A DNA stretch of 64,000 bases, taken from the NCBI GenBank assembly GCA_015233675.1, contig JADFXH010000007.1, positions 44,162 through 108,161 of the forward strand. The letters run 5' to 3'. Under the pieces are notes generated by a model. It ran no database searches, had not been told where the DNA came from, and saw nothing but the letters and a program-made list of their open reading frames with translations. Of the stretch, positions 1 to 64,000 are shown one piece after another. Positions within the stretch are counted from its first letter, which is position 1; each line of letters starts with the position of its first letter. The position numbers were made by a program, and so were the translations under genes. This DNA is from Candidatus Omnitrophota bacterium (GTDB lineage Bacteria > Omnitrophota > Gorgyraeia > Zapsychrales > Fredricksoniimonadaceae).

Positions 1-1570
1 CAACCCTCTTGGCCTGGAAAATATCAGCAATCAATAAAGATCCGATTGCCGAATCAGGGCTGTAATATCCCAAAGGGATACGACGCTTATCCTGATCAAA
101 GAATTCCAGACCGTGCAGGGTCGTTCCATGCACCAATTCCCTGACCCCGTCTTTGGGATTATCAAAAACTTCATAAATACCATAATAATTCCTTTTTTTG
201 ATTATAAAATGAACTTTCTGCCAAATTGACTCAAGCCAAGGAGCCAGAAAAATAATCCCGATTAAAACAAATGCAAACAACTTTTTATCTGAGGCCAAAC
301 CTAAAAACGAAACCCAGACTGTAACCCATAATAAAGCAAACGACCACAAATGATACCCATTAACAAAGTTGGGCCATACAAAAAATGCTGCCACCAACAG
401 CAAAACACAAAGGCTACCCTGCCAAAAAGGCAGTCTTTTAGACGGCTGAGGTACCATTAGCGCCACCAACAATAACCCTGCTAAATATTCTATCAGGGTG
501 TTAGATATCCAGGGAATGATCCAGCTAGTAAGCATCCCGCCTAAAAAACCTCCCAGAGATATCATCACATAAAACAATGTCATCTGGGCACTCGAAGAAG
601 GTTTGGATTGAATCAGCTGATGTTGAGTGTACATGCAGATAAAAAACAAAAACGCGCACAGCAAGACAATAACAAGAATGACCGGCAATAGATGTTTTTG
701 GGACATAAAATACATCATGGCCGCAAACCCAATGATAGGCCCGATATAACGGACAATCCACAGAGGACACCAGGGTTTTTTCTTAAAGTTCAGAATAAAA
801 GCCATCAAATAAATTCCCAAAGGAATAATCCATAGCAAGGGCACCGGAGCCACTTCATAAGTAATGATATTAGTAACAGACATAAACATCACGACACCTG
901 CCGCCCCTAAGCAAAGCCAACGCAGAATTTGGCTTATAGCTACCGGAACAGCTTCCGACACGGACTGCTTCTCCAAGTGACGCCCATCTGTTTTGACCAT
1001 GCGCCAAGCCCACAAATTAGTAAAGGCCAAAACAAGATATAAGATTCGCCAAATTTGCAATTGTTCCGTGTTTGTCAAATACCGCTCAAAAACAAACGGG
1101 TAGGTCAAAAGCGCCGCGAAGGACCCTAAATTTGATATCGCATAAAGGCCATAAGGGTTATTGCGCTCTTTTAAGAAAGAATCGGCCAGCCAGCTTTGGG
1201 TCACCAGGCTCATGGTTGACAGTACAAAAAAGACCGGACCGATGGTAACTATTAAACGCCAAAATATGTCTAACACCAAAACCAAGGGAAGACTGCCAAA
1301 TGAAAAATGAAAATCGCGTAAAGGGAAGAACAAAAGCGGAATGAATAAAAGCAATAAATGCACTTTTAAATAGGACGACGTGCCTAAACGCCTCAAAAAA
1401 GTATGGGCAAAAACATAGCCTGCAAGCAAAACCGCCTGAAAAAAAACAATGCATGCCCCCCAAACCAAATAACTGCCGCCGTAATTAGGCAGGAATAACT
1501 TAGCTATGATAAGCTCGATTTGAAATAATAAAAAAGCCGAAAGAAAAGTAGGTATGATCAATAAAGCCAT
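1..1570 (-). CDS. polytopic membrane protein with spermidine-synthase-like domain (partial; C-terminus lies beyond window edge)
   Basis: Reverse frame is open from the ATG at 1568-1570 to position 1. It is absent from the ORF track because it has no stop in the window. Hand translation gives MALLIIPTFLSAFLLFQIELIIAKLFLPNYGGSYLVWGACIVFFQAVLLAGYVFAH..., many hydrophobic spans, then RNYYGIYEV...LVHGTTLHGLEF...GYYSPDSAIG. This is the pattern of membrane-fused spermidine-synthase-family proteins. Confidence 0.6.
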   Translation of the reverse strand, partial: MALLIIPTFLSAFLLFQIELIIAKLFLPNYGGSYLVWGACIVFFQAVLLAGYVFAHTFLRRLGTSSYLKVHLLLLFIPLLFFPLRDFHFSFGSLPLVLVLDIFWRLIVTIGPVFFVLSTMSLVTQSWLADSFLKERNNPYGLYAISNLGSFAALLTYPFVFERYLTNTEQLQIWRILYLVLAFTNLWAWRMVKTDGRHLEKQSVSEAVPVAISQILRWLCLGAAGVVMFMSVTNIITYEVAPVPLLWIIPLGIYLMAFILNFKKKPWCPLWIVRYIGPIIGFAAMMYFMSQKHLLPVILVIVLLCAFLFFICMYTQHQLIQSKPSSSAQMTLFYVMISLGGFLGGMLTSWIIPWISNTLIEYLAGLLLVALMVPQPSKRLPFWQGSLCVLLLVAAFFVWPNFVNGYHLWSFALLWVTVWVSFLGLASDKKLFAFVLIGIIFLAPWLESIWQKVHFIIKKRNYYGIYEVFDNPKDGVRELVHGTTLHGLEFFDQDKRRIPLGYYSPDSAIGSLLIADIFQAKRV

Positions 1571-1583
1571 GGGCACATAATAA

Positions 1584-2843
1584 ATGCAAATAGACCCTTT
1601 GTCATTGAAAAAAAATTCATTAACTGATAAAATCCAAAAAATGAGAATTTCGCGCCAATTTAAAAAACGTCATCTTCGAACGCGTGTCATCAATAAAATT
1701 GAAGAAATTTCACCCGAAGAATTCAACAAAGTATTCCCCCATGTCCCGGAAAGATACCATTTTCTCAAGACTTTAGACGAATCTAAATTTGGCCAATTTT
1801 CATTTTATTATATCCTTGTTTATACGCGTAAACAACCAGGCCCTCATCCCAGACACTCACAGCTGCCAGCCGGACATTCGTCCTTACTCGTTGGCATTGC
1901 ACCGTGCTTTACAGTAAACTATTCTCTGGATACCAGCATCAACGGCCCCTTGCGCCAATTTTCAAATTCAATCAAAAAAACATTTCCCAATCTCTTTAGC
2001 ATTAAAGCCCTGGTATGCGGCATCCCCATGGGCCAGGGGCAGATGGGAATTCTTCGCGGCTATTCAGGGGTCCTTAAGGCCATTGAAGAACGCATGGAAG
2101 CACTGGCACGCAAAATTCATGTTCCTATCATTGCCTTCAAAGACTTTGACCAATCGTATGACGATCTCTTTAATCCTCTGCTAAAAAATGATTTTCTGAA
2201 AATTGACAGTTTGCCTATGACCCGGCTTGCGCTCGACTTTTCTAATTTTGAAGAATATTTAAAGTCCCTCAGCGGCCCCACCCGCTATGATTTCAGAAGA
2301 AAAATTAAAAAAGCCTCAAGCATTAAAATTGAATCAAGCATGGAAACCCACCTTGACGACGACACTCTCAATGAAGTTTACGACTTGTACCTTCAAGCCG
2401 TTGAGACGCACGATATGGGCTTTGAAATCGTCCCTAAGGATTTTTTTCGTTTAATCTCAAAGAATATGCCCCAAGAAACTAAATTTTTCCTGTGGAAGAT
2501 CAATGGCAAGTTGGTTGCATTTGTATTCTGCCTTGTTTCAGAAGATATTTTGCTCGATTATTATCTGGGATTTGACTATACTCCGGCCCATGAATACCAT
2601 CTGTATTTTATTAAATTTAAAGAAATTTTGAACTGGTGCCTGGCCAATAACATTAAAACCTACGAAATGGGCGCCACAGGCTATGAGCCTAAACGCCGTC
2701 TCGGATTTGATTTTGTACCGGTCTATCTTTATGTCAAAATCCGTTATAAAATACTGCGTTTTTGTTTAAAATGTTTATGCGCACTTCTTAAATTCGAAAA
2801 CTTTGACCCGGAAATTAGGCGATGGAAAAAATCACAAAAATAA
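1584..2843 (+). CDS. FemAB/GNAT-like acyltransferase (Acetyltransf_6-type)
   Basis: 419-aa ORF. The C-terminal half (YDFRRKIKK, FFLWKINGKLVAFVFCL, HLYFIKFKEILNWC, YEMGATGYEPKRRLGF) resembles FemAB-family/GNAT acyltransferases. It is divergent from the membrane protein at 1-1570. The start could instead be 1644 (MRISRQF). Confidence 0.45.
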   Translation: MQIDPLSLKKNSLTDKIQKMRISRQFKKRHLRTRVINKIEEISPEEFNKVFPHVPERYHFLKTLDESKFGQFSFYYILVYTRKQPGPHPRHSQLPAGHSSLLVGIAPCFTVNYSLDTSINGPLRQFSNSIKKTFPNLFSIKALVCGIPMGQGQMGILRGYSGVLKAIEERMEALARKIHVPIIAFKDFDQSYDDLFNPLLKNDFLKIDSLPMTRLALDFSNFEEYLKSLSGPTRYDFRRKIKKASSIKIESSMETHLDDDTLNEVYDLYLQAVETHDMGFEIVPKDFFRLISKNMPQETKFFLWKINGKLVAFVFCLVSEDILLDYYLGFDYTPAHEYHLYFIKFKEILNWCLANNIKTYEMGATGYEPKRRLGFDFVPVYLYVKIRYKILRFCLKCLCALLKFENFDPEIRRWKKSQK

Positions 2844-3298
2844 ACCAGCTGCCCGTTAAAATATTCCTGTTAATCATTGCCAATGACCTGCTGGACACAT
2901 TAGCCCAGCTGTTAATGAAAAAAGGTTTAGGGCTTTGTGATTTAAGCAGTGTAGCCTCTTACTTTCAGCATCTCTTTAATTTTTCGAATCCTCATATATT
3001 CCTGTTTTGGATAGGACTCGGCATATATCTTTCCAATTTCTTTTTATGGATGAAGGTCCTTTCAAACACAGATCTAAGCGTTGCCCTTCCCTTGGCCAGC
3101 AGCAGCTATATTTTAATACCGTTTGCAGCGGTTTTCTTTCTACATGAATTTGTCAAGCCCATACGATGGCTGGGGCTGGTTTTGATCGTATTTGGGATAT
3201 ACTTTATCTCCAAAAGCAAACCCTCAGATTTATTAACACCCTCACCTGACCTCCCCTGTCAAGGGGAAGGAATAAACATAGGTGACACTCATGAATAA
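2822..3298 (+). CDS. small EamA/SMR-like (ArnE/ArnF-type) 4-TM transporter subunit
   Basis: 158-aa hydrophobic ORF with about 4 TM spans. It is paired with a similar ORF immediately downstream. Its last ~15 codons (SPDLPCQGEGINIG) read through a short hairpin repeat. Confidence 0.45.
   Translation: MEKITKINQLPVKIFLLIIANDLLDTLAQLLMKKGLGLCDLSSVASYFQHLFNFSNPHIFLFWIGLGIYLSNFFLWMKVLSNTDLSVALPLASSSYILIPFAAVFFLHEFVKPIRWLGLVLIVFGIYFISKSKPSDLLTPSPDLPCQGEGINIGDTHE
3252..3277. repeat. degenerate copy of the C-rich/G-rich hairpin repeat with GGAATAAA tail
   Basis: TCCCCT-GTCA-AGGGGA (6-bp stem, 3252-3267) is followed by AGGAATAAAC. It sits at the junction of the two small transporter genes and is translated as the tail of the first. 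Confidence 0.5.
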
Positions 3299-3662
3299 AA
3301 CCATCACCCTTGTTCTTATCGCCGAATTCTGGATAACTATCGGACAGGTTTGTTTCAAAAAAAGCGCCAATCGCCTCAACGCTCAAGAAACTGACGGAAA
3401 ATCATGGATTATGCATTTACTGGGATCTGTATTTAGCTACCCCACGCTGTGGATAGGGGCAACTGCGATACTGGTGGGAATGCTCTTTTGGTTCGCGGCC
3501 TTGAGCAGCGGTGAATTAAATTCTGTCTATCTGCTTGGAAGCATCCAGTACATCTTCGCACTTTTCGCCGCGCATTATTTCCTGCATGAAAAAATCAATA
3601 AGACTAAATTAATCGGGACCTTATTGATCACTCTGGGTATTATTTTAACTGCGGCCAGCTAA
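3291..3662 (+). CDS. small EamA/SMR-like (ArnE/ArnF-type) 4-TM transporter subunit
   Basis: Hydrophobic 4-TM ORF. The ATG at 3291 is preceded by AGGTGA with a 5-nt spacer. The ORF-track start at 3282 is a GTG. Confidence 0.45.
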   Translation: MNKTITLVLIAEFWITIGQVCFKKSANRLNAQETDGKSWIMHLLGSVFSYPTLWIGATAILVGMLFWFAALSSGELNSVYLLGSIQYIFALFAAHYFLHEKINKTKLIGTLLITLGIILTAAS

Positions 3663-5057
3663 TGCTTTTTGTAAGGCTTCTTCGAAGAGCATTAATGACA
3701 AATCTATTTCTTCTTCGGTGATATAAAGCGAAGGCGCCAGGGTGAAAACATTTTTATAATATCCTCCGATATCGAGAACTAACCCGCGTTTTTTACCGCC
3801 GGCCTGTAGATCTCCTTTTAACCCGATGTTCATGATCTTATCGGTCAACTCACGGTTTGGCGTGAAAGAATCTTTTTGGCACATTTCAATACGCAACGCA
3901 AGCCCTAAACCGTCCACATTTCCGATATAAGGATATTTTTTTTGCAAGGCTTGAAGTTTTTTAAGAAAATACGCGCCCTTTTTTGGGACTTCCTCATCAA
4001 AGTTTGACTCTTCGATAAGGTTCATGACCGCAAGGCCGGCAGCTGTACCCAGCGGATTAGAAGAAAATGTCGAATGGGTCATGCCCGGCCCGAAAACTTC
4101 CGGCGAAATAAGCTCTTCCTTGGCCCAAATCCCTGAAATAGGATTAAGGCCATTTGTAAGCGCTTTACCAAATACTATGATATCAGGCACCACATCAAAA
4201 TGCTCAATGGCCCATAACTTGCCGGTGCGGTAAAATCCCATCTGTATTTCATCCGAGACAAATAATACATGATGTTTATCGAGGGTCTTCTTTAATTCCT
4301 TAAAATAATTCATAGGCGGGACGATGTATCCGCCGGTAGCTTGTACAGGCTCGACAAAAAAAGCGCCGTATTCACAATTTTTATTTTTAGGGTTGACGAC
4401 CGAATAATATTCCGATTCAAACAATTTCTGGAACGACTTTAAGCAAGAAAGATCACAGCAGGAGTCTTTCGAATGGCTGGCCGAACAGCGAAAACGGTAG
4501 GGATAAGGGATAAAATGGGCCCTGTCAGAAAAATGGCCGTAGTGTTCCCGGTAACGATAGCTGGAAGTAATAGCCGTTGCCGCCAGCGTGCGACCGTGAT
4601 AACCGCCCATAAAAGCAAAAACCGGGATCTTGCCCGTAAAATTACGAACCACTTTAATGGCATCTTCAACAGCCTGCGCTCCCCCGACGTTAAAATGAAC
4701 CCTTCCTTTGACACCAAATTTCTTTTCAATATCCTGGGAGATCTTTGCGGCTAAACGAATTTTTTCTTCATGCAAATATTGACAGGCTAATTGCGGCAGG
4801 GTATCGATCTGCTTTTTAAGAACATCATTAAGTCGTTTATTCTTATAACCAAAATTAGCTGCGGAATACCACATCTGCAAATCCAGATATTCCACACCTT
4901 GAGAGTCATATAAATAAATGCCTTCTGCTTCACGAAAAATATTCAACTGTTTGGCATAATGGACTGTATCGCCCCAGGAGCAGTATTTTGACTCCAAGGC
5001 CAATAGTTGCTCGTCATTCATCTGATCCATGTTTTGTTCAGTGCTTTTTTTGACCAT
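3645..5057 (-). CDS. class-III (PLP-dependent) aminotransferase
   Basis: 470 aa. It carries GGYHGRT, DEIQMGFYRTGKLWAIEHFDVVPDIIVFGKALTNG (PLP lysine context) and THSTFSSNPLG, motifs typical of the acetylornithine/GABA aminotransferase family. Confidence 0.8.
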   Translation of the reverse strand: MVKKSTEQNMDQMNDEQLLALESKYCSWGDTVHYAKQLNIFREAEGIYLYDSQGVEYLDLQMWYSAANFGYKNKRLNDVLKKQIDTLPQLACQYLHEEKIRLAAKISQDIEKKFGVKGRVHFNVGGAQAVEDAIKVVRNFTGKIPVFAFMGGYHGRTLAATAITSSYRYREHYGHFSDRAHFIPYPYRFRCSASHSKDSCCDLSCLKSFQKLFESEYYSVVNPKNKNCEYGAFFVEPVQATGGYIVPPMNYFKELKKTLDKHHVLFVSDEIQMGFYRTGKLWAIEHFDVVPDIIVFGKALTNGLNPISGIWAKEELISPEVFGPGMTHSTFSSNPLGTAAGLAVMNLIEESNFDEEVPKKGAYFLKKLQALQKKYPYIGNVDGLGLALRIEMCQKDSFTPNRELTDKIMNIGLKGDLQAGGKKRGLVLDIGGYYKNVFTLAPSLYITEEEIDLSLMLFEEALQKALAGRS

Positions 5058-5766
5058 GGATCAGCAACTCCTGAAAATAATGATGCACGTCCCCCAAATT
5101 CTTGTAAGCAATGCAAGGCAATTCTTCCTTTGTCATAAAACGCAATAAATTATCCTTGGCAAATACAATGTCCGAAACACGCGCCGGACAAAAATCCGAA
5201 CGACCATCCCCGACGAAAACAATCACTTTATTCTCTGTCTTGTCTTTGGTTAAATGGATCTTTTTGCAGTGAGCGCAGGTAAGGCAAAAAGGGTTGTCAT
5301 AAGGGAAAGACGGAATGATATGATCACGATAGAAACGCAAGGCATTGCCATAAACCTTCAAATCTTTGATGCCCTGATACTTTAAAATCCACTCAATGAT
5401 ATAAGAAAAATTATCACTCAAAATAACCGGCTTGATTCCTTCCCGGACAAGCAGCGCCAAAAGATGGTGAAAATGAGGGTCAAGTTCAACGTTCTTAAGG
5501 AATTTATGTAAAGCGCTTTTAGTGACCCGAACATTCCTTAACTGCCCTTCAAGGCATTCCTTGGTACCAATTTTTTCTTCATGCCATGCCTTTTCCAAGA
5601 CCATCCATTGATCGTTGATAGAAAAACGCCGGATAACATCATCCAACACGTCTGAGGTGGTCATGGTATTGTCAAAATCAAGAAAAACACGGCAATTAGA
5701 TAAGACGATTGGTGATTTTGACTGCAGTTTTGACTCTAATTGATTGAGACGGTTAATAAATGGCAT
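5038..5766 (-). CDS. HAD-superfamily phosphatase (MtnX/PSP-like)
   Basis: FLDFDNTMT (DxDxT motif I), ILSDN (motif II-like) and VGDGRSDFCPA (motif IV). It overlaps the aminotransferase start by 20 nt. Confidence 0.65.
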   Translation of the reverse strand: MPFINRLNQLESKLQSKSPIVLSNCRVFLDFDNTMTTSDVLDDVIRRFSINDQWMVLEKAWHEEKIGTKECLEGQLRNVRVTKSALHKFLKNVELDPHFHHLLALLVREGIKPVILSDNFSYIIEWILKYQGIKDLKVYGNALRFYRDHIIPSFPYDNPFCLTCAHCKKIHLTKDKTENKVIVFVGDGRSDFCPARVSDIVFAKDNLLRFMTKEELPCIAYKNLGDVHHYFQELLIHGQKKH

Positions 5767-5772
5767 ATTATT

Positions 5773-6660
5773 TTATGCGAGATTGGGCTGTCCGGAGAAA
5801 AATCGCTGCATGTGCATGGCCACCGTATTGCGTTCCTGGTCAGCGGTTATGATATGGTAAGAATTATGTAAAAGGACCAATTCTTTACGATCGGATCTAA
5901 CCCGGTTATAAATAAACTGGGAATTGCGTTCACTGCTCATATCGTCATGCTTGGCCTGAATGAGCTGGACAGGCACGGAAATGCTCTGCAAACGGCCGCT
6001 TAAATATTTGACCAATTTTTCCAGCTGATACAGCAAGGTCAAAGGGAAAAATGGGTATCCATATTGATGGACTTGCTCCATATTATTCAAATCAGCTTTG
6101 CTATAAAATTCATGAATACGACGGCGAACAGCTTCATTCTTAATCCCGTAAGGCGGTTCTTCCTTAAAATAGAAAAAATATTTCAAAGGGGTTTTATATG
6201 CCAACGGCAGAAAAAAACTATACCATGGCGTATTCCAACCGTCATAAAATAAAGTAGGCGAAAGGCAGCTGACACCGGCAATTTCAGCCTTAAATTCATC
6301 TGCCAAAAGCAGGGCCAATAAAGCCCCCATTGAAAGGCCTCCGGCGTAAATGTGCTTGTACTGGCCGCGGATTTTAAGATAAGACTGACGGACCGTCTGA
6401 TAAAAATCCTGCCATTTGCTCATTTGAAGTATGTGGATCGGAGCCCCGTGATTAGCTAAACGCGGGCAATATACAGCATAACCCTGGCGGTTTAAATAAT
6501 TGGCCAAAAATCTCATTTCATGGGGCGTGCCTGTCATGCCGTGAATAAGAATGATGGCCTCTTGGTTTTGGCCCGGTAATTCGAACCCATTATCAGGCAG
6601 ATCTAGTTTTTCAGAAGGCCTGAATAAATTTTTTAAATTAACAGAAAATCTGACTGCCAT
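5773..6660 (-). CDS. alpha/beta-fold hydrolase (esterase/lipase-type)
   Basis: ILIHGMTGTPHEM oxyanion region, nucleophile elbow GGLSMGA, and a C-terminal NSYHIIT histidine region. Confidence 0.7.
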   Translation of the reverse strand: MAVRFSVNLKNLFRPSEKLDLPDNGFELPGQNQEAIILIHGMTGTPHEMRFLANYLNRQGYAVYCPRLANHGAPIHILQMSKWQDFYQTVRQSYLKIRGQYKHIYAGGLSMGALLALLLADEFKAEIAGVSCLSPTLFYDGWNTPWYSFFLPLAYKTPLKYFFYFKEEPPYGIKNEAVRRRIHEFYSKADLNNMEQVHQYGYPFFPLTLLYQLEKLVKYLSGRLQSISVPVQLIQAKHDDMSSERNSQFIYNRVRSDRKELVLLHNSYHIITADQERNTVAMHMQRFFSGQPNLA

Positions 6661-6665
6661 AATTT

Positions 6666-6914
6666 TTACTTTCCCTCTTTTTGAGAGGCAATATAATCCA
6701 CTATACTTTTAACAGTCTTGGCTTCATAAAGGGCCGCATCCGGAATTTTGATATCAAATTTTTCTTCCAGTTCAAATGCAACTTCCACCGATCCAAAAGA
6801 ATCCACTCCCAAATCTTCAACCAAGCGCGAATCCAAATTAATACGATCCGCCCCCATGGCTAATTGTTTGGCTAAAACTTCTTTGACTGTCGCTTCGACT
6901 TCGCTATAGGTCAT
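6666..6914 (-). CDS. acyl carrier protein
   Basis: 82 aa, acidic, with an LGVDSFGSVE phosphopantetheine-attachment serine motif. It lies directly downstream of the KAS gene. Confidence 0.85.
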   Translation of the reverse strand: MTYSEVEATVKEVLAKQLAMGADRINLDSRLVEDLGVDSFGSVEVAFELEEKFDIKIPDAALYEAKTVKSIVDYIASQKEGK

Positions 6915-6919
6915 AAAGA

Positions 6920-8167
6920 TTAACCTCCCTTAAAATCTGAAAAAACAATACAGGCGTTGCAATTACCGAATCCAAATGAATTGGATAAAACCGTATTCAA
7001 TGGGGCACGGCGTCCTTCTAACGGAACATAGTCCAAGTCACATTCCGGATCACGGTCCTTAAGATTGATCGTGGGCGGAATGAATTTATTCTTGATGGCT
7101 AATGCACAAACTACCGCTTCAATCCCTCCTGCGGCCCCGAGGCTGTGACCGATCATGGATTTCGTCGAAGAGACCGGTATTTTATAAGCTTGCTGTCCAA
7201 ACAAGTTCTTAATAGCCTTGGTCTCCGCACGGTCATTAGCCACTGTTGATGTTGCATGGGCATTTATATAATCTACTTTCGCCGGGTCTGCGTCTGCATC
7301 CTTGAGGGCATCAGCCATAACTCGAGTTGCGTCCTCACCGGTTATATCAGGCATGACCATATGTCGTGCCCCAGAATTGCTGGCATACCCGATCACTTCA
7401 GCATAAATCGGAGCATTTCTCTTAAGAGCATGGCTTAATTCTTCCAAAATTAACCCGCCGCCACCTTCACTCAAAACAAAGCCGTCGCGTTGTAAATCAA
7501 AAGGACGAGAAGCTTGGCTTGGAACATCATTTTTCTTAGAAACTACTCTTAACGCGCAATACGCTCCAAAATTTAAACGTGTCAGAGGGGCTTCAACTCC
7601 TCCGGTCACGCAAATATCCATATCGCCCCACTGAATTTTACGAAAAGCTTCTCCAACAGCATGACTGGAAGAGGCACAGGCTGTCGAGATCACCATGTTA
7701 GGTCCCAAAAGGCCATACATAATAGCAATATGGCTGGACACTGCATTAGGAGAAATTCTAGGAACCGAAGAAGGGTTGATTCGGTTTGCGCCCTTCTCAA
7801 GAATCGCCGCCATCTGTTCTTCGTGGAACATCATTCCGCCCAAACCGGAACCAATGACGACCCCAATCCTATGCTTATCTTCTTTTTCTAAATCTAACTG
7901 GCTGTCTTGCATGGCCATCTTGGTACAAGCCAAACCAAAATGGACAAATCTGTCGACCTTTTTAACCATCTCTGCAGGCATGAATTGGCTGGGGTCAAAA
8001 TTCCTGATCTCCCCGGCTATTTTTGTATCAAAGACATCCGTGTTAAAGCCGGTAATATTAACTATCCCTGAACGGCCTTCAACATTAGCCTGCCAAAAAT
8101 TATCTTTACCGACACCATTGCAAGCAACAACCCCTAAACCTGTAATAACCACACGCCGTTTATTCAT
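6920..8167 (-). CDS. fabF: beta-ketoacyl-ACP synthase II
   Basis: 415 aa. RVVITGLGVV N-terminus, active-site ISTACASSSHAVGEA, INAHATST and GHSLGAAG motifs. Confidence 0.85.
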   Translation of the reverse strand: MNKRRVVITGLGVVACNGVGKDNFWQANVEGRSGIVNITGFNTDVFDTKIAGEIRNFDPSQFMPAEMVKKVDRFVHFGLACTKMAMQDSQLDLEKEDKHRIGVVIGSGLGGMMFHEEQMAAILEKGANRINPSSVPRISPNAVSSHIAIMYGLLGPNMVISTACASSSHAVGEAFRKIQWGDMDICVTGGVEAPLTRLNFGAYCALRVVSKKNDVPSQASRPFDLQRDGFVLSEGGGGLILEELSHALKRNAPIYAEVIGYASNSGARHMVMPDITGEDATRVMADALKDADADPAKVDYINAHATSTVANDRAETKAIKNLFGQQAYKIPVSSTKSMIGHSLGAAGGIEAVVCALAIKNKFIPPTINLKDRDPECDLDYVPLEGRRAPLNTVLSNSFGFGNCNACIVFSDFKGG

Positions 8168-8357
8168 TGTGAAAGAACCCTGACTAATTTATATATTTTA
8201 ATATAATTCTTGTTAAAACCAGATTAGTTGATAATTATAAATTTTTAATACCCTTTTCCAAAACCATTATTAACCCTAAGACGCAACTGCCTTGTATAAA
8301 CAGGGTGATACTATATCACAATAATGGCAAAAAAGAGGAAAATTTTTGTAATAATAA

Positions 8358-8786
8358 TCAAAACTTAAAATTTGCCCCGTTTGCCGTTAAACTTGGCTCA
8401 TCATCAACTGTGCTTTCGGCACCGTCTGGGTTGAGCGATGCCATTAAATTTTCTTTATTTATCCATTTTTTCATTTGATCTTCACTTAAAATTTTGCTTA
8501 ATTTCTCATATTCATTCTCTTTTAAACCCTTTAAAGTGCTTTTGACAGCAACATGATCAACAATTCCCTGGCCTGCAACCTCATGTAAAACAGCCTCATG
8601 CTTGACCAGATAATCTTTAATAATTGGTCTTATGCCTGAAGCTTGACTGTCAGTCAACCTCAGCTCTGTTTTCATTTTATTAATCTTATAATCAACTGTT
8701 GACCAAACGTCCTCATCTTGCGCAAATAAAGAGACGTTTTGGACAATTAACAAGGACAAAACACATGCTAAACATTTGCGGATCAT
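8358..8786 (-). CDS. secreted hypothetical protein
   Basis: N-terminal signal-like sequence MIRKCLACVLSLLIVQNVSLFAQ. The mature part is helical and charged. No family was recognised. Confidence 0.4.
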   Translation of the reverse strand: MIRKCLACVLSLLIVQNVSLFAQDEDVWSTVDYKINKMKTELRLTDSQASGIRPIIKDYLVKHEAVLHEVAGQGIVDHVAVKSTLKGLKENEYEKLSKILSEDQMKKWINKENLMASLNPDGAESTVDDEPSLTANGANFKF

Positions 8787-8811
8787 ACCGATTACCTCAA
8801 AATTAAGCAGG

Positions 8812-9069
8812 CTATTTATTTTTTTTATCCCAATTCTTGGGGTTTAAATTAGGCATAAACCACTTGGACCCATTCTTGATCCAGCGTTGGCGAAACTTTT
8901 CAAAAACCGCAGGTTCATTGCCTCCGTCAAATCCAAATTCGAAACCACAACAGGGACAAATCTCATGCGACGGCTCGTTGCTTGAGCTGAAAGCCGCTTC
9001 ACCAAGTCCATCGAAGCCGCATACCGGACAAAAATGTTTTTTATTCAAAATTCCAATCCTCCTTATCAT
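8812..9069 (-). CDS. CPCC-family cysteine-rich small protein
   Basis: CPVCGF ... CPCCGFEFG pattern followed by FRQRW. Confidence 0.6.
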   Translation of the reverse strand: MIRRIGILNKKHFCPVCGFDGLGEAAFSSSNEPSHEICPCCGFEFGFDGGNEPAVFEKFRQRWIKNGSKWFMPNLNPKNWDKKNK

Positions 9070-9088
9070 TGCAGAGTCCTCTGCAATG

Positions 9089-9472
9089 TCATTGGGAAGC
9101 CCAATATCTATAATCTGTCTTAAAATAAGTCCGGATCCGGCCTCTTTTGGTCATCACAGCGAATTCGCCGGTGCTTAGCCTAAAATGCTCAATGTCCCCA
9201 TTGTTAGGCCTGATCTTTTCTAAAATATCTCCTTTAGCAGGAGCATCTAAAAGCGCCCGGGCGCCCTGCAAATATTGTTCCTGGGTGATCTCTCCGAATT
9301 GATAGCCGTGTTTCAAATAATGGGCCTCTAATTGTCCCGGAGCAAAATTACCCGCCTTGACACCGGCAAGATCCCAAGCCGCAAGATCCGGCTGAAAACA
9401 CAAAGGCACAGAAATACCGATAACAATAAATAACAACAAACCAAGAATAAATCTACATCTCAAATTACTCAT
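9089..9472 (-). CDS. membrane-anchored/secreted hypothetical protein
   Basis: N-terminal hydrophobic anchor FILGLLLFIVIGISVPLCF. It has a 4-nt overlap with the upstream dehydrogenase gene. No family was recognised. Confidence 0.4.
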   Translation of the reverse strand: MSNLRCRFILGLLLFIVIGISVPLCFQPDLAAWDLAGVKAGNFAPGQLEAHYLKHGYQFGEITQEQYLQGARALLDAPAKGDILEKIRPNNGDIEHFRLSTGEFAVMTKRGRIRTYFKTDYRYWASQ

Positions 9473-10512
9473 TTTAAAGAAGCTATATCAATGACGAATC
9501 GATATTTCACATCAGCCTTGATAACCCTTTCATAAGCCTCATTGATCTTGTTTATGGGTATTAATTCAATATCTGCGGTAATATTATGTTTGCCGCAGAA
9601 TTCCAGCATCTCCTGAGTTTCTTTAATTCCGCCGATCAAAGATCCCGCCAGACTGCGACGCCCCATAATCAAAGAAAAAGCATGAACTTGGGGAGCATCG
9701 CTGGGAACTCCCAGTAGGACCATGGTTCCGTCGCGTTTAAGTAATCCCAAATACTGCCCCCAATCCAATTTAACGGATACGGTATTAATGATCAAATCAA
9801 AATGACGCAACAAATTCTCAAATGTTTTGGGGTCACGGGTTTCATACACACAATCGGCGCCAAGACGCTTGGCATCGTCTTTCTTGTCCAAAGTTCGGGT
9901 CAAAACCGTAACCTCTGCCTTCATGGCATGTGCGATCTTAACGGCCATATGGCCTAAACCTCCTAAACCAATAACAGCCACCCGTTTTCCCGGGCCGGCA
10001 TTCCAATGGCGCAATGGCGAATAGGTGGTAACACCGGCACATAAAAGCGGAGCTACCTTATCAAGAGGAAGATTATCAGGAATATGAAGAACAAAATCCT
10101 GATGAACGACGATCTTGGTGGAATAACCGCCTTGAGCTAAGGTTTTATTATCTTTTTCAAGACAATTATAAGTAAAGACCGGTCTTGAACAAAACTGCTC
10201 TAAATTATCTTTGCAATCAGGACACTCACGGCAAGAATCAACCAAACAACCAACACCCACCTTATCTCCAACCTTAAATCGTGTCACCTTTGCCCCGACT
10301 TTCGATACTATACCTGCAATTTCATGTCCCGGAACCATAGGATAAAGGGAATTGCCCCATTCATTACGCGCTTGATGGATATCGGAATGGCAAACACCGC
10401 AATAAGCGATATCAATAGCCACATCATCAGCATCCACATCTCGACGAACAATTTGTAACGGCCCTAATGGCAGGGCGGCACTTAAAATCCCATAGGCTTT
10501 GACCTGCTGCAT
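9469..10512 (-). CDS. zinc-dependent NAD(P) alcohol dehydrogenase (cinnamyl-ADH/YahK-like)
   Basis: GVCHSDIH...PMVPGHEIAG catalytic-zinc motif, CRECPDCKDNLEQFC structural-zinc cysteines and GLGGLGHMAVK Rossmann motif. Confidence 0.85.
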   Translation of the reverse strand: MQQVKAYGILSAALPLGPLQIVRRDVDADDVAIDIAYCGVCHSDIHQARNEWGNSLYPMVPGHEIAGIVSKVGAKVTRFKVGDKVGVGCLVDSCRECPDCKDNLEQFCSRPVFTYNCLEKDNKTLAQGGYSTKIVVHQDFVLHIPDNLPLDKVAPLLCAGVTTYSPLRHWNAGPGKRVAVIGLGGLGHMAVKIAHAMKAEVTVLTRTLDKKDDAKRLGADCVYETRDPKTFENLLRHFDLIINTVSVKLDWGQYLGLLKRDGTMVLLGVPSDAPQVHAFSLIMGRRSLAGSLIGGIKETQEMLEFCGKHNITADIELIPINKINEAYERVIKADVKYRFVIDIASLK

Positions 10513-10620
10513 AGGTCCCTCCTTAATTTGACTCCTTTAATTTATTTTACAATAAAACAACTCCTAACAGGTAATAATTTTATTCAATAATTTCAAAATC
10601 TTAAAAAAACCCATAAAATC

Positions 10621-10649
10621 TTGGTTCTAAACGAAATCCGTGGTATAAA
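10621..10649 (+). promoter_or_regulatory. candidate sigma70-type promoter (TTGGTT-17 nt-TATAAA with TG extension), possibly giving a leaderless mRNA
   Basis: TTGGTT at 10621-10626, 17-nt spacer, TGGTATAAA with the -10 hexamer at 10644-10649. The ATG of the downstream ORF (10656) lies 6 nt after the -10 hexamer and has no Shine-Dalgarno sequence. Confidence 0.3.
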
Positions 10650-10655
10650 AAATAA

Positions 10656-12347
10656 ATGCTGAAAAAACACTTCCTGCTCTTAACTCTTTTGGCATCAGCT
10701 CTATTTTTCTTTTGTTCTCTGCATTATCAATACATCCTCTCTCAAGAAGATCACGGCCGCGACCTGTATACCTTTGCGCAAGTCTCACAGGGTAAACACA
10801 TCTACAAAGACATGTGGTGGGAGTATGGGCCGCTCATGCCCTACTATTACGCCCTGTTTGACATCCTGTTCGGATTAAAAATTTCCAGCGTACTTTTAGG
10901 CAAGGCGATCTTAAATATCTTTGGTTGCCTGTTTTTTTATCTGGCTTCCTGTGAGATAATGAGCACTCCCTGGGCTTTTCTATCAGCTTGCTTTTTCATG
11001 CTGCAACAGCATGACTTTTTTTATACCTATAATCATATCGGAGGCATTGCCCTATTCTTAATGCTTTTCTGGCAGATCTTGAAATATTTTCGAAATGGAG
11101 ATCAGAAAAATATTTTCTTAGCTCTTGGCAGTTGTTTATTGATCGGTTTTATCAAAATCAATTTTGGCATTAGCGCCCTGGCAGCAACTTTCCTATCTAT
11201 TATCATTATTGAAATTATCCATTCCCGTTTAAACAAAAAGAAACAAAGAACAAAACCTTTTTACCTCATCGGCCTCTTGATTGTACCGTTACTGTGGGGC
11301 ATCGTTTACTGTTTTATTCTTAATGGCTTAACGATCACCGAAATCAATCAATGCCTGCCTTATTTCGGAGACAATAAACCTATTATATCCACTCCCCTGC
11401 AAAGCATTAAGGGGTATTGGACACAAAATTACATATTTTTTCTAACTGATTGGTTATCTTTTCTGGAATCTTCGATTTTAATAACCCAAAATCCCACTCA
11501 ATTATTAAAGCCTTTTGTGCTCTTAACGTGTTCTATAGCTGTATTGAAACTATTTATTTATCCGTTAATTTTCGGGTCTATCATCAGCGCCTTTTGGATT
11601 TCTTTCACCAAGAAATTTAAAAGCAGACTCCTGGAATTCTGGCTGATCCAATCGGTTTTATGGCTCTTTATTGTCTTCAACCTTCACGAATATATTGTCA
11701 GCAATATTTGGTACAGGTCCTTTTGGTCACAGCCGTTTCTTTTATTCTTCTGCTTTTTTATGATCTCAACGGCCATATCCTTTGTCCCCAAATTCCGCTT
11801 CTTGGCTGGAGGGTTTTTCATTTCCCTTTTTATCCTCGTTACAATAAATGTTTGGATAGTTACGAAGAATTCCTGCACACCAGATAAATTCTTAAAAGCC
11901 ACAACCGGACAAATTTATGTCGGCAATGAATCAGGTTGGGTGTCTACATTTAACGAAGTCACCGATTATCTGAATAAAAATCTTAAAAAAGATGAACTAT
12001 TTTTTGCAATGCCTTGCGGCAGCCTTTTTTATTATCTGACAAATAAACCAAGCCCTAGCCGCCAGACCATCTTTTTTAATCTCTTCCATATCACGCCGCA
12101 ACAGGAACTTTCCGTTATTCGGGAATTGGAAAACAAAAAAGTCAACTATGTCCTGTTATCTAACCGCATAAAAACCAAATCGCCGGAATTGGGAGAATTT
12201 GGCAAGAGTTACTGCCGTCTCATCTATCAGTATGTCGGGAAGAATTTCATCCCTTTCTATAGTTATGGGGGCAACTGGAATATCCCTGCGGGGTGGGCCA
12301 ACAATCATGGGGTGATACTTTTAAAAAGGAAACCCGGGGCTTCCTAA
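10656..12347 (+). CDS. large polytopic membrane protein (ArnT/PMT-like glycosyltransferase fold suspected)
   Basis: 563 aa with at least 10 hydrophobic spans followed by a soluble C-terminal domain. This architecture resembles GT39/GT83-type lipid-linked sugar transferases. No catalytic motif was verified. Confidence 0.4.
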   Translation: MLKKHFLLLTLLASALFFFCSLHYQYILSQEDHGRDLYTFAQVSQGKHIYKDMWWEYGPLMPYYYALFDILFGLKISSVLLGKAILNIFGCLFFYLASCEIMSTPWAFLSACFFMLQQHDFFYTYNHIGGIALFLMLFWQILKYFRNGDQKNIFLALGSCLLIGFIKINFGISALAATFLSIIIIEIIHSRLNKKKQRTKPFYLIGLLIVPLLWGIVYCFILNGLTITEINQCLPYFGDNKPIISTPLQSIKGYWTQNYIFFLTDWLSFLESSILITQNPTQLLKPFVLLTCSIAVLKLFIYPLIFGSIISAFWISFTKKFKSRLLEFWLIQSVLWLFIVFNLHEYIVSNIWYRSFWSQPFLLFFCFFMISTAISFVPKFRFLAGGFFISLFILVTINVWIVTKNSCTPDKFLKATTGQIYVGNESGWVSTFNEVTDYLNKNLKKDELFFAMPCGSLFYYLTNKPSPSRQTIFFNLFHITPQQELSVIRELENKKVNYVLLSNRIKTKSPELGEFGKSYCRLIYQYVGKNFIPFYSYGGNWNIPAGWANNHGVILLKRKPGAS

Positions 12348-13195
12348 TCAAAGACAACTGTTTTATTGCCGTAACAAAGAATTTTTTTCTCCAGATGCCA
12401 ACGCACGGCACGGCTTAAAACAACCTTTTCTAAATCTTCACCTTTTCTTTTCAAGTCCTCCAGGGAATCGCGGTGACTAACGACCACAGTGTCCTGCGCG
12501 ATAATAGGCCCTTCGTCTAATTCTTCAGTCACAAAATGGCTGGTGGCACCAATGACTTTGACCCCTCTTTCATAGGCCTGCAAATAGGGGTTGCTCCCAG
12601 CAAACGCAGGCAAAAATGAATGGTGAATATTAATGATCTGCGACTCAAAGTGGCCGATGAATTGTTTTGTCAATATTTGATGATATCTAGCCAGAATAAC
12701 AAGATCAACCTTCTCAGCATTCAAAAGCTCTATCTGCTTTTTTTCCTGTTCGGCTTTATTATGGCGCTCAATAATAAATTCGGAAAACCTGATGGAAAAA
12801 TCATCCGCAACTTTCCTGGCATCGGGGTGATTGCTCACCAAAAGCACAATGTCGCAAAAAAGCTGTCCGGTCTTATGCCGCCACAAAAGATCGTACAGGC
12901 AGTGTAAATGTTTACTGACAAAAATAGCGACCCGCGGCTTTTGATCTGAAAACGAAAGCTTCCAGAACATATTAAAAGTATTGGCAATAACGGCGAAGGC
13001 CGGCTGAATATCCTCACGTTTTAGTCTAAAGTCATCAAGGGCCCATTCAATCCGCATAAAAAAAGTATTACTCTGTTCATCGATATGTTGATCAGCATGA
13101 ACGATATTGCCTTGATTATGAAATATGAAACTCGTGACTGCGGCAGTAATACCTTTTTGGTCCCTGCAAGAAATCAATAAAATGGCATGATTCAT
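12344..13195 (-). CDS. purU: formyltetrahydrofolate deformylase
   Basis: N-terminal ACT domain (ILLISCRDQKGITAAVTSFI) plus a formyltransferase core (VDLVILARYHQIL, NIHHSFLPAFAG, GATSHFVTEELDEGPII). Confidence 0.85.
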   Translation of the reverse strand: MNHAILLISCRDQKGITAAVTSFIFHNQGNIVHADQHIDEQSNTFFMRIEWALDDFRLKREDIQPAFAVIANTFNMFWKLSFSDQKPRVAIFVSKHLHCLYDLLWRHKTGQLFCDIVLLVSNHPDARKVADDFSIRFSEFIIERHNKAEQEKKQIELLNAEKVDLVILARYHQILTKQFIGHFESQIINIHHSFLPAFAGSNPYLQAYERGVKVIGATSHFVTEELDEGPIIAQDTVVVSHRDSLEDLKRKGEDLEKVVLSRAVRWHLEKKILCYGNKTVVFD

Positions 13196-13197
13196 GG

Positions 13198-13890
13198 CTA
13201 GTCCTTTTTTGGAATCGCTGGCATTGTGTCTGAAGACTTGACAGTCAAAGCAAAGACATCTGAAAACGGCCGGTCGCTTAACCAGCTGTCTGAGACCAGT
13301 ATATTCTTAACCGGTTGTGTTGGCCTGGGATTTGCAAAACTTATATGGTACATGGTGCAATCCCTGCGAACAGGGTTAACACCAACAGCCTTGCTTGTAA
13401 CGCCGTCTTTGGCCCAGGCAATCGATGGCAAATGAAACCAGTCCCAGAATACCGGAGCGGAGAGAATTTTATATGTCCCGTCCTGATAGGCAAAGGTCAC
13501 GGTCAAAACCGAATAGTAATAATTTTCTCCATACAAACGCAACAAAGAATCATGTTCATAGCTGTTTCCATAATTCCCCGAAGCTAAAAAATGGATCGCT
13601 TCAACCTTCATGCCGCAACGCACAGGAACAAGGAACATATTATTATTCCCAAGATTAAGCCTGCCATAATCTTGCCAATCATCAGCTCCTTTAACTAAAA
13701 AATCAACACCATCATATGCCAAATATTTGTTGGAGAATTTATTGGCTCCCGCACCCAAAGCAGCAAAATTCTCCCTCGTGTTTTTAGTCAAAAAATATAA
13801 ATTCCCCCAATTTTCCCACTGTTGGGTCGCCCCCCAAGAAGCTGTCATAAAAAGAAAACCCATGATTACAGAACATATAATTTTTTTCAT
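13198..13890 (-). CDS. secreted hypothetical protein
   Basis: The start was moved to the ATG at 13888-13890 (MKKIICSVIMGFLFMTASWGA signal peptide). The ORF-track start at 13926 is a TTG lying inside the neighbouring transposase remnant. Confidence 0.45.
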   Translation of the reverse strand: MKKIICSVIMGFLFMTASWGATQQWENWGNLYFLTKNTRENFAALGAGANKFSNKYLAYDGVDFLVKGADDWQDYGRLNLGNNNMFLVPVRCGMKVEAIHFLASGNYGNSYEHDSLLRLYGENYYYSVLTVTFAYQDGTYKILSAPVFWDWFHLPSIAWAKDGVTSKAVGVNPVRRDCTMYHISFANPRPTQPVKNILVSDSWLSDRPFSDVFALTVKSSDTMPAIPKKD

Positions 13891-13910
13891 GTTATTAATT
13901 TTAGGCGAAA

Positions 13911-14411
13911 TTATGGTGACACACAACTTAATTTATTTGGTTTAGGTCCTGGTTTTTGTCTTATTAATGCTCTGCCTGTTTTTCCTTCCAAAATTTTCAA
14001 AAATTCATTTGTTCCCAAAGGTCGTCCCGTACCGATGCTTTTTCTTAACTCTTTCACCTTTTCATCTTCCATCATCAAATACTCAGACCAATCTTTAATA
14101 ATATCCTGCAAATAACATCGCACGATCACCCCGTCTTGCCTTCCGTCTACATGACTTCTCGCACTAGACCAACGATAATCCTCTGCCCTCTTTACTATCC
14201 CTGTCCTTACTGGATTACGCTCAACATACCTTACCCCTAAAAAACTATACCCCCCATCCATTGGATAGCTTAAAAACCTTCCCTGCCATAAATACCCTTT
14301 CCATCCATGACATTCATTGATCACTTTTGTATACCGCCAATTTGTTTTCGCAAAGGCTTGAAAACTATCAGCATTATTGGGCACTGCAACCAAATGAACA
14401 TGATTATCCAT
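13911..14411 (-). pseudogene. IS200/IS605-type Y1 (HUH) transposase / RAYT-like gene, N-terminally truncated
   Basis: The ORF begins MDNHVHLV (HUH motif) and continues with [14 protein letters not shown] (catalytic Tyr region) and YRWSS. The roughly 60 residues that normally precede the HUH motif are missing. Confidence 0.6.
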
Positions 14412-14471
14412 TCAGGGGAAAACCTAAATTGAATTAAGTTGCGTGTCACCGTATCTCTGTCACCGTATCTC
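13915..14471. mobile_element. inverted-repeat-bounded transposase remnant
   Basis: GGTGACACACAACTTA (13915-13930) is the reverse complement of TAAGTTGCGTGTCACC (14435-14450) at 15 of 16 positions. The right end is followed by a direct duplication, TGTCACCGTATCTC x2 (14444-14457 and 14458-14471). Confidence 0.5.
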
Positions 14472-14485
14472 CATGAAGAGGCCTT

Positions 14486-15190
14486 TTACCAGGACACTTC
14501 CTTACGGTCCCGAAAGAGTTTACCTGAAGGCCCCCCATCAGGTAAGGTCGAAAGCCACACAGCTGTATCCGCCCCTTCTTCTACTGAACGAGTAGCGCCG
14601 GAACCGCCCATACGGGTTTTGACCCATCCAGGACACATACTATTTACTAAAATATTTGTTCCGGCAAGTTCCACCGCTAAAACTCTGGTTATGACATTGA
14701 TTGCTGTTTTAGACATTCGGTAGGCAAGGTAACCGCCGCCCATATCATTCAATTGCCCCAAGCCGCTTGAAATATTAACTATACGGCCATAATTGTTCTT
14801 CCTCATAAGCGGCAACAAAGCCTGACAAAGCAAATAGGGCCCATAAACATTTGTTTCCATAGTTTGGCGCACAGTAGCCACATCCGTATTAAAAAAATTA
14901 CCATCTTGATTATCAAGAAAAATCCCTGCATTATTGACTAAACAATCACAACGGCCAAATTCTTTTGTAAGAAAATCCGTTAGCTCTAAGATTTGGGAAG
15001 GATTAGTCACATCCAATGGGCAGAAACGCACCGGAAACTCATTTTTATTAAAATTAGTAACAGCTTCCAAACCGTCTTTTTCATGACGGGAAGTTAAAAC
15101 CACCATTAAATCTAACTTAGCCAGCTGACGGCAAATCTCATGCCCTATACCGCGATTGCCTCCGGTAACAACAACGACACGTTCTTTCAT
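14486..15190 (-). CDS. short-chain dehydrogenase/reductase (SDR)
   Basis: VVVVTGGNRGIG cofactor motif, NNAG, and the catalytic YRMSK (YxxxK). Confidence 0.85.
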   Translation of the reverse strand: MKERVVVVTGGNRGIGHEICRQLAKLDLMVVLTSRHEKDGLEAVTNFNKNEFPVRFCPLDVTNPSQILELTDFLTKEFGRCDCLVNNAGIFLDNQDGNFFNTDVATVRQTMETNVYGPYLLCQALLPLMRKNNYGRIVNISSGLGQLNDMGGGYLAYRMSKTAINVITRVLAVELAGTNILVNSMCPGWVKTRMGGSGATRSVEEGADTAVWLSTLPDGGPSGKLFRDRKEVSW

Positions 15191-15334
15191 GGGACACCTC
15201 CAGCTTTACAATTTCATTGCCTGCTTTAAAATAAAAACCGCCACGAACAGTCCTTCTGCAAGCGTCGCTGTAATACCCAATGGCTCGAAATTAATATTAT
15301 TAGCAGAATTCTTTTTACAATCAATTTAAAAACT

Positions 15335-16540
15335 TTAATCCTCATCGATTCCGCCTTCAGATATTTTTTCATGTTTTCCTTTATAAAGTTCAGCAAGAAG
15401 ATGCTTGGGCAAAAAAACAAGATTGGCGATCATGGTCGGGATCACGGCACTGGCAATAACTGCGGCAACAAGGAAAGAATACTGTTGCTTTGTCACTATC
15501 CCGTGAGAAAAACCATAAATCGCTGATATGGTTCCAAAAGTAAGCCCTGTGGACATCATCAGGGTATAATACCATTTTTCGAGACGCTGCTTACGAAATA
15601 AACCAATGACAGGATAAAGCCCGAAAATCTTAGAAAAGACTTTCCCTGTTAATAAAACCAAAAAGACAACAGGACAGGCAATTAAAGCGGGCATATAAAC
15701 TAGTGTTCCGGCCCGTAAAAAATAAAATGGCGTAAGAAAGCCTACTGTTAATGTCCTAAAACGTCTTACCCAATGCTCTTCCTTGGTGGCAAACTCAGCC
15801 ACTAATATTCCTGCAATATAGGCCGGTAATACAGCTTCACTTCCCGACCAATAAGCCAGCGCGCCTAAACCAAATAATACAAAAACTACCCATTTAGCCC
15901 TGATAGCAGCGGTCCTGTTACCATAAATATTCGTTAACTGCTTAGTAAAAAACGGAAACAACGAAAGCACGAGAGCACTCACTAAAATAAAAATAATTGA
16001 TTTGTAGGTGAATGGCGCAAATAAAAGTCCCAATACTATTACTGTACCTAGATCATTAACAAAACACGCCCCAAGGATGCCCTTGCCAAATTCCGTCTTG
16101 TTAAAGCCTGTCTCAAGCATAACAGCATAAACAACAGCCATTGACGTCGTGGAAAGAGCAACTCCCGCCAATAAGCTTGCCCGGGGATCCCAATGAAGCA
16201 CGTATCGTGCCAGTGTCGCGCACCCTAAGAATGGGGCCAAAAAACCGATAAATCCGACAACGGACACCTCCTTCCATTTTGTTTTAATAATTCGCGGATC
16301 GAGTTCTGCTCCGGCAAGAAACGTTAACAAGACAGCACCCGTAGAAGCTAAAAAACGCAGCCATTCTGAGTTGCTGCCAATAAAATCAGAGCCGCCAATG
16401 TAATAATTGGCGATAGCGGCAACTAAAATCCCTACACAAATTTCCACCAAAGCAATTGATATTCTAAGATGATACGCAATGATCGTAGATAAAACGGCAA
16501 GACCGATCCAAACAGTTGCAATAAAAAAAATCTGTTCCAT
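15335..16540 (-). CDS. cation:proton antiporter (CPA1/CPA2, Na+/H+ exchanger family)
   Basis: 401 aa with about 12 TM spans. Has the typical FLAGAELD and GLxxGTIS-like segments. RBS AAGGA lies upstream of the ATG at 16540. Confidence 0.7.
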   Translation of the reverse strand: MEQIFFIATVWIGLAVLSTIIAYHLRISIALVEICVGILVAAIANYYIGGSDFIGSNSEWLRFLASTGAVLLTFLAGAELDPRIIKTKWKEVSVVGFIGFLAPFLGCATLARYVLHWDPRASLLAGVALSTTSMAVVYAVMLETGFNKTEFGKGILGACFVNDLGTVIVLGLLFAPFTYKSIIFILVSALVLSLFPFFTKQLTNIYGNRTAAIRAKWVVFVLFGLGALAYWSGSEAVLPAYIAGILVAEFATKEEHWVRRFRTLTVGFLTPFYFLRAGTLVYMPALIACPVVFLVLLTGKVFSKIFGLYPVIGLFRKQRLEKWYYTLMMSTGLTFGTISAIYGFSHGIVTKQQYSFLVAAVIASAVIPTMIANLVFLPKHLLAELYKGKHEKISEGGIDED

Positions 16541-16571
16541 ACAACTTTCCTTTCTTCATATTAGCATATTA

Positions 16572-16738
16572 GTGTCAGTTCTCCCTAACCATTTGATTAT
16601 CAAAGGGTTAATTGTTAATTACCTCAATCTCAATAACTGAAATGCCGAGTTCTAATGCACTTTCCTTTTCGTAGGGGAAGAATATCGTGAATTTAACACT
16701 AACTTATTGTACTGCAATAGTTTGGGGAGAACTGACAC
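16572..16738. repeat. 167-bp intergenic unit bounded by a perfect 14-bp inverted repeat (MITE-like element or structured leader RNA)
   Basis: GTGTCAGTTCTCCC (16572-16585) and GGGAGAACTGACAC (16725-16738) are exact reverse complements. The unit lies between the stop of the GGDEF-EAL gene and the start of the antiporter gene. Confidence 0.5.
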
Positions 16739-16758
16739 CAATATAATATACTAATATA

Positions 16759-19700
16759 CTAGCGCGCTTGCGTTGCACAACTCTTTATGTACAAATCGGT
16801 TGCCTGGTCTTCGGGAACAGCTTTACTAAAAAGATACCCTTGAAAATAGTCACAACCGTCATTTGATAATTTCCTTAATTGCATCTCTGTTTCAACCCCC
16901 TCAGCCACAACACCTATATGAAGCTTATGAGCCAAATCAACAATTGCCGGGATTATAACAGCGCGTTCAGCATCTTTCTCGATTTCCTTAATAAATAACC
17001 TGTCGATTTTAACATTACCTATGGGTAACTGTTGCAGATGAACCAACGAGGAATATCCGCTGCCAAAATCATCCAAAGAAACTTGAACACCAAGAGAACG
17101 AATGGCTTTTAAAATCGAAATAGCGGCATCAAATGATTGAATCATCAGGCTCTCAGTAATTTCAATCTCCAAACACTCCGGGGGAAGTCCAGACTTATTG
17201 ATTGCGGAAATGATTACATCAAGAAAATCCTTTCGCCTAAGTTGATAAACGGATACGTTGACAGACACAACAGGCCTGCCCCAACCACCGTCAATCAGCT
17301 TCTTATTGAACCGGCATGCCTCATGCAAAACCCATTCGCCAATGGGAACAATAAGCCCGGTCTCTTCTGCCGCGGGGATAAATTCATCCGGAAAAATAAG
17401 CTCGCCTTCAGGAGGGAACCAACGTAAAAGGGCCTCAAACCCGCGGATCTTTCCGCTCCCAATGGAAATGATCGGCTGATAAAAAAGCCGAAAATTAGCA
17501 TTAGCCAGAGCTTGGTGCAACCCACGTTCAACCCACATTTTTCTTACAGCCTGGCGGTTCATTTCCGGATTAAAGAAACAATACGAATTCTTCCCGTCAT
17601 TTTTAGCTGAATACATCGCCGCATCAGCGTTTTTTAAAAGCTCCTCCATGTCATGCCCGTCATCAGGGAAAATAGCAATGCCGATGCTGGCTGTAATAAA
17701 AACCTCGTTGCCGGCAATTAAACGGGGGTTATCAAATTTCTCCCGAATGCGCTCGGCGACATACCGGGCACTTTCGCCGCTATCCAAGTCCCCCATAAAA
17801 ACAATAAACTCATCCCCTCCCAGGCGCGCAACGGTATCCATTTCCCGGACACATTCCCTGAGCTTCAGGGCCGCATCTTTCAGCAGCTCATCACCCATGG
17901 AATGGCCCATCGTGTCATTAACGCTCTTGGAGTTATCCAAATCAACAAACAAAATGGCGCAGCATTTCTTATCGCGTCTGGACAAAGCCAGGCCGGCGTT
18001 CGCCCTCGCAAAGAATAATGCACGGTTCGGAAGTCCCGTCAAAACATCATAATGAGCAAGGTATTCCAGACTGACTTCAAGCTTCTTTCTCTGGGTAATA
18101 TCGCGAATATTACACTGGATAACCTTACGGCTATCTACCAAGTAAACATTACTTACAAGTTCCACCTGAATAGCCCTTCCATCAGCTGTCTGAAGTTGTA
18201 TGTCTTCATAACGGACATATCCTTTTTCCCGCAATCTCTTAAAAACTTCCAGACCCTTTGTATTATCCCCAAAAAAATCAATATCCCAGAGATGCTTACC
18301 CAAATACTCCTTGTGTGAATACCCCAAGAGATTGACTAAAAACGGATTAACGTCCTCAATCAGGCCTGTTTCGGCGTTGACCAGAAGAATACCGTCTTCG
18401 CTCGACTCAAAAAGACGGCGATAGGAAAGTTCAGAAGCTTTCAAGGCCATCTCGCTTCTCTTTCGCTCTGTGATATCAGTTGTCAATCCCAAAATATACC
18501 GATCTCCAGCCAAATCAACCACCTCAGCTGATAAAGAAACGTCTCTGATCTGGCCTCCTCTCATGCGGAACTGTGTTTCAAAATCATCGATCCTGCCCTT
18601 TGTACGCAAAGCATCAATCATTTTTTCACGTTGTTCCATATAAACCCACATATTCAACATAAACGGAGTACTTCCGATCACAACCCCGCGGGGAAGATCG
18701 ATTAATTGTAAAAATTTATCATTAACATCGAGAATTTTTCCATCTGATAGTCTTATCAGGCTGCAGGCGATAGGGCTGGCACGAAAAACCGTGGCAAAGC
18801 GCTGTTCACTTTCCCTAAGAGCATCTTCAACCTGCCTTCGTTCGCTGACATTCTTAAAATATCCGATAATGCCATTAACCCTGCCTTGGGGATCACGCCT
18901 CGAAATATAATCCCCCTCGAAATATTCTTTTTCCCCTTTCTTCGAGATCAGGGGCAGATCGACATGCACAGGCTGACCCGTCTCAATAACGCGCCTTTTA
19001 ATCGCTGTAAGCTTATCCGCATCCTCTTTGGACAAAAAATCGTAATCGGTCTTTCCGACCATATCCTTTTCCGTAAATTCTAACTGGGGATTAATCACCA
19101 TTTCATACCTAAGATCAAGATCCTGAACTAGAAGTTGGTCGGGAGAATTAGCGGCGATAACCTTGAAACGCTCTTCGCTTTTGCGCAGCGCCTCCACCCC
19201 CTGCCAGCGCGAATCCTCATTGCCTAAGGCAGAAGCAAGTATCCCAAGAGTCCAGCGGTCATCTTTGCTGGGCTGATAATCCATCTGATACAGTACGCAA
19301 AGCGAACCCACCGGCCTGCCGTCACATTTGACTGAACAACCCATATATGTTCTAAGTCCGTATGCCCGGACATTGAGGTCAGTCTCAAAATATTTAGTAT
19401 TCGGCAAATCACAGACCACAACCACATCATCTTTTTGTGCGCGGATAATATCATAACAAATATGCCCCTCAGGGGTATTTTTTTGCCTGAACCCCGCCGG
19501 AGTATTCCATTGCCCCAGGGAACAAAGCTGGTCGTTCTCTAGACGGTTATAAAGAGCGCAAGAGGCCCCCAGTAATTTGCCGGCCAACGCGACCAGTCGG
19601 TTGATGTTGCCTTCGTGGTCACGGTCAAAACTCAAGAGGCAATCATTGATCTTTGCCAAACGCTCCGCGTTCTTATTTTGCAACTCCTGAGCCTTCACAT

Positions 19701-21744
19701 GCTCAGTAATGTCATAATTAACGCCTGTCTGGCGCAATGGCTTCCCATCGGAGTCTCTGGTTGTCTGAGCATATGCCTTAATATGCCTAACCGTTCCATC
19801 CGGCCAAACGATACGAAATTGCGTATCATATTCTTTTTCACCGCGCAAGGCTCTCTGAGACTCTTCAATGACAAAATCTTTGTCCTCAGGATGAATGCAG
19901 TTAAACCAGACGGCATAAACGCCGGTAAAATCTTCTCTTTTGACAGCATACAATTCAAGCATCCGGTCATCCCAGGTCAAATTATCTTTTTGAACATCCC
20001 ATTCCCACACGCCTAAACCGGCAGAGAGAGCGGCCAGGTTATACCTTTCGATAACCGATTTCCGCGCTTGTTCCGCCAATTTCCGCTCAGTTGTCACCTC
20101 AGTGTAGGAAATGACCCCGCCGATCTTGCCATCCAACTGATACCATGGCCGCATTTCCCAGCGATTATACGTAACAGACCCATCAGGCCTTTCGAAGGAG
20201 TCATTATCATTACGTTCTGTAGCCCCGGCCAAACATCGCTGATGAATTTCCTTCCATCTTTGAGGAATTTCCGGAAATACTTCGTAATGAGTCTTCCCTA
20301 TAATATCCGATTCCTTGACATTGTAATCACGCAGCCACCGGTCACTTGCCGCAATATAACGCATATTAAGGTCATGGACCGCGATGGCATAAGGATCATG
20401 TTTAATAATCTGCTGCAAAAGCGCTTGGCTTTTTCGTAACGCCTCTTCTGACTTTTTACGTTCGGTAATGTCCAGCGCTGCTCCTAATATCTGACAAACC
20501 TTACCCTTGCTATCACGGGCAAAGGGAATATCCCGACTATACAGCCAATGCCACTCACCGTTGGAATGCCGCATCCTGTATTCCAGTGTTAATATTTCGT
20601 CATTTTTCACGGCACTCAATTTATGATGATGCTCGGCTACAGCAGGGACATCGTCAGGATGCAAAATATTTTGAAATAATGCTGATCCCATCGCTTTTAT
20701 TTGATCAAACGTATAGCCTAAGAATTCCCAAATCTCACGATTGGTATAAATATTACGATGTTCGTTCAGGTCATAAATATAAACAAGGCTTGGGGAAGCA
20801 TTGAGAATGCTTTGATTGAAATGGGAAGCTCCTTTAAGATCCTCTTGCCCCCGTTTACGCTCGGCTTCTGCTTTTTCAATATCTCGTGACAAAGCCAGTG
20901 AGACCTGTACCATCACAATACTGATCAAAATGACAAAAGACAGGGTTAACAAAGCTGATACCAAACTCGGGTTGAACTGATACATAGATTTATATTTATC
21001 ATGAAGAACATCCGTAAAAACTATCGCTAAAATAACAATAGGGAGAGTATTGCGCAGTAATTGGGGTATTGGCTTATCTCCTGAAAATGGGCGTAAAATA
21101 ATGCTCTTCTCTGTTGATAATGCTATCAACCCGCATCCCAAAAATAAAAATGCAATGGCCGTGGTTTCTGCCAAAGGAATTACAGTGCTTTTATACAAAA
21201 GAGGTTCGTCATACAAATATCCTAATGTCGCAACAAACCCTACCACTCCTACGATCAGCCCTAAAAAGCCGACCGTATTCAAAAATTTCAACCGTCCATT
21301 GGCGAAGATAGACAACAGAATAGCAGCTGAACTTAAGAAAAACAATACGCCCGAGCAGGGTGACATGCGACGAAGAGGAAAATCCCCGAGCTTCTCAGTG
21401 ACCGGGAACAAATAGTTTTCTAATGTCAGGTCAAAACGCAAGAAATGACCGGCTAATTTCAACAGGACATATAACGCGAAAAAAGAAAAAATTGCCGTAG
21501 ATATTTTAAAACTGTGGCTATCCTGCATGCTCCCGGCAAAAAGCAGAAATACGCCGAAGGCGATAAACAAAACAGCATTTTCAGGAGGCATGGGAATATA
21601 CTCAGGACGCACACTGGCCAGAACACGTAAACCCGTAATCCAACCTAATAAAGCCAAAACACCAAGCGACGCAACCACTAATCCAAATAACCGCGTTGCG
21701 GCACTAAGCTCTGATCTGTCGCCTGTTTTAAATATCCTCAACAT
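16759..21744 (-). CDS. membrane-bound multi-PAS/GAF sensor with GGDEF and EAL domains (c-di-GMP turnover)
   Basis: 1661 aa. Contains an N-terminal multi-TM region, repeated PAS/PAC units (TERK/TERKRSE boundaries), a GAF-like segment, GGDEF (RLGGDEFIVF) and EAL (FEALLRW ... EITES ... DDFGSGYSSL). Confidence 0.85.
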   Translation of the reverse strand: MLRIFKTGDRSELSAATRLFGLVVASLGVLALLGWITGLRVLASVRPEYIPMPPENAVLFIAFGVFLLFAGSMQDSHSFKISTAIFSFFALYVLLKLAGHFLRFDLTLENYLFPVTEKLGDFPLRRMSPCSGVLFFLSSAAILLSIFANGRLKFLNTVGFLGLIVGVVGFVATLGYLYDEPLLYKSTVIPLAETTAIAFLFLGCGLIALSTEKSIILRPFSGDKPIPQLLRNTLPIVILAIVFTDVLHDKYKSMYQFNPSLVSALLTLSFVILISIVMVQVSLALSRDIEKAEAERKRGQEDLKGASHFNQSILNASPSLVYIYDLNEHRNIYTNREIWEFLGYTFDQIKAMGSALFQNILHPDDVPAVAEHHHKLSAVKNDEILTLEYRMRHSNGEWHWLYSRDIPFARDSKGKVCQILGAALDITERKKSEEALRKSQALLQQIIKHDPYAIAVHDLNMRYIAASDRWLRDYNVKESDIIGKTHYEVFPEIPQRWKEIHQRCLAGATERNDNDSFERPDGSVTYNRWEMRPWYQLDGKIGGVISYTEVTTERKLAEQARKSVIERYNLAALSAGLGVWEWDVQKDNLTWDDRMLELYAVKREDFTGVYAVWFNCIHPEDKDFVIEESQRALRGEKEYDTQFRIVWPDGTVRHIKAYAQTTRDSDGKPLRQTGVNYDITEHVKAQELQNKNAERLAKINDCLLSFDRDHEGNINRLVALAGKLLGASCALYNRLENDQLCSLGQWNTPAGFRQKNTPEGHICYDIIRAQKDDVVVVCDLPNTKYFETDLNVRAYGLRTYMGCSVKCDGRPVGSLCVLYQMDYQPSKDDRWTLGILASALGNEDSRWQGVEALRKSEERFKVIAANSPDQLLVQDLDLRYEMVINPQLEFTEKDMVGKTDYDFLSKEDADKLTAIKRRVIETGQPVHVDLPLISKKGEKEYFEGDYISRRDPQGRVNGIIGYFKNVSERRQVEDALRESEQRFATVFRASPIACSLIRLSDGKILDVNDKFLQLIDLPRGVVIGSTPFMLNMWVYMEQREKMIDALRTKGRIDDFETQFRMRGGQIRDVSLSAEVVDLAGDRYILGLTTDITERKRSEMALKASELSYRRLFESSEDGILLVNAETGLIEDVNPFLVNLLGYSHKEYLGKHLWDIDFFGDNTKGLEVFKRLREKGYVRYEDIQLQTADGRAIQVELVSNVYLVDSRKVIQCNIRDITQRKKLEVSLEYLAHYDVLTGLPNRALFFARANAGLALSRRDKKCCAILFVDLDNSKSVNDTMGHSMGDELLKDAALKLRECVREMDTVARLGGDEFIVFMGDLDSGESARYVAERIREKFDNPRLIAGNEVFITASIGIAIFPDDGHDMEELLKNADAAMYSAKNDGKNSYCFFNPEMNRQAVRKMWVERGLHQALANANFRLFYQPIISIGSGKIRGFEALLRWFPPEGELIFPDEFIPAAEETGLIVPIGEWVLHEACRFNKKLIDGGWGRPVVSVNVSVYQLRRKDFLDVIISAINKSGLPPECLEIEITESLMIQSFDAAISILKAIRSLGVQVSLDDFGSGYSSLVHLQQLPIGNVKIDRLFIKEIEKDAERAVIIPAIVDLAHKLHIGVVAEGVETEMQLRKLSNDGCDYFQGYLFSKAVPEDQATDLYIKSCATQAR

Positions 21745-21956
21745 TATCCAATTCCCCTAAATAGACCACAGCATGCTTTGCAATATTTTACTCCTTATCC
21801 CCTTTCCTAGCAACATATATCACATTACGAAAGTGTCAATGCAAAACTGAAATTTCCTCGTTATAATGTCGGTTAAATAAAAATTAAATTAAATTTGACC
21901 CCGATACTACAAAGTATTAAGATGTAAAGACTTTTCAATTTATGAATGGAGGAAAT

Positions 21957-24356
21957 ATGAATAAAACGTGGAAATTTTTTAAACCCGGCTTTTTTTGTTT
22001 TATCGCGCTTTTTTTAGGGATCCCTGCAGTTTGGGCAGGAGAATCAGACCTGAAGGTTCCGGATCTATCCATCGTTCCCATGATCTTTAATTTAAACGGA
22101 CGGACAGCCTTAATGTTTGGCATTCTTATATGTGCTATGGGCGCTTTCTTTGGAATACGTCAGTATGGACAATTGAGAAAAATGCCCGTGCATAAAAGCA
22201 TGAAAGAAGTCTCTGAACTCATTTATACAACGTGCAAAGCGTATCTAATCGCGCAAGGCAAATTCTTACTCATCCTGGAAGCCCTGATCGGATTGGTCAT
22301 GGTGGCATATTTCGGTTGGCTGCGTCATTTTGAAGCCACCAAAGTCATTCTTATCCTAGTATGCAGTTTAATTGGTATCGCCGGAAGCTATGGCGTCGCG
22401 TGGTTCGGCATGAGAATTAATACATTTGCCAATTCACGCTGCGCTTTCGCAAGCCTTGCAGGTAAACCGTTCCCAGTTTACTCCATTCCTTTACAAGCGG
22501 GCATGAGCATCGGTATGCTGCTAATAAGCATTGAACTTTTTGTCATGTTATGCATTCTCTTATTTATTGACCCAAATTATGCAGGTCCATGCTTTATCGG
22601 TTTTGCTATCGGAGAATCTTTAGGCGCTTCAGTACTTAGAATTGCCGGTGGAATTTTCACCAAAATTGCCGACATAGGGTCAGACTTGATGAAAATCGTG
22701 TTTAATATTAAGGAAGACGACGCCCGCAATCCCGGGGTCATTGCGGATTGTGTTGGCGATAATGCCGGCGACTCTGTCGGCCCGACCGCAGATGGCTTTG
22801 AAACATACGGCGTCACAGGAGTCGCGTTGATTTCATTTATTCTTTTGGCAGTTAAACAGCCCTTTAATCAGGCACAGCTTTTAGTTTGGATTTTTTGCAT
22901 GCGCTTGATGATGGTCATTGCCAGCAGTCTTTCTTACTGGATCAACGATTATTTTGCCAAAAAACGTTATGCCAATGTTGAGAAGATGGACTTTGAAGAA
23001 CCCTTGACATCTCTGGTATGGATCACTTCCTTTATATCCATCATCCTGACCTACGGGGCTTCCTATCTCATCATTCCAAATTTAGGTGACGGCACATTTT
23101 GGTGGAAGCTTGCCTCCATCATTACCTGCGGCACAATAGCAGGCGCAGTCATTCCGGAGGGAGTAAAAATATTCACCTCCATGAATTCGGATTTCGTGAA
23201 GAACATCTATGAATGCTCTAAAAAAGGCGGAGCTTCCCTCAATATTCTCTCTGGTCTTGTAGCCGGAAATTTTAGCGCTTATTGGATGGGATTAGTCATT
23301 ACTGTATTGATGGGATTGGCCTATTTCTTTAGCTTAATGGGTATCCATACACTCATGATCGCCCCAGCAGTGTTTGCTTTTGGACTGGTGGCTTTTGGGT
23401 TCTTGAGCATGGGACCGGTTACCATTGCCGTTGATTCCTACGGACCGGTTTCCGACAACGCTCAATCCATTTATGAGCTCTCTCTTATTGAGACCCTTCC
23501 CAATATTAAAGAAGAGATCAAGAAAGATTTTGGCTTTACGCCAAATTTCGAACTTGCCAAACATCATTTGGAGACCAATGATGGGGCAGGCAACACCTTC
23601 AAAGCCACCTCCAAACCGGTTTTGATAGGAACTGCTGTGGTCGGCGCAACCACTATGATCTTTTCTATTATAATGATTTTAACCCACGGTCTTACCATTA
23701 ATATGGCAAACCTCTCTATACTTTATCCTCCCTTCCTGCTTGGACTCCTAAGCGGCGGTGGCGTAATCTATTGGTTTACAGGGGCTTCCATTCAGGCTGT
23801 GACCGCAGGGGCCTATCACACCGTAGAATACATCAAAGAGCATATTAAACTTGAAAGCACAGAAAAATCTTCTACTAAAGACAGCACGAAGGTCGTGGAA
23901 ATTTGTACGATGTTTGCCCAAAAAGGCATGATCAATATTTTCGTGACGGTACTTTTTATGACACTTGCTTTTGCCTGCTTACAGCCCTATTTCTTTATCG
24001 GGTATTTGATCTCGATAGCCATCTTTGGCCTTTTTCAGGCTATTTTCATGGCGAACGCCGGCGGAGCGTGGGACAATGCCAAAAAGCTGGTGGAAGTGAC
24101 TTATCATGAAAAGGGAACAGAAATTCATGCGACAACGGTCGTCGGAGATACGGTAGGAGATCCTTTTAAGGACACCTCATCGGTTGCCATTAACCCGATC
24201 ATTAAATTCACAACCTTGTTTGGATTATTGGCCATTGAAATTGCTATTGGATTAAGCCGGAGCCTTGATATTCTCCTGGCCGTTATCTTTTTTGCCATTG
24301 CCGTGTTCTTTTTGATCCGTTCTTTTTACGAAATGCGTATTTCAACCAAAGTTTAA
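21957..24356 (+). CDS. hppA: membrane-bound proton/sodium-translocating pyrophosphatase
   Basis: GDNAGDSVGPTADGFETYGVTG, DSYGPVSDNA and GDTVGDPFKDTSS signatures. The ATG at 21957 is preceded by GGAGGA; the track start at 21942 is upstream. Confidence 0.9.
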   Translation: MNKTWKFFKPGFFCFIALFLGIPAVWAGESDLKVPDLSIVPMIFNLNGRTALMFGILICAMGAFFGIRQYGQLRKMPVHKSMKEVSELIYTTCKAYLIAQGKFLLILEALIGLVMVAYFGWLRHFEATKVILILVCSLIGIAGSYGVAWFGMRINTFANSRCAFASLAGKPFPVYSIPLQAGMSIGMLLISIELFVMLCILLFIDPNYAGPCFIGFAIGESLGASVLRIAGGIFTKIADIGSDLMKIVFNIKEDDARNPGVIADCVGDNAGDSVGPTADGFETYGVTGVALISFILLAVKQPFNQAQLLVWIFCMRLMMVIASSLSYWINDYFAKKRYANVEKMDFEEPLTSLVWITSFISIILTYGASYLIIPNLGDGTFWWKLASIITCGTIAGAVIPEGVKIFTSMNSDFVKNIYECSKKGGASLNILSGLVAGNFSAYWMGLVITVLMGLAYFFSLMGIHTLMIAPAVFAFGLVAFGFLSMGPVTIAVDSYGPVSDNAQSIYELSLIETLPNIKEEIKKDFGFTPNFELAKHHLETNDGAGNTFKATSKPVLIGTAVVGATTMIFSIIMILTHGLTINMANLSILYPPFLLGLLSGGGVIYWFTGASIQAVTAGAYHTVEYIKEHIKLESTEKSSTKDSTKVVEICTMFAQKGMINIFVTVLFMTLAFACLQPYFFIGYLISIAIFGLFQAIFMANAGGAWDNAKKLVEVTYHEKGTEIHATTVVGDTVGDPFKDTSSVAINPIIKFTTLFGLLAIEIAIGLSRSLDILLAVIFFAIAVFFLIRSFYEMRISTKV

Positions 24357-24485
24357 AATCTGTGTTAGCATTGACAGATTAAATCAATCATGAAGAAAGG
24401 AAATACAATATGGCAACTAAAAAAGCCCCTTGCAAATCATGCAAAAAGACAGCTAAAAAAAAGTAAATAATTACTAATAACTCTT

Positions 24486-24523
24486 ACACAAAACCCTCTA
24501 ATCATTTTTAGAGGGTTTTGTGT
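24486..24523. terminator. bidirectional intrinsic terminator hairpin
   Basis: ACACAAAACCCTCTA (24486-24500), an 8-nt loop, then TAGAGGGTTTTGTGT (24509-24523), a perfect 15-bp stem whose arms contain and are flanked by T-runs on both strands. It sits between convergent genes (hppA on + and 24548-25339 on -). Confidence 0.7.
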
Positions 24524-24547
24524 TTTATATCCTTCATTCTCTCATAT

Positions 24548-25339
24548 TTATTTCCTCAACTCTCCCCCTGCAAAATTGCCCCCATTGCCGGTTATTTTGG
24601 CTTTGAAGCCTGAGGTGTCTGGCAGGCTCTTGGAAAAGATCGCTGAAGCCTCGAGCGCATCCTTTGCGGTCACGGGCATTTTTTCCAAAACAGAAGCAGA
24701 TGCTGATGCAGATTCCGGCGATGTTGCCTTAACTGATGAAACTGGTGTTGCCGGCAAGCGAACATCAGCCTTCCCTAACGGATTTATAAATCCAGCCAAA
24801 CATAAAAAAACGGTTGAGATCAAACCAAAAAAAAGAAAGCCCACGGACCGACCATAGGCGTAATCCATCATCACATTAGAAATCCCTGTGTCGTCAATGG
24901 CGCGTTGCAAATGTTCCTCATTCCACTTGCTGTTTTTTTCTGCAAGGAGAATAGCAACTGAAAATCCGGCCAGCGCTGCCAATACCAGCACTGTCGACAG
25001 ATCCCCGGTCACAAACCCTGTAAAGATCATTACAGCAAGAATCCCCACAGCGCTCCAGGAAACAGCAACAATGATTCTGTTCCGGCCTGCCCTGGCTTCC
25101 ATGAAGGCCATCAATAAATTCCTAAACCTAGAATCATGGTCCTGTCTTAATTTAGCCTCAATCTGCTTTTCCCGTTGCGAGCTTTCATCACGTAATTTTA
25201 TGATTTCTTCAGCATGGCGGGCTTCCAAGTCAATGGCAAGCTGTTTTTGGTTCGCGGCATTTTCTTCCTGTAATTTCTGAAGCTGCTCTGAAAGCTTTTG
25301 GGCCATATATGACTCCTTTAAGAATTTAGGACTTCTCAT
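24548..25339 (-). CDS. hypothetical membrane protein with N-terminal coiled coil
   Basis: 263 aa. Contains a charged helical N-terminus, about 4 hydrophobic spans and an Ala/Ser-rich tail. No family was recognised. Confidence 0.4.
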   Translation of the reverse strand: MRSPKFLKESYMAQKLSEQLQKLQEENAANQKQLAIDLEARHAEEIIKLRDESSQREKQIEAKLRQDHDSRFRNLLMAFMEARAGRNRIIVAVSWSAVGILAVMIFTGFVTGDLSTVLVLAALAGFSVAILLAEKNSKWNEEHLQRAIDDTGISNVMMDYAYGRSVGFLFFGLISTVFLCLAGFINPLGKADVRLPATPVSSVKATSPESASASASVLEKMPVTAKDALEASAIFSKSLPDTSGFKAKITGNGGNFAGGELRK

Positions 25340-25381
25340 GTTAAAGGATTCGAGAAATTAAAGCGCTAAACACACTGCATA

Positions 25382-25624
25382 TTATTTCAACCCGCAGATC
25401 AACAGATACCCTGCGCTAAAAACAGCAACAGCAACGACCATAAGGCCCATGATCCTCGTATTACGGATTTCAAGGGCCATGTCTACAGGTTCTATACGCC
25501 AATTGATCTTAAGGTAAAATCTTTTCTGGATATCAATGGCCTGTGAAGGTTTTAAAGTAAAAAACAAACCCAAGGCCAGGCTGACTGAACAGATAAGGAT
25601 AAGGGAAGGAAAACAAAAAACCAT
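25382..25624 (-). CDS. small 2-TM membrane protein
   Basis: 80 aa with two hydrophobic helices. No family was recognised. Confidence 0.3.
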   Translation of the reverse strand: MVFCFPSLILICSVSLALGLFFTLKPSQAIDIQKRFYLKINWRIEPVDMALEIRNTRIMGLMVVAVAVFSAGYLLICGLK

Positions 25625-25726
25625 ACTTAACCTTGAAGAAGGGGGTCTTAAAACTTATATAAATATTTTACCATTTACTACAAAATAACAAACAAATTTC
25701 TATTCTCCCCCTTTGGTTCTGAAATT

Positions 25727-26302
25727 TTATGAAGTGACTTTTTTTAATAACCAGGACATGTTTTCGCCCAAGACGGTCATAGTTTTTATCCCTTCATCAT
25801 CGTTATTGACATCTCCTATTTCACGGCCAAAAGCAAAGTTCCAATAGCTGGAGCCGACCACAATCATCTCTGAGATCGTAAAAAAATGATTCATGGTATC
25901 AAATGCGTGAATAGCACCCCCGCGACGCACCGCCATGACCGCAGCGCCTATTTTCCGCTTTAAAAAACTATCATTAGCACGAGCTACAAGACATGTACGG
26001 TCAATAAGGGCTTTCATCTCAGAAGAAACATCCGCGACATAAACAGGAGAACCAAGGATGATCCCGTCAGCATCGGCCATTTTATCAATACATTCGTTGA
26101 CGAAATCTCCGTCGAATGAACAGCGCCTGTTTTTTTTGCTGGAGCATTTATAACAGGCCCTGCAACCGCGGATGGTATGGCCGGCCATCTGTATCTGCTC
26201 GCATTCAATTCCATTCTTTTTTAAGGGTTCAAAAACTTTCTCGATCAAAACAGATGTGTTCCCGTTCTTGCGTGAACTCCCGTTAATGGCAACGACTTTC
26301 AT
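25727..26302 (-). CDS. iron-sulfur flavoprotein / NADPH-dependent FMN reductase family
   Basis: MKVVAINGSSRKNGNTS flavodoxin-like N-terminus, and a compact cysteine motif CRACYKCSSKKNRRC typical of Isf-type proteins. Confidence 0.65.
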   Translation of the reverse strand: MKVVAINGSSRKNGNTSVLIEKVFEPLKKNGIECEQIQMAGHTIRGCRACYKCSSKKNRRCSFDGDFVNECIDKMADADGIILGSPVYVADVSSEMKALIDRTCLVARANDSFLKRKIGAAVMAVRRGGAIHAFDTMNHFFTISEMIVVGSSYWNFAFGREIGDVNNDDEGIKTMTVLGENMSWLLKKVTS

Positions 26303-26393
26303 TTCCCCCTCCGTTCATAAACAGTAAAAGTAGTTTTTTCTTGTAAATTTGTATTTTTTAAAATTTTATCACATTTAAACTAAAAAGTAAGTC

Positions 26394-26430
26394 ATAAAAA
26401 ATCCCCGCGAAAGCTTACGCTTGCAGGGAT
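26394..26430 (-). terminator. intrinsic terminator after the last gene of the long minus-strand array
   Basis: The minus strand reads ATCCCTGCAAGCGTAAGCTTTCGCGGGGAT followed by TTTTT. The outer 8 bp pair (one G-U wobble) and are GC-rich. It lies about 50 nt downstream of the stop at 26483. Confidence 0.5.
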
Positions 26431-26482
26431 TATTTATTGCCACGATAAACAATTACAAAATAAAATGGTGCGCTGTTAAACC

Positions 26483-26902
26483 TCAAAATTTCTGGCTGGG
26501 GTCTTTATCTTTAAACAGAAGGATCGCCCGGGCTAATTCCTCAAGCCTGATCGGTTTTACACAACAACTGTTCATCCCGATGCAAAGGCCTTCTTTTAGC
26601 TGTTCCCTCGTCGCCGAACCAGTAAGGGCAATAATCCACATCTGTGATCCTAATTCCTGACGGATGATCCTGGTTGCTTCCAAACCTCCCATAACAGGCA
26701 TCTGGAAGTCCATAAGGCACAGGTCGTACTTATTGGCCTTGACCTTATTGACCGCTTCCAACCCATTATACGCGTAATCGGCAGTACAGCCTAAGATATC
26801 AAAATAGGCTTTAATCAAATCCCTGTTAGGTTTAATATCTTCAACGACAAGAACGTGCAGCCCTTTACAACAATTAACCAAATCATTTTTTTCTTCTGTC
26901 AT
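26483..26902 (-). CDS. single-domain response regulator (receiver)
   Basis: VLVVEDIKPNRDL ... [16 protein letters not shown] ... IIALTGSA ... KP receiver motifs. Confidence 0.8.
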   Translation of the reverse strand: MTEEKNDLVNCCKGLHVLVVEDIKPNRDLIKAYFDILGCTADYAYNGLEAVNKVKANKYDLCLMDFQMPVMGGLEATRIIRQELGSQMWIIALTGSATREQLKEGLCIGMNSCCVKPIRLEELARAILLFKDKDPSQKF

Positions 26903-27051
26903 TTGCCTGCCTCACATACGCATAAATTAAAAGAACTAATTAAATTATAATAACAAATGGTCTATATAAAATATAACACTTTTTTTGGGCAAATGGTATT
27001 ATTTCGTTGTTTATGTCGTTGTTTAGCGGTTTAGCGGGCATGAAAGAATCA

Positions 27052-30000
27052 CTATCGACTGCATGCCCATTTAAGGATTTGCTCTTTGAGTTTATTGTGG
27101 TTCATCGGTTTGGTCAGGAAATCATTCATGCCGCTTTTCAGGGATTTTTCATGGTCTTCTTTCATTACCGCCGCCGTAAGGGCAATGATCGGAATATCCT
27201 TATTGACTTCTCTTCGAATAATTTCCGTAGCTTCTAGTCCGCCCATCACAGGCATTTGTATGTCCATTAGACATATATCATAAGAGTTTTGTCTTATCAT
27301 CTCAATTGCTTCCCGGCCGTTATTAGCATAATCACTGACACAGCCAAACATGTCCAGATACACCTTCATTAATTTCTGGTTAGGCGTTTGGTCTTCGACA
27401 ACAAGCACCCTTATGCCTTTTAAAGACAACTCCCCGACGGTATGACGGGTTATGATATCTTTTTCTATCCTTTTATCTCCCATCACAGCTTGTATTATTT
27501 TAATCAACTCATGCCTAAGTACCGGTTTTGACAAATAAGCGTCAAATCCTGCCTGCTGGGCTTCTTCCGAAGTGCCGGGCCTTACATCTGATGTGGCAGC
27601 GATAAATTTTATACAGCCATACTTTTCTTCTTCCCGTAAACGTTTAATTAATGTCATGCCATCCATTTCCGGCATCATGATATCCGATATAATGATCTCA
27701 GGTAAATCCTGTTGTCCGCTTATCCATGATAATAATTTCAAAGCACGGTCTCCAGTATAAATAACTTCCATACCGATATCTTTACAATATCTCTCAATAA
27801 GCTTTAGCCCATGTTCATTATCGTCGACAATGGCGACCTTCTTGCCTTTAAGGCTCATCATGTTAACCAATGAAATATCTGTTTGTCTCAGGGGTTTCCC
27901 TGTTTCCAGATGTAATGTGACTATAAACTCACTGCCGCGGCCAAGTTCCGAGAGAACCTCAATATCTCCTCCCATTTTTCGCGCCAGGGCCAAAGCGATA
28001 GAAAGACCTAATCCCGTTCCCCCGAATTTCCTTGTCGTTGAACTATCGGCTTGAGTAAATAATTCAAATATCGCCGATCGTTTATCCGCAGGAATGCCTA
28101 TCCCCGTGTCTTTCACTGAGATCTTAACCGTCCGAAAACTGCCGACCTGGGTTGAAGTCTCAGGTGATGAGACAGTGACTTTTATTTCGCCTTGTTCGGT
28201 AAATTTAACGGCATTGCTCAACAAATTTAGGATGATCTGGCGAACTCTTGTGGGGTCCCCCATAAAGAATGCCGGTGTGCCGGCTTGAAATTCAAACAAA
28301 AGATCAACATCTTTATTCATGGCTTTTACCGCTGTTATTTTTAATAAATTTCCTACCAAATATTCCAAATCAAAAGAAATTTTCTCAAACTTAACACTAT
28401 TGGCCTCAATCTTGGAAATATCAAGGATATCGCTGATAAGAGCCAGAAGGATGTCTCCGCTGCTTTTGATGGTATAAACATAATCTTTCTGCACTTCATT
28501 AAGCGGGGTGCCTTCCAAAAGATCGGAGAAGCCGATGATGGCGTTCATGGGCGTGCGTATTTCATGAGACATATTGGCCAAAAATTCACTTTTAGCCTTG
28601 TTGGCCGCATCAGCAATATTCTTTGCCTGGATCAGCTCCTGCTCTTGCTTTTTACGTACGGTAATATCAACGATGGCAAGCAAAACATGTTTCTCGTTGT
28701 CAATAAACACAGGCGCCGCATTAATGCTTAACCATACAGATACTTTTTTCTGATTTATAAAAAGTTCTTTTGGGGTTTCAATGCCATCAATTATTTGCTC
28801 CGTGGCCAAGGCCTGCTCAAAAAGATTACGGATAGCGCAAACCTTGCAAGCCGGAGTTTCACCACAACGTTGATTAGTAGTCAATGGATTGATACAACAA
28901 ATCGCCTCTCCGGGCCTTTCCAATAAAATATCACCCGCATTACGCCCGACCATGGCTGCTAAAATATTATTGACACGTTTGACAACGCCTTTCGAATCAA
29001 TAAGGATAAGGCCTACCTGAGATGAATCAAATATTGTCTGGAGATTGGTTTTTTCCTTTTCCAACAGTATCAAGCTCTCCTTTAAATCTTTTGTCTTTAT
29101 CCTCACAAGATTTTCAGCCCGAAAACGCTGGGTTACCATGGAATTCAAAAATGCAGCAATCAATGCTGTCAAAAAAATCCCCATAGGCAATACCGCCCAA
29201 TATCCATTGGATAAATTTTCTTCAATAAATGCCGAGCCCGGAACAATAGTGATCCGCCATTGACGATCAGGCATTTTCAGGATGGTTTGATATTTCAAAA
29301 AAGGATGGCCCCAATCAACCCTTCCCTTCCTCAGGACATGTCGATACAAAACACGATCCTGCGCAGGTGCCGTCATATCTTCGACAAGAAAAGACAGTCC
29401 TTCCGGCGGAGATTTTGAATAGGCCGCTTTAAGAAATTCATTTGTATTATAGACCCCAAGAACAAAACCCCGCAAGCTCTTGCGCCGCTCCTCAACGGTA
29501 TTCTTCGGCATATCCATGTCATACACAGGATAAAAAACCAATACCCCATTTTTCTTTGAAGATCCAAACAATTGAATCGGCGCTGTGGCCACCGGACGCC
29601 CCTCATCACGGCTTTTTTCTATGGTCAAACGCCTAAGCGTTTCAGAAGACAAATCAAACCCCAGAGCGGCCTTATTAACTTCAAAGGGCTGTACATAATA
29701 AACAGGAAAATACTCGTCCCGATCATGAACGGGGATCTTTTTGCCAAGAACATCCTTCTCATAAAGCTTAAAATTGTTTTCGACATAACTATTGGAGCTC
29801 TCATAAGAAGATAAATTCTCACGAGTGACACGCGGTATCCATGCTATGGCACGAATCGGCGCCTCTTCTAAAAATGGAGCAGTATATTGATTAAATTCCC
29901 TTAACCTCACGTTAGATCTGATGGCTTCCAAAAAACGCCGCAACCCGTCTAAGTTATCAAGCTGATGCCCCAACTCCAAAAAAACATTTTGAGCCCTGCT

Positions 30001-31497
30001 GACAGCTCGCTGCATAAAGGCCGTTTGGAAGCGGTCCCACGCGGTATTTTGCAGCTGCAAAAAAAGCCCTGCAGTGATCAAAGATCCAAATACTACTACT
30101 ATTACCGCTATCCCCCAACGCAGAGTGATGGGCATCTTTTTATCTTCAAGGGCCTGCTGCAGGGCCACATAAAACCTTCGCCAATAAGTAAATATACAAA
30201 GCACCATCAAACAGATAAATCCGACAATGAGGATAGACTTCAACCGGTTGTGGGCCACCGCATAACTAAAATCATGCGCGTTCTGGTCTATACCAAGTAC
30301 CCCGATCAGCTTTCCCGTACGGTAATCATTCAAAGGCGAAAATACTGATATCCAACTGCCCCACCTATCAGTGTAGGGCACCCCAACAATACTCTTTGAG
30401 GAGTCAAACACATCATAAACCGCTCGAGGAACTTCATCGTACACCTGTCCGGCAGGAGACTCGTCCTTACTGCCGATTGGTTCAGAATCGACAAGAAAGA
30501 CTATTTTCCCGCCTGCCTTACGCATAAGATAAATAAACCGAATGTGAGTCATGGCCTTGCGCAGGTTCTGAAGCTGGTCTTTCAATGCCCGATACGCCAA
30601 AGTGTTAACATCAGATGCCGAGCCAGTCAACTTCCTGACCAATGCATCGTCCATTACTGAAGTTACCTGTTGTGAAATATTTAAAAGCCTCGCACGCTGA
30701 AAATCTTTCTCATTAATCCCTGCCTTATCTGTGCAAAACCATCCCAAAGCAAGTATCAATATCATCGCAAGAAGAACCCCCGCCCCAAGTCTTTTTTGGT
30801 TATGAGCCATCTGAACATCAAGCTTTTCTATATAAATTTCTTCCTGATAATGCCAGATCATAAAAGCGATCACACCCGCAGCAAAACAACGCAAAAGTTG
30901 AACAGGAAATCCGGTAATAGTAAAAAATAAATCCTGATTGACTGTCAAAAAAGATAACTGCTCCGACTTAGGCAGAAAAAAACCAGCTAACGGGGCATAC
31001 ACAGCCATAGCAAATGCCGCAATGACCATGCTGCGAGCTCCCTGCTTGCTTTCTCTTGAAATCCTCCAGAATGCAAGGGCTGTCAGAAGCCCCCCGAAGA
31101 ATCCAAAAGAACAACGGATACACGCGTTCACTTGTGATACTCCGGCCCAAGTACCTAAGACTACCGCTAGAGATAGCGGAATATAGAACCATCGTCCTAT
31201 CCTGACATATTTAAACCGTTCGCATGTTAAGCGGCCAAATTCAAAAAGACAAATGAATGAAGCGGCCAATGAAATAATGAGAACCCGTTTAAAAAAGCCA
31301 TTATTGCCAAGGCTGATCACCAGCATGGACAGCCATTCATTGATTCCGTGGATCAACCCGAAAAGCCCCAGCCAATGCCAGGGAATCATGGACTCACGAC
31401 GTTTGGGAAAGGAAAAACATATCAAAAATAGTACAGTAAAGGCGAGGCTGTATACAAAAAAAATATAGTCCATCTGACTAGAAAAAAATTCACGCAT
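27052..31497 (-). CDS. multi-sensor hybrid histidine kinase (membrane sensor modules, CHASE-like domain, Cys-rich PAS, HisKA, HATPase, two receivers)
   Basis: 1481 aa. Contains N-terminal multi-TM and periplasmic modules, H-box [21 protein letters not shown], the G-boxes DTGIGIP and GGTGLGLSI, and two receivers ([12 protein letters not shown] and [11 protein letters not shown]). Confidence 0.85.
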
Positions 31498-31551
31498 GAA
31501 ACTTACCTCTCGGGATCATTCAAACTAGCTCCCAGATCGTTTTTATGTCTG

Positions 31552-31974
31552 TTATCCTGAAATTTGAGACAAGAAGCCTTTTTCTTTGAAGTATAAGCTG
31601 TATTGCTGATCCATATTGACCATATGATTATCAAGCCAGCTCGATAAAAAGGCAACCAGCTCCTGCGGCAAGGCTTTATTCCCTGAATTGAATTCTTCCC
31701 AAAACTCCAGCACTTTGGAGGTACAATTGCGGTGTTCCTTTGTATGCATCTCATAGCCGGGATAGGAAAACCTGATCATGAGGATCTCTTCAGTCGAGAA
31801 ATGTGCCCCAACATATTTTACAAGAGCTTCAAAAGTACTCGTAAGGACGCCTTTTTCGCAGCCCAGTTGTACGGCATTATCTAAAACATTCAGGGCCTCT
31901 AGGATCTCCTGATGCTGCGCATCAATGACTTTAATGTGCACGCTCATCTGCGATCCCCAGACAAGTTTGGGCAT
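31552..31974 (-). CDS. bacteriohemerythrin-like protein
   Basis: 140 aa. IDAQHQEILEALN, HFSTEE, HTKEH and the NHMVNMD His/Glu/Asp ligand pattern are those of hemerythrin-like metal-binding domains. Confidence 0.75.
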   Translation of the reverse strand: MPKLVWGSQMSVHIKVIDAQHQEILEALNVLDNAVQLGCEKGVLTSTFEALVKYVGAHFSTEEILMIRFSYPGYEMHTKEHRNCTSKVLEFWEEFNSGNKALPQELVAFLSSWLDNHMVNMDQQYSLYFKEKGFLSQISG

Positions 31975-32000
31975 AGACTAACTCCGAGGTATATTGCCGG

Positions 32001-32666
32001 TCATTCCAAATCGATCATTTGAGTATTGCCCACATAATCAACACGTTTGAGCTGCTGCAGGGCATCGATCTTCTTGAGAATAGCAGTGACCTTGCTTAGT
32101 TCATTTTTTATTTTTGACAATGTCAAATGCTTTTTGTCCTTTGGGTCATTTTGAGACAAAAGGATTTCAAGATAGGTGATCGCCGCCATTAATGGTTGAT
32201 TCATATTATGGTTATACGTCACCACCATATTCTTAACTGTCTCGAGATTTGTAATTTGAATTTTTTCTTCTTCAGCCCTTTTGATGCGCAGATGGGCCTT
32301 CACCCGGGTTTTGACTTCTTCGGGATTTATAGGTTTACTAATATAATCAGCCGCTCCTACAGAAAAACATTTAACCATGTCTTCAGGCTTATTCATTGCG
32401 GTAATAAAAAGTATCGGGATAGACTGATGTTTTTCATGCTTCTTAAGCCTTTGGCAAACCTCAAAGCCGTCTATATCCGGCATGATGACATCAAGCAGTA
32501 TAATATCCGGCTTTTCACGCTCCACAGCATCGAGAGCAGCACGGCCGGAATCAGCTTGCACAACTTTATACCCCTCGTCAGCCTGTAAAAGCAGCATTGA
32601 TAAAAGCTCACGGTTCGTCTTTTTATCATCTACAACAAGTATTTTCGAGGTTACTCTTTCCGTCAT
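32001..32666 (-). CDS. receiver domain fused to an H-box/dimerisation-like domain without ATPase domain
   Basis: ILVVDDKKTNRELL ... ILLDVIMPDIDGFE receiver, then YNHNMNQPLMAAITYLEIL. The latter parallels the H-box [20 protein letters not shown] of the kinase at 33224-34390. No N/G boxes follow. Confidence 0.65.
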   Translation of the reverse strand: MTERVTSKILVVDDKKTNRELLSMLLLQADEGYKVVQADSGRAALDAVEREKPDIILLDVIMPDIDGFEVCQRLKKHEKHQSIPILFITAMNKPEDMVKCFSVGAADYISKPINPEEVKTRVKAHLRIKRAEEEKIQITNLETVKNMVVTYNHNMNQPLMAAITYLEILLSQNDPKDKKHLTLSKIKNELSKVTAILKKIDALQQLKRVDYVGNTQMIDLE

Positions 32667-33205
32667 TTCTTTTTATCCCATTTTTTGACGATCGCGCTGA
32701 TCTTGTCCTGCACCTTGCTTTTGATCTCAATATCACTAAGAATAGAGTTCAGCAACTCCTCGTGTTCTTCGGCCATACGCAGGATATCCAGTTTTAATTC
32801 TTCGTTATACCTTTCCAAACGGAAACGTTCAATCGCATGCTTCAAAGGAAGAAGCACCTTATCTTTATCCTCAATGGGTTTAAGGATGTAATCAAAAGCT
32901 CCTTCTCTTAGGGCGTCCTGACAGGTTTCCATCGTGCCGAATCCTGTTAAGAAAATCACAGGGATTTCTTTTTTCCTTAAATTAAGATATCTTAGTAATT
33001 CTATCCCCATTTTACCGGGCATTTTAAGATCACTGATAATAGCTTCAATATCTCTTTTTAATTCAACGACCTTAATAGCATTATCAACGCAATCCGCTAT
33101 GTACACCTGAAAACCTAATGCTTCCAGGAGTTCTTGAAGCGATTCTCTGATGGCTTCTTCATCATCCACTACTAAAACACAACCTTGTTTTTCCTTTGTT
33201 GCCAT
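32663..33205 (-). CDS. response regulator (receiver plus short helical C-terminal tail)
   Basis: VLVVDDEEAIRESL ... IISDLKMPGKMG ... FLTGFG ... KP. It has a 4-nt overlap with the next gene. Confidence 0.75.
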   Translation of the reverse strand: MATKEKQGCVLVVDDEEAIRESLQELLEALGFQVYIADCVDNAIKVVELKRDIEAIISDLKMPGKMGIELLRYLNLRKKEIPVIFLTGFGTMETCQDALREGAFDYILKPIEDKDKVLLPLKHAIERFRLERYNEELKLDILRMAEEHEELLNSILSDIEIKSKVQDKISAIVKKWDKKK

Positions 33206-33223
33206 GGTCTGCCTCCGGTTAAT

Positions 33224-34390
33224 TTACAAATTTTCCAATTCAGCTTTTAGCTCTTTATTTAATGCCTCAACACCGGCCAAATCCTGTTCTTTATCAAGAG
33301 GAAGCACAAAATAAAAAATCTTTCGCTCATTCTTTAAAGATGAAAACCCGATTACCCCTTTATGGCTTTTTATAATGGTAAAAGAAACGGAAAGACCAAG
33401 GCCGGTCCCTTTACCCGGGGCCTTAGTGGTAAAAAAGGGCTCAAAAAGATTCTCCTCTGATCCGCTTTTGACCGCTATCCCATTATCAATAACACCGGAG
33501 ACAATTGCGGGGAAGTTCTTCAATTTTTTAGAAATAAACCAGATGTGGCCGCCTTCCTGTTGATTAAATTTCTCATCAATGGCATCACGGGCATTGATCA
33601 GGAAATTAACCACCACATCCTGGATCTGGTAGCGGTCAATATAAACCTCAGGGAGGTCTTCTTGCAGTTGTAATTCCACGGCAATATTGTGGTCCTTGAA
33701 CTGTTGCGTCAAAAGAAAAAGTCCGTCAGTGATCGGGCGTTTGACGTCCCCTTCGGTAAAGGTGCCCATACGGCTACCGGAATATTCATGCATCCGCTTA
33801 ACGATAGTGCCAAGCCTGACAAACTGGTCCTTGATCTTGAGCATCTTGTTTTTCAGCACCAAATTTGTCACGAGAGCATCATTCATCAAGAGTCCCTCGA
33901 GATAGGATGATATGGCCATCAAAGGCTGGTTCATTTCATGGGCAACACCGGCACCCAATTCCCCCATCGCGGTCAATTTCGCAGCCCGTAAAAGCTGTGT
34001 CTGTTGGATTTTTAACTGCAGGTACAATCTTTGATTTTCCGCGGCCCGGTTGATATTCATACACAGTTCTTCTAAATTAAAAGGTTTAATAATATAATCA
34101 AAAGCCCCTTTTTTTAATGAGGCAATAGCGCTTTCCATGTCCCCATGCCCTGTCAGCATAATCACCTGCGCCTCGGCGTTCATGAGTTTAACTTTTTCCA
34201 GCATTTCCATGCCATCCATGCCGGGCATCGAAATATCGCAAATGATCACTTCCGGTTTCTCTTTGACAAAAGCTTCCAGGCCTTGCTCGCCGCTTGAGGC
34301 AACAAAAACCTCATAGTTCTTGAGTTCCAAGCTGCTTTTGAGCATCTTGCGCTGTATTTCTTCATCATCTACAATCAATATTTTTATCAT
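33224..34390 (-). CDS. receiver-histidine kinase fusion (REC-HisKA-HATPase)
   Basis: [14 protein letters not shown] ... [12 protein letters not shown] receiver, H-box [11 protein letters not shown]-box NARDAI and G-box GKGTGLGLS. Confidence 0.85.
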
Positions 34391-34413
34391 CTTTTTTAAT
34401 TCCCCTTCCCATA

Positions 34414-36027
34414 TCAGGATTTTTCAACGAAGGCGCGTTGTAAATTTTCAAAATTAATTTTTACCTGAAAATATAATTTCTTGATCTCTTCAATACTCCC
34501 TTTCTCTCTTGCCAGATTGTTTATCTCTGCGGCAGGCGTCGACACCGAAGTCAGCCTCAAATTAGAAAAAACCCCCTTTAGTATGTGCGAAGTTTGATCG
34601 ATATGAGTAAAATCATTTTCTACAATCGCTTTTTCTAAATTAGCAACGTCTGCACTTCCTTCCTCCACAGCCCCCCGCGCTATTTTTAAGTAAATATCTA
34701 GGGGGCATTGCAATTCTTTAGAATTTTGCTGGACCATTTCTTCAAACGAATTGATGTTGTTTTCATTGTTCATAGTTTCCCCTTCGCTAACCCCTCCCGC
34801 CAAGGGGAGGGAATCTAATTTGTTATTGCCCCCTCTCTCCAGGGGCGTAGAATTTAATGAACTATTGCCCCCCCCCACCAAAGGTGTGGAATTTAATGAG
34901 CTATTATGGTCTTTCTCAAGTTCAAGAGCCTTGATCTGCAGGGCCTTGATCTGGTCCTCATATTTCTGGATCATCTGGTCCATATGAATGGATTTGCGGA
35001 ATTCCTCAAACTCCTTGCCTTGGGCAAACTGCGCTATCGACTCAACCGCGCCTTTTGTCTTTTCATCGATAAGCTCAAGTTTCATCTTGCCTTCTTGGAT
35101 ACGCAATTTGATCTTGTGCAGTTCTTTCTTTTCTTCATCCATCAGCTTTTCAATATGAAACATTTCAATCTCTGATTTTTTGAAACGGGCCATACGTTCG
35201 CTTGTATCCTTCTGTGCGAGCGTCATGCGCTCGATCTGGTCAGTAAGACGCTTAATCACACTTTCCTTAACTGCGAGTTCTTCATTATTTTGCGGTACGT
35301 TCTTGCCCTGTTGCTCCATCATTGACAGCTGGGCCTTGAGCTTCACGAGCTCTTGCTCTTTCTGGCCGGACTCGGTTGCTTTTGTCTCAAGCTCAGCTTT
35401 AAGATTCTTAACTTCACTCAGAAGACGATTGATCTCGGTTTCCTTGACTGCGATTTCTTCAGTTTTTTGTAAGGCGCTCTTGCTTTCTTCTCCTAATCTT
35501 ATCAGCTCAACCTTGAGCTTCACAATCTCCTGTTCTTTCAAAGTGAATTCGTTCGCCTTGCCCTGGAGTTTTACTTTAAGACTCTCCACTTCACTGAGCA
35601 GGACCCTGTTCTCGCTTTCCTTATGCGCAAGCTCTTCACTGTTTTGAGAAACGTTTTTACCCTGTTCCTCCATTTTTGCCAACTGGACCTTGAGTTTCGT
35701 AAGCTCTAGTTCTTTCTGGGAGGACTCAGTCGCCTTTGACTCGAATTCTTCTTTAATCCTGCGCACTTCACCGACCAAATCCCGAAGATCATTATTTTTT
35801 GAAAGCAATTCTTCATTTTTTCGTGAGGTCTCAGCTTGCAATCTGTCGGATTCTTCTTTTATTTGTTCCAGCTCTTTCTTAAATTTCTCTGGAGCGGTTT
35901 CCGCAAAACTCAACTGCTCCTTTAATATTTTGATCTGCTTGTTTAATTTTGCGTCCTCATTAATGATATAAATGACAACACCGATAGCAACCACAGCACA
36001 CGTTATTGAAAAAATTATTAGGATCAT
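34414..36027 (-). CDS. membrane-anchored long coiled-coil protein with C-terminal HPt (histidine phosphotransfer) domain
   Basis: 537 aa. Contains an N-terminal TM (ILIIFSITCAVVAIGVVIYII), about 340 residues of heptad-rich E/K/L/Q sequence with about 59-aa internal repeats, and a C-terminal SHILKGVFSNLRL HPt signature. It has a 4-nt overlap with the upstream gene. Confidence 0.7.
   Translation of the reverse strand: MILIIFSITCAVVAIGVVIYIINEDAKLNKQIKILKEQLSFAETAPEKFKKELEQIKEESDRLQAETSRKNEELLSKNNDLRDLVGEVRRIKEEFESKATESSQKELELTKLKVQLAKMEEQGKNVSQNSEELAHKESENRVLLSEVESLKVKLQGKANEFTLKEQEIVKLKVELIRLGEESKSALQKTEEIAVKETEINRLLSEVKNLKAELETKATESGQKEQELVKLKAQLSMMEQQGKNVPQNNEELAVKESVIKRLTDQIERMTLAQKDTSERMARFKKSEIEMFHIEKLMDEEKKELHKIKLRIQEGKMKLELIDEKTKGAVESIAQFAQGKEFEEFRKSIHMDQMIQKYEDQIKALQIKALELEKDHNSSLNSTPLVGGGNSSLNSTPLERGGNNKLDSLPLAGGVSEGETMNNENNINSFEEMVQQNSKELQCPLDIYLKIARGAVEEGSADVANLEKAIVENDFTHIDQTSHILKGVFSNLRLTSVSTPAAEINNLAREKGSIEEIKKLYFQVKINFENLQRAFVEKS
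34788..34904. repeat. three tandem 39-bp units of a hairpin repeat, in-frame inside the HPt gene
   Basis: The units at 34788-34826, 34827-34865 and 34866-34904 each have the form C-rich arm / G-rich arm / GAAT(C/T)TAAT. Unit A forms a 7-bp GC hairpin (34792-34811). They translate as SLNSTPLVGGGNS / SLNSTPLERGGNN / KLDSLPLAGGVSE. Confidence 0.8.
35224..35739. repeat. about 177-bp (59-aa) tandem coding repeats, ~3 copies, in the coiled-coil region
   Basis: Protein-level repeats are KATESSQKELELTKLKVQLAKMEEQGKNVSQNSEELAHKESENRVLLSEVESLKVKLQG, KANEFTLKEQEIVKLKVELIRLGEESKSALQKTEEIAVKETEINRLLSEVKNLKAELET and KATESGQKEQELVKLKAQLSMMEQQGKNVPQNNEELAVKESVIKRL. Confidence 0.75.
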
Positions 36028-36644
36028 GCCTTTTCTCCACCAGGCTTAGGTTTTAAGCCCTTTAGCCTGCGAAGTTTTTCAAGTGTCGAATCGATCCCCT
36101 TGGATTCCTTCTCTTCAACGCCGATATCTTCAAGATTGCTTTGGACCTCTTGGTGAACATAAAGCTTGGAAAGATCAATCGACTCAAATTCGGCTGCTTC
36201 TTTAAGCTCCTGTAGCTTGTACTCGCGGGCAGGGCCGCTGAGACCTTTGAGCTCCTTTAGCATACCTGCAATCTTGTCGGAAAGCTTCTCCGATACAGCA
36301 TCGAGGGAACCTTGAAGGATCGCCCCCATATGCGTCTTAAATTCCTCGAGCGTCATGCCAGCTTGCCCCGCTGCAGGAGATGCTACAAGCGGCGCCGGCG
36401 GGACCGATAACGGGACAGCAGGGACCGGCGGCTCTGGTAGCACAGTTCTGGGCTCCTGTATCCTATTTTTCACCCGGGCCGTCACCACATCCATAGAACC
36501 CACAAATTCACCCAGCAGTAATTCCATCTCCATGAGCTCATCATTAAGCTCCTTACGTGACTGCTGAGTGGCATTGATCCTTTGAAATAATCTTGGGACC
36601 AAAACCTCGGGATCATCTATGGTATTTGTATCTTCAGGGCTCAT
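36024..36644 (-). CDS. hypothetical protein with central proline-rich linker (cluster-specific)
   Basis: 206 aa with LPEPPVPAVPLSVPPAPLVASPAAG between two helical segments. It has 4-nt overlaps at both ends, with the actin-like gene upstream and the HPt gene downstream. Confidence 0.5.
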   Translation of the reverse strand: MSPEDTNTIDDPEVLVPRLFQRINATQQSRKELNDELMEMELLLGEFVGSMDVVTARVKNRIQEPRTVLPEPPVPAVPLSVPPAPLVASPAAGQAGMTLEEFKTHMGAILQGSLDAVSEKLSDKIAGMLKELKGLSGPAREYKLQELKEAAEFESIDLSKLYVHQEVQSNLEDIGVEEKESKGIDSTLEKLRRLKGLKPKPGGEKA

Positions 36645-38032
36645 TGGCTCCCACCATTAATTGCATTAAACAAACATCCGCGCACAACACTGGTAAAAGG
36701 CTCCTTGGCGTGAAGGATATTCCCCACGGGAAATCCGAATTTAACCGATTTAATCTCCTCTTGGACGACATCAATAAAACCTGGCACCATGGATGATCCG
36801 CCTGCAAAAACGATATCAGCCGGCTCTTTAAAATGGGGAGTATCCGTGCTTTTGCCAAAGACACGGGCCATGTTCTCAATAAGATAATGGATATAATTAC
36901 GGTAATAGATCGCGATCGCTTCTTCTTCGCGGTTGGCGGGGATCTTGATACTCATGCCATGTTCCTTGATAGTTGAGACACGGGTCGTAGGGACACCAAG
37001 GACAGTCGCCGCGCTTTTATCGATCCAGTCACCGCCGCGCGTGATCGAAAACGACAGCACAGGCACAGACTTAAACGCGGCACATATATTGACCATGCCG
37101 GCCCCACAGGAAATGCCGATACCCGTAAAATCCTGATCTTCCATCTCGGAAAGGACAACGGCATATCCTTCGTCGATAACTAAAGGCTTAAAACCGATAT
37201 TCTTTAGGATCCCTTCAAAAACACCACGGTGGTAGATCGTATCCTGGTCGCGGTCAAGAGGTTTAGCGGGTACTGAAAAACAACAAACCTCGCCTTTTTC
37301 GCGAGGCTCCCATAAAATATTTTTCACTAAAAGCTGGATGATCGGGATAGACTCGGCTTCAGAAGGGTTTAATATCCCCATGTTCATGGACCGTTGTGTT
37401 TCCCGCCCGAAAATGTCCGCAAGCTCCAAAGCCATGCCACCTAAAACATAAAGTTTGTCCTGCAGGGCAACATATTTGATCTTAAGGCGTGTTAACAAAT
37501 CCTTGGTCGATTGATCACAACGCACGGAAAGAAAGGCATTGCGTTCATTCTTCACAAATACCCGTTTGTCCTCAACCTCACGGCTTGCGACAATATAGGC
37601 TGTTCCCAAGTCCAGGCCGACGCCTGTCCTGACCGCAGCGTTCCTGCCGCGGCTCAGCGCCGGAAGTACAACCGTAGTGGTTTCTTCTTCTTTGACAGGA
37701 ACCGGTTCTTGCTCTTCGCCCACCTCCTCGACCGTCTCCTCTTCCATGACAAATGCAAGCTTCTCGACAGGTGGAGGGGGAAGCTCTTCCCTTAGAAAAA
37801 CAGGCGGCTTGACGTCGCGGCCCATGGCGCGAGCACGAATATATTCGTTAATGGCGCGCAGTTTCGCGCGCATTTCGTCAACGGGAATTTCCTGGTCCCC
37901 ACGAAGTCTTTGAGGTTTAATTTCTTTTTCGTTAGAAAACTGCGGGCTCTTGCTTAGGTTGGAATAACTCTTTATCTTATCATTTATCTTTAATAATCGC
38001 TTTCTGATATCCTGCAATTCCTCATCGACCAC
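36641..38032 (-). CDS. actin-like ATPase (MamK/Mad28/MreB superfamily) with ~140-aa N-terminal extension
   Basis: GTG start at 38032 with AGAGG 7 nt upstream. Actin-fold motifs are GVGLDLGTAYIV (phosphate 1), FTGIGISCGAGMVNI (phosphate 2) and IVFAGGSSMVPGF (adenosine). It is a clear paralogue of 38134-39123. Confidence 0.7.
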   Translation of the reverse strand: MVDEELQDIRKRLLKINDKIKSYSNLSKSPQFSNEKEIKPQRLRGDQEIPVDEMRAKLRAINEYIRARAMGRDVKPPVFLREELPPPPVEKLAFVMEEETVEEVGEEQEPVPVKEEETTTVVLPALSRGRNAAVRTGVGLDLGTAYIVASREVEDKRVFVKNERNAFLSVRCDQSTKDLLTRLKIKYVALQDKLYVLGGMALELADIFGRETQRSMNMGILNPSEAESIPIIQLLVKNILWEPREKGEVCCFSVPAKPLDRDQDTIYHRGVFEGILKNIGFKPLVIDEGYAVVLSEMEDQDFTGIGISCGAGMVNICAAFKSVPVLSFSITRGGDWIDKSAATVLGVPTTRVSTIKEHGMSIKIPANREEEAIAIYYRNYIHYLIENMARVFGKSTDTPHFKEPADIVFAGGSSMVPGFIDVVQEEIKSVKFGFPVGNILHAKEPFTSVVRGCLFNAINGGSQ

Positions 38033-38090
38033 TTACTTGCCTCTTTCTTTCCGGCTTCCAAAACTTTTCTCATATCTTCTTTCTATAAAA

Positions 38091-38122
38091 GATTGCTTCG
38101 TCGCTTCGCTCCTCGCAATGAC
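38091..38122. repeat. GTCAT-type palindromic-unit repeat, single arm
   Basis: GATTGCTTCGTCGCTTCGCTCCTCGCAATGAC lies in the gap between the two actin-like genes. It belongs to the same family as the units at 46335, 50001, 60165 and 61564. Confidence 0.6.
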
Positions 38123-38133
38123 ACAGGCTCTTC

Positions 38134-39123
38134 CTATTCTACCTCGCTTAAGCCCGCCAGGAGGCATCCTCTTGCGGTCGCGTACAACGGCTCATCGGCA
38201 AGCCTTACAGTATTGATCGGTATGGGGAAAGACAATTTCTTTAATTCTTCCTTAAAGACATCAACAAACCCGCCGATCATTGAGGAGCCTCCGGCACACA
38301 CAATATCAATGGGTTCCGGGAATTGCGGCATCTGTTCGGCTTTCTCAAATTTATTCTTGATATTGACCAGCGTATAATTAATCAGATTGCGATAATAGAT
38401 ACAGACCGCTTCTTCTTCGCGATTGGCGGGCTTGTTAATATTGATCCCTTTTTCCTTGATGGCGGTCGCCCGGTTGACCTTGATACCGAGAACTTGGGCC
38501 ACATTCTTGTCGATCCAGTCACCCGCTCGGCTCGTCGCAAAACTGATGGCAGGGATCGTCTTATAAGCAACACAAATATTAAACATACCGCCGCCGGCAG
38601 AAATACCGATACCGGTAAAATCCTTGTCTCCTAATTCCGCAAACACCACCGCATGGCCCTCATTCATGGGCTTACCGGTATATCCTAAATTCTTAAGCGC
38701 CCCGGCAATTACGCTTGAGTGGTAAACAATATTGAAGTTCGCATCAACAGGGTCAGCGGGAACGGAATAATAACAAAGCTGTCCTTTTTCATCAGGTTTT
38801 CCAAGGACCGCGTCGATCAAAAGCCCAAAAATGGGAACCGCATCCGCTTCACCGGGACTCATGACGCCATCCTGCATAGGCCGGCGCACGGTTTTATTCA
38901 TGATATTAGCAAGCTCAAAAGCAGAATCACCGAGGATATAAACCTTATTACCCATTTCGGCATATTGTACTTTTTGCTTTTTCAGCATGCTCTTGGTAAA
39001 CGAATTCGCTTCAATATCCAAGAACGTATGGCGCATCAGCTTCAACTTGATCTTGCCGTCTGCTCCCTGTTCAGAGCCAACCAGGTTCATTGTTCCGACG
39101 TCTAATCCCTTAACTTTTCCCAT
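38134..39123 (-). CDS. actin-like ATPase (MamK/Mad28/MreB superfamily)
   Basis: The start was moved to the ATG at 39121-39123 (AGGAG 8 nt upstream). Motifs are VKGLDVGTMNLV, RRPMQDGVM, FTGIGISAGGGMFNI and IVCAGGSSMIGGF. The track extension to 39186 covers a hairpin. Confidence 0.7.
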   Translation of the reverse strand: MGKVKGLDVGTMNLVGSEQGADGKIKLKLMRHTFLDIEANSFTKSMLKKQKVQYAEMGNKVYILGDSAFELANIMNKTVRRPMQDGVMSPGEADAVPIFGLLIDAVLGKPDEKGQLCYYSVPADPVDANFNIVYHSSVIAGALKNLGYTGKPMNEGHAVVFAELGDKDFTGIGISAGGGMFNICVAYKTIPAISFATSRAGDWIDKNVAQVLGIKVNRATAIKEKGININKPANREEEAVCIYYRNLINYTLVNIKNKFEKAEQMPQFPEPIDIVCAGGSSMIGGFVDVFKEELKKLSFPIPINTVRLADEPLYATARGCLLAGLSEVE

Positions 39124-39158
39124 ACGAAAAACTCCTTTTTTAACGCCCCCACCTAAGC

Positions 39159-39176
39159 GCCTGCCTGCTGGCAGGC
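39159..39176. repeat. intercistronic GC hairpin
   Basis: GCCTGCC-TGCT-GGCAGGC, a 7-bp stem with a 4-nt loop, lies between the coiled-coil gene stop (39211) and the actin-like gene start (39123). Confidence 0.5.
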
Positions 39177-39210
39177 TTCTCCCCATCAGTGAGGAGGAAT
39201 AATAGGATTC

Positions 39211-40023
39211 CTATTTATGTTTAGCTTTATAGTAATGTTCTCTGGCACGAGCCCTGGTATCAGCAAGCATCAGACGAATCTCATCAAGGCTCTCCTTGCT
39301 GCGCTCAAGTTCACGGCTGGCCTGGTCTCTTTCAGCAATGATACTGCCAAGTTGGGTTTCCGCCGCATCAAGTTTCCCTGAAATGGATTCTTTCTCATCC
39401 TCCAAAAGCGAAACCTGATGGTGCAGGCTCTGGATCGTCTTGTTAGCGCTCGAAAGCTCAAGCTCAATTTGTTCGATCCTGGTATCACGGGCTTCGCACT
39501 CTTTCTCAAGAGCCGCCATCTTGTTTGTCTGGTCCTTGATGACTGCTTCCCTGCCCTCAAGTTCTTCTTCCACAGACTTCATTTTTCCGACTGACTCAAG
39601 CCGTTCATTTTCAAGAAACTCGAGCTCGGAATTAAGCTCTTCCTGAGAAACCAGCAAACCTTTCATCTCTTTTAACTTTGCCTCGGCGATGGCCGCCTTT
39701 TCTTCCGCCTTTTGGCAACGCTCTTTTAAATTATTAATATCCTTTTCCTGGGCATCCTTAAGACTAAATGAAGCATCCAACTGCTTCTCTAGGTCTCCAA
39801 TGATTTCAAAAACGCTGACCTTCTCCTCCTCGGGAGACATGATATATTTTGTCGAATCCTTAATCTGCCTGACCGCAGAACGGATGGCCGCCTTTGATTC
39901 TGAGGACGTCGTTGCCGGCCTTTGGATCGCTGGCTTTATTGTTGACTGAAGAAGCGGATTATCTATGAGCTTGCTTTTTCTTGAATCCATGCCCCTGTTA
40001 GCTAACTTTTCTTGTTTTTCCAT
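39211..40023 (-). CDS. coiled-coil protein (cluster-specific)
   Basis: 270 aa, of which about 190 residues are E/K/L/Q-rich heptad sequence. Strong RBS AAGGAGA lies 6 nt before the ATG at 40023. It overlaps the ParA-like gene end by 26 nt. Confidence 0.55.
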   Translation of the reverse strand: MEKQEKLANRGMDSRKSKLIDNPLLQSTIKPAIQRPATTSSESKAAIRSAVRQIKDSTKYIMSPEEEKVSVFEIIGDLEKQLDASFSLKDAQEKDINNLKERCQKAEEKAAIAEAKLKEMKGLLVSQEELNSELEFLENERLESVGKMKSVEEELEGREAVIKDQTNKMAALEKECEARDTRIEQIELELSSANKTIQSLHHQVSLLEDEKESISGKLDAAETQLGSIIAERDQASRELERSKESLDEIRLMLADTRARAREHYYKAKHK

Positions 40024-40759
40024 TCAGGATCTCCTTTGCTAATTGACGGTAAGCCTCCGCCCCTTTGGAAGTCTTGTCATACTTATATATAGGAAGGTGG
40101 GCATTATGGGCTTCTTCTATCTTGATATTCTCCGGGATCACGGCCTTAAAAACCTTCTTGCCAAAATAATTCCTGATGGCGTCACGAGCCTCATTGGTCA
40201 CAACACGCTCGCGGTATCGGGTGATCACGACCCCGGTTATCTCAATATCGGAACCAAGTCCATGGCGGACATTCTCAACAATTTCTTCTAAAAGCTTGAT
40301 CCCTTTCAGGGAAAAAAATTCAGGGCAAATAGGCACAACAAGTTCATGACAAGCCGTCAGGGCATTGACAGTCAAAAGCCCCAAAGACGGCGGAGCGTCA
40401 ACAATCATAAAATCATACTTGAGCTTCTGCGTATAATGGTACAGCACTTTTTCGCGGCCGATATGCTCGTTAATCCGCAAAGTGGCGCCTGAGAGTTCAA
40501 TATCACTAGGCACGACGTCAATCCCAAAAGCATCGGAATGCTGGACGACGGTACGGATATCCATCTTATCGACAATGACATTATAAATATTAAATTCAAA
40601 ACGCTGGTTACCGAAGATGGCCGCCGTGGAAGAATACTGAGGGTCCATGTCAATTAAAATAACCTTTTTACCCGCCCGCGCAAGTTCAGCGGCCAGATTC
40701 AATGAAGTTGTGGTCTTGGCAACGCCGCCTTTTTGATTAGCGACACAGATTTTTCTCAT
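39998..40759 (-). CDS. ParA/MinD-family P-loop ATPase
   Basis: Deviant Walker A ANQKGGVAKTTTS with the signature lysine, IDMDPQ, and Walker B-like FMIVDAPPSLG. Confidence 0.85.
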   Translation of the reverse strand: MRKICVANQKGGVAKTTTSLNLAAELARAGKKVILIDMDPQYSSTAAIFGNQRFEFNIYNVIVDKMDIRTVVQHSDAFGIDVVPSDIELSGATLRINEHIGREKVLYHYTQKLKYDFMIVDAPPSLGLLTVNALTACHELVVPICPEFFSLKGIKLLEEIVENVRHGLGSDIEITGVVITRYRERVVTNEARDAIRNYFGKKVFKAVIPENIKIEEAHNAHLPIYKYDKTSKGAEAYRQLAKEILNGKTRKVS

Positions 40760-40763
40760 GGAT

Positions 40764-41066
40764 TCACTCTGACTTTCCTGATTCTAATAAAGCAGTTGCA
40801 TCACTAAACAAAGCGCCTATCTGAAAACATACGCTATTTAAAAATCCTTTGCGTGAAGAACTCTCGGCCTTAGAACTTTTGATAACTGTTTTATATTCCG
40901 GTTTCGTAACTGCAGAACTCGGCACTTCGACAACGTCCTGCTGTAAAGCGCGGACTTTCTTTATCCGGGAAACGGTCTTCCTGATAGGAAGCGACGATGC
41001 GCCCTTGACTGCAACCGCCTTTGACTTGGCAGGACTCTTTTTTTGTTTCTTCTTAGCCTGTGGCAA
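40764..41066 (-). CDS. small highly basic protein (Lys-rich N-terminus)
   Basis: 100 aa beginning MPQAKKKQKKSPAKSKAVAVKG. It lies 4 nt upstream of the ParA-like gene. Confidence 0.45.
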   Translation of the reverse strand: MPQAKKKQKKSPAKSKAVAVKGASSLPIRKTVSRIKKVRALQQDVVEVPSSAVTKPEYKTVIKSSKAESSSRKGFLNSVCFQIGALFSDATALLESGKSE

Positions 41067-41078
41067 AGCTTCTCCTTA

Positions 41079-41267
41079 TTAGCCCTTCGCGTAACCCTCG
41101 TAGAAGGATTCTTTCGCATCAGTTAAGATCGAAGTCATCTTTTCGCCGGCCCCATCGATTGATCCCTTGACCTTTTTGATGAAGTCAGGATTTTTCTTTT
41201 CCAATATCTTGTAACCAACAACACCGACAAAAACCACGGCCACTGCCGCTAATAAACCTTTAAACAT
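41079..41267 (-). CDS. small single-TM protein with amphipathic tail
   Basis: 62 aa. The N-terminal TM is LLAAVAVVFVGVVGY, followed by a charged helix. Confidence 0.4.
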   Translation of the reverse strand: MFKGLLAAVAVVFVGVVGYKILEKKNPDFIKKVKGSIDGAGEKMTSILTDAKESFYEGYAKG

Positions 41268-41269
41268 AG

Positions 41270-42304
41270 CTACCCCCTTGTTAAGTTTCGTTTAAATTTT
41301 GTCTGATTCTCTCGCCACCAGAACCTCCAAGACTCAATAGCGTCTTCCTTATCCCTTTTCGTGGACTTGGCTTTAAAGCCAAAATCCTCACCCGTTATTT
41401 TCTTTAATGATGCCGCAGCCGTTAACTGGACATCGCTTTCAGGATCTGCCAAAAGCGTAATAAGCCCTGATATAGCTTGTGGCACCTTCAGAGCACCGGA
41501 AATCTGGCTTGCGGCCTTTCTGACACCGGAATCCGGATCATGCAAAGCATTAACAGCATAAATCACGCATTTATCGCCAAAGCTCCAGCAAAGGCAATTT
41601 AAAATCTGCCTGCGCACCTCAGGGTCTTTATCTTTTATGAAAGAAACTAAAATATTAAAGCCTTCATCATCGTGATATTTGGAGATAGCCCGCAGGGCTG
41701 CCAGACGTATGCCTGTATCCTGGTGGTGAATGAATTTCTTGAATACATCTTTAGAAGTGGTTGCCTCTTCGCTGATAAATGCCAAGGCATTTAATAATTC
41801 AATGATCTGCAAAGTGTCTTGCTCGCGGGAAAGCAGATCTTCAAGCATCGCGGTTGCTGTGGCCCCCGAAAGCTTCTTGATCTGGCGCAAGGCCTGCATC
41901 CGTATGGCCCTGCTGGGCGACTGGAGGTCCCTAAAATATATTTCCACCTCGACCTCTTCGGTCTTGTTGGCATATGCCATATCTTTCATTGCGACCATAC
42001 GATTAGCAGGCTTCTTCGGGGCAACAGGCTCTGGAGTTATTCTCTCTAAAACAGCCGGAGGCGCTTCTGCCAGAGGCGATTCTTCCGTAGCTACCAAGGG
42101 AGCTGTTGGGATAATCACCGGCGACGGAGCTTGAGGCTGGACAACAGGAATAGGCATGGACACAGAGGACTTTGGAAAACTCTGACGTGGCATACTCTTG
42201 CCAAATGTAAAAAGATAGTTAAATTCTTTTTCCACGCCTTTGACCGCAGCTCCAAGAAAATGAGCCAAATTGTTCTGACCACCCGACGGAATTTTTGTTT
42301 GCAT
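41270..42304 (-). CDS. HEAT-repeat (PBS-lyase type) protein
   Basis: The C-terminal 200 aa contain repeats SPSRAIRMQALRQI, HQDTGIRLAALRAI, DKDPEVRRQILNCL, DPDSGVRKAASQI and DPESDVQLTAAASL. The N-terminus is proline-rich. Confidence 0.7.
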   Translation of the reverse strand: MQTKIPSGGQNNLAHFLGAAVKGVEKEFNYLFTFGKSMPRQSFPKSSVSMPIPVVQPQAPSPVIIPTAPLVATEESPLAEAPPAVLERITPEPVAPKKPANRMVAMKDMAYANKTEEVEVEIYFRDLQSPSRAIRMQALRQIKKLSGATATAMLEDLLSREQDTLQIIELLNALAFISEEATTSKDVFKKFIHHQDTGIRLAALRAISKYHDDEGFNILVSFIKDKDPEVRRQILNCLCWSFGDKCVIYAVNALHDPDSGVRKAASQISGALKVPQAISGLITLLADPESDVQLTAAASLKKITGEDFGFKAKSTKRDKEDAIESWRFWWRENQTKFKRNLTRG

Positions 42305-42356
42305 AAAATATTACCTGTCAAGTAAAGGTTGCCCCTGAACATTAAATTGCTTTTTT

Positions 42357-42384
42357 ATTATAAAGTCGTGAAAATAAAAAGCAA
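42357..42384 (-). promoter_or_regulatory. candidate internal sigma70-type promoter (TTGCTT-16 nt-TATAAT)
   Basis: On the minus strand, TTGCTT (42379-42384) and TATAAT (42357-42362) are separated by a 16-nt spacer. The site is in an AT-rich 99-nt gap about 50 nt upstream of the ATG at 42304. Confidence 0.3.
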
Positions 42385-42403
42385 GAAATTATAAAAAAAT
42401 AAA

Positions 42404-42589
42404 TCAAATGTCTTTTGACTTTTTTAGCAAGTCTTCCTTCTTCTGTTTGACATAATCAATGAGTCCTGTTAAACGCTCAACTTCCAGCTCAAGGTCCTTG
42501 CTGTGGCCGCCGTATGTAAATACGATCCTGTGGTCCCTGTGCCATTCGTAAAATTGCCTGCCCAGAGCTTGAAAACAGCGTTTATCCAT
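42404..42589 (-). CDS. small hypothetical protein
   Basis: 61 aa counted from the ATG at 42589 (MDKRCFQALGRQFYEWH...). No family was recognised and coding status is uncertain. Confidence 0.25.
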   Translation of the reverse strand: MDKRCFQALGRQFYEWHRDHRIVFTYGGHSKDLELEVERLTGLIDYVKQKKEDLLKKSKDI

Positions 42590-42634
42590 ATGCTTGACAC
42601 TCCATGCGGGCCGACACAAAATCGGCCCCTACAA

Positions 42635-42979
42635 TCAACCAATCAACATTTTTAAAGCCCGGCTTACAGCAGCGGAAGCTTTGCCCGCGCTGTATGCGCC
42701 CACTGCGATAAAATCCCGCGGCTTCACATCTTTAAGATCAGACTTAAACTGACGGCTAACACCCTTGAACATCAAAATTGTTTCATCCGTGATCTTTTTG
42801 CCCTTAAGGCCCTTAAGCTTGCTGTCCTCATCCAGGATAATATCCGCAACGCGCTGGGCGCTTTCTGATACGTTATGACCAATGCCAGCCACGGACTTTT
42901 TGATAATAGCGGCCTTGCGGCCCACATCTTTAGCCTCTATGACCTTTTTAATCTTTTTTTTCTTCGTCGAACTTGGCAT
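42635..42979 (-). CDS. small basic hypothetical protein (cluster-specific)
   Basis: The start was moved to the ATG at 42977-42979 (MPSSTKKKKIKK...), 1 nt after the stop of the upstream 565-aa gene. The track extension overlaps that gene. Confidence 0.45.
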   Translation of the reverse strand: MPSSTKKKKIKKVIEAKDVGRKAAIIKKSVAGIGHNVSESAQRVADIILDEDSKLKGLKGKKITDETILMFKGVSRQFKSDLKDVKPRDFIAVGAYSAGKASAAVSRALKMLIG

Positions 42980-42980
42980 A

Positions 42981-44678
42981 TTATTTCCGTCTTTTATTTT
43001 CCGCTGGCAAAACCGCTTTCTGCCCGAGCTTGTTGCCGGCAGCACTCTCCCTTTGTAAATCACGCAAGAGACGAGGTTTGGTATAACTTTCTTTAGCGAT
43101 CGCCTTCCAAACCCGCGCCTGCCGCTTGCGCTCAGGAAGAGGCGCTGAATAATCATACCCCTTATCTGTCCCGGTTATTGCCATAAGGGCTTCAATAGTT
43201 TCTTTACAAACCTTAATATTAACTGATTCTAGTTTCGGGACTAAAGTCACAAAGGCAAAATGGTTCGCCATAATCCCAAGCTTGCGAATCGCCAAACGAG
43301 CAACTCCTTCATCGCTATCACCGGAAAGACGCGCAATGGCCTCTGCTTCGGGACCACCGGCCCTGTGATCGAGATGGTTGACGATAAAACGTCTGATATG
43401 AGCATCAGGATCCCTGATAGCGGACACGATAACATGCTTTGCTTCCTCGGAGCCGAGCTTAACGAGCCCCATCATCCCCTGCAGCCGAAGCGAAGAATTC
43501 TCATCATTGATAAAGCGACGATAAACATCGACCATGGTCGGATAGTCCAGCGTGCCCAAAAGTGAAATGAGCTTCCTTTGAAAAAAAATATCCGCTTCAC
43601 GGGTGAGTTCATAAAGAAAAGGGACCGCCCTTTTAGGAGCATTACGAAAAAGAGTATGTAAGACCGCGAGCTTATCATCATCCGAAGTGCTCTCATTTCC
43701 CAGTTTGCGTGAGGCGGTCTCCAACAGGCCGTAGTCTCCCTGGTCCTCGAGCTCTTCGTCATTTCCGTTCTCAACGACTTCCTGTTGTTCGGACAAAACT
43801 TCTTCTTGTGTTTCACCAGAAACTTCTTCGGCGAGATCTTCCGGATATTCCGGTAGCGGCACAGGAGGTTCCAACGGCTGGGTGACAGGACGGAAAGATC
43901 CCTGACGGTCAATACGCGCCAGCTCAAGGTCTTTTTCATAGACATCGTTGATATTTTTAAAAAGGACGATGACCTCGTCGATAAGGTCATCCACACGCCT
44001 GGTCGTCTCGTTGACTTCCAGCCTAATCTGCTCAAGGAAAGACTCTTCAGCCTTCCACATGGCAACCTCGGGATTGTCCGCAAAAAATTTCTTTTTATTT
44101 TCCATAATACGTTTGATCTCCTCCCGCTTCTGGGCCATCAAAAAAGTAATCTTTTGGATCTTTTCATCCACAGCGGCCTGATAAGCCGCAGTCCTCTCGC
44201 CAGTAGTGTGCATAAGACCCGCAGAAAGACAATCACTCAAATCCTTCTGGACATCGAGGATCTTATTTTCGGCCACACGCAACGCAACATTAAGCTTAGT
44301 GTATGGCTCAAATTGCCCCCGCCGGGATATCCCGGATGGGCGCTGTTCTTGACTAACAGGCGCTGGCGCAAAAGAAACATCAGCCTCTCCCACACAGTTA
44401 ATCGGCAGGGATTCTGAAACTTTGAATTTTGGCAATGGCTCGGACTTAGCTACCGATAAAGGCTCCCGCTTCTCTTTTCTGTCAGAAATCTTTTCTGCGA
44501 CAACATCCCTGATAAGCCGCTTGGCTACAACCGTTAATTTAGGATTATCCGGTTCAAAATAATAAGCAATAGCCCCTGCCTGAATATTCTCATAAAGCAG
44601 CCTGCCGAAGGTGATGAATAAAGAATCAGCCTGTTTTTCGCATTCCTGAAGAAATTCACGTGTATTTTTTGTTGGCAT
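42981..44678 (-). CDS. coiled-coil plus HEAT-repeat protein
   Basis: 565 aa. Contains a helical N-terminal half, an acidic linker (EEVSGETQEEVLSEQQEVVENGNDEELEDQ), and HEAT units DENSSLRLQGMMGL, DPDAHIRRFIVNHL and DSDEGVARLAIRKL. Its start overlaps the upstream stop in a TAATG arrangement. Confidence 0.65.
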   Translation of the reverse strand: MPTKNTREFLQECEKQADSLFITFGRLLYENIQAGAIAYYFEPDNPKLTVVAKRLIRDVVAEKISDRKEKREPLSVAKSEPLPKFKVSESLPINCVGEADVSFAPAPVSQEQRPSGISRRGQFEPYTKLNVALRVAENKILDVQKDLSDCLSAGLMHTTGERTAAYQAAVDEKIQKITFLMAQKREEIKRIMENKKKFFADNPEVAMWKAEESFLEQIRLEVNETTRRVDDLIDEVIVLFKNINDVYEKDLELARIDRQGSFRPVTQPLEPPVPLPEYPEDLAEEVSGETQEEVLSEQQEVVENGNDEELEDQGDYGLLETASRKLGNESTSDDDKLAVLHTLFRNAPKRAVPFLYELTREADIFFQRKLISLLGTLDYPTMVDVYRRFINDENSSLRLQGMMGLVKLGSEEAKHVIVSAIRDPDAHIRRFIVNHLDHRAGGPEAEAIARLSGDSDEGVARLAIRKLGIMANHFAFVTLVPKLESVNIKVCKETIEALMAITGTDKGYDYSAPLPERKRQARVWKAIAKESYTKPRLLRDLQRESAAGNKLGQKAVLPAENKRRK

Positions 44679-45169
44679 TATACTTCCGCAACATCCTTGG
44701 TGACATTTTCAATTTCTTTTTCAAGATCAAGATTAACCGGCGCTTTTTTTTCGATCTGAGCCTTACTTTTAGTTTTTCTGACAGGACTTTTAGCGTTGGT
44801 CTTCTTACCCACGACTTTCTTTTTATGCGCAACAGGGACTTCAATAACAGCCTCTTTTTTCTGCAGGGTTGTTTTCTTGGATGAGCTCTGGAGGTGTCCT
44901 TCACCGACAGAATCCATCCCAGCCTTAAAAGACGCCCTTATTTCCCGCGTGCTTTTCTCAACGGTATCGGTCACCTGGCCCAATACAACCTCAGCCTTCT
45001 CACCAAAGGATTCACAAATATCCTGAGTTGCCACGACCATGCTTTTCAAAGGCTTCTTTTCTGCTACCTGGCCTAACTCCACAACCTTTTTGCAAAGAAA
45101 CCCCGTCTTGTACGAAAGGGTCTTTAAGAGCCCTATTATTTCATCTTTCTTACCTTTTTCTTTTACCAT
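44678..45169 (-). CDS. Lys-rich hypothetical protein (cluster-specific)
   Basis: 163 aa. It overlaps the upstream gene by 20 nt. No family was recognised. Confidence 0.45.
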   Translation of the reverse strand: MVKEKGKKDEIIGLLKTLSYKTGFLCKKVVELGQVAEKKPLKSMVVATQDICESFGEKAEVVLGQVTDTVEKSTREIRASFKAGMDSVGEGHLQSSSKKTTLQKKEAVIEVPVAHKKKVVGKKTNAKSPVRKTKSKAQIEKKAPVNLDLEKEIENVTKDVAEV

Positions 45170-46271
45170 AATTTTTATTCCTTTTTCTTTCGGGCATGAG
45201 CTTTTCTAATGCCTTCTCAGCCGCTTTTTTAACGTCTTGCTCTTTATCAGAAAGCAAATTCTTGACTACGGTCAGCGCTCCCTCGGGTTTAACGATTGAC
45301 AACATCTCCAGCAAACTTATACGGACATAAGGATTAGTGTCTTCCCAAGCTGTAATTGCCTTCTTAACACCTTCCTTGCCATAATAAATCCCCAAATAGG
45401 TCACGGCAAGCCCGCGGATATGCTCGTCACTGTCACTCAACAGGCCATCGAGAATCTTACGGTTCCTGTCACTCACATGACTGCCGAGCCCCTTGACCGC
45501 CGCTGTCCTGACCTTGGCATCAGCGTCATTCATGCCCAAGTCAAAGAATCCTTCAGCTTCGCCTTGTTTCATCCGTGATACATTCTTGATAACAGCAAGG
45601 CGGACCAGGCTGCTCTCATCCTTCATCGCAAATTCGTAAACCTGGTGCAGGATATCTTTCGGGGTAATATGGGCGATCTGGCCGATAGCGACCTCGCGTT
45701 CACGCTGGGTGCCCATTGAAAGCTGATTGATATTCTTTTCAAAAAGCCTCCTGTCCGCATCACAATTGAAACTGGCCGTCTCCAAAAGCCGGGTTAAAGT
45801 GTCATCCGGCCTGATCCTCTCCTCAACAAACGGAGAGCTCGCTGAACTTTCTTCCTCAACGGCTTTATTAACCTCAGATTCGACAGTACTCGTTTCTTCA
45901 AGCTCAATTTCGTCTTCTACTACGGCCTCTTGCTGGATCTCACCTTCATCTTCCTTTTCATCTTCTACTGCAGATTCCGCTTCAAGCTCATCTTCAACCT
46001 CATCTTCAATCTCATCTTCCTCTTGATAGACGGCTGTGTCATCCTCTGACTCTTCCTCATCTTCATCCTCAAGCTCCTCAATCTTCGTTATCCTTTCATC
46101 CAGATAATCCAAAAGCCTCGTAATCTTTTCAATCTCTTGTTCTTTTGGGCGGTCTTCAGATGCAAAACCAAAACTTATCTCTTTAGATTTATAAAGTTTA
46201 TAAACCGCTTCGCCGAACAAAAAGATCAACTTTCTCTGTTTAGACTTAAGTTCTTGCAGATGTTGATCCAT
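45150..46271 (-). CDS. acidic-domain plus HEAT-repeat protein
   Basis: RBS AGGAGAG lies 7 nt before the ATG. Residues ~65-150 are extremely Glu/Asp-rich (EELEDEDEEESEDD...EDEIEDEVEDELEAES...). The C-terminal HEAT units are DADAKVRTAAVKGL, DSDEHIRGLAVTYL, DTNPYVRISLLEML and DKEQDVKKAAEKAL. Confidence 0.65.
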   Translation of the reverse strand: MDQHLQELKSKQRKLIFLFGEAVYKLYKSKEISFGFASEDRPKEQEIEKITRLLDYLDERITKIEELEDEDEEESEDDTAVYQEEDEIEDEVEDELEAESAVEDEKEDEGEIQQEAVVEDEIELEETSTVESEVNKAVEEESSASSPFVEERIRPDDTLTRLLETASFNCDADRRLFEKNINQLSMGTQREREVAIGQIAHITPKDILHQVYEFAMKDESSLVRLAVIKNVSRMKQGEAEGFFDLGMNDADAKVRTAAVKGLGSHVSDRNRKILDGLLSDSDEHIRGLAVTYLGIYYGKEGVKKAITAWEDTNPYVRISLLEMLSIVKPEGALTVVKNLLSDKEQDVKKAAEKALEKLMPERKRNKNYGKRKR

Positions 46272-46334
46272 GAATTTTCTCTCCTAATTGTTAATTACAC
46301 CGTACTTGTTTAGCGTTCAGAAAAACTCAACAAG

Positions 46335-46360
46335 GTCATCCTGAGCCTGAAGAGCTAAGA
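46335..46360. repeat. GTCAT-type palindromic-unit repeat, single arm
   Basis: GTCATCCTGAGCCTGAAGAGCTAAGA lies in the 110-nt gap between the DtxR-like gene and the acidic HEAT gene. Confidence 0.5.
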
Positions 46361-46381
46361 ATAATAGATAATTATATAATA

Positions 46382-47140
46382 TTATCTTCGCCCTGAAAGA
46401 ATTGCCAGAACTTTTTTAATCCAATTTCCGCCCTTGTCTTTCTCATCAGCAGTCCTGTGGCAGCCCTCATCATTAGCTTCATTAAAATTCTTCCAAACGG
46501 ATATATTCGCCACAACATCCTGATCAAGGGCAATGCTTGATCCCTCGCATTCAATAACATATGTCGGATAATTCTGATGAAGCTTGACAATGACACCGGG
46601 GCGTATGCATAACCCATCGAGTTTGTGGATCTGCTGGTCGTTCTTACAATTAATATAAGCGATCCGGGCCGATTCTCCAAGCTTAATATCAGACAAAGGA
46701 ATTATGAAACTGGAAGCGCTCTTCATGGCCTGCCGGCAGCACTCACCCTCCGGTATAGGCATGCCGTGAGGGCATTCCTTAGGGTGTCCCAGAAGCGTAC
46801 AAATGCCGTTAACAAGCTCAAGTGAAACCGTATGCTCGAATTCACACGCTATCTGTTCAAGGTCTCCCCCGCCTAAAACATCGGCAACAAGCCGCTCCGC
46901 GAGCCGATGCGCCCTGATCAACTGACGGGCCCTTGCTTCGCCATCGGCTGTAAGTTTAATAATAGAGTCCTCTGGGTTTTGCTCAAGCATGCCTAGCAAA
47001 GAAAGCTCATTAATGATTTTGGAATCAAAAGAACGCTTCATGGTTTTCTTCAAAAAATCCAGCGAAGTCTCACCCTGCTCTTTCATATACCAGAGCTGCT
47101 CAATATGTTCGTCTTGTTCAACATTTCTTTCTATAGCCAT
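46382..47140 (-). CDS. DtxR/IdeR-family metal-dependent regulator with C-terminal FeoA/SH3-like domain
   Basis: A winged-helix N-terminus is followed by the LIRAHRLAERLVADVLG dimerisation/metal helix and EFEHTVS...HPKECPHGMPIP metal-site residues. The C-terminal FeoA-like region is LSDIKLGESARIAYI...GVIVKLHQ...IECEGSSIALD. Confidence 0.7.
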   Translation of the reverse strand: MAIERNVEQDEHIEQLWYMKEQGETSLDFLKKTMKRSFDSKIINELSLLGMLEQNPEDSIIKLTADGEARARQLIRAHRLAERLVADVLGGGDLEQIACEFEHTVSLELVNGICTLLGHPKECPHGMPIPEGECCRQAMKSASSFIIPLSDIKLGESARIAYINCKNDQQIHKLDGLCIRPGVIVKLHQNYPTYVIECEGSSIALDQDVVANISVWKNFNEANDEGCHRTADEKDKGGNWIKKVLAILSGRR

Positions 47141-48000
47141 ACCCGCTCCACCACTTTCCCGGCGCCCAAAGCTAAAACGCCATACAACATCAAGGCCAGC
47201 ACTGATGGCGATGATGAAATCTTCATTCTGAATGCTCCCAAAAATGCCAGAGGCTGATAATAAAAAGTTTTCTGAAAATTTGACCCCTTAAAACTTTGGC
47301 GCGGCAAAGCATCTATGTCGTTCAACCATGCTTTCCAGCGGGACTTCTCGGCGACAGTCAGCATCTGGACTTGTTGAGGCTTCTCAAATTGCACCACCTT
47401 GGCCTTCCAACCGTCAGTCAAAAGCAGCTCATCCTGCATGGGAAGATGATCTTCTGTCAAACCCTTAACAAATATCCGGCTCTCATAATCCGTAATCAGC
47501 GCTGTGGTTTTATCGAGCTTCACCGCGAAAGCTGTCCCCCTGACGCCGGCAATAGCGACAGGTGTACGCACCTTGAAGGTCGAGCCTTTCTCAAGATTAT
47601 CAAGTTTTAGCTTGATCTCGCCCTTATCCATAAAAAGTGTCGTGTCCTTCTGGATCCTGTTGCTTTCAAAAAATACCCGCGTATCGGCACCGATACGCAT
47701 GATATCTTTATAAACATCATCATAAGCGACTTCGACATAAGCACCCTTGCTTGTCGTGATTTCATCCTGCGGGTTTAAGAGCATGCCGGCACTTAGAACT
47801 ATCGCCTCCCCGCCGCGCTTAACAACGACACCGCCTTCGAAACGTACGATACGCGCGCGATCAGGGGTTTCGCTGGCCAAAAAATTGACCGCCAGAAGGA
47901 TTGCCAAGAGCGCCCCACCGGCCATTAAAATATGGGTAGAATTTGACGTATAACGTGCAATAAAATTAAAAACGATTTGTTTTTCAGAAGTCCAGCGCAT
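47131..48000 (-). CDS. membrane-anchored FecR-domain protein
   Basis: An N-terminal TM (ILMAGGALLAILLAVNFLA) is followed by VRFEGGVVVKRGGEAIVLSAGMLLNPQDEITTSKGAYVEVAYDD, a beta-rich FecR-type pattern. It overlaps the regulator gene by 10 nt. Confidence 0.5.
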   Translation of the reverse strand: MRWTSEKQIVFNFIARYTSNSTHILMAGGALLAILLAVNFLASETPDRARIVRFEGGVVVKRGGEAIVLSAGMLLNPQDEITTSKGAYVEVAYDDVYKDIMRIGADTRVFFESNRIQKDTTLFMDKGEIKLKLDNLEKGSTFKVRTPVAIAGVRGTAFAVKLDKTTALITDYESRIFVKGLTEDHLPMQDELLLTDGWKAKVVQFEKPQQVQMLTVAEKSRWKAWLNDIDALPRQSFKGSNFQKTFYYQPLAFLGAFRMKISSSPSVLALMLYGVLALGAGKVVERVWL

Positions 48001-48012
48001 TATACTCCTACA

Positions 48013-49977
48013 TTAGTGAGGCATCGTTAAAACTAGCAGCCAGTTAAGAGCTCCTGCCAGGATGAACGATGAGATAAAAATCAACGCCGCCATCGCCATC
48101 GCGGTTTTAAATCCCATCTCCCTGCCGATCGCGGTAACATTCGCCACACAAGGGAAAGAAATCGTTGTCACAACCACAGCAACAATAGACTGGACATAAT
48201 TCAATGACCCCGCATTCACCATCTTAAGGATAAGACCGGCGGCCGCTTCACGCCGGGCAAACGCAAGCAAGAAAACATCGACAATATCCTTAGGCAAACC
48301 CATCCAACCAACGATAAGAGGCGTCAACAGCTGTTTGATCAGATTCAACAAACCGGTCTTTTGAAAAGCAAAAAGACCGGCCGCAGATAACAAAAAAATC
48401 GGCAGGGCTTCCTGAAGAAAATCAGCAACGCGGTGGTAGGTTTTACGAAAAACCGCCTTTAAGCTTGGAAATCGCATTGGCGGGATCACCTGGATAAAAG
48501 AGCTTGCTTCTTTACTTTTGATCATCTTATTGAGGATTATCCCGGCCCCCATCTCGCAGAAGCCCAACATCGCAAAAACAATCAAAAAAGCGCTGATCCC
48601 CACCTTTGCAAGAATGGCCATGGAAATACCCAACTGCGCGGAACAAGGAATGGCAAACGCGATCAGGAAAACTGCAATGAACTTCTCCTTGGGAATCGTC
48701 AAGCTGCGCGCGCTCAAAGTCGCCATCGTCTTACAACCGAATCCCAAAACCAGCGAGGTGACCGCATTGCCCGGAATCCCAATCTTCGCAAAAATCCTTT
48801 TGGAAAAAACTGTAAAATTCGTAATATACCCGCTGTCTTCAAAACAACCAAAAATAAAAAAGAACACAGATAGAATAGGAAGTACGGTGCCTATGGCGTT
48901 AAAAAGACCAAGCGTTAATATGCCGTAGTCGCCGATCAAAAGGTCTTTCCAAAACGGCGGCAGGGTTAATTTTGATATCAAACTGGTCACTGGAAAAACG
49001 AGGAAGAAATCGATGAATTTATCGAGCGCTCCCGATACATAAACAACACTTAAATAAACGACAGCCATGAAAGCCAAAAAAATCGGTATCCCTAAAACAG
49101 GATCACGGCTGGCCCTTGTAAAATGATAAGAAAATCCCTGATACGTCATTTTCTGTTTCTTGATGACAGCCGCAGAAATTTGATCGACCCAACGGCTGCG
49201 CCTTTCGATGAAAACTTGATGAATATTCCCCTTCATCTGCCGCCGCACCTTGTTTGTTTCCTGACGTATAAGAGCGGCCCTTGGACTTCCAAATCTTTTT
49301 TCCAAAAACTTTTCGACGAATGGATCAGTCAACAGAAGCAGACTCGCGATTTTATATTTGAATTCCAAATCAAAAGGCAATTCCGCCGCCAACGCAATGA
49401 TGCATTTCTCTATCGCCAAACCATACTTAAGATCAAGAGACCCTTTGCGCGCGTGGCCTATGGCTTCTTTGATTTTCTCTTTGCCCAATCCGCGTGACGC
49501 TATTGATTCAACCACCGGTACGCCAATAATCCGCTCAAGGGCTTCGGAGTCGATCCAGATCCCCTTACGCGCCGTCTCATCCATGGAGTTAAGGACAATG
49601 ACCATCGGGGTCTCCAGTTCCAAGAGTTCGGCGGTCAACAGCAAAGATTGTTTATACTGGCTGGCATCAATGCATTGAAGAATAACATCCGGCGCCTCTG
49701 CTAAAATCATGTCACGGACCGCAATTTCTTCTTCGGAATGAATATAAAGGCAGTGCAGGCCGGGCGTATCGATGATCTCGTAATACTTATCTTTAATCCG
49801 TGTCAGTGACCGCCTCATTTCAACGGTCGTGCCGGGATAGTTGGCGACAATGTTATACTCGCCGGTTAAATTATTGAAAATCTGTGTTTTTCCTGTATTG
49901 GGAATCCCGATGATAGCGACCTTCTTCACCTTCGTCGCCTCGGGAACAGTAAGAATGGGGGGCTGGTTACTTTCCAT
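48013..49977 (-). CDS. feoB: ferrous iron transporter FeoB
   Basis: The N-terminal G-domain has IIGIPNTGKTQIFNNLTG (G1), DTPG (G3) and NSMD (G4). It is followed by the polytopic gate/permease domain. Confidence 0.85.
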   Translation of the reverse strand: MESNQPPILTVPEATKVKKVAIIGIPNTGKTQIFNNLTGEYNIVANYPGTTVEMRRSLTRIKDKYYEIIDTPGLHCLYIHSEEEIAVRDMILAEAPDVILQCIDASQYKQSLLLTAELLELETPMVIVLNSMDETARKGIWIDSEALERIIGVPVVESIASRGLGKEKIKEAIGHARKGSLDLKYGLAIEKCIIALAAELPFDLEFKYKIASLLLLTDPFVEKFLEKRFGSPRAALIRQETNKVRRQMKGNIHQVFIERRSRWVDQISAAVIKKQKMTYQGFSYHFTRASRDPVLGIPIFLAFMAVVYLSVVYVSGALDKFIDFFLVFPVTSLISKLTLPPFWKDLLIGDYGILTLGLFNAIGTVLPILSVFFFIFGCFEDSGYITNFTVFSKRIFAKIGIPGNAVTSLVLGFGCKTMATLSARSLTIPKEKFIAVFLIAFAIPCSAQLGISMAILAKVGISAFLIVFAMLGFCEMGAGIILNKMIKSKEASSFIQVIPPMRFPSLKAVFRKTYHRVADFLQEALPIFLLSAAGLFAFQKTGLLNLIKQLLTPLIVGWMGLPKDIVDVFLLAFARREAAAGLILKMVNAGSLNYVQSIVAVVVTTISFPCVANVTAIGREMGFKTAMAMAALIFISSFILAGALNWLLVLTMPH

Positions 49978-50000
49978 AGGGCTGCGGTAATTCTGTTATA

Positions 50001-50058
50001 GATTCCCGCTTTCGCGGGAATGACATAAGCTTCTTAAGAATGACATACTACTTATGTC
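50001..50058. repeat. nested palindromic units (GTCAT-type family) between the feoB start and the upstream stop
   Basis: The minus strand contains GTCATTCCCGCGAAAGCGGGAATC (8-bp hairpin ATTCCCGC/GCGGGAAT) and GTCATTCTTAAGAAG. In addition, GACATAAG (50022-50029) pairs with CTTATGTC (50051-50058). Confidence 0.6.
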
Positions 50059-50845
50059 CTCCGAATAGCATCTTGGGAAAAAGGGATTCACTGTGGGGCT
50101 TATCCTTTGTTTTCCCTGAGTGATGCTTGTCATCGGTTGCTTCTGAATCGGTCATATCCGAATCAATCATTACAGTCTTAATGGGACCATCAGCCCCTTC
50201 GGATTTTTCATCCTTATCGGCTTCTTCAATATTTTCTTGAATTCCCGGCACAGCTTCTTGAGGGGCAGGTGCTGGCGGCTGCTCTGGCGTCCGTGAAAAA
50301 TATTTCTTTGTCTTATCAACGCCGACCCCGCGCAAATGAAACGTGATCGTAAAATCTTTCCATTCGAACACGCGGTCGAGCTCGGCTTTAATGACTTGCT
50401 CAATCTCATTTAATTCCTCATAAATCGAGGAAACACCATCTAAACCAATGGCAATTGAAATCTCAACATCCTTTTTGCCTTTATGTTCAAATTCAATGCT
50501 AACATCAGAAGCGCACGGGCTCTGCTCAATAATCTGCAGGATAAAACTCCTGACCGCCTTTTCAGGGATACTCAAAGGCTTGCCGTCTTTTTCAACCTCG
50601 ATCACATGAGGCGCGGGTCTGGTCCTCGCAGAGAAGATCAAAAGGATAAATCCTAAAACAACAAAAAAAGCCCCCACCCCGGCAATAGTCGTGAGTGATC
50701 TCGGAGTTGCCATTAAATTGTTATAAAATTCCAGCAGCTTTTCAGAAGGCAGACGCCCCAGACCAACAGCAACAAGGACAAGGCCTTCCAACATGCACAA
50801 CGCCGCGGCGACCATCATAAACACTTTTATAAAAAATGATTTCAT
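50048..50845 (-). CDS. 2-TM membrane protein with Asp23/AmaP-like core and acidic tail
   Basis: The start was moved to the ATG at 50845 (MKSFFIKVFMMVAAALC), with AGGAGGA upstream. The track extension reads through the hairpin repeat. The C-terminal tail is Asp/Glu/Lys-rich. Confidence 0.45.
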   Translation of the reverse strand: MKSFFIKVFMMVAAALCMLEGLVLVAVGLGRLPSEKLLEFYNNLMATPRSLTTIAGVGAFFVVLGFILLIFSARTRPAPHVIEVEKDGKPLSIPEKAVRSFILQIIEQSPCASDVSIEFEHKGKKDVEISIAIGLDGVSSIYEELNEIEQVIKAELDRVFEWKDFTITFHLRGVGVDKTKKYFSRTPEQPPAPAPQEAVPGIQENIEEADKDEKSEGADGPIKTVMIDSDMTDSEATDDKHHSGKTKDKPHSESLFPKMLFGGHK

Positions 50846-50886
50846 TTCAACACCCATCCTCCTATAAATAACCATTTTGTATGTCC

Positions 50887-50906
50887 CCTCCCCCTCAAGG
50901 GGGAGG
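50887..50906. repeat. CCTCCCCC-TCAA-GGGGGAGG hairpin repeat
   Basis: Perfect 8-bp GC stem with a 4-nt loop, followed by the AATAAAAATC tail shared with the copies at 3252 and 34788. It is intergenic. Confidence 0.75.
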
Positions 50907-50915
50907 AATAAAAAT

Positions 50916-51257
50916 CTACAAATTAAACAACAAATCACGGCACGAAGGAGGTATCCTTAATTTCCCATACCTGCTCTCGACCCTCACCTCTATGGCCTTT
51001 GCCATATTCTTAAGATCTTCTTTAATCTGATTTGTTTTGCCAGACCCCAGCTTGATCTGGGTCCCCAAAGACATGATCCTTACCGTCTCGGAAAATGTCA
51101 TTGCATCACAAATACGATTAATGTCCTCTTTCATGACGGACTCAATGTCAATGCCGTTTAATTCCTTGGCAATCGAGGAGCCCTTATCAAGCCGGCTTAT
51201 CCCTTCGCGAGCGGCATTGGTCAAAAAAGAAGCCATTTGTTCTTTAATATATGACAT
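50916..51257 (-). CDS. hypothetical soluble protein (cluster-specific)
   Basis: The start was moved to the ATG at 51257 (MSYIKEQMASF...), 1 nt after the stop of the upstream PDZ gene. No family was recognised. Confidence 0.4.
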   Translation of the reverse strand: MSYIKEQMASFLTNAAREGISRLDKGSSIAKELNGIDIESVMKEDINRICDAMTFSETVRIMSLGTQIKLGSGKTNQIKEDLKNMAKAIEVRVESRYGKLRIPPSCRDLLFNL

Positions 51258-51258
51258 T

Positions 51259-51813
51259 TTACTTATTAGGCTGAATCGGTAAAAACCCTTCCATCTCTCC
51301 TTCACCGATAAAAATAATACCCTGTTTCTTGCGCAAGCCCCGCATATAGGTTATCTTCGCATCTTTTTCCGGAGGAGCCTTGGCCAAAAGATCCTGGAAC
51401 TGCTGTAAACCGGTAATATCCTTGGTATTAAAGTTCAGAATGACATCGCCTTCTTTTAGTCCGGCCTTATCCGCCCATGAGTTACCCATGACACCCGTGA
51501 TCTTGACTTTGCCGCCGCCAACCTGGATTGCCTCAACACCCATGATTTTAATGAGCACCGGCGCATCCTGCCCTTGAGCAATTGGCGGTGCCCCGGGCAT
51601 TACCACCTGCTGTAATGCGCCCTGGTTGGAATAATATCCCTGTCCACTGCCGGGTACCGGACAATATGCACTCTGTTTAAACATATCCGATGTCCTGATT
51701 TCATGCAGAGCATCTTGGGCTGTATCCTGCACAGCGTTATTAGTAAATAACGCGATAAGGATCATAACAAAAAACGCCCCGGCGCATATACTAATAATAA
51801 GTTCTTTTTTCAT
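51259..51813 (-). CDS. membrane-anchored PDZ-domain protein
   Basis: The ATG at 51813 has AAAGGA 6 nt upstream. An N-terminal TM (ISICAGAFFVMILIALF) is followed by the PDZ core GVEAIQVGGGKVKITGVMGNSWADKAGLKEGDVILNFN. Confidence 0.6.
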   Translation of the reverse strand: MKKELIISICAGAFFVMILIALFTNNAVQDTAQDALHEIRTSDMFKQSAYCPVPGSGQGYYSNQGALQQVVMPGAPPIAQGQDAPVLIKIMGVEAIQVGGGKVKITGVMGNSWADKAGLKEGDVILNFNTKDITGLQQFQDLLAKAPPEKDAKITYMRGLRKKQGIIFIGEGEMEGFLPIQPNK

Positions 51814-51823
51814 TGGGAGTCCT

Positions 51824-52864
51824 TTACACAAAAAATAATTTAACCGCTAGTATCACAAGAATAACTACAAAAAGGTAAAGCGTTACTTTTGTATTCAACT
51901 TGGGCGCAATGCGCGCCCCTGCCTGCGCTCCGACGATGACACCAATCCCCATCCACATGGCCTCTGCATAACAGACATTTCCCAGAAACACATGCGGCAA
52001 AAGCGCGATGGCGCACGTCAGAAGCGTCACAAAATGGCTCGTCGCTGTCGCGACATGCGACGGATATCTCAAAAGAAAAATCAAAATCGGCACTTGGAAC
52101 ACGCCGCCGCCAATACCCAGAAACCCGCATAAGAATCCCAACAAAAGGTTCATTGAGATACCAAGCTTATCATTCGAATAATAATCATACTTGACGCCAA
52201 AGCTGTCCATAAATCTTACCCTGCGGTGTCCTGCGGCCTTGGCTTCCTTAAGCAAAACCTGTTGCTGCTCATCTGTTTTGTCAACCCTGCCGACACTCAT
52301 GATGGTATACACAGCCAAAAAGATCAGAAAAACGCCGAAGACTTCATTGAAAAACGTCAAATTGATCAGGTGATGCGTAAAGCTGGAGATAAGCGCCCCG
52401 GGCATGGCGGCAAGAGTGAATTGTATGCCGCCTTTATAATCGATCCTTTTTTGCATGGCATAACCGACACAACCAGACCCTGCATTTAAAAAAACGATAA
52501 AGAGCGATGTGGCTACCAGAAGTTCATTTTCCCAACCGAAAAATAAGACCAGCAACGGAAGAATAATAGGGCCTCCGCCAATCCCAACGATAGTTCCATA
52601 GCAGCCGACAATAAGACCGCTCACAAGCAAAAGCCACGCCGGTTGATCAGGAATAGCCGCAGGTGTATTAACTGCCCCTGCCTGCGGGAGAGCGGCCAGC
52701 ATTGACGGCTGTCCTGAAAAAGGAACCTGCATCGACTGCGGGGTCGGAGCCGCTGTTTTAGACGGAAGGAACATCGCAGCAAAAATCACAAGTACTATCG
52801 CGATAACAAGCCCTATCTTAAGATAACTCATCCAATTATAAACAGTTTCATTTTTATTGAACAT
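51824..52864 (-). CDS. mamO: TauE/SafE-family anion permease (MamO C-terminal-domain type)
   Basis: 346 aa with two internal repeats of 4 TM, carrying GIGGGPIILPLLV and GIGGGVFQVPILI motifs typical of TauE. Its position in the cluster matches the split mamO-Cter of deep-branching clusters. Confidence 0.5.
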   Translation of the reverse strand: MFNKNETVYNWMSYLKIGLVIAIVLVIFAAMFLPSKTAAPTPQSMQVPFSGQPSMLAALPQAGAVNTPAAIPDQPAWLLLVSGLIVGCYGTIVGIGGGPIILPLLVLFFGWENELLVATSLFIVFLNAGSGCVGYAMQKRIDYKGGIQFTLAAMPGALISSFTHHLINLTFFNEVFGVFLIFLAVYTIMSVGRVDKTDEQQQVLLKEAKAAGHRRVRFMDSFGVKYDYYSNDKLGISMNLLLGFLCGFLGIGGGVFQVPILIFLLRYPSHVATATSHFVTLLTCAIALLPHVFLGNVCYAEAMWMGIGVIVGAQAGARIAPKLNTKVTLYLFVVILVILAVKLFFV

Positions 52865-52885
52865 TTCTTATCCTTTTCCCTCTTG

Positions 52886-52906
52886 CCCCTCCCTCAAGGG
52901 GAGGGG
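52886..52906. repeat. CCCCTCCC-loop-GGGAGGGG hairpin repeat
   Basis: 8-bp GC stem (52886-52893 pairs with 52899-52906), intergenic between the PDZ-permease gene and the TauE gene. Confidence 0.7.
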
Positions 52907-52918
52907 GCATAAATCCCC

Positions 52919-54721
52919 TTACGGAAGCATGCTTAAAAATATCAGGTAAATAGTCCCAATTGCAAGGACCATAAGAGCGACCGGGAATCCCCGGCGGCTG
53001 TAATTTGCAAAGGTCAAACCTTCATTCTTCTTGGGGTTTATCCCCAACTCCTCTACAAGAGTCTGAGAGACGATCCCTGCACTTGCCCCAGAAATGCAAG
53101 CACAAGCCCCGGCGATGGACCCAAGATTCAAGGCCCACCAGACAACATCCGTAAAATCAGCAAAACCTGAAGAAACAACAATAGGGACCAAAAAAGCCGT
53201 TGCCGGCCCGGAATTCAAAAGCGCCGTTAAAACTGTGGAAATCAGCATTAGAAAAATCGGATACAAAATCTTATTACCCATCGCCATCGTCAGAAGCATA
53301 TTGGAAATGACCTTCAAAAGGCCGGAATATAACGCTCCGCCGACAATAAGAAAAAGCGCGACAAAAAACAATATATCCATCAGGCTTATCTTTTTAATCA
53401 CGTCCCGGGCCTTCTGATTTTCAATAGCGAGCAGTAAAAACCCGCCACCCATCGCAATCGGCGCCAAGTGGACCCTAAACAACGGCAATATTATGAAAGC
53501 GACAAGGACGCATCCAAGAATAAAAAGAACCCTTTTGATCCGCGGCCAATCCATGTGCATATCCCGCAGTTCTTTTTCAACCTTCGAAAGAAAAGCCTTA
53601 TGGAGTTTCACTGACCTGATCTTGTCCTTGTGCCTCAATTCAAAAAACCACAAATACCAAAGGAAAATGGCTAAAAATACGCAACAGATCGGCCCCATGA
53701 CAATCAAAAAATCCAAAAACGATAAGCCAGCGCTTGATGCCATCAGCATGTTCGAAAAATCCCCTATCGGCGTAATGTTCCCACCGATGACTGAAGAAAT
53801 GATCTCAGCAATGACTACTGGAATAACGTCAAAATCCATGCCTCGGGCAGCATACACCGTGATCGGAATAATGACGAGAATGACCGAAATATTGTTCACG
53901 AACGCAGAGGAAATAAAAGTCATGACACACATACTCAAAATTACCTTGATCGAATCGGCTTTGGAGGCAACTATGATCTTCTTGGAAACATATTCAAAAA
54001 CACGCAGGTCTTCCAAAAATATGGTAAAAATGCTCATTCCTATATAAATGAAGATCGGGCTCACCCGAATGGCATCAAAAGCTTCGGACTGGTTGTAAAA
54101 CCCAAAGACCGAACCTGCAACCAGCATCAGTACCGCACCCAGCGTCACGCACACCGTGCGGTTAAAAAGGTTCAAAAAAAGCATGGTAAATGTGACTGCG
54201 ATGATGACCAAGACCACCAAAATATCACGCCCGCTGCCCCCCAAGATGTCGATGCCGGCATTGACAGGGATGGTATCGCTCATGTTTAAAGTCCTACCAT
54301 TACGGGAGATAACAAAGCTGATCTTGTCCCCGGGCTTGCTCTGTGACATAAGATACGCCATATGATTGGCTGACTGGACATCGATGCCGTTGCATTTAAG
54401 GATAACATCCCCGCGCCGAATATCAATGAGCCGGCGGGCAGAGCCTGCAGGCACATTGTTGACAAGGACCCCTGCCACCTGCGGAAGATTAAAGTCCCTC
54501 GCAATGATAGGATTAACGGTAATACCTTCAAATTCAATGGCATTGGTACCCCCCGACTGGGCAAGGCGCGGCGAGCCCCGCTGAGGCATATTCCTGGTAT
54601 CCATAAAAAGCGCGACCAAAACCACAATGACCACTAGGGCGATCGCTGCTTCCATGAACGGAAAATTCTTAAAACGCTTCAATTTGTCTTCGTCCATGGA
54701 TCTTCGGATGTCTAAAGCCAT
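52919..54721 (-). CDS. PDZ domain fused to ArsB/NhaD-type (CitMHS-like) ion permease; MamN-like
   Basis: 600 aa. An N-terminal TM is followed by a PDZ domain (GVLVNNVPAGSARRLIDIRRGDVILKCNGIDV...PGDKISFVISRNG), then about 11 TM spans with the two-fold permease architecture of arsenite/NhaD-type transporters. Confidence 0.55.
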   Translation of the reverse strand: MALDIRRSMDEDKLKRFKNFPFMEAAIALVVIVVLVALFMDTRNMPQRGSPRLAQSGGTNAIEFEGITVNPIIARDFNLPQVAGVLVNNVPAGSARRLIDIRRGDVILKCNGIDVQSANHMAYLMSQSKPGDKISFVISRNGRTLNMSDTIPVNAGIDILGGSGRDILVVLVIIAVTFTMLFLNLFNRTVCVTLGAVLMLVAGSVFGFYNQSEAFDAIRVSPIFIYIGMSIFTIFLEDLRVFEYVSKKIIVASKADSIKVILSMCVMTFISSAFVNNISVILVIIPITVYAARGMDFDVIPVVIAEIISSVIGGNITPIGDFSNMLMASSAGLSFLDFLIVMGPICCVFLAIFLWYLWFFELRHKDKIRSVKLHKAFLSKVEKELRDMHMDWPRIKRVLFILGCVLVAFIILPLFRVHLAPIAMGGGFLLLAIENQKARDVIKKISLMDILFFVALFLIVGGALYSGLLKVISNMLLTMAMGNKILYPIFLMLISTVLTALLNSGPATAFLVPIVVSSGFADFTDVVWWALNLGSIAGACACISGASAGIVSQTLVEELGINPKKNEGLTFANYSRRGFPVALMVLAIGTIYLIFLSMLP

Positions 54722-54736
54722 TATTTTACCCTCTCA

Positions 54737-55600
54737 TCATTTCGTTTGCGTTATCGCAACCTTGGCATTATTAAGCGCAGCCTCATCAATGGACTGGGCA
54801 GATAAAACTGTATCGTCCCTTTTAGGCTTTAAATAGTCCACAGAATCAGGATTGCCGGTCACACGATACGGTATGATATTGCCTTTGGTGACATCTTCGT
54901 CAACCTGTGCGTAATGAAACATTCTCTCTTTGTATCCAAAAAGCCAAGCATAGACACAACCCGGAAAAGTACGCACAGCGGCATGAAAAACACTGGCCGC
55001 CTTGTTGTACTCCATACGGCTGGCGGCAATACGGTCTTCACTAACAATAAGCGCGTCCATCAATTTCTGAAAATTCTGGCTTAATTTAAGGTCAGGATAC
55101 GCCTCAGCAACGGCCAGGAACTTGGATAGGGCATCTTCCATATTGCCCCCCCCATTTGTCGTCTTGGCTAAATCAAGAAGCCCGCCTTTCTTGAGCGTCT
55201 CAATAAGCTCTTCCGTTTTGCCTACGTTCTCTGCGCGCTTGTCTGCCATATACTCATACATCGTCCGTTCATGTTCCGCGTAAGCAATAACCATCCGGGC
55301 AAGATTAACAGCAAGATTTCTTTTTCTCTGTTGCTGCACTTCAATCTGGTGCTGTTCCATTTCCGTGAACCTTGACAGGTTGACGAACTTGTTAAAATAA
55401 TAAATACTGCCTCCGATACAAATGACGGCCGCGGCAAGACCCAGAAAAAGATATTTGTTCTCGAGCTTACTAAAGTTGATCTTGTTCCACCAATGTTTGC
55501 GTACCGGCCTCAACTCTTCAAAATCGCTTGGGAAAAGCCGTTTAACCGTATCTGATATGCGCATACTAATGCTCCCTCTACATGCGGGGCATATATCCAC
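54737..55600 (-). CDS. mamQ: LemA-family membrane protein (MamQ-like)
   Basis: A single TM (LFLGLAAAVICIGGSIYYF) is followed by a LemA-type helical domain (QQQRKRNLAVNLARMVIAYAEHERTMY ... AYPDLKLSQNFQKLMDAL..SEDRIAASRMEYN). It sits between the MamA-like gene and the permease gene. Confidence 0.6.
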   Translation of the reverse strand: MDICPACRGSISMRISDTVKRLFPSDFEELRPVRKHWWNKINFSKLENKYLFLGLAAAVICIGGSIYYFNKFVNLSRFTEMEQHQIEVQQQRKRNLAVNLARMVIAYAEHERTMYEYMADKRAENVGKTEELIETLKKGGLLDLAKTTNGGGNMEDALSKFLAVAEAYPDLKLSQNFQKLMDALIVSEDRIAASRMEYNKAASVFHAAVRTFPGCVYAWLFGYKERMFHYAQVDEDVTKGNIIPYRVTGNPDSVDYLKPKRDDTVLSAQSIDEAALNNAKVAITQTK

Positions 55601-55612
55601 CCGCTACAGTGT

Positions 55613-56515
55613 TTATTTATAATTACTCACTCTAACTTTTTTTACCCCCCCCGTGCGCTTCTGGCCTTTTTCAACATCCATGGCCTTTTTGAAGCATACG
55701 ATGGCATCTTTATGATTGCCGGAGGTTTCATACACGAATCCCAGGGCTTGGTAATATACGGCCTCGCGAGGCTCAAGGTCAATGGCTTTCTTGTAACATT
55801 TCTTAGCCTCTTCGATCTGTTCGGTCTTCTCATAACAGGTGCCCAGATGATAATAAATATCAGCCTCATCCGGATGTATTTCGCTCGCCTTTTTAAGAAA
55901 CGTAATAGCTTCGGGATATTCCTCAATGGAAAGAAGGCAGTCACCCAACTCGGTGATAAGGTTCGGATCATCTTTTTCCAGCTTGTCGGCTTTTCTCAAA
56001 TACTCAATGGCCTCCTTATATTCTTCCATATTCTTGTGGCACATGGCGATCATGTAAAGGATATTAGCATCCTTCTCATTTCCCTCTTCGAGATAAGAAA
56101 GAAACGAATCCTTGGCTTTTTCGTAATCACCTTTATCAAAAAACTTAAACCCTTGCTCCTTATTAAAATTGACCTTGGCCTCAGGCGGCGCCACAAATAT
56201 GCTCTGATAGGCATTCGAAAGTCCATTCATGATCCGTTCAGCCGCTGAAACAGACGCGAATGCGGCAACCTTCAGCTTCTCTTGGATCTGGGGCAATGGC
56301 TGGTCTTTCTTGACACTTTTGGATTTAGCAGGATGTTTCTTGCCCACCGATTTATTTTTTTCAAAGTGGTCGGACACGTTACCAAGATCAGCCACATCAG
56401 CTTCACTGGAAGAAACATCCGCTTCAACAGCGTCGATAGCACTCTTCTTTGCCTCAACGTCTTCCCTTTTATGTTTTTTAAGCTCTTCCATAACTTCCTC
56501 CATCAATTTCGTCAT
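55613..56515 (-). CDS. mamA: TPR-repeat protein (MamA-like)
   Basis: The C-terminal ~190 aa form 5 consecutive 34-aa TPR units (GDYEKAKDSFLSYLE, EEYKEAIEYLRKA, EEYPEAITFLKKA, EQIEEAKKCYKKAIDL, GNHKDAIVCFKKAMDV). It lies immediately downstream of the CDF pair. Confidence 0.6.
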   Translation of the reverse strand: MTKLMEEVMEELKKHKREDVEAKKSAIDAVEADVSSSEADVADLGNVSDHFEKNKSVGKKHPAKSKSVKKDQPLPQIQEKLKVAAFASVSAAERIMNGLSNAYQSIFVAPPEAKVNFNKEQGFKFFDKGDYEKAKDSFLSYLEEGNEKDANILYMIAMCHKNMEEYKEAIEYLRKADKLEKDDPNLITELGDCLLSIEEYPEAITFLKKASEIHPDEADIYYHLGTCYEKTEQIEEAKKCYKKAIDLEPREAVYYQALGFVYETSGNHKDAIVCFKKAMDVEKGQKRTGGVKKVRVSNYK

Positions 56516-56556
56516 TTTAAAAATGACAAGTTGCTAATTATTAAAACAACAATCTA

Positions 56557-57468
56557 TTACTTCTTTAATAAAACCGGCGCTTTTGCTTTTACTACCAAAT
56601 TTTCCTTACACGTAAAAGAAATAGTCACATCCTTTATCTGGACAAAACGGCGCATCAGAGCGGCACGCACTTCACGGCATATGGCATGCCCTTCCTTGAC
56701 CGTCCTTTTGGGATCAATAATGATCTCCATATCGATCCAGGCCTTTTGCCCAACCCTGCGGGCATGGATGAAATTAACCCCCTTGACTTCCTTATATTGA
56801 AGGGCCTCTTCCTCAATAAGCTTTTCCTTATTACCCGGCAGTGATTCGTCAATAAGATTCCTGAAAGCTTGAATGCCTAATACAATCGCTGACTTCATGA
56901 TCATGAGTCCGACAAAGATAGCTGCTAACGCGTCAAGTATGGGGAAACCTATGTTCGCCGCAAAAACGCCGACCAAAACCGCAATGCTTGAAAGCATGTC
57001 CGAGCGGTTCTCCTGTGCATTAGCAACCATTGCCGGAGAGTTCAATTTCTTCCCCGCGCAAAAACCGTAAGAGGACAGGATATAGTTTGCGATGATCGCA
57101 ACCAAAGCGGCGAAAAAAGCAGCCATGTGAGGAGGTCGGATGACTCCGCTCGTGATCACCACGATCGCATCGACTAAGATCATCACTGAAATGCCAAAAA
57201 GCAATACGTAAGCAAAAACAGCGCCAAGGAATTCCGACTTACCTAAACCCCAGGGATATTTCTTGTCATCCTTATGCCTGGAGAGTGCCACCGTGATAAT
57301 GACCATGAAGGTCGTGACCACGTCTGTCCCCGAATGGATACCGTCGGCAACAAGGCCTTTGGACTTGGCGATATGCCCGACGTAAATCTGAAAAATTGCC
57401 AGCGTTAAATTCCCCATAAGGACGACCCAGGGAACTATCCTGCCGCATCGGATACATTTATCTTGCAT
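56557..57468 (-). CDS. mamB: cation diffusion facilitator (MamB-like)
   Basis: N-terminal CIRCG (CxxC), TM2 ADGIHSGTDV (canonical metal site), KYPWGLGKSEF and a C-terminal ferredoxin-like CTD. It is tandem with a second CDF. Confidence 0.65.
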   Translation of the reverse strand: MQDKCIRCGRIVPWVVLMGNLTLAIFQIYVGHIAKSKGLVADGIHSGTDVVTTFMVIITVALSRHKDDKKYPWGLGKSEFLGAVFAYVLLFGISVMILVDAIVVITSGVIRPPHMAAFFAALVAIIANYILSSYGFCAGKKLNSPAMVANAQENRSDMLSSIAVLVGVFAANIGFPILDALAAIFVGLMIMKSAIVLGIQAFRNLIDESLPGNKEKLIEEEALQYKEVKGVNFIHARRVGQKAWIDMEIIIDPKRTVKEGHAICREVRAALMRRFVQIKDVTISFTCKENLVVKAKAPVLLKK

Positions 57469-57478
57469 GAATTATCCT

Positions 57479-58375
57479 CTACTCCGCCGGAACAACTTGA
57501 ATGGCAATGTTGCCGATATACCTGTCTTCACTGCGCAAAAAAGCCCTGACCGATTGATTGATCGCCTTTGCCTCAAGGACGCTGATGTTCGGATCCATCT
57601 GCATAGTTATATCAAGAATTATCTTCCTGCCTGTCTGGCGAGCCCTCACCTTACTGACATGTTTAATGCCTTTCACCGAGAGAACCCTGTTCTTGATGAT
57701 CTCAAGATAATTCTCGGGAAGATTCGTGTCCATGATGCCAAGAAGGCCGTCTTTAAGGATACCGAAACTGCCATGAAGGACATGCGCGCATTCAAAAATA
57801 GCAATCGCAGGGTCAACCCAATGCAGGCCGAAGCGCGTCAAGATGACGCCGATGGCAACCAGGATCGATGAAACAACGTCGATCTTGTTATGCTCCGCAT
57901 GGGCCTTAAGCGAGGGGCTGTTGAGCTCCTTGCCTCCGCAATGCGAAAATTTAAAAAGAAGGCCGCTGATAATAGCGCTTAAGATCGCCACAAAAAAAAC
58001 GACCGTGTGCTGGACAATGATGATTTTTTTAGCAATGACAATGAACGAACTTAAAATAAGAGCCACGGTGCCTAAGATCATCAAAACGCTCATCCCAACC
58101 TGGGCAATGAACTCGATCTTACCGTAACCGTAAGGATACTTCTCATCCGCCGGCTTTTTTGAATACCTGACACCCAGAATAACAACAATGGAAGAACCGA
58201 CGTCACTCAGGTTGCACAAGCCGCTGCCGATCAAAGCACGGCTGCGCCCCAAAAAACCGACAAAAAGCTTAAAAGCCGCAAGGAAAACGTTAGCAACTAT
58301 CCCCCAAATGATCGTCTTGCGGGCACAAGCCTCACATTTTTTCGGATCTTTTATCTTCTCAAGCTTCATCTTCAA
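57479..58375 (-). CDS. mamM: cation diffusion facilitator with degenerate TM2 site (MamM-like)
   Basis: N-terminal CEACA (CxxC), TM2 GSGLCNLSDV in place of HxxxD, KPADEKYPYGYGKIEF and TM5 HAEHNKIDV. Confidence 0.6.
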   Translation of the reverse strand: MKMKLEKIKDPKKCEACARKTIIWGIVANVFLAAFKLFVGFLGRSRALIGSGLCNLSDVGSSIVVILGVRYSKKPADEKYPYGYGKIEFIAQVGMSVLMILGTVALILSSFIVIAKKIIIVQHTVVFFVAILSAIISGLLFKFSHCGGKELNSPSLKAHAEHNKIDVVSSILVAIGVILTRFGLHWVDPAIAIFECAHVLHGSFGILKDGLLGIMDTNLPENYLEIIKNRVLSVKGIKHVSKVRARQTGRKIILDITMQMDPNISVLEAKAINQSVRAFLRSEDRYIGNIAIQVVPAE

Positions 58376-58637
58376 ATAACTCCTGGCCTTCTTCCGTGGA
58401 TTCGCTCACTTGGCGTTTCTTCTTCATCTTCGCGCCAAAATGGGTCATCAGCCAGAACATGTTCGATATTCCCAACAAATATGAAATCGCTATGATATAG
58501 ATTAACCCGCATTGCCTGTTTTTAATAAGCGGTATCCATATCCGTACAGGATCAGAGTTTTCAAAAACAAAAAATCCCAGGAAAATAAAAGCTAAAATCC
58601 CCGCGATTATTTTTATGACTGTCTTAACCTTCATCAA
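58359..58637 (-). CDS. small 2-TM hairpin membrane protein (LapA/DUF1049-like topology) with acidic tail
   Basis: 92 aa with two TM helices and a C-terminal SESTEEGQELFEDEA. It overlaps the MamM-like gene start by 17 nt. Confidence 0.45.
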   Translation of the reverse strand: MMKVKTVIKIIAGILAFIFLGFFVFENSDPVRIWIPLIKNRQCGLIYIIAISYLLGISNMFWLMTHFGAKMKKKRQVSESTEEGQELFEDEA

Positions 58638-58680
58638 GTTCTCCTGATTTCCGTATCAATCCCTTGGCAAACCGGGATTC

Positions 58681-59862
58681 TTAAAATATCGTTCCCGTTC
58701 CCGGCAATTTTTTCAACATAACATGGCAATTATTGCACTTGCCGCGATATTCATGGGGAGCAACAGCTCCCTTCATGATAGGCGGAGGATTTGGCAATAT
58801 GTCCCCGGCATCTGTCGGAAGCTGTCCGCCGGTCGTCATAATAATATGACAAACCGTGCACGCCTTGTTCCTGCTGCGATGAGGGCTTAAAGCGCCCGGC
58901 GTGATCGGCTGGGCCGCCTCATTTTGCGAAAAACCCATTGTCCTGACCGACGAGAAGGTAAATTCCATCAACTGCCCGCGCCTTGACACCAGCACTTGTG
59001 CTTTGTGCCTGTTCTTCACCCTTCTGGTGGCTTCAGTAAATGCCGCAAGGTCAGGTGTCGCAAAATCGTCCACCGCAACAACCATATCCCCTGCCAATAT
59101 CCCGGATTCAGCAGACTCAAGCGAAATCTCATCAACCAGAAGGCCTTTGGTATCAGGAGGAATTTTATATTCTTTAGACAACTCCGGCGTTGTTGGGATA
59201 AGCTCCAGCCCCAGCCAATGGCCTTCAATAAATTCTTTTTGTGCCGCGCCCTGTTCTTTAGGTGTCGGCAGATTAATTTGAGGCGCATTTACAGAAGGAG
59301 CAATCGCGCCCGCCTCGGCAGTTTCCGCAGGCGAACGGTTCGCGAATGCCGCAGGCAGCATTCCCTGAGGCTGATTAGAAGCAGGAGCCGCAACTGCCAG
59401 CGCACCCATTTTCGGGTCGATATTTAGCATTTTCTTGATCTTATCATGCAAGCCCAATTTATTCTCCATCGTGATATAAAGAGGCTGGCCGTTGCGAAGT
59501 ATGTCCAGAAGAAAGCCCGGTTCATGGCTTACTGTCCTTGCGACTTTAAGAAAATCTGATAAGTTTAATATTTTCTGATTATTGATCGCCTTGATAAGAT
59601 CACCACTACGAACGCCGGCTGAGTAGGCAGGGCCCTCACACCAATTGACCACAACACCTTGTTCATCCTTGGGAATGCCAAATTCCATCCTCATCGCAGG
59701 CGTCACATTCGAAACAGAGATCCCTCCCCATTCCGCATCTCCGGCGCCAATATGCATAAGCGCGGCAATAAAGAAAAGGGCCAAGGCCGCAAGCCCGATA
59801 ATCAGCCAAAGCTGCAACCACCTTTTTTGACGCATTTGTTTAAGTTCAAATTCAATAGCCAT
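58681..59862 (-). CDS. mamP: MamP-like protein: TM anchor, two PDZ domains, two magnetochrome (CxxCH) motifs
   Basis: PDZ cores are GVVVNWCEGPAYSAGVRSGDLIKAINN and GLLVDEISLESAESGILAGDMVVAVDD. The magnetochrome-type motifs are SPHRSRNKACTVCH (CxxCH at 58846-58860) and APHEYRGKCNNCH (58723-58737). Confidence 0.7.
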   Translation of the reverse strand: MAIEFELKQMRQKRWLQLWLIIGLAALALFFIAALMHIGAGDAEWGGISVSNVTPAMRMEFGIPKDEQGVVVNWCEGPAYSAGVRSGDLIKAINNQKILNLSDFLKVARTVSHEPGFLLDILRNGQPLYITMENKLGLHDKIKKMLNIDPKMGALAVAAPASNQPQGMLPAAFANRSPAETAEAGAIAPSVNAPQINLPTPKEQGAAQKEFIEGHWLGLELIPTTPELSKEYKIPPDTKGLLVDEISLESAESGILAGDMVVAVDDFATPDLAAFTEATRRVKNRHKAQVLVSRRGQLMEFTFSSVRTMGFSQNEAAQPITPGALSPHRSRNKACTVCHIIMTTGGQLPTDAGDILPNPPPIMKGAVAPHEYRGKCNNCHVMLKKLPGTGTIF

Positions 59863-59871
59863 AGGCTTGTA

Positions 59872-60135
59872 CTATTTCCCTAACTTTTCAGAGTCGATAT
59901 TAAACCTCTCAATCGCGGTATTGCATTCTTTGCAAACCCACAGATCCCTCTTTGAACCCAGCATATACAAACCGATAAAGAGAAGAGGAATACCTAGCAC
60001 CATGCCAATCCAAAAAAGCGTGGCCAGGATTCCGGCGATGATAAAAAACCCGGCGACCTTACGGTTGTAGCGAGGGCCTGAATACTGCTGCATTTCACCG
60101 TTACAATGTGTGCAAATGATTGGCTTACCTGCCAT
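59872..60135 (-). CDS. small membrane protein: split zinc-ribbon (CxxC ... CxxC) around a 2-TM hairpin
   Basis: 87 aa. CTHCNG is followed by two TM helices (FFIIAGILATLFWIGMVLGIPLLFIGLYML) and then CKECNT. Confidence 0.5.
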   Translation of the reverse strand: MAGKPIICTHCNGEMQQYSGPRYNRKVAGFFIIAGILATLFWIGMVLGIPLLFIGLYMLGSKRDLWVCKECNTAIERFNIDSEKLGK

Positions 60136-60164
60136 GAATAACTCCTTCCTCAGATCGAGGTGAT

Positions 60165-60234
60165 GTCATTCTGAGCCCGAAGGGCGAAGAATCTTAAGGA
60201 GTCTTAAGATCCTTCAGCTTCGCCTCAGGATGAC
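60165..60234. repeat. GTCAT-type palindromic element, two inverted arms (long hairpin)
   Basis: GTCATTCTGAGCCCGAAGGGCGAAGAATCTTAAG ... CTTAAGATCCTTCAGCTTCGCCTCAGGATGAC. The arms are imperfect reverse complements and fill the gap between two genes. Confidence 0.7.
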
Positions 60235-60251
60235 AAATAATTTTGTCCTTT

Positions 60252-61538
60252 TTATTTCCCCCCACCAATAACAATACGCGCAGAATTCGGGTCCTGCTGT
60301 CCTGCAAAATTCTGCTGCGTTTGATTGTTCTGCATCATATTCTGATTATTCTGCGCTCCCATTGAAGATTCCAATATCTGGTGGCAATTGGAACACACGC
60401 CCCGATAAGCATGCGGCAGGGTCGCGTCGCGCGTGATCGGAGGAGCCTGTGTTGTTGGCTGCGTCATAGCGACCTGATTGCCATAATTGCCGTTGCCGTA
60501 ATAGGCATTCTGATTTTGAGCAGGCACCATAGCGGCCTGATTGCCATAATTGCCGTTACCGTAATATCCATTGGGCTGAACATTATATTGAAAATTTTGA
60601 TATTGAGGAGCCATCTGGTTATATTGCGGGGCGGTAGGCTGCATATTATTGGGCTGTTGATAGTAGCCTGGCTGTTGATACATTCCTGCCTGCCCCTGCA
60701 TGGCACCAGCTTGTATTCTTGGAATTGGGCAATATGGGTTGTTCCCCATGCCCTGTCCCTGCATATATTGACCACCCTGACCATAGGCCACTTGTGTATT
60801 CTCAACAACGCCTTGAGGCGCTTGAAAATTCTGATATTGGGGAGCCATCTGATTATATGATTGAGCGCCAGCCTGCATTCTAGGAATCGGGCAGTACGGG
60901 TTATTTCCCATGCCCTGACCCTGCATATATTGACCACCCTGACCAAACGCCACCTGTGTATTGTCAACAACACCCTGAGGTGTTTGCACAGGAACATAGG
61001 CAGGTTGAACTGTGCCATCAACAGGCTGAGGTGATGCTGATATCCTTGCCTGCCTGTAAAGCTTGACGACTTTCTGTGCACGGCCCTGATATCCGCCGAA
61101 TACCCTGATACCGAATTGCATTAAAATGTTATAATCTTGCGGAACGATATTCCCGACAATAACAGCTTCTTCCCCTTTACTGGCAACCAGATAAACAAGC
61201 TGAGTACCGGAGGCCCCGCCTCGATAGGGATTCTTGACGGCTTCAACAAGTTTCCCTGACAAAGGATTGACCACCAGGAAATAACGCGCTTCGTTTAATG
61301 TCGGAGCCACGTTAGATGCCAGGGACTGCCCGTCGGTTGCAATTACAATCATCCCGCAGGCGGGATTGCCCTGCATGGCATTTTTGGCATCTGGTGAAAA
61401 TAAGGCATAAAGGCCAACAATCAGCACCACCAAAATCGCACCAAAAATGAAAAAGGTGTTCAGGTCGGTATTTTTAAACTTCGACATGAATTCCTCAAAG
61501 GATTTTTCAAAACTTTTCCCTTGCGGTTTTTTTACCAT
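60252..61538 (-). CDS. TM anchor + NifX/NifB-C-like (Nitro_FeMo-Co type) domain + Q/N/G/Y-rich repeat region + single magnetochrome motif
   Basis: The ATG at 61538 has GGAGGG 5 nt upstream. The NifX-like region is IVIATDGQSLASNVAPTLNEARYFLVVNP...KNPYRGGASGTQLVYLVASKGEEAVIVGNIVPQDYNILMQFGIRVF. The low-complexity region has 54-aa repeats. The C-terminal LPHAYRGVCSNCH carries CxxCH at 60381-60395. Confidence 0.6.
   Translation of the reverse strand: MVKKPQGKSFEKSFEEFMSKFKNTDLNTFFIFGAILVVLIVGLYALFSPDAKNAMQGNPACGMIVIATDGQSLASNVAPTLNEARYFLVVNPLSGKLVEAVKNPYRGGASGTQLVYLVASKGEEAVIVGNIVPQDYNILMQFGIRVFGGYQGRAQKVVKLYRQARISASPQPVDGTVQPAYVPVQTPQGVVDNTQVAFGQGGQYMQGQGMGNNPYCPIPRMQAGAQSYNQMAPQYQNFQAPQGVVENTQVAYGQGGQYMQGQGMGNNPYCPIPRIQAGAMQGQAGMYQQPGYYQQPNNMQPTAPQYNQMAPQYQNFQYNVQPNGYYGNGNYGNQAAMVPAQNQNAYYGNGNYGNQVAMTQPTTQAPPITRDATLPHAYRGVCSNCHQILESSMGAQNNQNMMQNNQTQQNFAGQQDPNSARIVIGGGK
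60702..60980. repeat. 162-bp (54-aa) tandem coding repeat, ~1.7 copies
   Basis: PQGVVDNTQVAFGQGGQYMQGQGMGNNPYCPIPRMQAGA... is repeated as PQGVVENTQVAYGQGGQYMQGQGMGNNPYCPIPRIQAGA. The DNA copies are near-identical (for example CCCATGCCCTG(A/T)CCCTGCATATATTGACCACCCTGACC). Confidence 0.8.
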
Positions 61539-61563
61539 ATAATCCCTCCATATGCCGCTGATT

Positions 61564-61657
61564 GTCATCCTGAGTGCAACGAAGGATCTTAAGACTCTTA
61601 AGATTCTTCGGCAAATATAACGATTGCCCGGTTTAAGGGCCTTCGCCTCAGAATGAC
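61564..61657. repeat. GTCAT-type palindromic element, two inverted arms with an insert
   Basis: GTCATCCTGAGTGCAACGAAGGATCTTAAG ... GGCCTTCGCCTCAGAATGAC lies in the gap between the PDZ gene stop (61664) and the start at 61538. Confidence 0.65.
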
Positions 61658-61663
61658 GAAAGA

Positions 61664-62299
61664 TTACCTAAAAATCGGCCCATAACGGACCCCTTGACCA
61701 ACAAGAGGCGAACCGAGCTGCCAGCTTCCCTTGTTCGGCCCCGCGAGAGGCCCGTACTGATACGTGAAAGGAATGGTCAAATAAAAAATGTTCCCATCCC
61801 GAAAAATTTCCAACAAGATACCTTCACGGTATTGAACCTTATTGGCCACTTCGATAAACTCGCGGGCAGTCGGGACCGCCTTGCGGCTGATCGAAATAAT
61901 CACATCGCCGGTTTTGACGCCGTACTGCTGCGCCAACTCTTTGCCTTCATCCACAACGAACATCCCTTTGATATTTTTGGGGATCTTAAAATCTTTCCTG
62001 ATAGTCCTTGAGACCGGCGCGATTTCCATGCCGACCCATATCGCACTGTCCCCTCTTTCAATAACCATGCCATTTTGCACAGGTCGAGTTTCCTGTCCTT
62101 CCGGAAAAACTTCTAAAGGAAGGATCTCTAACGATGACAGAAGCCAAAAGAATAAAATAATCGCTGCAATCAAAATCCCTACAAAAAGCACCGGTTGTTT
62201 GGCCCAGTAATCTTTGAGCTTATCAAAAAACTTTTCAAATTTGGATTCGAGAACTGACACTGGTTTTGCTGACACTGGTTTTGCTGGTTTTTTCTTCAT
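61664..62299 (-). CDS. membrane-anchored PDZ-domain protein
   Basis: A Lys-rich N-terminus and a TM (VLFVGILIAAIILFFWLL) are followed by the PDZ core GMFVVDEGKELAQQYGVKTGDVIISISRK. It has a 4-nt overlap with the protease gene. Confidence 0.6.
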   Translation of the reverse strand: MKKKPAKPVSAKPVSVLESKFEKFFDKLKDYWAKQPVLFVGILIAAIILFFWLLSSLEILPLEVFPEGQETRPVQNGMVIERGDSAIWVGMEIAPVSRTIRKDFKIPKNIKGMFVVDEGKELAQQYGVKTGDVIISISRKAVPTAREFIEVANKVQYREGILLEIFRDGNIFYLTIPFTYQYGPLAGPNKGSWQLGSPLVGQGVRYGPIFR

Positions 62300-63681
62300 T
62301 GTAGCCTCACTAGGATCTCATCTTCCCTGCCGTTTCTTAAAATACGCACGTTAACATTCTCGCCGGCCCTGAAATTCTGGACGACTTTCGGAATTTCATC
62401 TTTGTCCGTAATCGTAACACCAGCGACTGAAAGAACCACATCTCCGCGCTGAATACCGGCATCTTCAGCCGGCGAACCATGCATGACCCTGTTGACTAAA
62501 ACACCCTGAGTATCTCTTAACCCGAATTGTTGAGCAATGATGGAATCCATGGGCATGACCTCTAGCCCGAAACGGATCGGAACGGGAGACCTCTTCACGT
62601 TAGGGATATCAGCAGGCAAAGCGGCTAGCATCCCTTTTTGATCGACGGGGAAAGAATAATTCTTGCCGAGATTCCTTGATAAAAAATCTTTGCAGTCATT
62701 GATCGGAATAGCAAAACCTGTACCGCTAAAAACACCTGTCGGCGCGTAGATCGCCGTATTCATCCCGATCACCTCGCCCTTAAGATTGACAAGCGGGCCT
62801 CCGGAGGAACCGCGGTTGATGGCCGTATCGGTCTGAAAAAGATTACCATACTGGACGCCTTCAATCACAATGGACTTGCGTATGCCGCTTATGATGCCGC
62901 TCGTGACCGTCTGTTCAATACCAAAAGGACTTCCTACAGCGACCACATAATCACCGATCTGGCTGAAGGCTGAATCACCTATCGCGGCTTCAGGAAACGG
63001 GCCGTCACCCCTAAGCTTAAGAAGGGCCAGATCCATCTTAGGGTCCTGTGCCACCACATCCGCACGAAAATCACGGGGAGGAGTTCCAAAAATAGTAATA
63101 ACAATATCCGTTGCTTGCGCAATCACATGAAAATTCGTCAGGACAAAACCGCGCTCATCAACGATCATGCCGGCCCCGATATTCTCGAAACCTTTATTTT
63201 CAATGAATTTATCAATGGCACCGCTAAAAGGGGGGACAAACTGCATGTTCTGAGCATCAACAGGTTTTGCTGTAGGCATGCCAACAACGCGCGTGGCATG
63301 CACATCACACACAGAAGGGATAATAGCATTAACAGCGTTTTTTAATGAATCCTGGAAACCGGCATTGACCTGATTGCCGACAAGTTGCATATTGCCATAA
63401 GGGGTGGCCTTGGTAATGGCAGCGAGAGAATAATTCCTGTCAGCGGGAGCTCCATTCATTGCGGCCGGCACAACACCTTTAGGAAAAGACGGTTCACCGG
63501 GGATGGGCAGTTTGAGCTTAGGAGCTTCCACTTCACCTGCCCCCTGCAAGATATCTTCACGCTTCATCACGACCCAGAAGACCGACATGACTGAAAGGGC
63601 AACGACACCGATGATCCATGGGCCTATCGGCTGGTGGCAAAATCCGTCTTCAATTTCTTCCGGTTCTTTATCAAGCGGCAT
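62296..63681 (-). CDS. mamE: membrane-anchored HtrA/trypsin-like serine protease with C-terminal PDZ (MamE-like)
   Basis: A TM (WIIGVVALSVMSVFWVV) is followed by the catalytic triad contexts TNFHVIA, DLALLKL and NRGSSGGPLVN. The PDZ domain is GVLVNRVMHGSPAEDAGIQRGDVVLSVAG. No CxxCH is present in this ORF. Confidence 0.65.
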   Translation of the reverse strand: MPLDKEPEEIEDGFCHQPIGPWIIGVVALSVMSVFWVVMKREDILQGAGEVEAPKLKLPIPGEPSFPKGVVPAAMNGAPADRNYSLAAITKATPYGNMQLVGNQVNAGFQDSLKNAVNAIIPSVCDVHATRVVGMPTAKPVDAQNMQFVPPFSGAIDKFIENKGFENIGAGMIVDERGFVLTNFHVIAQATDIVITIFGTPPRDFRADVVAQDPKMDLALLKLRGDGPFPEAAIGDSAFSQIGDYVVAVGSPFGIEQTVTSGIISGIRKSIVIEGVQYGNLFQTDTAINRGSSGGPLVNLKGEVIGMNTAIYAPTGVFSGTGFAIPINDCKDFLSRNLGKNYSFPVDQKGMLAALPADIPNVKRSPVPIRFGLEVMPMDSIIAQQFGLRDTQGVLVNRVMHGSPAEDAGIQRGDVVLSVAGVTITDKDEIPKVVQNFRAGENVNVRILRNGREDEILVRLQ

Positions 63682-63720
63682 AAGAATGTATATCTTTCTT
63701 TTTAATAAAACCGTTCCGGG

Positions 63721-63939
63721 TCAAAAAACCAACTTCTCATCTGTCACGCCACCACCAGCTTGCTGGCTGGGAAAAGCTGCCTGCATGGCGGCTCGCGGCG
63801 GCACCTGAGGCAGCCTGCGATGCCGGCGGCTTCCTCTGGATTCGAAAAAAATGGCACTCGCAATAATGGCACAGACCGCGAGGATGACCAAATATCCGAA
63901 CCAAGGACTAAAACATTTGTCTTTCTTTTTACCGATCAT
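63721..63939 (-). CDS. small single-TM protein (cluster-specific)
   Basis: 72 aa with the TM WFGYLVILAVCAIIASAIFF and a basic, Pro/Gln-rich tail. It is the first complete gene of the array in this window. Confidence 0.4.
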   Translation of the reverse strand: MIGKKKDKCFSPWFGYLVILAVCAIIASAIFFESRGSRRHRRLPQVPPRAAMQAAFPSQQAGGGVTDEKLVF

Positions 63940-64000
63940 GATACCTCAAGAGGAGATCTATTTTTTGTCCTTCTGGAATTTCAAGCCTGTATTAATAGCG

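Follow-up and report, generated by a model that had tools for sequence, protein, structure and literature searches.

Three HEAT-repeat proteins encoded beside ParA-like and actin-like genes in an Omnitrophota magnetosome gene cluster

Gene content and order of the locus

The DNA analysed here is a stretch of 64,000 nucleotides (the window; GCA_015233675.1, JADFXH010000007.1:44162-108161) from a MAG of a magnetotactic Candidatus Omnitrophota bacterium. Three open reading frames that a first-pass annotation had put forward as genes for HEAT-repeat proteins were all found where it had placed them, on the minus strand, in the order HEAT-C (45150-46271; 373 aa, MBF0571449.1), HEAT-B (42981-44678; 565 aa, MBF0571447.1), and HEAT-A (41270-42304; 344 aa, MBF0571444.1). 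The magnetosome setting that it had assumed was also borne out, as the trio sits within a genuine magnetosome gene cluster. Elsewhere, the window encodes a MamA-like TPR protein, a MamQ-like LemA protein, two CDF transporters, magnetochrome proteins, and a MamE-like protease, and it also contains TauE, FeoB, and DtxR/FeoA genes.

The trio lies directly upstream of genes for a ParA-like ATPase, a coiled-coil protein, and two actin-like proteins. The full string, all on the minus strand, reads HEAT-C, p163, HEAT-B, p114, p61, HEAT-A and, further on, ParA, coiled coil, and actin-like genes, an order that corresponds to mad23-24-25-26-27…29…28 known elsewhere. Following the published order mad23-24-25-26-27 (PMC9145555, PMC8353452), HEAT-C, HEAT-B, and HEAT-A occupy the Mad23, Mad25, and Mad27 positions, respectively.

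The small interleaved open reading frames are basic, as had been noted, with pI values of 9.2-10.7. The p163 gene (44678-45169; 163 aa, pI 9.6) is in the Mad24 position; its product contained no known domain and shared 27-64% identity with its counterparts in related loci. The p114 gene (42635-42979; 114 aa, HQL12_06190), in the Mad26 position, was at first delimited mechanically as an ORF at 42635-43156 that runs into the HEAT-B gene; the gene actually begins with the ATG at 42979, in exact agreement with NCBI. Identity of p114 was 43-61% across loci and 35% in the distant locus L016, and a family search with it gave no match. Similarly, the ORF of 71 aa that includes p61 (42404-42589; HQL12_06185) actually starts at 42589 and encodes 61 aa, matching the NCBI record exactly; identity was 61-76% in Omnitrophota loci and 41% in the divergent locus L022. 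Two nucleotides downstream of HEAT-A lies the gene for a 62-aa protein (41079-41267) that was 63-90% identical across loci and has one N-terminal transmembrane helix (Kyte-Doolittle maximum of 2.26 at residues 4-22), which makes it a candidate membrane anchor. It is followed by an ORF for a protein of 100 aa with a basic composition (40764-41066; pI 10.3).

The ParA/MinD-type ATPase (39998-40759) matched Pfam AAA_31 (4.8e-49), CbiA, and ParA, and is listed as Mad29-like by position only, Mad29 being, as we take it, a ParA-type protein. For the coiled-coil protein (39211-40023; 270 aa), only sub-threshold matches to SMC and tropomyosin were obtained. The first actin-like protein (38134-39186), which is Mad28-like, matched Pfam Volactin (1.2e-79) and, weakly, the NCBIfam MamK model; its exact start is uncertain, and its 350-aa translation had no identical record in the protein collection. 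The second (36641-38032; 463 aa) matched Volactin (3.2e-81) over residues 138-457, carries an N-terminal extension of about 135 aa, and is 44% identical to the first. These two Volactin-type genes are the only actin-like genes in the window, and no canonical MamK was found there.

The genes are tightly packed. The TAATG pointed out earlier at 44676-44680 is real and is read on the minus strand: the stop codon TAA of p163 (44680-44678) overlaps the start codon ATG of HEAT-B (44678-44676). At its other end, the p163 gene shares its first 20 nt with the end of HEAT-C; other junctions have gaps of 1, 2, and 4 nt and an overlap of 26 nt, the last between the ParA and coiled-coil genes. Scans for promoters and terminators gave results no better than those for shuffled sequences.

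The module, operon-like in its arrangement, was kept in about 20 loci. Gene order was identical across 13 Omnitrophota MAG loci and was also retained in three far more divergent ones (the P0048 contig, L016, and L022). In all loci the ParA-like ATPase was 75-95% identical, whereas the HEAT proteins were 28-70% identical. Certain relatives of HEAT-C adjoin an ETF-QO gene, with no magnetosome genes visible around them.

Architecture of the HEAT-repeat proteins

All three proteins end in HEAT solenoids of the PBS-lyase/alphaRep type, in agreement with the first reading of the sequence. The Pfam HEAT_2 scores were 71 (HEAT-A), 43.7 (HEAT-B), and 67.6 bits (HEAT-C) against a gathering cut-off of 27.7 bits, and the matches of the trio that reached cut-off were to HEAT-type families only, plus one near-threshold match to SCD. 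Sub-threshold, weak matches to NblB and CpcE confirmed the PBS-lyase flavour of the repeats. The motif D-x-[DNSE]-x-x-[VIL]-[RK] occurred five times in HEAT-C (residues 218, 249, 280, 311, and 342), at a spacing of exactly 31 residues, compared with 0.31 copies in shuffled sequences; HEAT-B and HEAT-A each contained two strict copies 31 residues apart, with further, apparently degenerate copies visible by eye. Structure prediction, which had been suggested as a check, gave a HEAT solenoid in both proteins modelled: the AF2 models of HEAT-C (373 aa) and HEAT-B (565 aa) showed about 13-14 helices, or about six repeats. Hence, the earlier assignment of HEAT repeats stood, whereas its count of three to five units was slightly low for these two proteins. 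The three HEAT domains are paralogous, that of HEAT-A aligning with those of HEAT-C (hhalign probability 98.2%, E 4e-14) and HEAT-B (98.5%, E 2e-15). In the PDB, HEAT-C and HEAT-B were closest to alphaRep binder scaffolds (e.g. 3LTJ and 3LTM). An exhaustive profile search with the HEAT-C family returned about 20 full-length clusters, followed by generic giant HEAT proteins.

All three proteins follow one layout, in which a short interaction module at the N-terminus is connected by a flexible, low-complexity linker to a solenoid of about six HEAT repeats at the C-terminus. In HEAT-C, a helical hairpin at the N-terminus (aa 2-74) is joined through an acidic disordered linker to the solenoid (aa 155-360), and a basic tail follows; AF2 pLDDT values were 80-90 for the hairpin, below 50 for the linker (residues 72-127), and above 90 for the HEAT domain. 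In the AF2 model of HEAT-B, the N-terminal hairpin (aa 6-68) is followed by a disordered linker (68-116) and then by three long helices (124-260); a second disordered linker, which is acidic (261-310), leads to the solenoid (308-552) and a basic tail. This acidic linker contained 22-46% D/E among 18 homologues and had a pLDDT below 50. As judged from Pfam and an alignment of orthologs, HEAT-A has a conserved N-terminal motif of about 35 aa, a variable linker rich in Pro, Ala, and Val, the solenoid, and a C-terminal motif, W-R-F-W-W-R-E-N-Q; within the trio, a basic tail is limited to HEAT-B and HEAT-C. Hydrophobicity analysis of the three proteins revealed no membrane segment, and no signal peptide was found in HEAT-C.

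The extreme Glu/Asp tract reported at 45822-46079 was confirmed by composition. This segment (aa 65-150 of HEAT-C) contains 34 Glu and 10 Asp in 86 residues (51%) with two Lys/Arg, reaches 70% within one 30-residue window, and has a net charge of about -42; the binomial probability against the module's own composition was 6e-14. AF2 predicted it to be a disordered linker. Tandem repeats of 12 nt (3.3 copies) and 6 nt (5.5 copies) were detected by TRF, and such short codon repeats point to slippage. In the relatives of HEAT-C, the linker ranged from 33 to 210 residues, with 21-50% D/E and a net charge of -10 to -48, and its pairwise identity was 27%, whereas that of the HEAT domain was 57%. The acidic composition was kept in all homologues, so that the absence of conservation, named earlier among the outcomes that would refute the original proposal, was not observed. 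Judging from these alignments, negative charge is conserved in the linker, while sequence and length are unconstrained.

The 61-aa p61 is a stand-alone copy of the N-terminal hairpin of HEAT-C and HEAT-B: hhalign matched it to the N-terminus of HEAT-C with a probability of 96.4% (E 1.1e-9) and to that of HEAT-B with 90.1% (E 1.6e-6). Compared directly, the HEAT-C and HEAT-B hairpins showed only marginal similarity (E 0.014 by BLASTP; E 1e-3 at 22% probability by hhalign). Their kinship is drawn through the p61 family, and on these profile comparisons the three proteins share one helical hairpin module. Searches of PDB and Pfam with this module found no relative. The N-terminus of HEAT-A was considered as a fourth copy and rejected (hhalign E 0.13-0.34). 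A short motif that would link the N-terminus of HEAT-A and the insertion in HEAT-B relatives with the small basic proteins was likewise rejected, as none of the hhalign comparisons was significant (best E 0.0014, probability 17%).

Possible roles of the module

In Desulfovibrio (Solidesulfovibrio) magneticus RS-1, Mad23, Mad25, and Mad26 form a genetically defined subchain-assembly module (PMC12748827). In the same study, deletion of mad23 left the number of magnetosomes normal and scattered them, Mad23 was enriched 12- to 41-fold on magnetosomes, Mad23 interacted strongly with Mad25 and Mad10, self-interactions were seen too, and the sole partner found for Mad28 was Mad25 (PMC12748827). Because this module is genetically defined in RS-1, the earlier suggestion that the HEAT proteins are a scaffold set for chain assembly seems reasonable. 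We consider it probable, with some reservation, that the trio represents, in Omnitrophota, the chain-organisation segment known as mad23-mad27, and that it is a set of soluble cytoplasmic adaptors or tethers that cross-link magnetosomes.

In such a set, the hairpins would cause HEAT-C, HEAT-B, and p61 to oligomerise, each with itself and with the others, in parallel with the strong Mad23-Mad25 interaction and the self-interactions in RS-1. The grooves of the HEAT solenoids may bind peptide ligands on magnetosome-membrane proteins, or the small basic proteins or filaments encoded alongside. The acidic disordered segment would act as a flexible, self-repelling tether or spacer from the oligomerisation end to the cargo-binding end, and may form electrostatic contacts with the basic tails and the basic neighbouring proteins; no specific mineral-binding site is proposed for it. 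The set as a whole would cross-link magnetosomes into chains or subchains and couple them to Mad28-type filaments. The acidic HEAT protein had been nominated as the connector between filament and organelle; since Mad25 alone interacted with Mad28 in RS-1, HEAT-B, which is in the Mad25 position, is the likelier filament contact.

A more specific reading, which we regard as possible but doubtful, is that the trio and p61 constitute an undescribed 'hairpin-tether-HEAT' scaffold family. The hairpin of about 50 residues would assemble HEAT-C and HEAT-B into hetero-oligomers with p61 as a regulator or cap, the acidic linkers, conserved in charge, would determine how far magnetosomes lie from one another or from the filament, and each of the three paralogous solenoids would read a different partner. 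If so, Omnitrophota-type chains would use duplicated HEAT adaptors, which would replace the long coiled-coil proteins of RS-1.

The trio could instead serve in sorting, as recruitment adaptors that bring Mad and Mam proteins to the magnetosome membrane in the manner of the TPR scaffold MamA. HEAT solenoids are general peptide-binding scaffolds, a published bioinformatic proposal places Mad23 in protein sorting owing to its HEAT domain, and the gene for the conserved 62-aa membrane protein follows HEAT-A immediately. However, the scattered magnetosomes of normal number in the RS-1 mad23 mutant are a chain phenotype rather than a biogenesis phenotype, and the gene neighbours shared by the trio are ParA-like and actin-like genes, not mamAB-type biogenesis genes. 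This role is accordingly unlikely.

ParA-type ATPases position cargo in systems such as McdA/McdB, and the trio with the small charged proteins might be cargo adaptors or regulators of the neighbouring ATPase in a comparable positioning and segregation of magnetosomes, rather than static cross-linkers. The ATPase gene is always present in the string, is far better conserved than the HEAT genes, and overlaps the coiled-coil gene; small basic proteins and segments that are disordered and highly charged abound in the module. On the other hand, no ParA-stimulating motif or partner was identified, the RS-1 work accounts for the Mad23, Mad25, and Mad26 phenotypes without Mad29, and in Nitrospirota mad23-26 lie within the cluster while mad28-30 lie elsewhere. 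We therefore judge this reading rather improbable.

Binding of cations, iron, or mineral by the acidic tract of HEAT-C, with a role in biomineralisation or at the crystal surface rather than mainly as a tether, has precedents in what was once proposed for MamJ and is known for Mms6-type acidic segments. It would suit the charge of the tract and its retention in all relatives, as well as the recovery of Mad23 and Mad25 among crystal-associated proteins in RS-1 proteomics and the speculation in a review that acidic regions of Mad24 and Man5 bind magnetite. Nevertheless, it is very unlikely. HEAT-C, in which neither a signal peptide nor a membrane segment was detected, would sit in the cytoplasm, outside the lumen of crystal growth, and its linker is hypervariable, is predicted to be disordered, and varies freely in length, apparently by slippage, all of which argues against such binding. 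The precedent of MamJ points the same way, since its acidic repetitive domain is reported to be hypervariable and dispensable for chain assembly (Scheffel and Schuler 2007, as cited in later work).

If the assignment of the trio to the mad23-mad27 segment holds, the locus shows how the module is built in another phylum, and it is the charge of the acidic linker, not its sequence, that would be under selection. The hairpin common to three proteins is a likely oligomerisation handle, and the three paralogous solenoids are candidate cargo readers. The assignment would also give a functional context to proteins carrying the generic labels 'HEAT repeat domain-containing protein' and 'hypothetical protein'. 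To our knowledge, RS-1 is the only deep-branching magnetotactic bacterium whose magnetosome chain organisation has been dissected, and the Omnitrophota are uncultured.

Comparison with known systems

A MamJ-like analogue had been suspected in HEAT-C. A comparison by Pfam families showed no sequence or domain relationship. Both are non-enzymatic cytoplasmic proteins with an acidic, low-complexity, hypervariable segment, MamJ belonging to the chain apparatus. MamJ, however, lacks a HEAT domain, and HEAT-C has none of the long acidic repeat units of MamJ; as to the CAR domain of MamJ, the HEAT-C tract held only codon repeats of 6 and 12 nt by TRF. In RS-1, a mamJ deletion is mimicked by loss of Mad10, not of Mad23. 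A MamJ-like role or cation binding is the less likely explanation of the acidic tract.

With alphaRep and PBS-lyase-type proteins, the trio shares the 31-residue repeats and the D-x-D/N-x-x-V-R signature, and the structural matches to alphaRep had E values of 6e-6 to 3e-7 at 23-27% identity across about 190 residues. A difference is that the solenoid here is joined to a hairpin and a disordered linker. All scores lie far below the cut-offs of the lyase families (27-31 bits for NblB and 28.5 for CpcE, where 300 and 330 are required), and the window contains no phycobilisome genes, so the repeat type alone is held in common.

Relatives of HEAT-C and HEAT-B bearing a Mad name were sought by sequence and profile searches, including a diverse HEAT-C-family profile of 18 sequences, and by cluster look-ups, and none was found. 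The relatives with a named source were all from Omnitrophota and annotated with the generic labels above, and genome and metagenome scans yielded Omnitrophota-labelled or unlabelled loci only. Published supplementary data (Microbiome 2020; Nat Commun 2025) contained RS-1 locus tags and domain descriptions, with no gene-level annotation of Omnitrophota and no Mad sequences. The correspondence with the Mad proteins is accordingly one of position and described architecture. The gene order found here agrees with the published one and with the RS-1 locus tags DMR_40890 (Mad23), DMR_40870 (Mad25), and DMR_40840 (PMC9145555).

The mad23-mad27 string is known from Desulfobacterota and Nitrospirota. 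Mad23 of RS-1 is described as a short coiled coil with a HEAT domain, and its gene comes first in the string; genes for small and coiled-coil proteins come next, and an actin-like gene lies further downstream. HEAT-C similarly heads a mad23-24-25-26(-27)-like string in a magnetosome cluster and combines a short helical N-terminal element with a HEAT domain and no transmembrane segment; by position and architecture, it looks like Mad23. Although several mad genes had been said to encode HEAT proteins, we found HEAT reported for Mad23 only, and the RS-1 paper likewise reports it for that protein alone, whereas here HEAT domains also occur at the Mad25 and Mad27 positions; the 61-aa hairpin-only gene is a further addition to the RS-1 string.

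HEAT-B shares with Mad25 the third position, and its long helices (aa 124-260) would suit coiled-coil interactions. The description of Mad25 of RS-1, the interaction hub there, is of a long coiled coil and does not mention HEAT. HEAT-B is dominated by its solenoid, which takes up about 240 residues at the C-terminus, and it also has the N-terminal hairpin and the acidic linker; its helical region of about 140 residues is much shorter than a 'filament-like' coiled coil. HEAT-A is roughly in the fifth position, with the extra 61-aa gene in between, and has 344 aa compared with about 508 aa for the putative mad27 product of FSS-1. The putative orthology of HEAT-B and, above all, HEAT-A to Mad25 and Mad27 is by position only. 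The trio looks like the local form of a known module rather than a novel type of system.

HEAT-repeat proteins and their gene string

A magnetosome gene cluster occupies the upstream half of the window. Its products include two CDF transporters, two magnetochrome proteins, a MamE-like protease with a PDZ domain, and MamA-like TPR, MamQ-like LemA, TauE, FeoB, FecR-domain, and DtxR/FeoA proteins. Within this cluster, a minus-strand gene (52919-54721) encodes a PDZ domain fused to a CitMHS/ArsB-type transporter (77-89% conserved in related loci). A further minus-strand gene (60252-61568) encodes a protein with both a magnetochrome domain and a dinitrogenase FeMo-cofactor-binding (NifX/NifB-like) domain; in the related locus L022 (599-1753), the latter domain type occurs as a fusion with a CDF transporter.

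Three HEAT-repeat proteins, HEAT-C (45150-46271, 373 aa, pI 4.6), HEAT-B (42981-44678, 565 aa), and HEAT-A (41270-42304, 344 aa), are encoded on the minus strand together with small proteins named here by length. The basic p163 (44678-45169, 163 aa) lies between HEAT-C and HEAT-B, and the basic p114 (42635-42979, 114 aa) and the 61-aa p61 (42404-42589, hairpin only) precede HEAT-A. The string continues, all on the minus strand, with the membrane protein p62 (41079-41267, 62 aa), the basic p100 (40764-41066, 100 aa), a ParA-type ATPase (39998-40759, 253 aa), a coiled-coil protein (39211-40023, 270 aa), and two actin-like proteins (38134-39186, 350 aa, start uncertain; 36641-38032, 463 aa). The genes are tightly packed with short or overlapping junctions (-26 to +101 nt), among which the TAATG stop/start overlap noted in the first-pass annotation was found at 44676-44680; the ParA-type ATPase and coiled-coil genes overlap by 26 nt. 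The revised starts of p114 and p61 exactly matched the NCBI protein records, in which all three large proteins are labelled only as "HEAT repeat domain-containing protein".

The two actin-like genes are of the Volactin type and stand in tandem, their products sharing 44% identity; the second is extended at its N-terminus by about 135 residues. The pair is also present in L016 and in the contig of the relative P0048, and tblastn with both proteins as queries detected no further actin-like gene in the window. Directly downstream (33224-36027, minus strand), a response-regulator/histidine-kinase hybrid and an Hpt-domain protein are encoded. For the latter gene (34414-36027), a partial match (39%) was found immediately beyond the module in L002; the hybrid gene was detected in none of the related loci.

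The HEAT repeats expected in all three ORFs were confirmed by Pfam HEAT_2 matches above threshold in each. HEAT-C contains five D-x-[DNSE]-x-x-[VIL]-[RK] motifs with an exact period of 31 residues, against 0.31 expected, and HEAT-B and HEAT-A contain two strict copies each, 31 residues apart. The PBS-lyase-type flavour of these repeats was likewise recovered as weak NblB and CpcE profile matches, which indicate a repeat flavour in common and do not establish membership. The nearest structural matches of the HEAT-C and HEAT-B solenoids were alphaRep proteins, designed binders built from PBS-type HEAT-like repeats. Profile comparison and pairwise BLASTP indicated that the three HEAT domains are paralogous across about 200 columns (HEAT-A vs HEAT-C, probability 98.2%, E 4e-14; HEAT-A vs HEAT-B, 98.5%, E 2e-15; HEAT-C vs HEAT-B, 75%, E 2.5e-5).

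Hairpin module and acidic linker

The AF2 model of HEAT-C, based on a 19-sequence alignment, consists of an N-terminal helical hairpin (residues 2-28 and 42-74, pLDDT about 80-90), a disordered segment (72-127, pLDDT below 50), a short helix (128-144), acidic and conserved, and a high-confidence solenoid (155-360). In the AF2 model of HEAT-B, a hairpin of the same kind (6-33 and 46-68) is followed by a disordered linker, three long helices (124-260), an acidic disordered linker (261-310), and a solenoid (308-552). Ortholog alignment of HEAT-A indicated a conserved N-terminal motif of about 35 residues, a variable Pro/Ala/Val-rich linker, the HEAT domain, and a conserved C-terminal WRFWWREN motif; its N-terminus proved unrelated to the hairpin and was ruled out as a further copy. 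Most HEAT-B relatives (P0025, P0027-P0036) carry a basic, Pro-rich insertion at columns ~100-200 of the family alignment A2, in which the motif K-N-x-V-x-A-V-L-K-G-V-x-N-V-L is conserved; neither HEAT-B of the window nor its two closest relatives, P0024 and P0026, have this insertion.

The direct match between the HEAT-C and HEAT-B hairpins was marginal. The p61 family connects all three, since hhalign found it homologous to the N-terminal hairpin of both the HEAT-C family (probability 96.4%, E 1.1e-9) and the HEAT-B family (90.1%, E 1.6e-6). Judged from sequence, p61 is a conserved stand-alone copy of the hairpin that could cap or regulate assembly through the hairpins. No relatives of the hairpin module were found in Pfam or PDB, and no kinship was detectable among the small basic proteins.

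The acidic tract attributed to HEAT-C was verified: residues 65-150 (nt 45822-46079) are 51% Asp/Glu with two basic residues. Such a composition raises the idea of mineral or cation binding. Among 19 close and 18 diverse HEAT-C relatives, the linker between hairpin and HEAT domain was strongly acidic in every case (21-50% Asp/Glu, net charge -10 to -48), with a length of 33 to 210 residues. Its pairwise identity is 27%, below that of the hairpin (52%) and the HEAT domain (57%). The tract also contains short codon repeats (12 nt x3.3 and 6 nt x5.5), which slippage could have generated, and the shorter acidic linker of HEAT-B has the same properties. This pattern, with charge kept in all relatives while length and sequence vary, is typical of a disordered spacer under selection for charge rather than a structured binding site. 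Mineral or cation binding is the less likely reading.

Conservation in related loci

Scanning genomes yielded 13 loci in Omnitrophota MAGs, and the module order was identical in them wherever the contig reached far enough. The whole string is kept even in the more divergent P0048 contig, L016, and L022. In L016 and L022 the HEAT proteins share 28-40% identity with those of the window, whereas the ParA-type ATPase and the actin-like protein share 70-78%. The rate of evolution of the adaptors is several times that of the NTPases.

L023, the contig of P0050, carries a variant module without the HEAT-B gene, in the order HEAT-C, 138 aa, 115 aa, a 312-aa HEAT protein, 62 aa, 221 aa, and 262 aa, the last having only a faint helical-domain (OVT1) Pfam match. 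In the MAG nDJH6bin5, the full module occurs on two separate contigs (L006 and L007, ~50% identity to the window); either the genome has two clusters or the bin is mixed. The P0052 and P0189 contigs (L015 and records without DNA) also encode HEAT-C-like proteins comprising the hairpin, the acidic linker, and the HEAT domain; the gene lies immediately behind one for an ETF-ubiquinone oxidoreductase (ETF-QO) and is followed by a gene for a ~190-aa protein. On the longer P0052 contig, VIT1, integrase, and transposase genes follow downstream. Magnetosome genes were not visible on these contigs, and the HEAT-C family may extend beyond magnetosome clusters.

Possible role in chain organisation and comparison with Mad proteins

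The short string mad23-24-25-26(-27) is conserved in Desulfobacterota, and mad23-26 in Nitrospirota (PMC9145555, PMC8353452); published work also places mad genes in Omnitrophota. The window has a matching gene order: HEAT-C takes the Mad23 position, HEAT-B the Mad25 position, and HEAT-A the Mad27 position. By position and architecture, the trio would belong to the mad23-27 chain-organisation module. The assignment of HEAT-B to Mad25 is uncertain, as Mad25 of Desulfovibrio magneticus RS-1 is described without a HEAT domain, and that of HEAT-A to Mad27 is the weakest (344 aa, vs ~508 aa for the putative mad27 product of FSS-1).

In RS-1, Mad23 (DMR_40890) is strongly enriched on magnetosomes and has strong interactions with Mad25 and Mad10; in its absence, magnetosomes are scattered but unchanged in number. 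Mad25 (DMR_40870) interacts with everything tested and is the sole partner found for the actin-like Mad28 (DMR_40840), and Mad25 and Mad26 maintain subchain linearity (PMC12748827). Based on these RS-1 results, we infer that the trio would act in magnetosome chain organisation as a cytoplasmic adaptor/tether set. Oligomerisation would run through the hairpins, partners would bind to the HEAT grooves, and the acidic linkers would be flexible charged spacers. The earlier proposal of a scaffold set for chain assembly is partly supported, by position, architecture, and analogy with RS-1; its assignment of filament contact to the acidic HEAT-C fits less well, HEAT-B being the more likely candidate by the same analogy.

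Two other roles for the trio appear less likely than this adaptor/tether role. The HEAT proteins might sort proteins to the membrane, or they might be adaptors between the ParA-type ATPase of the string and its cargo. None of the three has a membrane segment. One was found only in p62, a protein with a single N-terminal transmembrane helix (63-90% conserved) whose gene starts 2 nt past HEAT-A; p62 may anchor the soluble HEAT proteins to the membrane.

The label "MamJ-like" for the acidic HEAT protein would be a loose functional analogy at most, because loss of Mad10 mimics loss of mamJ in RS-1. The HEAT-C linker pattern is paralleled by the acidic domain of MamJ, which is hypervariable and dispensable for chain assembly according to Scheffel and Schuler (2007). 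Mad23 of RS-1 combines a short coiled coil with HEAT, and HEAT-C a hairpin with HEAT. By position and architecture, the locus probably represents a further case of the known mad23-27 chain-organisation module, with three paralogous HEAT adaptors, a common hairpin and its stand-alone copy, and charge-conserved acidic linkers as lineage-specific features.

Follow-up and report, generated by a model that had tools for sequence, protein, structure and literature searches.

The locus and its setting in a magnetosome cluster

The window considered here, a 64,000-nucleotide stretch of DNA from an Omnitrophota MAG, carries on its minus strand a triad of feoB, a FecR-domain ORF and a DtxR-like ORF, all three lying where the original prediction had placed them, with two further genes upstream:

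46382–47140, minus strand: Mad30 orthologue with a DtxR fold, 252 aa
47131–48000, minus strand: FecR-domain membrane protein with two TM segments, 289 aa, between mad17 and mad30
48013–49977, minus strand: feoB, a Mad17-type ferrous iron transporter, 654 aa
50048–50938, minus strand: AmaP-like membrane protein (NCBIfam AmaP, 50.7 bits, just below the cutoff of 55)
50916–51305, minus strand: 129-aa protein without a family match, upstream of the AmaP-like gene

The 12-nt gap between feoB and the FecR-domain gene, and the 10-nt overlap of the latter with mad30, are both read straight from the sequence, and a FecR–mad30 overlap of 4–17 nt is also found in five relatives. Moreover, the module does sit, as had been proposed, inside a genuine magnetosome cluster, since the flanking genes match Mam and mad proteins, with best matches to MamE, P, M, B, A and Q and to HEAT proteins like those of mad23-26. 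Within this main cluster the triad lies between mamO-Cter/AmaP-like and mad23. The AmaP-like gene is found 5' of feoB in nearly all Omnitrophota cluster loci in which the upstream flank is present (in one of them, L008, it precedes the FecR gene instead), and homologues of the 129-aa protein occupy the same slot in L001, L003–L005, L007 and L008, together with related genome loci. In other words, these two genes are conserved members of a cassette upstream of the triad.

The transporter and the feoB–mad30 pair

The feoB product contains an N-terminal FeoB_N domain (E = 9e-48), two Gate domains and FeoB_C in Pfam, and meets the TIGR00437 model at 336.3 bits (cutoff 315.65). As judged from this domain content, it is a complete GTP-gated Fe2+ permease, and in a neighbour-joining tree it groups with the FeoB proteins of other Omnitrophota magnetosome clusters.

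The putative DtxR regulator is, by sequence comparison, an orthologue of Mad30, with 51% identity over 227 residues (E = 1e-84) to the 'magnetosome protein Mad30' of Ca. Magnetobacterium bavaricum (KJU83257.1); its feoB neighbour is Mad17, the pair being already known as magnetosome-associated. In the literature mad17 and mad30 have been described as feoB and feoA homologues, Mad30 having so far been termed merely 'FeoA-like', and a contig of Ca. Magnetocorallium paracelense XS-1 (k255_12352) is annotated as mad30-mad17 (PMC10278575, Table S3). This contig is one of the loci compared here (L082), and its Mad30-family gene (the named pair being DJD_03158/03159) adjoins feoB. Like the window protein, the Mad30 proteins of magnetotactic Nitrospirota and Desulfobacterota combine PF02742 with PF04023, are encoded next to feoB and are linked to magnetosomes. 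Unlike those pairs, however, that of the window lies inside the main cluster and has a FecR-domain gene inserted into it, whereas in M. bavaricum feoB is present as two tandem genes and the FecR gene is lacking.

Across 80 genome loci, feoB stands upstream of mad30 in 72. Four loci (L046, L076, L077 and L079) have mad30 without an adjacent feoB, such that the function of Mad30 may not need FeoB in cis. The proposed link to organelle iron supply gains from this survey insofar as the family is strongly tied to magnetotactic bacteria: 41 of the 80 loci belong to MAGs of such bacteria or adjoin magnetosome-type genes, even though magnetotactic bacteria are rare among genomes, and the pair recurs in the clusters of at least four phyla. 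Both observations count against the pair being a general cellular ferrous-iron uptake system without a dedicated role at the organelle, whose place in or near the cluster would be accidental. What speaks for such a system is that the other 39 loci have no magnetosome-type neighbour within their flanks; that the neighbours at a P0020-type locus are of ordinary kinds (RND efflux, YgaP-like and ApbE), its ACR_tran-YgaP context recurring in L003, a locus of the cluster type; and that L011, L016 and L018 are nested among cluster-type sequences in trees. In known magnetotactic Nitrospirota, though, the mad17/mad30 pair is often far from the main cluster, and missing neighbours are thus weak evidence. 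On this balance, general uptake is distinctly unlikely.

The FecR-domain membrane protein

Of the 80 loci, 15 have the FecR-domain gene between feoB and mad30, as a lineage-specific Omnitrophota insertion. Its family is sharply bounded and comprises 39 proteins, all from Omnitrophota, beyond which matches fall to E ~ 1e-6. The protein matches PF04773 over residues 79–169 (E = 1e-11) and has hydrophobic segments at about 24–44 and 262–284. Its AF2 model (pLDDT 80.8) consists of a TM helix, a beta domain (50–213) and C-terminal helices, and Foldseek matches it to PupR (6OVK) and BDI_1681 (4M0N) at E ~ 1e-6.

The likeness to FecR and PupR accordingly lies in the periplasmic beta domain, as given by PF04773 and by the two PDB structures (TM-score on the target about 0.55, rmsd about 3 Å). 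Unlike FecR and PupR, the window protein has a second, C-terminal hydrophobic segment and no anti-sigma domain: such a cytoplasmic N-terminal domain would take up some 80–90 residues, and the tail of about 23 residues before the first membrane segment, variable across the family, is too short to hold one. The neighbourhood differs also: in five syntenic loci with Pfam annotation, none of the genes up to about 10 kb away encodes an ECF sigma factor (FecI) or a TonB-dependent transducer (FecA), nor does any of the window genes scanned, and the family does not extend beyond Omnitrophota magnetosome clusters. On two of these grounds, the short tail and the lack of nearby partner genes, the protein is probably not a FecR-type anti-sigma factor.

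The 'FecR-like sensor' dedicated to iron supply, as first proposed, finds no support: the protein has only the periplasmic beta domain of FecR, and its gene, moreover, persists in its cluster slot in L008 where there is neither feoB nor mad30. A broader version would have the protein, as a trans-membrane sensor, detect iron in the periplasm or lumen and signal to FeoB and Mad30 within one regulated uptake complex. The tight packing of its gene between feoB and mad30, the gene order kept in 15 loci, the mad30 overlap in relatives and the resemblance to the signalling domain of PupR/FecR all favour this reading. It is nevertheless rather doubtful, given the short cytoplasmic tail, the missing sigma and transducer genes, the L008 copy without feoB or mad30, the absence of the gene from three loci nested within the same FeoB/Mad30 clade, and the wide occurrence of PF04773 in proteins that have nothing to do with iron, Leptospira adhesins among them.

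Mad30: an intact metal site and a degenerate helix-turn-helix

Mad30 matches the Fe_dep_repr_C domain (PF02742, E = 4e-21) over residues 64–131 and the FeoA domain (PF04023, E = 5.9e-9, 36.3 bits against a cutoff of 23) over residues 147–215, and Foldseek aligns it with IdeR, DtxR and SloR over their full length at E ~ 1e-12. Its predicted structure is that of the three-domain DtxR/IdeR fold, with a degenerate winged helix, a metal-binding and dimerisation domain, and an SH3/FeoA domain.

Alignment finds the metal-site residues of the supposed regulator in place. The predicted primary ligands C99, E102 and H103 are invariant, and E11 stands at the position of Met10, a change to Glu which sets Mad30 apart from DtxR/IdeR and is as in MntR; H78, E82 (invariant) and E95 are also kept. 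Equivalents of H79, E83, C102, E105 and H106 of DtxR/IdeR/MntR are thereby retained, along with the CPHG-PIP linker and the SH3 domain. At the ancillary site, to which H79 and E83 also belong, the choice of alignment decides whether H98 of IdeR/DtxR pairs with the invariant E95 or is deleted, and the SH3 ligands (E170, Q173) gave no alignment. Unlike the DtxR family, Mad30 has additional invariant cysteines; its invariant Cys/His set is C114, H119, C123, H125, C134, C135 and C198, with C165 nearly invariant. Overall, the metal ligands and seven cysteines (C165 nearly) are invariant across 120 clusters.

The DNA-binding region presents a different picture. Its winged-helix fold is retained with a confident prediction (pLDDT about 90), but the Pfam helix-turn-helix (HTH) model PF01325 finds no match in Mad30 even at E ≤ 10, and the canonical DNA-contact residues have been replaced or deleted: with reference to IdeR, R27 becomes D, Q43 becomes K, R47 becomes E, R50 becomes L and R60 becomes S, while R29 and G38-P39 are deleted. 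It is also the least conserved folded region, with a top-residue frequency of 0.53 against 0.81–0.85 elsewhere in what is a very conserved family, and the helix has a mean charge of −3.9 over the family, whereas DtxR has 0. The recognition-helix segment of the window protein (KRSFDSKIINELSLLG) is among the least acidic in the family with a net charge of +1, and might conceivably bind DNA in a non-canonical mode.

These features bear on the claim that Mad30 is an iron-responsive regulator, that is, a working metal-dependent repressor of the DtxR family, which would act through a non-canonical operator to autoregulate the feo genes or the magnetosome cluster. The complete three-domain fold with its confident winged helix, the intact primary metal site and the mildly basic helix 3 of the window copy are consistent with such a role, and public annotation does name Mad30 a 'metal-dependent transcriptional regulator'. 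Precedents exist too, since archaea have DtxR regulators adjoining feo genes, and PgMntR of Porphyromonas gingivalis is a real DtxR-family regulator (described as a repressor) with twin FeoA domains (PMC4805248). Mad30 resembles PgMntR in being a DtxR-family protein with a C-terminal domain of FeoA type, but differs in having a single such domain and a degenerate HTH. Against the repressor stand the silent HTH model, the lost DNA contacts, and the variability and mean acidity of the HTH region. Furthermore, the DtxR/IdeR-type operator that had been expected in the cluster did not emerge: matches to the DtxR, IdeR, MntR and Fur consensus sequences are not above shuffled expectation in a scan which covers known consensus sequences, and a novel operator may still be present. 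Nor is the spacer upstream of feoB conserved, and a true Fur gene stands directly beside the feoB–mad30 pair in six of 49 related loci. Taken together, a repressor seems rather unlikely, and Mad30 resembles a metal-sensing, FeoA-type partner of FeoB more than it does a DNA-binding repressor.

It had been noted that no separate feoA is present, and this holds: among 86 small ORFs outside the long genes of the 64-kb window, the Pfam FeoA model matched the positive control only. Neighbouring long genes scanned singly contain no FeoA domain (the long ORFs in 1–38000 being covered only in part), and across 49 related loci the 115 ORFs on either side of the pair include no standalone FeoA. An SH3/FeoA domain is normal in DtxR-family repressors, so its presence alone is uninformative on FeoB binding. 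The suggestion that this domain stands in for FeoA nevertheless fits the comparative data. Unlike the mad30 gene, those of DtxR, IdeR and MntR are not tied to feoB in the position of feoA, and it is the place of FeoA that Mad30 occupies in these operons. Mad30 differs from FeoA, which is a stand-alone protein of about 75 aa usually encoded upstream of feoB, in that its gene lies downstream and its FeoA-type domain forms the C-terminal part of a DtxR-fold protein of 252 aa. There is also a likeness to FeoC, a winged-helix protein which partners FeoB; Mad30 is likewise a winged-helix protein beside FeoB, with a partnership that is predicted.

A proposed metal-sensing FeoA-type partner for FeoB

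Probably, then, what the triad represents is the Mad17 and Mad30 uptake pair as it occurs in Omnitrophota, with Mad30 as the FeoA-type partner and the FecR-domain protein as an accessory. In such an arrangement Mad30 would be a dimeric, Fe2+-sensing cytoplasmic partner whose SH3 domain docks on the N-terminal domain of FeoB, and occupancy of its DtxR-type metal site could tune transport or pass iron onward, a role other than that of a transcriptional repressor. The FecR-domain protein would be held by two membrane segments with its beta domain toward the periplasm or the magnetosome lumen, and may be an accessory peculiar to the cluster, such as an adaptor or localiser; its gene is probably translationally coupled to both feoB and mad30.

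A bolder extension, which is offered tentatively and is somewhat less than an even prospect, takes Mad30 to be a DtxR-derived metal sensor that has come off DNA and been recruited as a FeoA subunit, such that it gates or hands off Fe2+ post-translationally in response to cytoplasmic iron, with the Omnitrophota FecR-fold protein coupling the complex to the periplasm or magnetosome lumen.

The questions on which Mad30 bears are how FeoA controls FeoB and how large iron fluxes are routed safely to magnetosomes. What is new here is that the protein combines a complete DtxR fold and an intact predicted metal site with a degenerate DNA-binding surface, from which comes the hypothesis of a metal-sensing FeoA that acts on the transporter and not on DNA. 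If true, Mad30 would be a natural fusion of sensor and FeoA, showing how FeoA-type proteins control FeoB; if it is an ordinary repressor, the finding shrinks to the annotation of a known gene pair. Also new is the FecR-fold membrane protein, which is conserved, carries no name and is specific to the magnetosome clusters of Omnitrophota.

The intergenic spacers

Two spacers flank the triad:

49978–50047, minus strand: spacer upstream of feoB, 70 nt, with a lineage-specific insertion of about 60 nt carrying hairpins
46272–46381, minus strand: spacer after mad30, 110 nt, with one REP-like hairpin arm at 46335–46345 (CTCAGGATGAC)

The feoB start codon (ATG at 49977) is homologous, by alignment, to the starts in the two closest relatives, L009 and L058. 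The lack of a Shine-Dalgarno (SD) sequence before it is borne out by the upstream sequence (GCAGCCCTATG), and the same alignment indicates that an ancestral GGAG/GTAG has become GCAG in the window. The hairpins reported upstream of feoB are present, but as two adjacent structures, at 50022–50058 and 50002–50021, and not as a nested set; the latter has an 8-bp stem and a GAAA loop. Their folding energy is −23.4 kcal/mol (z = −2.64), with 2 of 200 shuffles as stable. In L009 and L058 the insertion of about 60 nt is missing from the alignment, so the hairpin spacer is real but not a conserved feature, and the insertion has displaced the ancestral SD sequence of feoB.

A T-run of terminator type was not found in this spacer. 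The feoB upstream hairpin is unique within the window, and the spacer motifs GTCATTCT and TCTTAAGA are shared with REP-like elements at 60165–60234 and 61564–61657. On the preferred reading, what was inserted in the hairpin spacer is a REP-like element, and its role is not a conserved one. In support of the REP-like hairpin arm after mad30, the 11-mer CTCAGRATGAC occurs five times, against an expectation of 0.04.

An iron module within the magnetosome gene cluster

The module comprises three genes on the minus strand, at the positions originally predicted:

48013-49977, minus strand: feoB (Mad17), 654 aa; FeoB_N (E=9e-48), two Gate domains and FeoB_C; TIGR00437, 336 bits
47131-48000, minus strand: FecR-domain ORF, 289 aa; PF04773 (E=1e-11) at residues 79-169
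46382-47140, minus strand: DtxR-like ORF (Mad30), 252 aa; PF02742 (E=4e-21) and PF04023 (FeoA, E=6e-9)

The feoB score lies above the curated TIGR00437 cutoff of 316 bits, and both the 12-nt gap between feoB and the FecR-domain ORF and the 10-nt overlap of the latter with the DtxR-like ORF are read directly from the sequence. The surrounding genes have their top matches in MamE, MamP, MamM, MamB, MamA, MamQ, MamO-Cter/TauE and HEAT-repeat Mad23-26-like proteins, and the module therefore lies within a magnetosome gene cluster. In this regard the original prediction of an iron-related, magnetosome-linked module whose FeoA-like domain putatively serves FeoB is upheld, but not its assignment of a DNA-binding regulator and a FecR-type sensor. 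Promoter and terminator scans of 45900-51400 gave background counts, with no terminator in either spacer.

The DtxR-like protein is 51% identical over 227 residues (E=1e-84) to KJU83257.1, deposited as 'magnetosome protein Mad30' of Ca. Magnetobacterium bavaricum, the gene of which is positioned after two tandem feoB genes. Moreover, contig k255_12352 of Ca. Magnetocorallium paracelense XS-1, where mad30 adjoins feoB, is annotated by its authors as mad30-mad17-unknown-mad28 (PMC10278575 Table S3), and mad17 and mad30 are described in the literature as feoB and feoA homologues, presumed iron suppliers for magnetosomes. It follows that the DtxR-like gene is a Mad30 orthologue and feoB is Mad17, a pair described before under these names.

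Distribution of the pair and its link to magnetotaxis

Mad30 belongs to a large family of very high conservation: relatives of the window Mad30 amount to 957 matches at E<=1e-5, all with PF02742 and PF04023 only, and the family forms 224 clusters (50% identity, E<=1e-30). A scan of reference genomes gave 80 loci, among them Ca. Magnetobacterium casense, strains XYC and XYR, and the XS-1 contig. In 72 of these loci feoB lies upstream of mad30, either directly or within 0.8 kb; it is downstream in two, two more are cut by contig ends, and feoB is absent from the flanks in the remaining four (L046, L076, L077 and L079). Three of these four carry an orphan Mad30 gene (L076, L077 and L079, from Ca. 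Magnetomicrobium XYC, Ca. Magnetobacterium casense MYR-1, and XYR, respectively), which in MYR-1 has a hydrogenase/Nuo-like gene on one side and a uracil-DNA-glycosylase-like gene on the other, with no feoB within 7 kb. One locus, L075, resembles M. bavaricum in having two tandem feoB genes and then mad30. The complete 1.82-Mb Omnitrophota genome CP070807.1 (L002/L035) encodes a 421-aa FeoB-type permease without a G-domain (Gate, FeoB_C and Gate only), with a Mad30-family gene immediately downstream and no magnetosome-type genes in the flanks.

With a wider query set, Mam-type neighbours were found within 7 kb at 31 of the 80 loci, while 27 loci come from MAG studies of magnetotactic enrichments; one or other applies to 41. 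An interpretation of feoB-mad30 as a feo operon of general use in Omnitrophota and Planctomycetota, unconnected with magnetotaxis, was dropped, given that the wider query set placed Mam-type genes beside many such loci, and the same neighbours overturned the notion that loci lacking the FecR-domain gene are non-magnetotactic. In known magnetotactic Nitrospirota the Mad17/Mad30 pair is often far from the main cluster, so the remaining 39 loci are uninformative. Overall, the Mad30 family is strongly tied to magnetotaxis.

Several recurring arrangements accompany the pair. In Planctomycetota (L023, L039, L045 and L050) one or two MamB/MamM-like CDF transporters and a PDZ protein resembling the 190-aa one of the window precede feoB and mad30, a block which may be a compact iron-handling core of their magnetosome clusters. 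A single Omnitrophota MAG, nDJH6bin5, contains on two contigs (L017 and L028) the whole cassette of p129 (a 129-aa protein gene), AmaP-like gene, feoB, FecR-domain gene, mad30 and mad23, which could represent two magnetosome clusters or a duplication from binning or assembly. The ACR_tran (RND efflux) and YgaP-like genes found just 5' of the full cassette at the cluster-type loci L003/L015 also stand just 5' of feoB-mad30 at the P0020 locus, where magnetosome genes are absent; the mad genes may thus have been gained or lost at a single position in the chromosome.

Mad30 as a putative partner of FeoB

The overall fold of Mad30 is that of the DtxR family. In its AlphaFold model the N-domain is confidently predicted as a winged helix (pLDDT about 90; helices 7-21, 27-37 and 40-48, and two strands), and Foldseek matched full-length IdeR, DtxR, SloR, ScaR and MtsR at E~1e-12. 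The expected metal-site residues are indeed present, the ligands being invariant across 120 clusters: helix 1 carries E11 and E14, with E11 at the position of DtxR Met10, as in MntR, and H78, E82, C99, E102 and H103 correspond to H79, E83, C102, E105 and H106 of the DtxR family. Depending on the alignment, His98 is replaced by an invariant E95 or is deleted. Further invariant residues are C114, H119, C123, H125, C134, C135, D168, H172, H188, C198 and W216.

The DNA-binding part is, in contrast to this metal site, degenerate. The Pfam HTH model did not match Mad30 even at E<=10, and relative to M. tuberculosis IdeR the residues R27, Q43, R47, R50 and R60 are replaced by D, K, E, L and S, respectively, with R29 and G38-P39 deleted. 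Residues 22-62 form the lowest-conserved folded segment (top-residue frequency 0.53 vs 0.81-0.85 in other folded domains), and the net charge of the putative recognition helix averages -3.9, as against 0 in DtxR and MntR, that of the window protein being +1. Moreover, scans with the known DtxR, IdeR, MntR and Fur consensus boxes gave nothing above shuffled expectation. Of 115 small ORFs taken from the flanks of the pair at 49 loci, six match Fur (best E=2e-31). Taking these features together with the adjacent Fur genes, a role as DNA-binding regulator is unlikely.

A separate feoA was likewise lacking, as had been predicted. A single-sequence phmmer search of the six-frame translation with E. 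coli FeoA lacked sensitivity, as the FeoA domain of Mad30 itself escaped it, and Pfam scans of ORF sets were used in its place. Among 86 small ORFs outside the long genes of the window, FeoA was found in the positive control only, and it matched none of the 115 flanking ORFs; the absence of a separate feoA is the normal state of the Mad17/Mad30 system. The FeoA-like domain probably serves FeoB. The degenerate HTH, the missing box, the intact metal ligands and the adjacent Fur genes favour action on FeoB over action on DNA; Mad30 would then be a metal sensor operating on FeoB through its SH3 domain. A metal-dependent SH3 switch is known from DtxR, and such a switch could have been kept in Mad30, as hinted by the conserved CPHG-PIP linker. 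Both the DtxR-fold, HTH-degenerate nature of Mad30 and the consistent absence of FeoA beside Mad17/Mad30 go beyond what was found described.

The Fur-family gene is immediately upstream of the pair and on the same strand in L056, L063, L066, L067, L068 and L087, with the order fur-mad30-feoB in L063 and L067, both MAGs of magnetotactic Deltaproteobacteria.

The FecR-domain protein

Hydrophobic segments at about residues 24-44 and 262-284 flank the FecR domain. The model (pLDDT 80.8) comprises an N-terminal membrane helix, a beta domain (50-213) resembling the periplasmic domains of PupR (6OVK) and BDI_1681 (4M0N), and C-terminal helices containing the second hydrophobic segment. The family is confined to 39 Omnitrophota proteins of at least 43% identity, beyond which matches drop to E~1e-6, and no paper describing it was found. 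In 15 of the 80 loci, all Omnitrophota clusters, its gene separates feoB from mad30, and in five annotated relatives its overlap with mad30 measures 4-17 nt; this Omnitrophota-specific FecR-fold insertion also appears to be undescribed.

The suggestion of a FecR-like sensor was not borne out, since the protein lacks an anti-sigma domain and neither an ECF sigma gene nor one for a TonB-dependent receptor lies nearby. Furthermore, at L008 the FecR-domain gene occupies its slot in the cluster and feoB and mad30 are both missing, while L011, L016 and L018, nested in the same clade, have feoB-mad30 without it. Given this double dissociation and the missing sensor partners, the protein is probably a cluster-specific accessory, the link of which to Feo is positional only. 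The gene order at L008 (ERZ27254745 k141_927915; like Omnitrophica WOR_2 GWA2_45_18) is p129, AmaP-like and FecR-domain genes, then a mad23-like gene.

The feoB spacer and REP-like elements

Hairpins had been proposed upstream of feoB, and the 70-nt spacer (49978-50047) does give rise to two (folding energy -23.4 kcal/mol, z=-2.64), which are side by side (50022-50058 and 50002-50021) rather than nested, with no terminator-type T-run 3' of them. The predicted lack of a Shine-Dalgarno sequence was also confirmed. In the alignment, feoB of the two closest relatives abuts the upstream gene, with GGAG or GTAG ahead of its start, while the window has GCAG and an insertion of ~60 nt. Since this lineage-specific insertion is in neither relative, the missing Shine-Dalgarno sequence and the hairpins share one cause. 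In the same alignment the ATG at 49977 pairs with the feoB start codons of both relatives and is therefore the homologous start, which makes the alternative GTG at 49929, with GAGG ahead, less likely.

Two 8-mers, GTCATTCT and TCTTAAGA, are common to the insertion and a REP/MITE-like hairpin element:

60165-60234: complete element, intergenic spacer of the magnetosome cluster
61564-61657: complete element, intergenic spacer of the magnetosome cluster
46335-46345: single arm, just past mad30

The element has the layout GTCATYCTGAGGCGAAG ... TCTTAAGA twice ... CTTCG..CTCAGRATGAC, and the 11-mer CTCAGRATGAC occurs five times against an expected 0.04. A palindrome considered as an operator, ATCTTAAG-N5-CTTAAGAT, had no match with that spacing, and its motif belongs to this element.

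The small ORFs of the set that includes an unannotated 87-aa ORF (59872-60135, minus strand) gave, as a whole, weak zinc-ribbon matches only. This ORF, which lies between MamP and a 438-aa gene, immediately past a REP-like element, has CxxC...CxxC zinc-ribbon-like motifs on either side of a hydrophobic segment.

Follow-up and report, generated by a model that had tools for sequence, protein, structure and literature searches.

A MamN-clade permease fused to an HtrA-type PDZ domain in an Omnitrophota magnetosome gene cluster

The magnetosome transporter MamN is required for mineral formation in Magnetospirillum. Its function is known only from deletion phenotypes in that genus, in which loss of MamN leaves magnetosome vesicles empty or partly filled, and proton export has been proposed for it in the literature (PMC3905215, PMC4902198, PMC8833152). 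The label "proton exporter" is a guess from weak homology. Deletion of mamN in AMB-1 produces empty membranes, ~18% of which are oversized, and the authors of that study raise a possible link to the checkpoint controlled by MamE, a protein that processes other magnetosome proteins (PMC8833152). MamN has also been reported in Magnetococcia (PMC11950176), and a magnetochrome-bearing protein of Elusimicrobiota (NORP122) has already been called MamN in a preprint whose text mentions magnetochromes and does not mention a PDZ domain (bioRxiv 10.1101/2022.07.08.499144). In the full-text literature, where figure labels are not searchable, we found neither a description of a PDZ-MamN fusion nor a report of MamN in Omnitrophota clusters.

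We analyzed a 64,000-nucleotide stretch of DNA from an Omnitrophota MAG, hereafter the window. It contains a gene that encodes a permease of the MamN clade preceded by an HtrA-type PDZ domain. The best overall explanation of this gene, which we consider probable, is that it is the Omnitrophota-type form of MamN, with the PDZ domain tethering ion transport to the mineral-forming machinery of the magnetosome lumen. The gene lies in a cluster with the order MamE..MamP-MamM-MamB-MamA-MamQ-[PDZ-permease]-TauE-PDZ..FeoB, which includes the following features:

51259..51831, minus strand: small membrane-anchored PDZ protein, conserved partner gene (Pfam PDZ_2/PDZ_6)
51824..52864, minus strand: TauE/SafE permease, immediately downstream (Pfam TauE, E 4e-61)
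52919..54721, minus strand: PDZ-fused MamN-clade permease, whole ORF, 600 aa plus stop (ORF list, Pfam, NCBIfam)
54729..54735, minus strand: Shine-Dalgarno-like GAGAGGG, 8 nt 5' of the ATG (read directly from the sequence)
54737..55600, minus strand: MamQ (LemA family), immediately upstream (Pfam LemA; NCBIfam MamQ, 111 bits)
55613-56515, minus strand: MamA (NCBIfam MamA, 142 bits)
56557-57468, minus strand: MamB-like CDF (NCBIfam MamB, 226 bits)
57479-58375, minus strand: MamM-like CDF (NCBIfam MamM, 239 bits)
58681-59862, minus strand: MamP (PDZ and 2 magnetochromes)
60252-61568, minus strand: magnetochrome and Nitro_FeMo-Co protein
61664-62299, minus strand: PDZ protein
62296-63681, minus strand: MamE (trypsin and PDZ)

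By their Pfam and NCBIfam matches, these neighbors make up a non-proteobacterial (Omnitrophota) magnetosome cluster, in agreement with a first-pass annotation of the window that had described the cluster as deep-branching in type. The PDZ-permease is a constant component of clusters of the Omnitrophota/Planctomycetota type, occurring at 21 loci in GTDB species genomes. The order MamM-MamB-MamA-MamQ-[PDZ-permease]-TauE-PDZ is kept in one KSB1 MAG and in all Omnitrophota- and Planctomycetota-labelled loci with enough flanking sequence; adjacency to MamQ, and the small PDZ gene after TauE, are found in all Omnitrophota-type loci. The TauE/SafE protein matches positions 373-648 of the MamO model and is equivalent to the C-terminal half of MamO. 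The permease gene stands directly upstream of a TauE-bearing gene both here and in Magnetococcales (mamN-mamO), but the window gene follows mamQ whereas canonical mamN follows mamM.

The gene is a single 600-aa ORF on the minus strand that begins with an ATG at 54721, 15 nt downstream of the MamQ stop, and ends with a stop at 52919. Its product is 100% identical to NCBI protein P0001, labelled 'Candidatus Omnitrophica bacterium'. The first-pass annotation had described this ORF as an N-terminal transmembrane segment, a PDZ core, and a polytopic permease, and the ORF list, Pfam, and an AlphaFold2 model all bear out that description. Its parts are as follows:

54659..54721, minus strand: N-terminal tail, aa 1-21, predicted cytoplasmic from its charge count (6 Lys/Arg)
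54605..54658, minus strand: predicted signal-anchor transmembrane helix, aa 22-39 (FMEAAIALVVIVVLVALF; AlphaFold2 helix, hydropathy, homologues)
54266..54538, minus strand: HtrA/MamE-type PDZ, aa 62-152, predicted luminal/periplasmic (Pfam PDZ_2, PDB sequence matches, Foldseek)
52928..54238, minus strand: permease domain, aa 162-598 (437 aa), MamN clade, predicted IT-superfamily elevator fold (CitMHS, MamN, Foldseek)
53885..53902, minus strand: predicted hairpin-1 tip FVNNIS, aa 274-279 (column statistics; helix boundaries from the model)
53750..53785, minus strand: broken-helix motif GGNITPIGDFSN, aa 313-324 (column statistics, alignment)
53549..53635, minus strand: central Lys/Arg-rich loop and amphipathic helix, aa 363-391, predicted cytoplasmic (9 Lys/Arg)
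53201..53218, minus strand: predicted hairpin-2 tip LNSGPA, aa 502-507 (column statistics)

The AlphaFold2 model has a mean pLDDT of 76.9 and consists of an N-terminal helix (aa 22-39), a PDZ fold (~aa 62-152), and a polytopic helical domain (aa 162-598); confidence is low in the linkers at aa 35-60 and 153-160, and the position of the PDZ domain relative to the permease is unreliable. The anchor helix has a mean hydropathy of 2.92 and is hydrophobic in 32/32 homologues.

The PDZ domain is of the HtrA type by profile, sequence, and fold. Pfam matches PDZ_2 at aa 84-147 (E 7e-9, 36.3 bits, cutoff 27), sequence matches in the PDB include DegP-like (7e-10) and DegQ (5e-8) proteins, and the modelled fold matches DegQ PDZ1 by Foldseek. 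Likewise, a profile built from the PDZ domains of the PDZ-permease family gives 53 bits on the window's own MamE PDZ. The protein thus shares its PDZ type with MamE and the HtrA proteins DegP, DegQ, and DegS but has no protease domain in the same chain. Among 32 homologues, residues V69, A74, L79, G84, G93, R103, D105, N111, S117, H120, L124, and R140 of the PDZ domain are invariant. MamE and the HtrA proteins keep a Gly in the carboxylate-binding loop (hydrophobic-Gly-hydrophobic), whereas the window protein has Glu in its place (A61-I62-E63-F64 versus L-L-G-I of DegQ) and the PDZ-permease family has mostly Glu, otherwise Ser or His; these loop residues fall immediately beyond the reported phmmer alignment, which we extended by hand to place them. 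Because the canonical loop Gly is absent, it is uncertain whether the domain binds C-terminal peptides in the classical manner. We also considered binding of the PDZ domain to the protein's own C-terminus, which is predicted to lie on the same side of the membrane; this is disfavoured by the C-terminal residues of the family (..FLSMLP, ..PGIK, ..PIVS), which are of no conserved PDZ-ligand type.

The earlier assignment of the C-terminal part to an ArsB/NhaD/CitMHS-type permease holds. A Pfam search of this half, one of the checks proposed in the first pass, matches CitMHS over aa 180-533 (E 1.3e-45, 156.4 bits, gathering cutoff 31.9), and the best structural matches of the model are to ArsB and DASS/SLC13 transporters, which have an inverted-repeat elevator fold with two hairpins. 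Foldseek aligns the permease to the solved ArsB structure 10tp_A (E 1e-13, TM-score 0.82 normalised to target), with further matches to VcINDY (4f35), NaS1, and NaCT (prob 1.0); VcINDY is also the structure on which MamN has been modelled (PMC3905215). Sequence identity to these transporters is 11-18%, ArsB models score far under their NCBIfam cutoffs, and neither the ArsB nor the DASS/SLC13 family carries a PDZ domain, unlike the window protein. The two halves of the permease align in register, weakly (hhalign E = 0.06), and the loop at aa 363-391 stands between them. The repeat architecture reported in the first pass is therefore supported by the fold match and weakly by sequence; from the model, the permease would be a secondary transporter in the ion-transporter superfamily, from its ArsB/NhaD/CitMHS branch, and an elevator with re-entrant hairpins and two inverted repeats.

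Column statistics on 138 permeases identified residues that distinguish the MamN clade from ordinary ArsB/NhaD-like relatives. These relatives have Asp at both hairpin tips, where the window protein has Asn: at hairpin 1, N276 is a clade signature at a position that is Asp in 93% of the ordinary relatives, and at hairpin 2 the clade has N-A/S-G (503-505) versus D-N-I. F322 in the broken-helix motif is likewise clade-specific (P in ordinary relatives), and D449 (versus T) and T499 (versus S) complete the set of signatures common to fused and canonical members. N276, F322, D449, T499, N503, and G505 are all present in the window protein. However, the window protein departs from canonical MamN and from the clade consensus at both broken-helix motifs (GGNITPIGDFSN, AGACAC): N315, I316, P318, and S323 deviate from the consensus GGASxMxGDFPN, and positions 539, 540, and 547 are also off consensus in the sub-branch of the window protein, whereas distant family members keep the consensus. 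These positions belong to the predicted substrate site, and the window protein and its close relatives could therefore transport a different substrate than other MamN proteins do.

The window permease and canonical MamN fall in one clade, as the earlier description of the permease as MamN-like implied. The NCBIfam MamN model (NF040989, 437 aa) is by far its best family, giving 244.6 bits over aa 168-596 (model positions 4-435), whereas the next transporter family, ArsB, gives 31-33 bits in NCBIfam (cutoffs 457-760) and 21.3 bits in Pfam, just under the cutoff of 22.2. MamN is also the best family for every fused form described below and for canonical MamN P0098. The score of the window permease is below the curated MamN equivalog cutoff of 500; P0098 reaches 571 bits and other proteobacterial-type members 453-489. 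In a phylogeny of the kind proposed in the first pass, a neighbor-joining (NJ) tree of 138 permease domains (420 columns, 200 bootstraps), a split with 100% bootstrap separates 55 MamN-like permeases, including the window permease and canonical MamN, from 83 ordinary permeases. Branching within the MamN-like clade has NJ bootstraps <35%, too low to choose between orthology and ancient paralogy or to tell whether the ancestral form was fused. We rejected membership in the ArsB or DASS families because of the scores and because Asn replaces Asp at the hairpin tips. One unfused paralogue, L025, was seen in a different gene context.

The window protein resembles canonical MamN of Magnetospirillum and Magnetococcales in its permease clade, its predicted fold, D449, and the signature residues of both hairpin tips. 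It differs in having 160 extra N-terminal residues, comprising the anchor helix and the PDZ domain, and in its low identity of ~30% (28-32% between the permease and Magnetococcales MamN). We scanned 185,579 species genomes with two family peptide patterns, AFD[AS]Ix[ML]SPI and [AS]GPA[TAS][AV]F[FL][IV]P, and found matches only in MAGs of lineages with known magnetotactic bacteria, among them Magnetococcales and Zetaproteobacteria. The first-pass annotation had described MamN as limited to alphaproteobacterial clusters; these MAGs, together with the occurrences in Magnetococcia (PMC11950176) and Elusimicrobiota, contradict that view.

A wider survey, along the lines that the first pass had proposed, shows that the Omnitrophota/Planctomycetota-type loci are not alone: in KSB1, Elusimicrobiota, Fibrobacteria-labelled, and unnamed metagenomic sequences, permeases of this clade likewise carry PDZ, magnetochrome, or trypsin modules. 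Some proteins carry a PDZ domain only (P0084-87, P0089, P0094), some a PDZ-magnetochrome-PDZ module (P0088, P0092, P0109, P0113), and others a degenerate trypsin domain followed by a PDZ domain (P0090, P0091, P0095, P0103, P0115); a trypsin domain was also seen in the relative P0110. The genes for P0090 and P0085 lie within magnetosome clusters. The fusion in the window is accordingly not unique to this genome, as the word "new" in the first pass might suggest, though we found no paper describing it. Going by the sequences compared, unfused proteobacterial MamN appears as one branch among fused forms.

Two of these architectures recall described proteins. The Elusimicrobiota 'MamN' and its relatives P0088, P0109/P0240 (Elusimicrobiota), and P0092 (Fibrobacteria label) share with the window protein the permease clade and a predicted luminal N-terminal extension that ends in a permease-adjacent PDZ domain. 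Their extension is a whole MamP-like module (PDZ, 2-3 magnetochromes, second PDZ) behind a cleavable signal peptide, whereas the window protein has one PDZ domain and an uncleaved anchor. The MamP model gives 174 bits for the N-terminus of P0088. MamO, in which a degenerate trypsin is joined to TauE, has the same design of a luminal HtrA-derived module on a magnetosome transporter. MamO is reported to have lost its catalytic triad, and the triad is also lost in the five trypsin-PDZ-permease proteins listed above, whose transporter is a MamN-clade permease. Unlike MamO, the window protein has no trypsin match in Pfam or NCBIfam and its transporter is of the MamN rather than the TauE type, the TauE domain being a separate gene in this cluster.

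Three independent lines of evidence argue that the N-terminus is cytoplasmic, that the anchor crosses the membrane once, that the PDZ domain lies in the magnetosome lumen, which is equivalent to the periplasm, and that both ends of the permease face the lumen. Signal peptides stand at the start of the homologues with magnetochrome (c-type haem) modules; since haem of this type is joined to proteins on the periplasmic side of the membrane, the segment just before the permease would be outside. The match to the DASS/ArsB fold, combined with a helix map, predicts that the first permease repeat starts outside. Finally, ~29 Lys/Arg fall in predicted inside loops versus 3 in outside loops.

With this topology, it is plausible that the PDZ domain tethers the transporter to the PDZ/protease network of the magnetosome membrane, as the first-pass annotation had suggested, and this idea gains indirect support because related MamP-like and MamE/MamO-like fusions exist. 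As the mineral forms, the permease would carry a small ion through the magnetosome membrane, while the luminal PDZ domain would hold the transporter against its own dimer partner or against MamP, MamE, and the small PDZ proteins, the modules for iron redox chemistry and proteolysis in the lumen. Ions could thereby be removed at the very place where iron is oxidised and crystals nucleate. Other lineages would have made this link covalent, with a whole MamP-like or MamO-like module in one chain with the permease.

Several other readings of this gene were weighed. The first-pass annotation had itself allowed that the ORF might be two genes joined by a sequencing frameshift; an error in sequencing or in assembly could have merged a PDZ gene with a permease gene. 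The cluster does contain small stand-alone PDZ genes, and we found no other support for such a join. It is ruled out by a layout that is common to ~50 full-length homologues from independent assemblies (NCBI, JGI, ENA, Logan), which are 45-100% identical, 598-611 aa long, and all composed of PDZ and CitMHS, and that recurs at the GTDB loci and in other phyla. Moreover, in 32 aligned homologues (45-89% identity) the two-domain layout is unbroken, both halves contain invariant residues, and the junction is kept, with P152 invariant. The fusion is real, far beyond chance. A different objection is that the permease is not an orthologue of MamN at all but an independently recruited transporter of the ArsB/NhaD/CitMHS type, for instance for an anion or arsenite, that merely resembles it, in which case inferences from MamN would not apply. 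Its score under the equivalog cutoff, its 28-32% identity to proteobacterial MamN, the derived substitutions at the predicted substrate site, the low bootstraps inside the clade, and the unfused paralogue in another context are all compatible with this. However, the 100% split unites the permease with canonical MamN, the signature residues are absent from the 83 ordinary relatives, and the gene is always within magnetosome clusters and adjoins the TauE gene. The family patterns match only magnetotactic-lineage MAGs, and the sole sister-group member checked (P0124) lies outside a magnetosome cluster. Independent recruitment is improbable in light of these observations.

The remaining alternatives concern the PDZ domain. 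Were it cytoplasmic, its partners might be magnetosome proteins of the cytoplasm, such as MamA or the actin-like filaments, to which it would connect the transporter. The charge around the first helix is ambiguous, with 6 Lys/Arg and 4 acidic residues before it and several Arg after it, and a reported interaction between a MamE PDZ domain and the MamB C-terminal domain, cited in PMC3905215, shows that arguments about PDZ topology have been contested in this system. Homologues nonetheless have signal peptides and c-type haem modules in the corresponding part of the chain, the DASS/ArsB fold mapping together with the strong inside-positive bias of the permease loops places the permease N-terminus outside, and a cytoplasmic PDZ domain is very improbable. 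The PDZ domain might instead be a regulatory sensor or gate resembling those of DegS and DegP, in which a ligand in the lumen, such as a peptide tail or perhaps a metal ion in the conserved Glu63/His120 region, switches the transporter on or off or marks it for processing by MamE. PDZ domains of the HtrA family, to which this one belongs, act as allosteric sensors. Residues S117, H120, and L124 of the predicted binding helix are invariant in 32 sequences, and the replacement of the carboxylate-loop Gly, mostly by Glu, suggests a non-classical ligand. Other magnetosome proteins are also processed by MamE, for which a connection with MamN has been suggested (PMC8833152). On the other side, the linker between PDZ and permease is short, with low model confidence, and the MamP-like fusions favour co-localised activities over gating. 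We regard a sensor or gate as unlikely.

The preferred reading of a tethered, Omnitrophota-type MamN invites a broader proposal, which we put forward tentatively and consider doubtful. The MamN permease may have carried a luminal HtrA-derived module originally or from early on, with unfused proteobacterial MamN as a secondary reduction. The fusions would then be a 'Rosetta stone' for one complex of MamN with MamP-type iron oxidation and MamE/MamO-type modules, in which the non-canonical PDZ domain, with its invariant His120 and its Glu for the loop Gly, would serve as a binding site for iron or a luminal partner and directly link nucleation with ion export. An NJ tree of 43 PDZ domains has deep nodes with <40% bootstrap and is silent on single versus multiple fusion events. 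PDZ-profile scores were dropped as an argument for one ancestral fusion, as control MamE PDZs do no worse on the family-specific profile (41-53 bits) than the PDZ domains next to the permease in other architectures (13-62 bits).

The repeated joining of this permease, in one chain, to modules of the MamE, MamP, and MamO kinds outside the Proteobacteria leads to a testable hypothesis, namely that MamN acts at the luminal face, touching the iron-redox and protease machinery. Such contact would be in keeping with a hint in AMB-1 of a possible input from MamN to the MamE-controlled checkpoint on membrane growth (PMC8833152). The signature residues and the two peptide patterns also serve as practical markers when metagenomes are annotated for magnetosome clusters; NCBI currently gives these proteins no more specific a label than "PDZ domain-containing protein" or "SLC13 family permease".

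The 600-residue protein encoded at 52919-54721 is a MamN-clade transporter that carries a conserved PDZ domain and is a fixed member of a magnetosome gene cluster. In the ORF list, its reading frame runs unbroken on the minus strand from an ATG at 54721 to a stop at 52919; it starts 15 nt past the stop of the upstream gene, and a GAGAGGG ribosome-binding site can be read 8 nt 5' of the ATG. Pfam assigns PDZ_2 to residues 84-147 (E 7e-9, above threshold) and the CitMHS transporter domain to residues 180-533 (E 1.3e-45), with ArsB slightly under threshold. An AlphaFold2 model built with 32 homologues as input (mean pLDDT 76.9, pTM 0.69) contains a single hydrophobic helix (residues 22-39), a PDZ fold (approximately 62-152) and a polytopic helical domain (162-598). 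When we compared this model to the PDB using Foldseek, the top match was the solved Leptospirillum ferriphilum ArsB (10tp_A, with E 1e-13 and a target-normalised TM-score of 0.82), DASS/SLC13 elevator transporters (NaS1, VcINDY, NaCT and INDY) ranked next, and the N-terminal part matched DegQ PDZ1. Thus, the first-pass annotation was correct as written in describing one ORF with an N-terminal helix, a PDZ core and an ArsB/NhaD-type permease. The repeat architecture it ascribed to the permease is borne out by the fold match to ArsB and DASS/SLC13, whereas the sequence-level match is weak: the permease halves align in register, with hairpin tip FVNNIS opposite LLNSGPA, at an hhalign E of only 0.06.

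The surroundings of the ORF are a magnetosome gene cluster, the genes of which lie on the same strand and are listed in transcription order.

Genes of the magnetosome cluster
62296-63681, minus strand: MamE (trypsin and PDZ)
61664-62299, minus strand: PDZ protein
60252-61568, minus strand: magnetochrome and Nitro_FeMo-Co protein (438 aa; Nitro_FeMo-Co E 2.8e-7)
58681-59862, minus strand: MamP (PDZ and two magnetochromes)
57479-58375, minus strand: MamM-like CDF transporter
56557-57468, minus strand: MamB-like CDF transporter
55613-56515, minus strand: MamA
54737-55600, minus strand: MamQ, immediately preceding the PDZ-permease ORF
51824-52864, minus strand: TauE permease, next after the PDZ-permease ORF, matching the C-terminal half of MamO
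51259-51831, minus strand: small PDZ protein, next after TauE
between the small PDZ protein and FeoB, minus strand: two proteins of unknown family
48013-49977, minus strand: FeoB
47131-48000, minus strand: FecR-domain protein
46382-47140, minus strand: DtxR-type repressor with FeoA domain

The cluster encodes four further PDZ proteins, namely MamE, MamP and two small ones. The FeoB, FecR-domain and DtxR-FeoA genes (46382-49977, minus strand) stand directly behind the mam genes, and FeoB is likewise placed in several related loci. The protein at 60252-61568 joins a dinitrogenase FeMo-cofactor-binding-type domain to magnetochrome, and this unusual union of cofactor-binding fold and magnetosome haem domain recurs in the related loci L002/L003 and L006.

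A word-indexed protein search returned approximately 50 cluster representatives of 598-611 aa, drawn from NCBI, JGI, ENA and Logan assemblies and nearly all labelled Omnitrophica or Omnitrophota. All carry PDZ and CitMHS domains and are 45-100% identical to the window protein, itself an exact match (100% identity) to an NCBI protein whose source is a MAG labelled "Candidatus Omnitrophica bacterium". A 32-sequence alignment is collinear over its full length, and invariant positions occur in the PDZ, all through the permease and at the junction between the two (P152). We also scanned GTDB with one genome per species (185,579 species), which returned 31 loci: 21 encode the PDZ-fused protein in Omnitrophota- or Planctomycetota-labelled MAGs, most bearing nXXX_binN-style names like the MAGs of Lin et al. 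2020 (PMC7602337); one (L025) encodes an unfused paralogue; and 10, from Magnetococcales and a single Zetaproteobacteria MAG, match over the permease only, at 28-32% identity. None of these 31 loci comes from a non-magnetotactic lineage. With the window proteins as tblastn queries, the order MamM-MamB-MamA-MamQ-[PDZ-permease]-TauE-small PDZ protein was found in all Omnitrophota-type loci with enough flank, and the permease gene lies directly upstream of a TauE-bearing gene both there and in Magnetococcales. The fusion, noted earlier as new, is therefore not peculiar to this genome.

The unfused paralogue (L025, 1521-2957, uncultured Planctomycetia MAG; P0082) lacks the PDZ and is nested inside the PDZ-fused Omnitrophota-type clade, so the PDZ was lost on one or more occasions, unless a permease-only copy arose by duplication. 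The L025 gene lies outside the mamMBAQ block, next to genes for a CDF transporter of 395 aa and for a protein resembling the EcsC-family one of L002. The MAG nDJH6bin5 has two MamM-MamB-MamA-MamQ-PDZ-permease-TauE blocks on different contigs (L013, JADFYJ010000024.1; L021, JADFYJ010000001.1), with PDZ-permeases that share 75% and 76% identity with the window protein; either the genome contains two magnetosome clusters or the bin combines two strains.

The window protein has MamN as by far its best NCBIfam family, matching the model from position 4 to 435 of 437 with 244.6 bits (ArsB approximately 33 bits), a score below the equivalog cutoff of 500. An exhaustive phmmer search of 1.84 billion representatives with the permease half gave 2,940 matches. 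Among the best 150, P0098 exceeds the MamN cutoff (571 bits), P0116, P0129 and P0120 come near it (453-489 bits), and the fused proteins scored likewise have MamN as top family (342-349 bits). We computed a neighbour-joining tree from 138 permease domains, taken from representatives clustered at 50% identity (420 columns, 200 bootstraps). A split with 100% bootstrap sets 55 domains apart from 83 ordinary unfused permeases of approximately 425 aa; the 55 take in all fused forms, the window protein included, along with the canonical MamN group, itself supported at 98%. Branching within the 55 is poorly supported and deep nodes are weak. Among the 55 is a small sister group whose one inspected member, P0124, lies outside any magnetosome cluster, so the magnetosome-linked set is the remaining 48. 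Judged by its sequence, the window protein is a member of the MamN clade but not a canonical MamN, and the earlier description of a MamN-like permease holds on both family ranking and tree.

Column statistics revealed residues by which fused and canonical members together differ from the 83 ordinary relatives. At the first hairpin tip, residue 276 is Asn in the MamN-like clade and Asp in ordinary relatives (93%); at the second, residues 503-505 are Asn-Ala-Gly versus Asp-Asn-Ile. The clade also has Phe for Pro at 322, Asp for Thr at 449, Thr for Ser at 499, Ser-Ser for Gly-Asn at 539-540 and Gly for Asn at 549. This exchange of two conserved hairpin-tip acidic residues for amides, together with the new Asp, suggests that the substrate or coupling ion may have changed across the entire MamN clade. 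The window protein and relatives down to about 57% identity have, in addition, GGNITPIGDFSN (aa 313-324, window 53750-53785) where the clade consensus is GGASxMxGDFPN, and AGACAC (aa 535-541, window 53100-53120) where it is AGSSA; both consensus motifs are kept by the rest of the clade, even by the fused family's own more distant members. At this predicted substrate or ion site, the change is a derived one.

The PDZ is HtrA-type both by sequence (DegP-like 7e-10, DegQ 5e-8, AlgW) and by NCBIfam (degP_htrA_DO, DegS, MamE). A profile of the fused family's PDZ gives the PDZ of the window MamE 53 bits, suggesting a likely MamE/HtrA origin. Across 32 sequences there is no variation at S117, H120 and L124, on the predicted ligand-binding helix, or in the R103-G-D105 turn. 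The carboxylate-binding loop is non-canonical, with A61-I62-E63-F64 opposite DegQ L-L-G-I when the printed alignment is extended by hand; Glu replaces the canonical Gly, as do Ser or His in some family members, so a classical C-terminal peptide ligand is not assured.

In other lineages, MamP-like and MamE/MamO-like modules form one polypeptide with the same permease. Among the best 150 of the 2,940 matches, the closest relatives beyond the Omnitrophota family are likewise fused to N-terminal modules; most are metagenomic sequences, and gene contexts were inspected for some only.

N-terminal architectures of relatives
PDZ-permease: P0084-P0087, P0089, P0094 (P0085 from a KSB1 MAG)
PDZ-magnetochrome(2-3)-PDZ-permease: P0088, P0092, P0109/P0240, P0113 (labelled Elusimicrobiota and Fibrobacteria)
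PDZ-magnetochrome-permease group, only the N-terminal PDZ seen and no second PDZ: P0105
two PDZ domains, no magnetochrome: P0104
magnetochrome-PDZ-permease: P0100
trypsin-PDZ-permease: P0090, P0091, P0095, P0103, P0115
trypsin-permease without PDZ: P0110

On the permease tree, the magnetochrome group forms a single clade (100% bootstrap), and so does the trypsin group (97%). The MamP model gives the N-terminus of P0088 174 bits, and P0088, P0092, P0105, P0109/P0240 and P0113 are in effect single-chain MamP-MamN proteins, with a whole MamP-like module fused to a MamN-type permease. In the six trypsin-bearing fusions (783-859 aa), the catalytic triad is lost (Asp from all six, His and Ser from five each), and their trypsin domains are pseudoproteases. 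They recall the pseudoprotease-transporter design of MamO, the trypsin domain of which is reportedly a pseudoprotease; their transporter, however, is MamN-type, whereas that of MamO is TauE-type. Both contexts inspected among other-lineage fusions are magnetosome clusters: P0090 (L005, 8598-10964) is clustered with MamQ, MamI, MamE, a CDF transporter and two chromate-transporter-family genes, and P0085 lies in a KSB1 cluster (L006) with the gene order of the window.

The L006 locus (GCA_042564965.1, JBHPKY010000010.1; KSB1-labelled MAG) encodes MamE to MamP, a LapA-domain gene, MamM, MamB, MamA, MamQ, the PDZ-permease, TauE and FeoB. A full-text literature search found no paper linking KSB1 to a magnetosome cluster; this one may represent an unreported magnetotactic lineage, horizontal transfer or a binning error. 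Eight MamN-like proteins without PDZ (P0097, P0099 (L038), P0102, P0114, P0117, P0106 (L040), P0112 and P0121) have an extra N-terminal TM helix of 40-80 aa and could be intermediates in gain or loss of a luminal module. P0106 adjoins a LapA-domain gene and a CDF transporter, a cluster-like setting; P0099 has an ambiguous context of a PAS kinase, a HEAT protein and large proteins of unknown family.

Three independent lines agree in placing the PDZ and the permease start on the luminal (periplasm-equivalent) side, as far as homologues and the model can indicate. Homologues P0104, P0105, P0109 and P0113 have N-terminal signal peptides, and magnetochrome-bearing homologues carry CXXCH haem-binding motifs; since c-type haem is attached on the periplasmic side, the segment just before the permease would lie outside the cytoplasm. 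Mapped on the DASS/ArsB fold, the model helices take repeat 1 from outside to inside, followed by a cytoplasmic central loop and a repeat 2 ending outside, and helix 22-39 would act as TM1 of VcINDY does, crossing the membrane from a cytoplasmic N-terminus. Finally, the helix map puts approximately 29 Lys/Arg in predicted inside loops and 3 in outside loops, PDZ not counted, with 9 in the central loop (aa 363-391) on its own. A cytoplasmic PDZ is less likely in the light of this agreement.

A luminal PDZ would keep the transporter beside iron-oxidising and protease modules, or aid assembly of the fold's obligate dimer, and ion flux through the permease would then be spatially coupled to iron oxidation and crystal nucleation. 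The main mechanistic rival to this tethering or assembly role is a regulatory one, in which the PDZ gates the transporter. Independent recruitment of a non-MamN permease, with which the sub-cutoff MamN score might be reconciled, is less probable given the fully supported grouping with canonical MamN. An assembly artefact, in which a PDZ gene and a permease gene were wrongly joined, is ruled out by the same architecture in approximately 50 assemblies and by the collinear alignment.

Proton export has been proposed for MamN on weak homology (PMC3905215), and mamN deletion leaves empty or partly filled vesicles (PMC3905215, PMC4902198). In AMB-1, some empty vesicles of the deletion strain are oversized, and the authors ask about a link of MamN to the MamE checkpoint (PMC8833152); the PDZ, magnetochrome and trypsin fusions are comparative evidence for such a link. 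Reviews and structure-prediction papers treat MamN as an unfused 437-aa protein (PMC3905215). The first-pass restriction of MamN to Alphaproteobacteria is out of date, MamN having been reported in Magnetococcia (PMC11950176) and magnetochrome domains in a protein named MamN in an Elusimicrobiota preprint (bioRxiv 10.1101/2022.07.08.499144). A "MamN/MamE" serine-protease category in a table of PMC8784154 may reflect such fusions. In literature text, figures not being searchable, we found no mention of a PDZ on MamN, of MamN in Omnitrophota clusters or of the range of fused architectures, and NCBI labels the fused proteins "PDZ domain-containing protein" or "SLC13 family permease"; the PDZ-MamN-type fusion thus appears undescribed so far.

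Further candidate proton handlers, which nothing ties to the magnetosome cluster, are a Na+/H+ exchanger family protein (15335-16540, minus strand) and a membrane H+-pyrophosphatase (21942-24356, plus strand), both 30-37 kb from the ORF among large PAS/GGDEF/EAL and CHASE histidine-kinase genes (16759-21744, 27052-31497). Downstream of the mam genes is a tandem pair of actin-like proteins assigned to Pfam Volactin (36641-38032 and 38134-39186, minus strand; E about 1e-80), beside a coiled-coil protein (39211-40023, minus strand) and a ParA/MinD-type ATPase (39998-40759, minus strand), and HEAT-repeat proteins follow at 41270-46271. The genes at 36641-40759 and the HEAT-repeat proteins probably serve chain organisation, as the MamK/Mad28-like part of the cluster.
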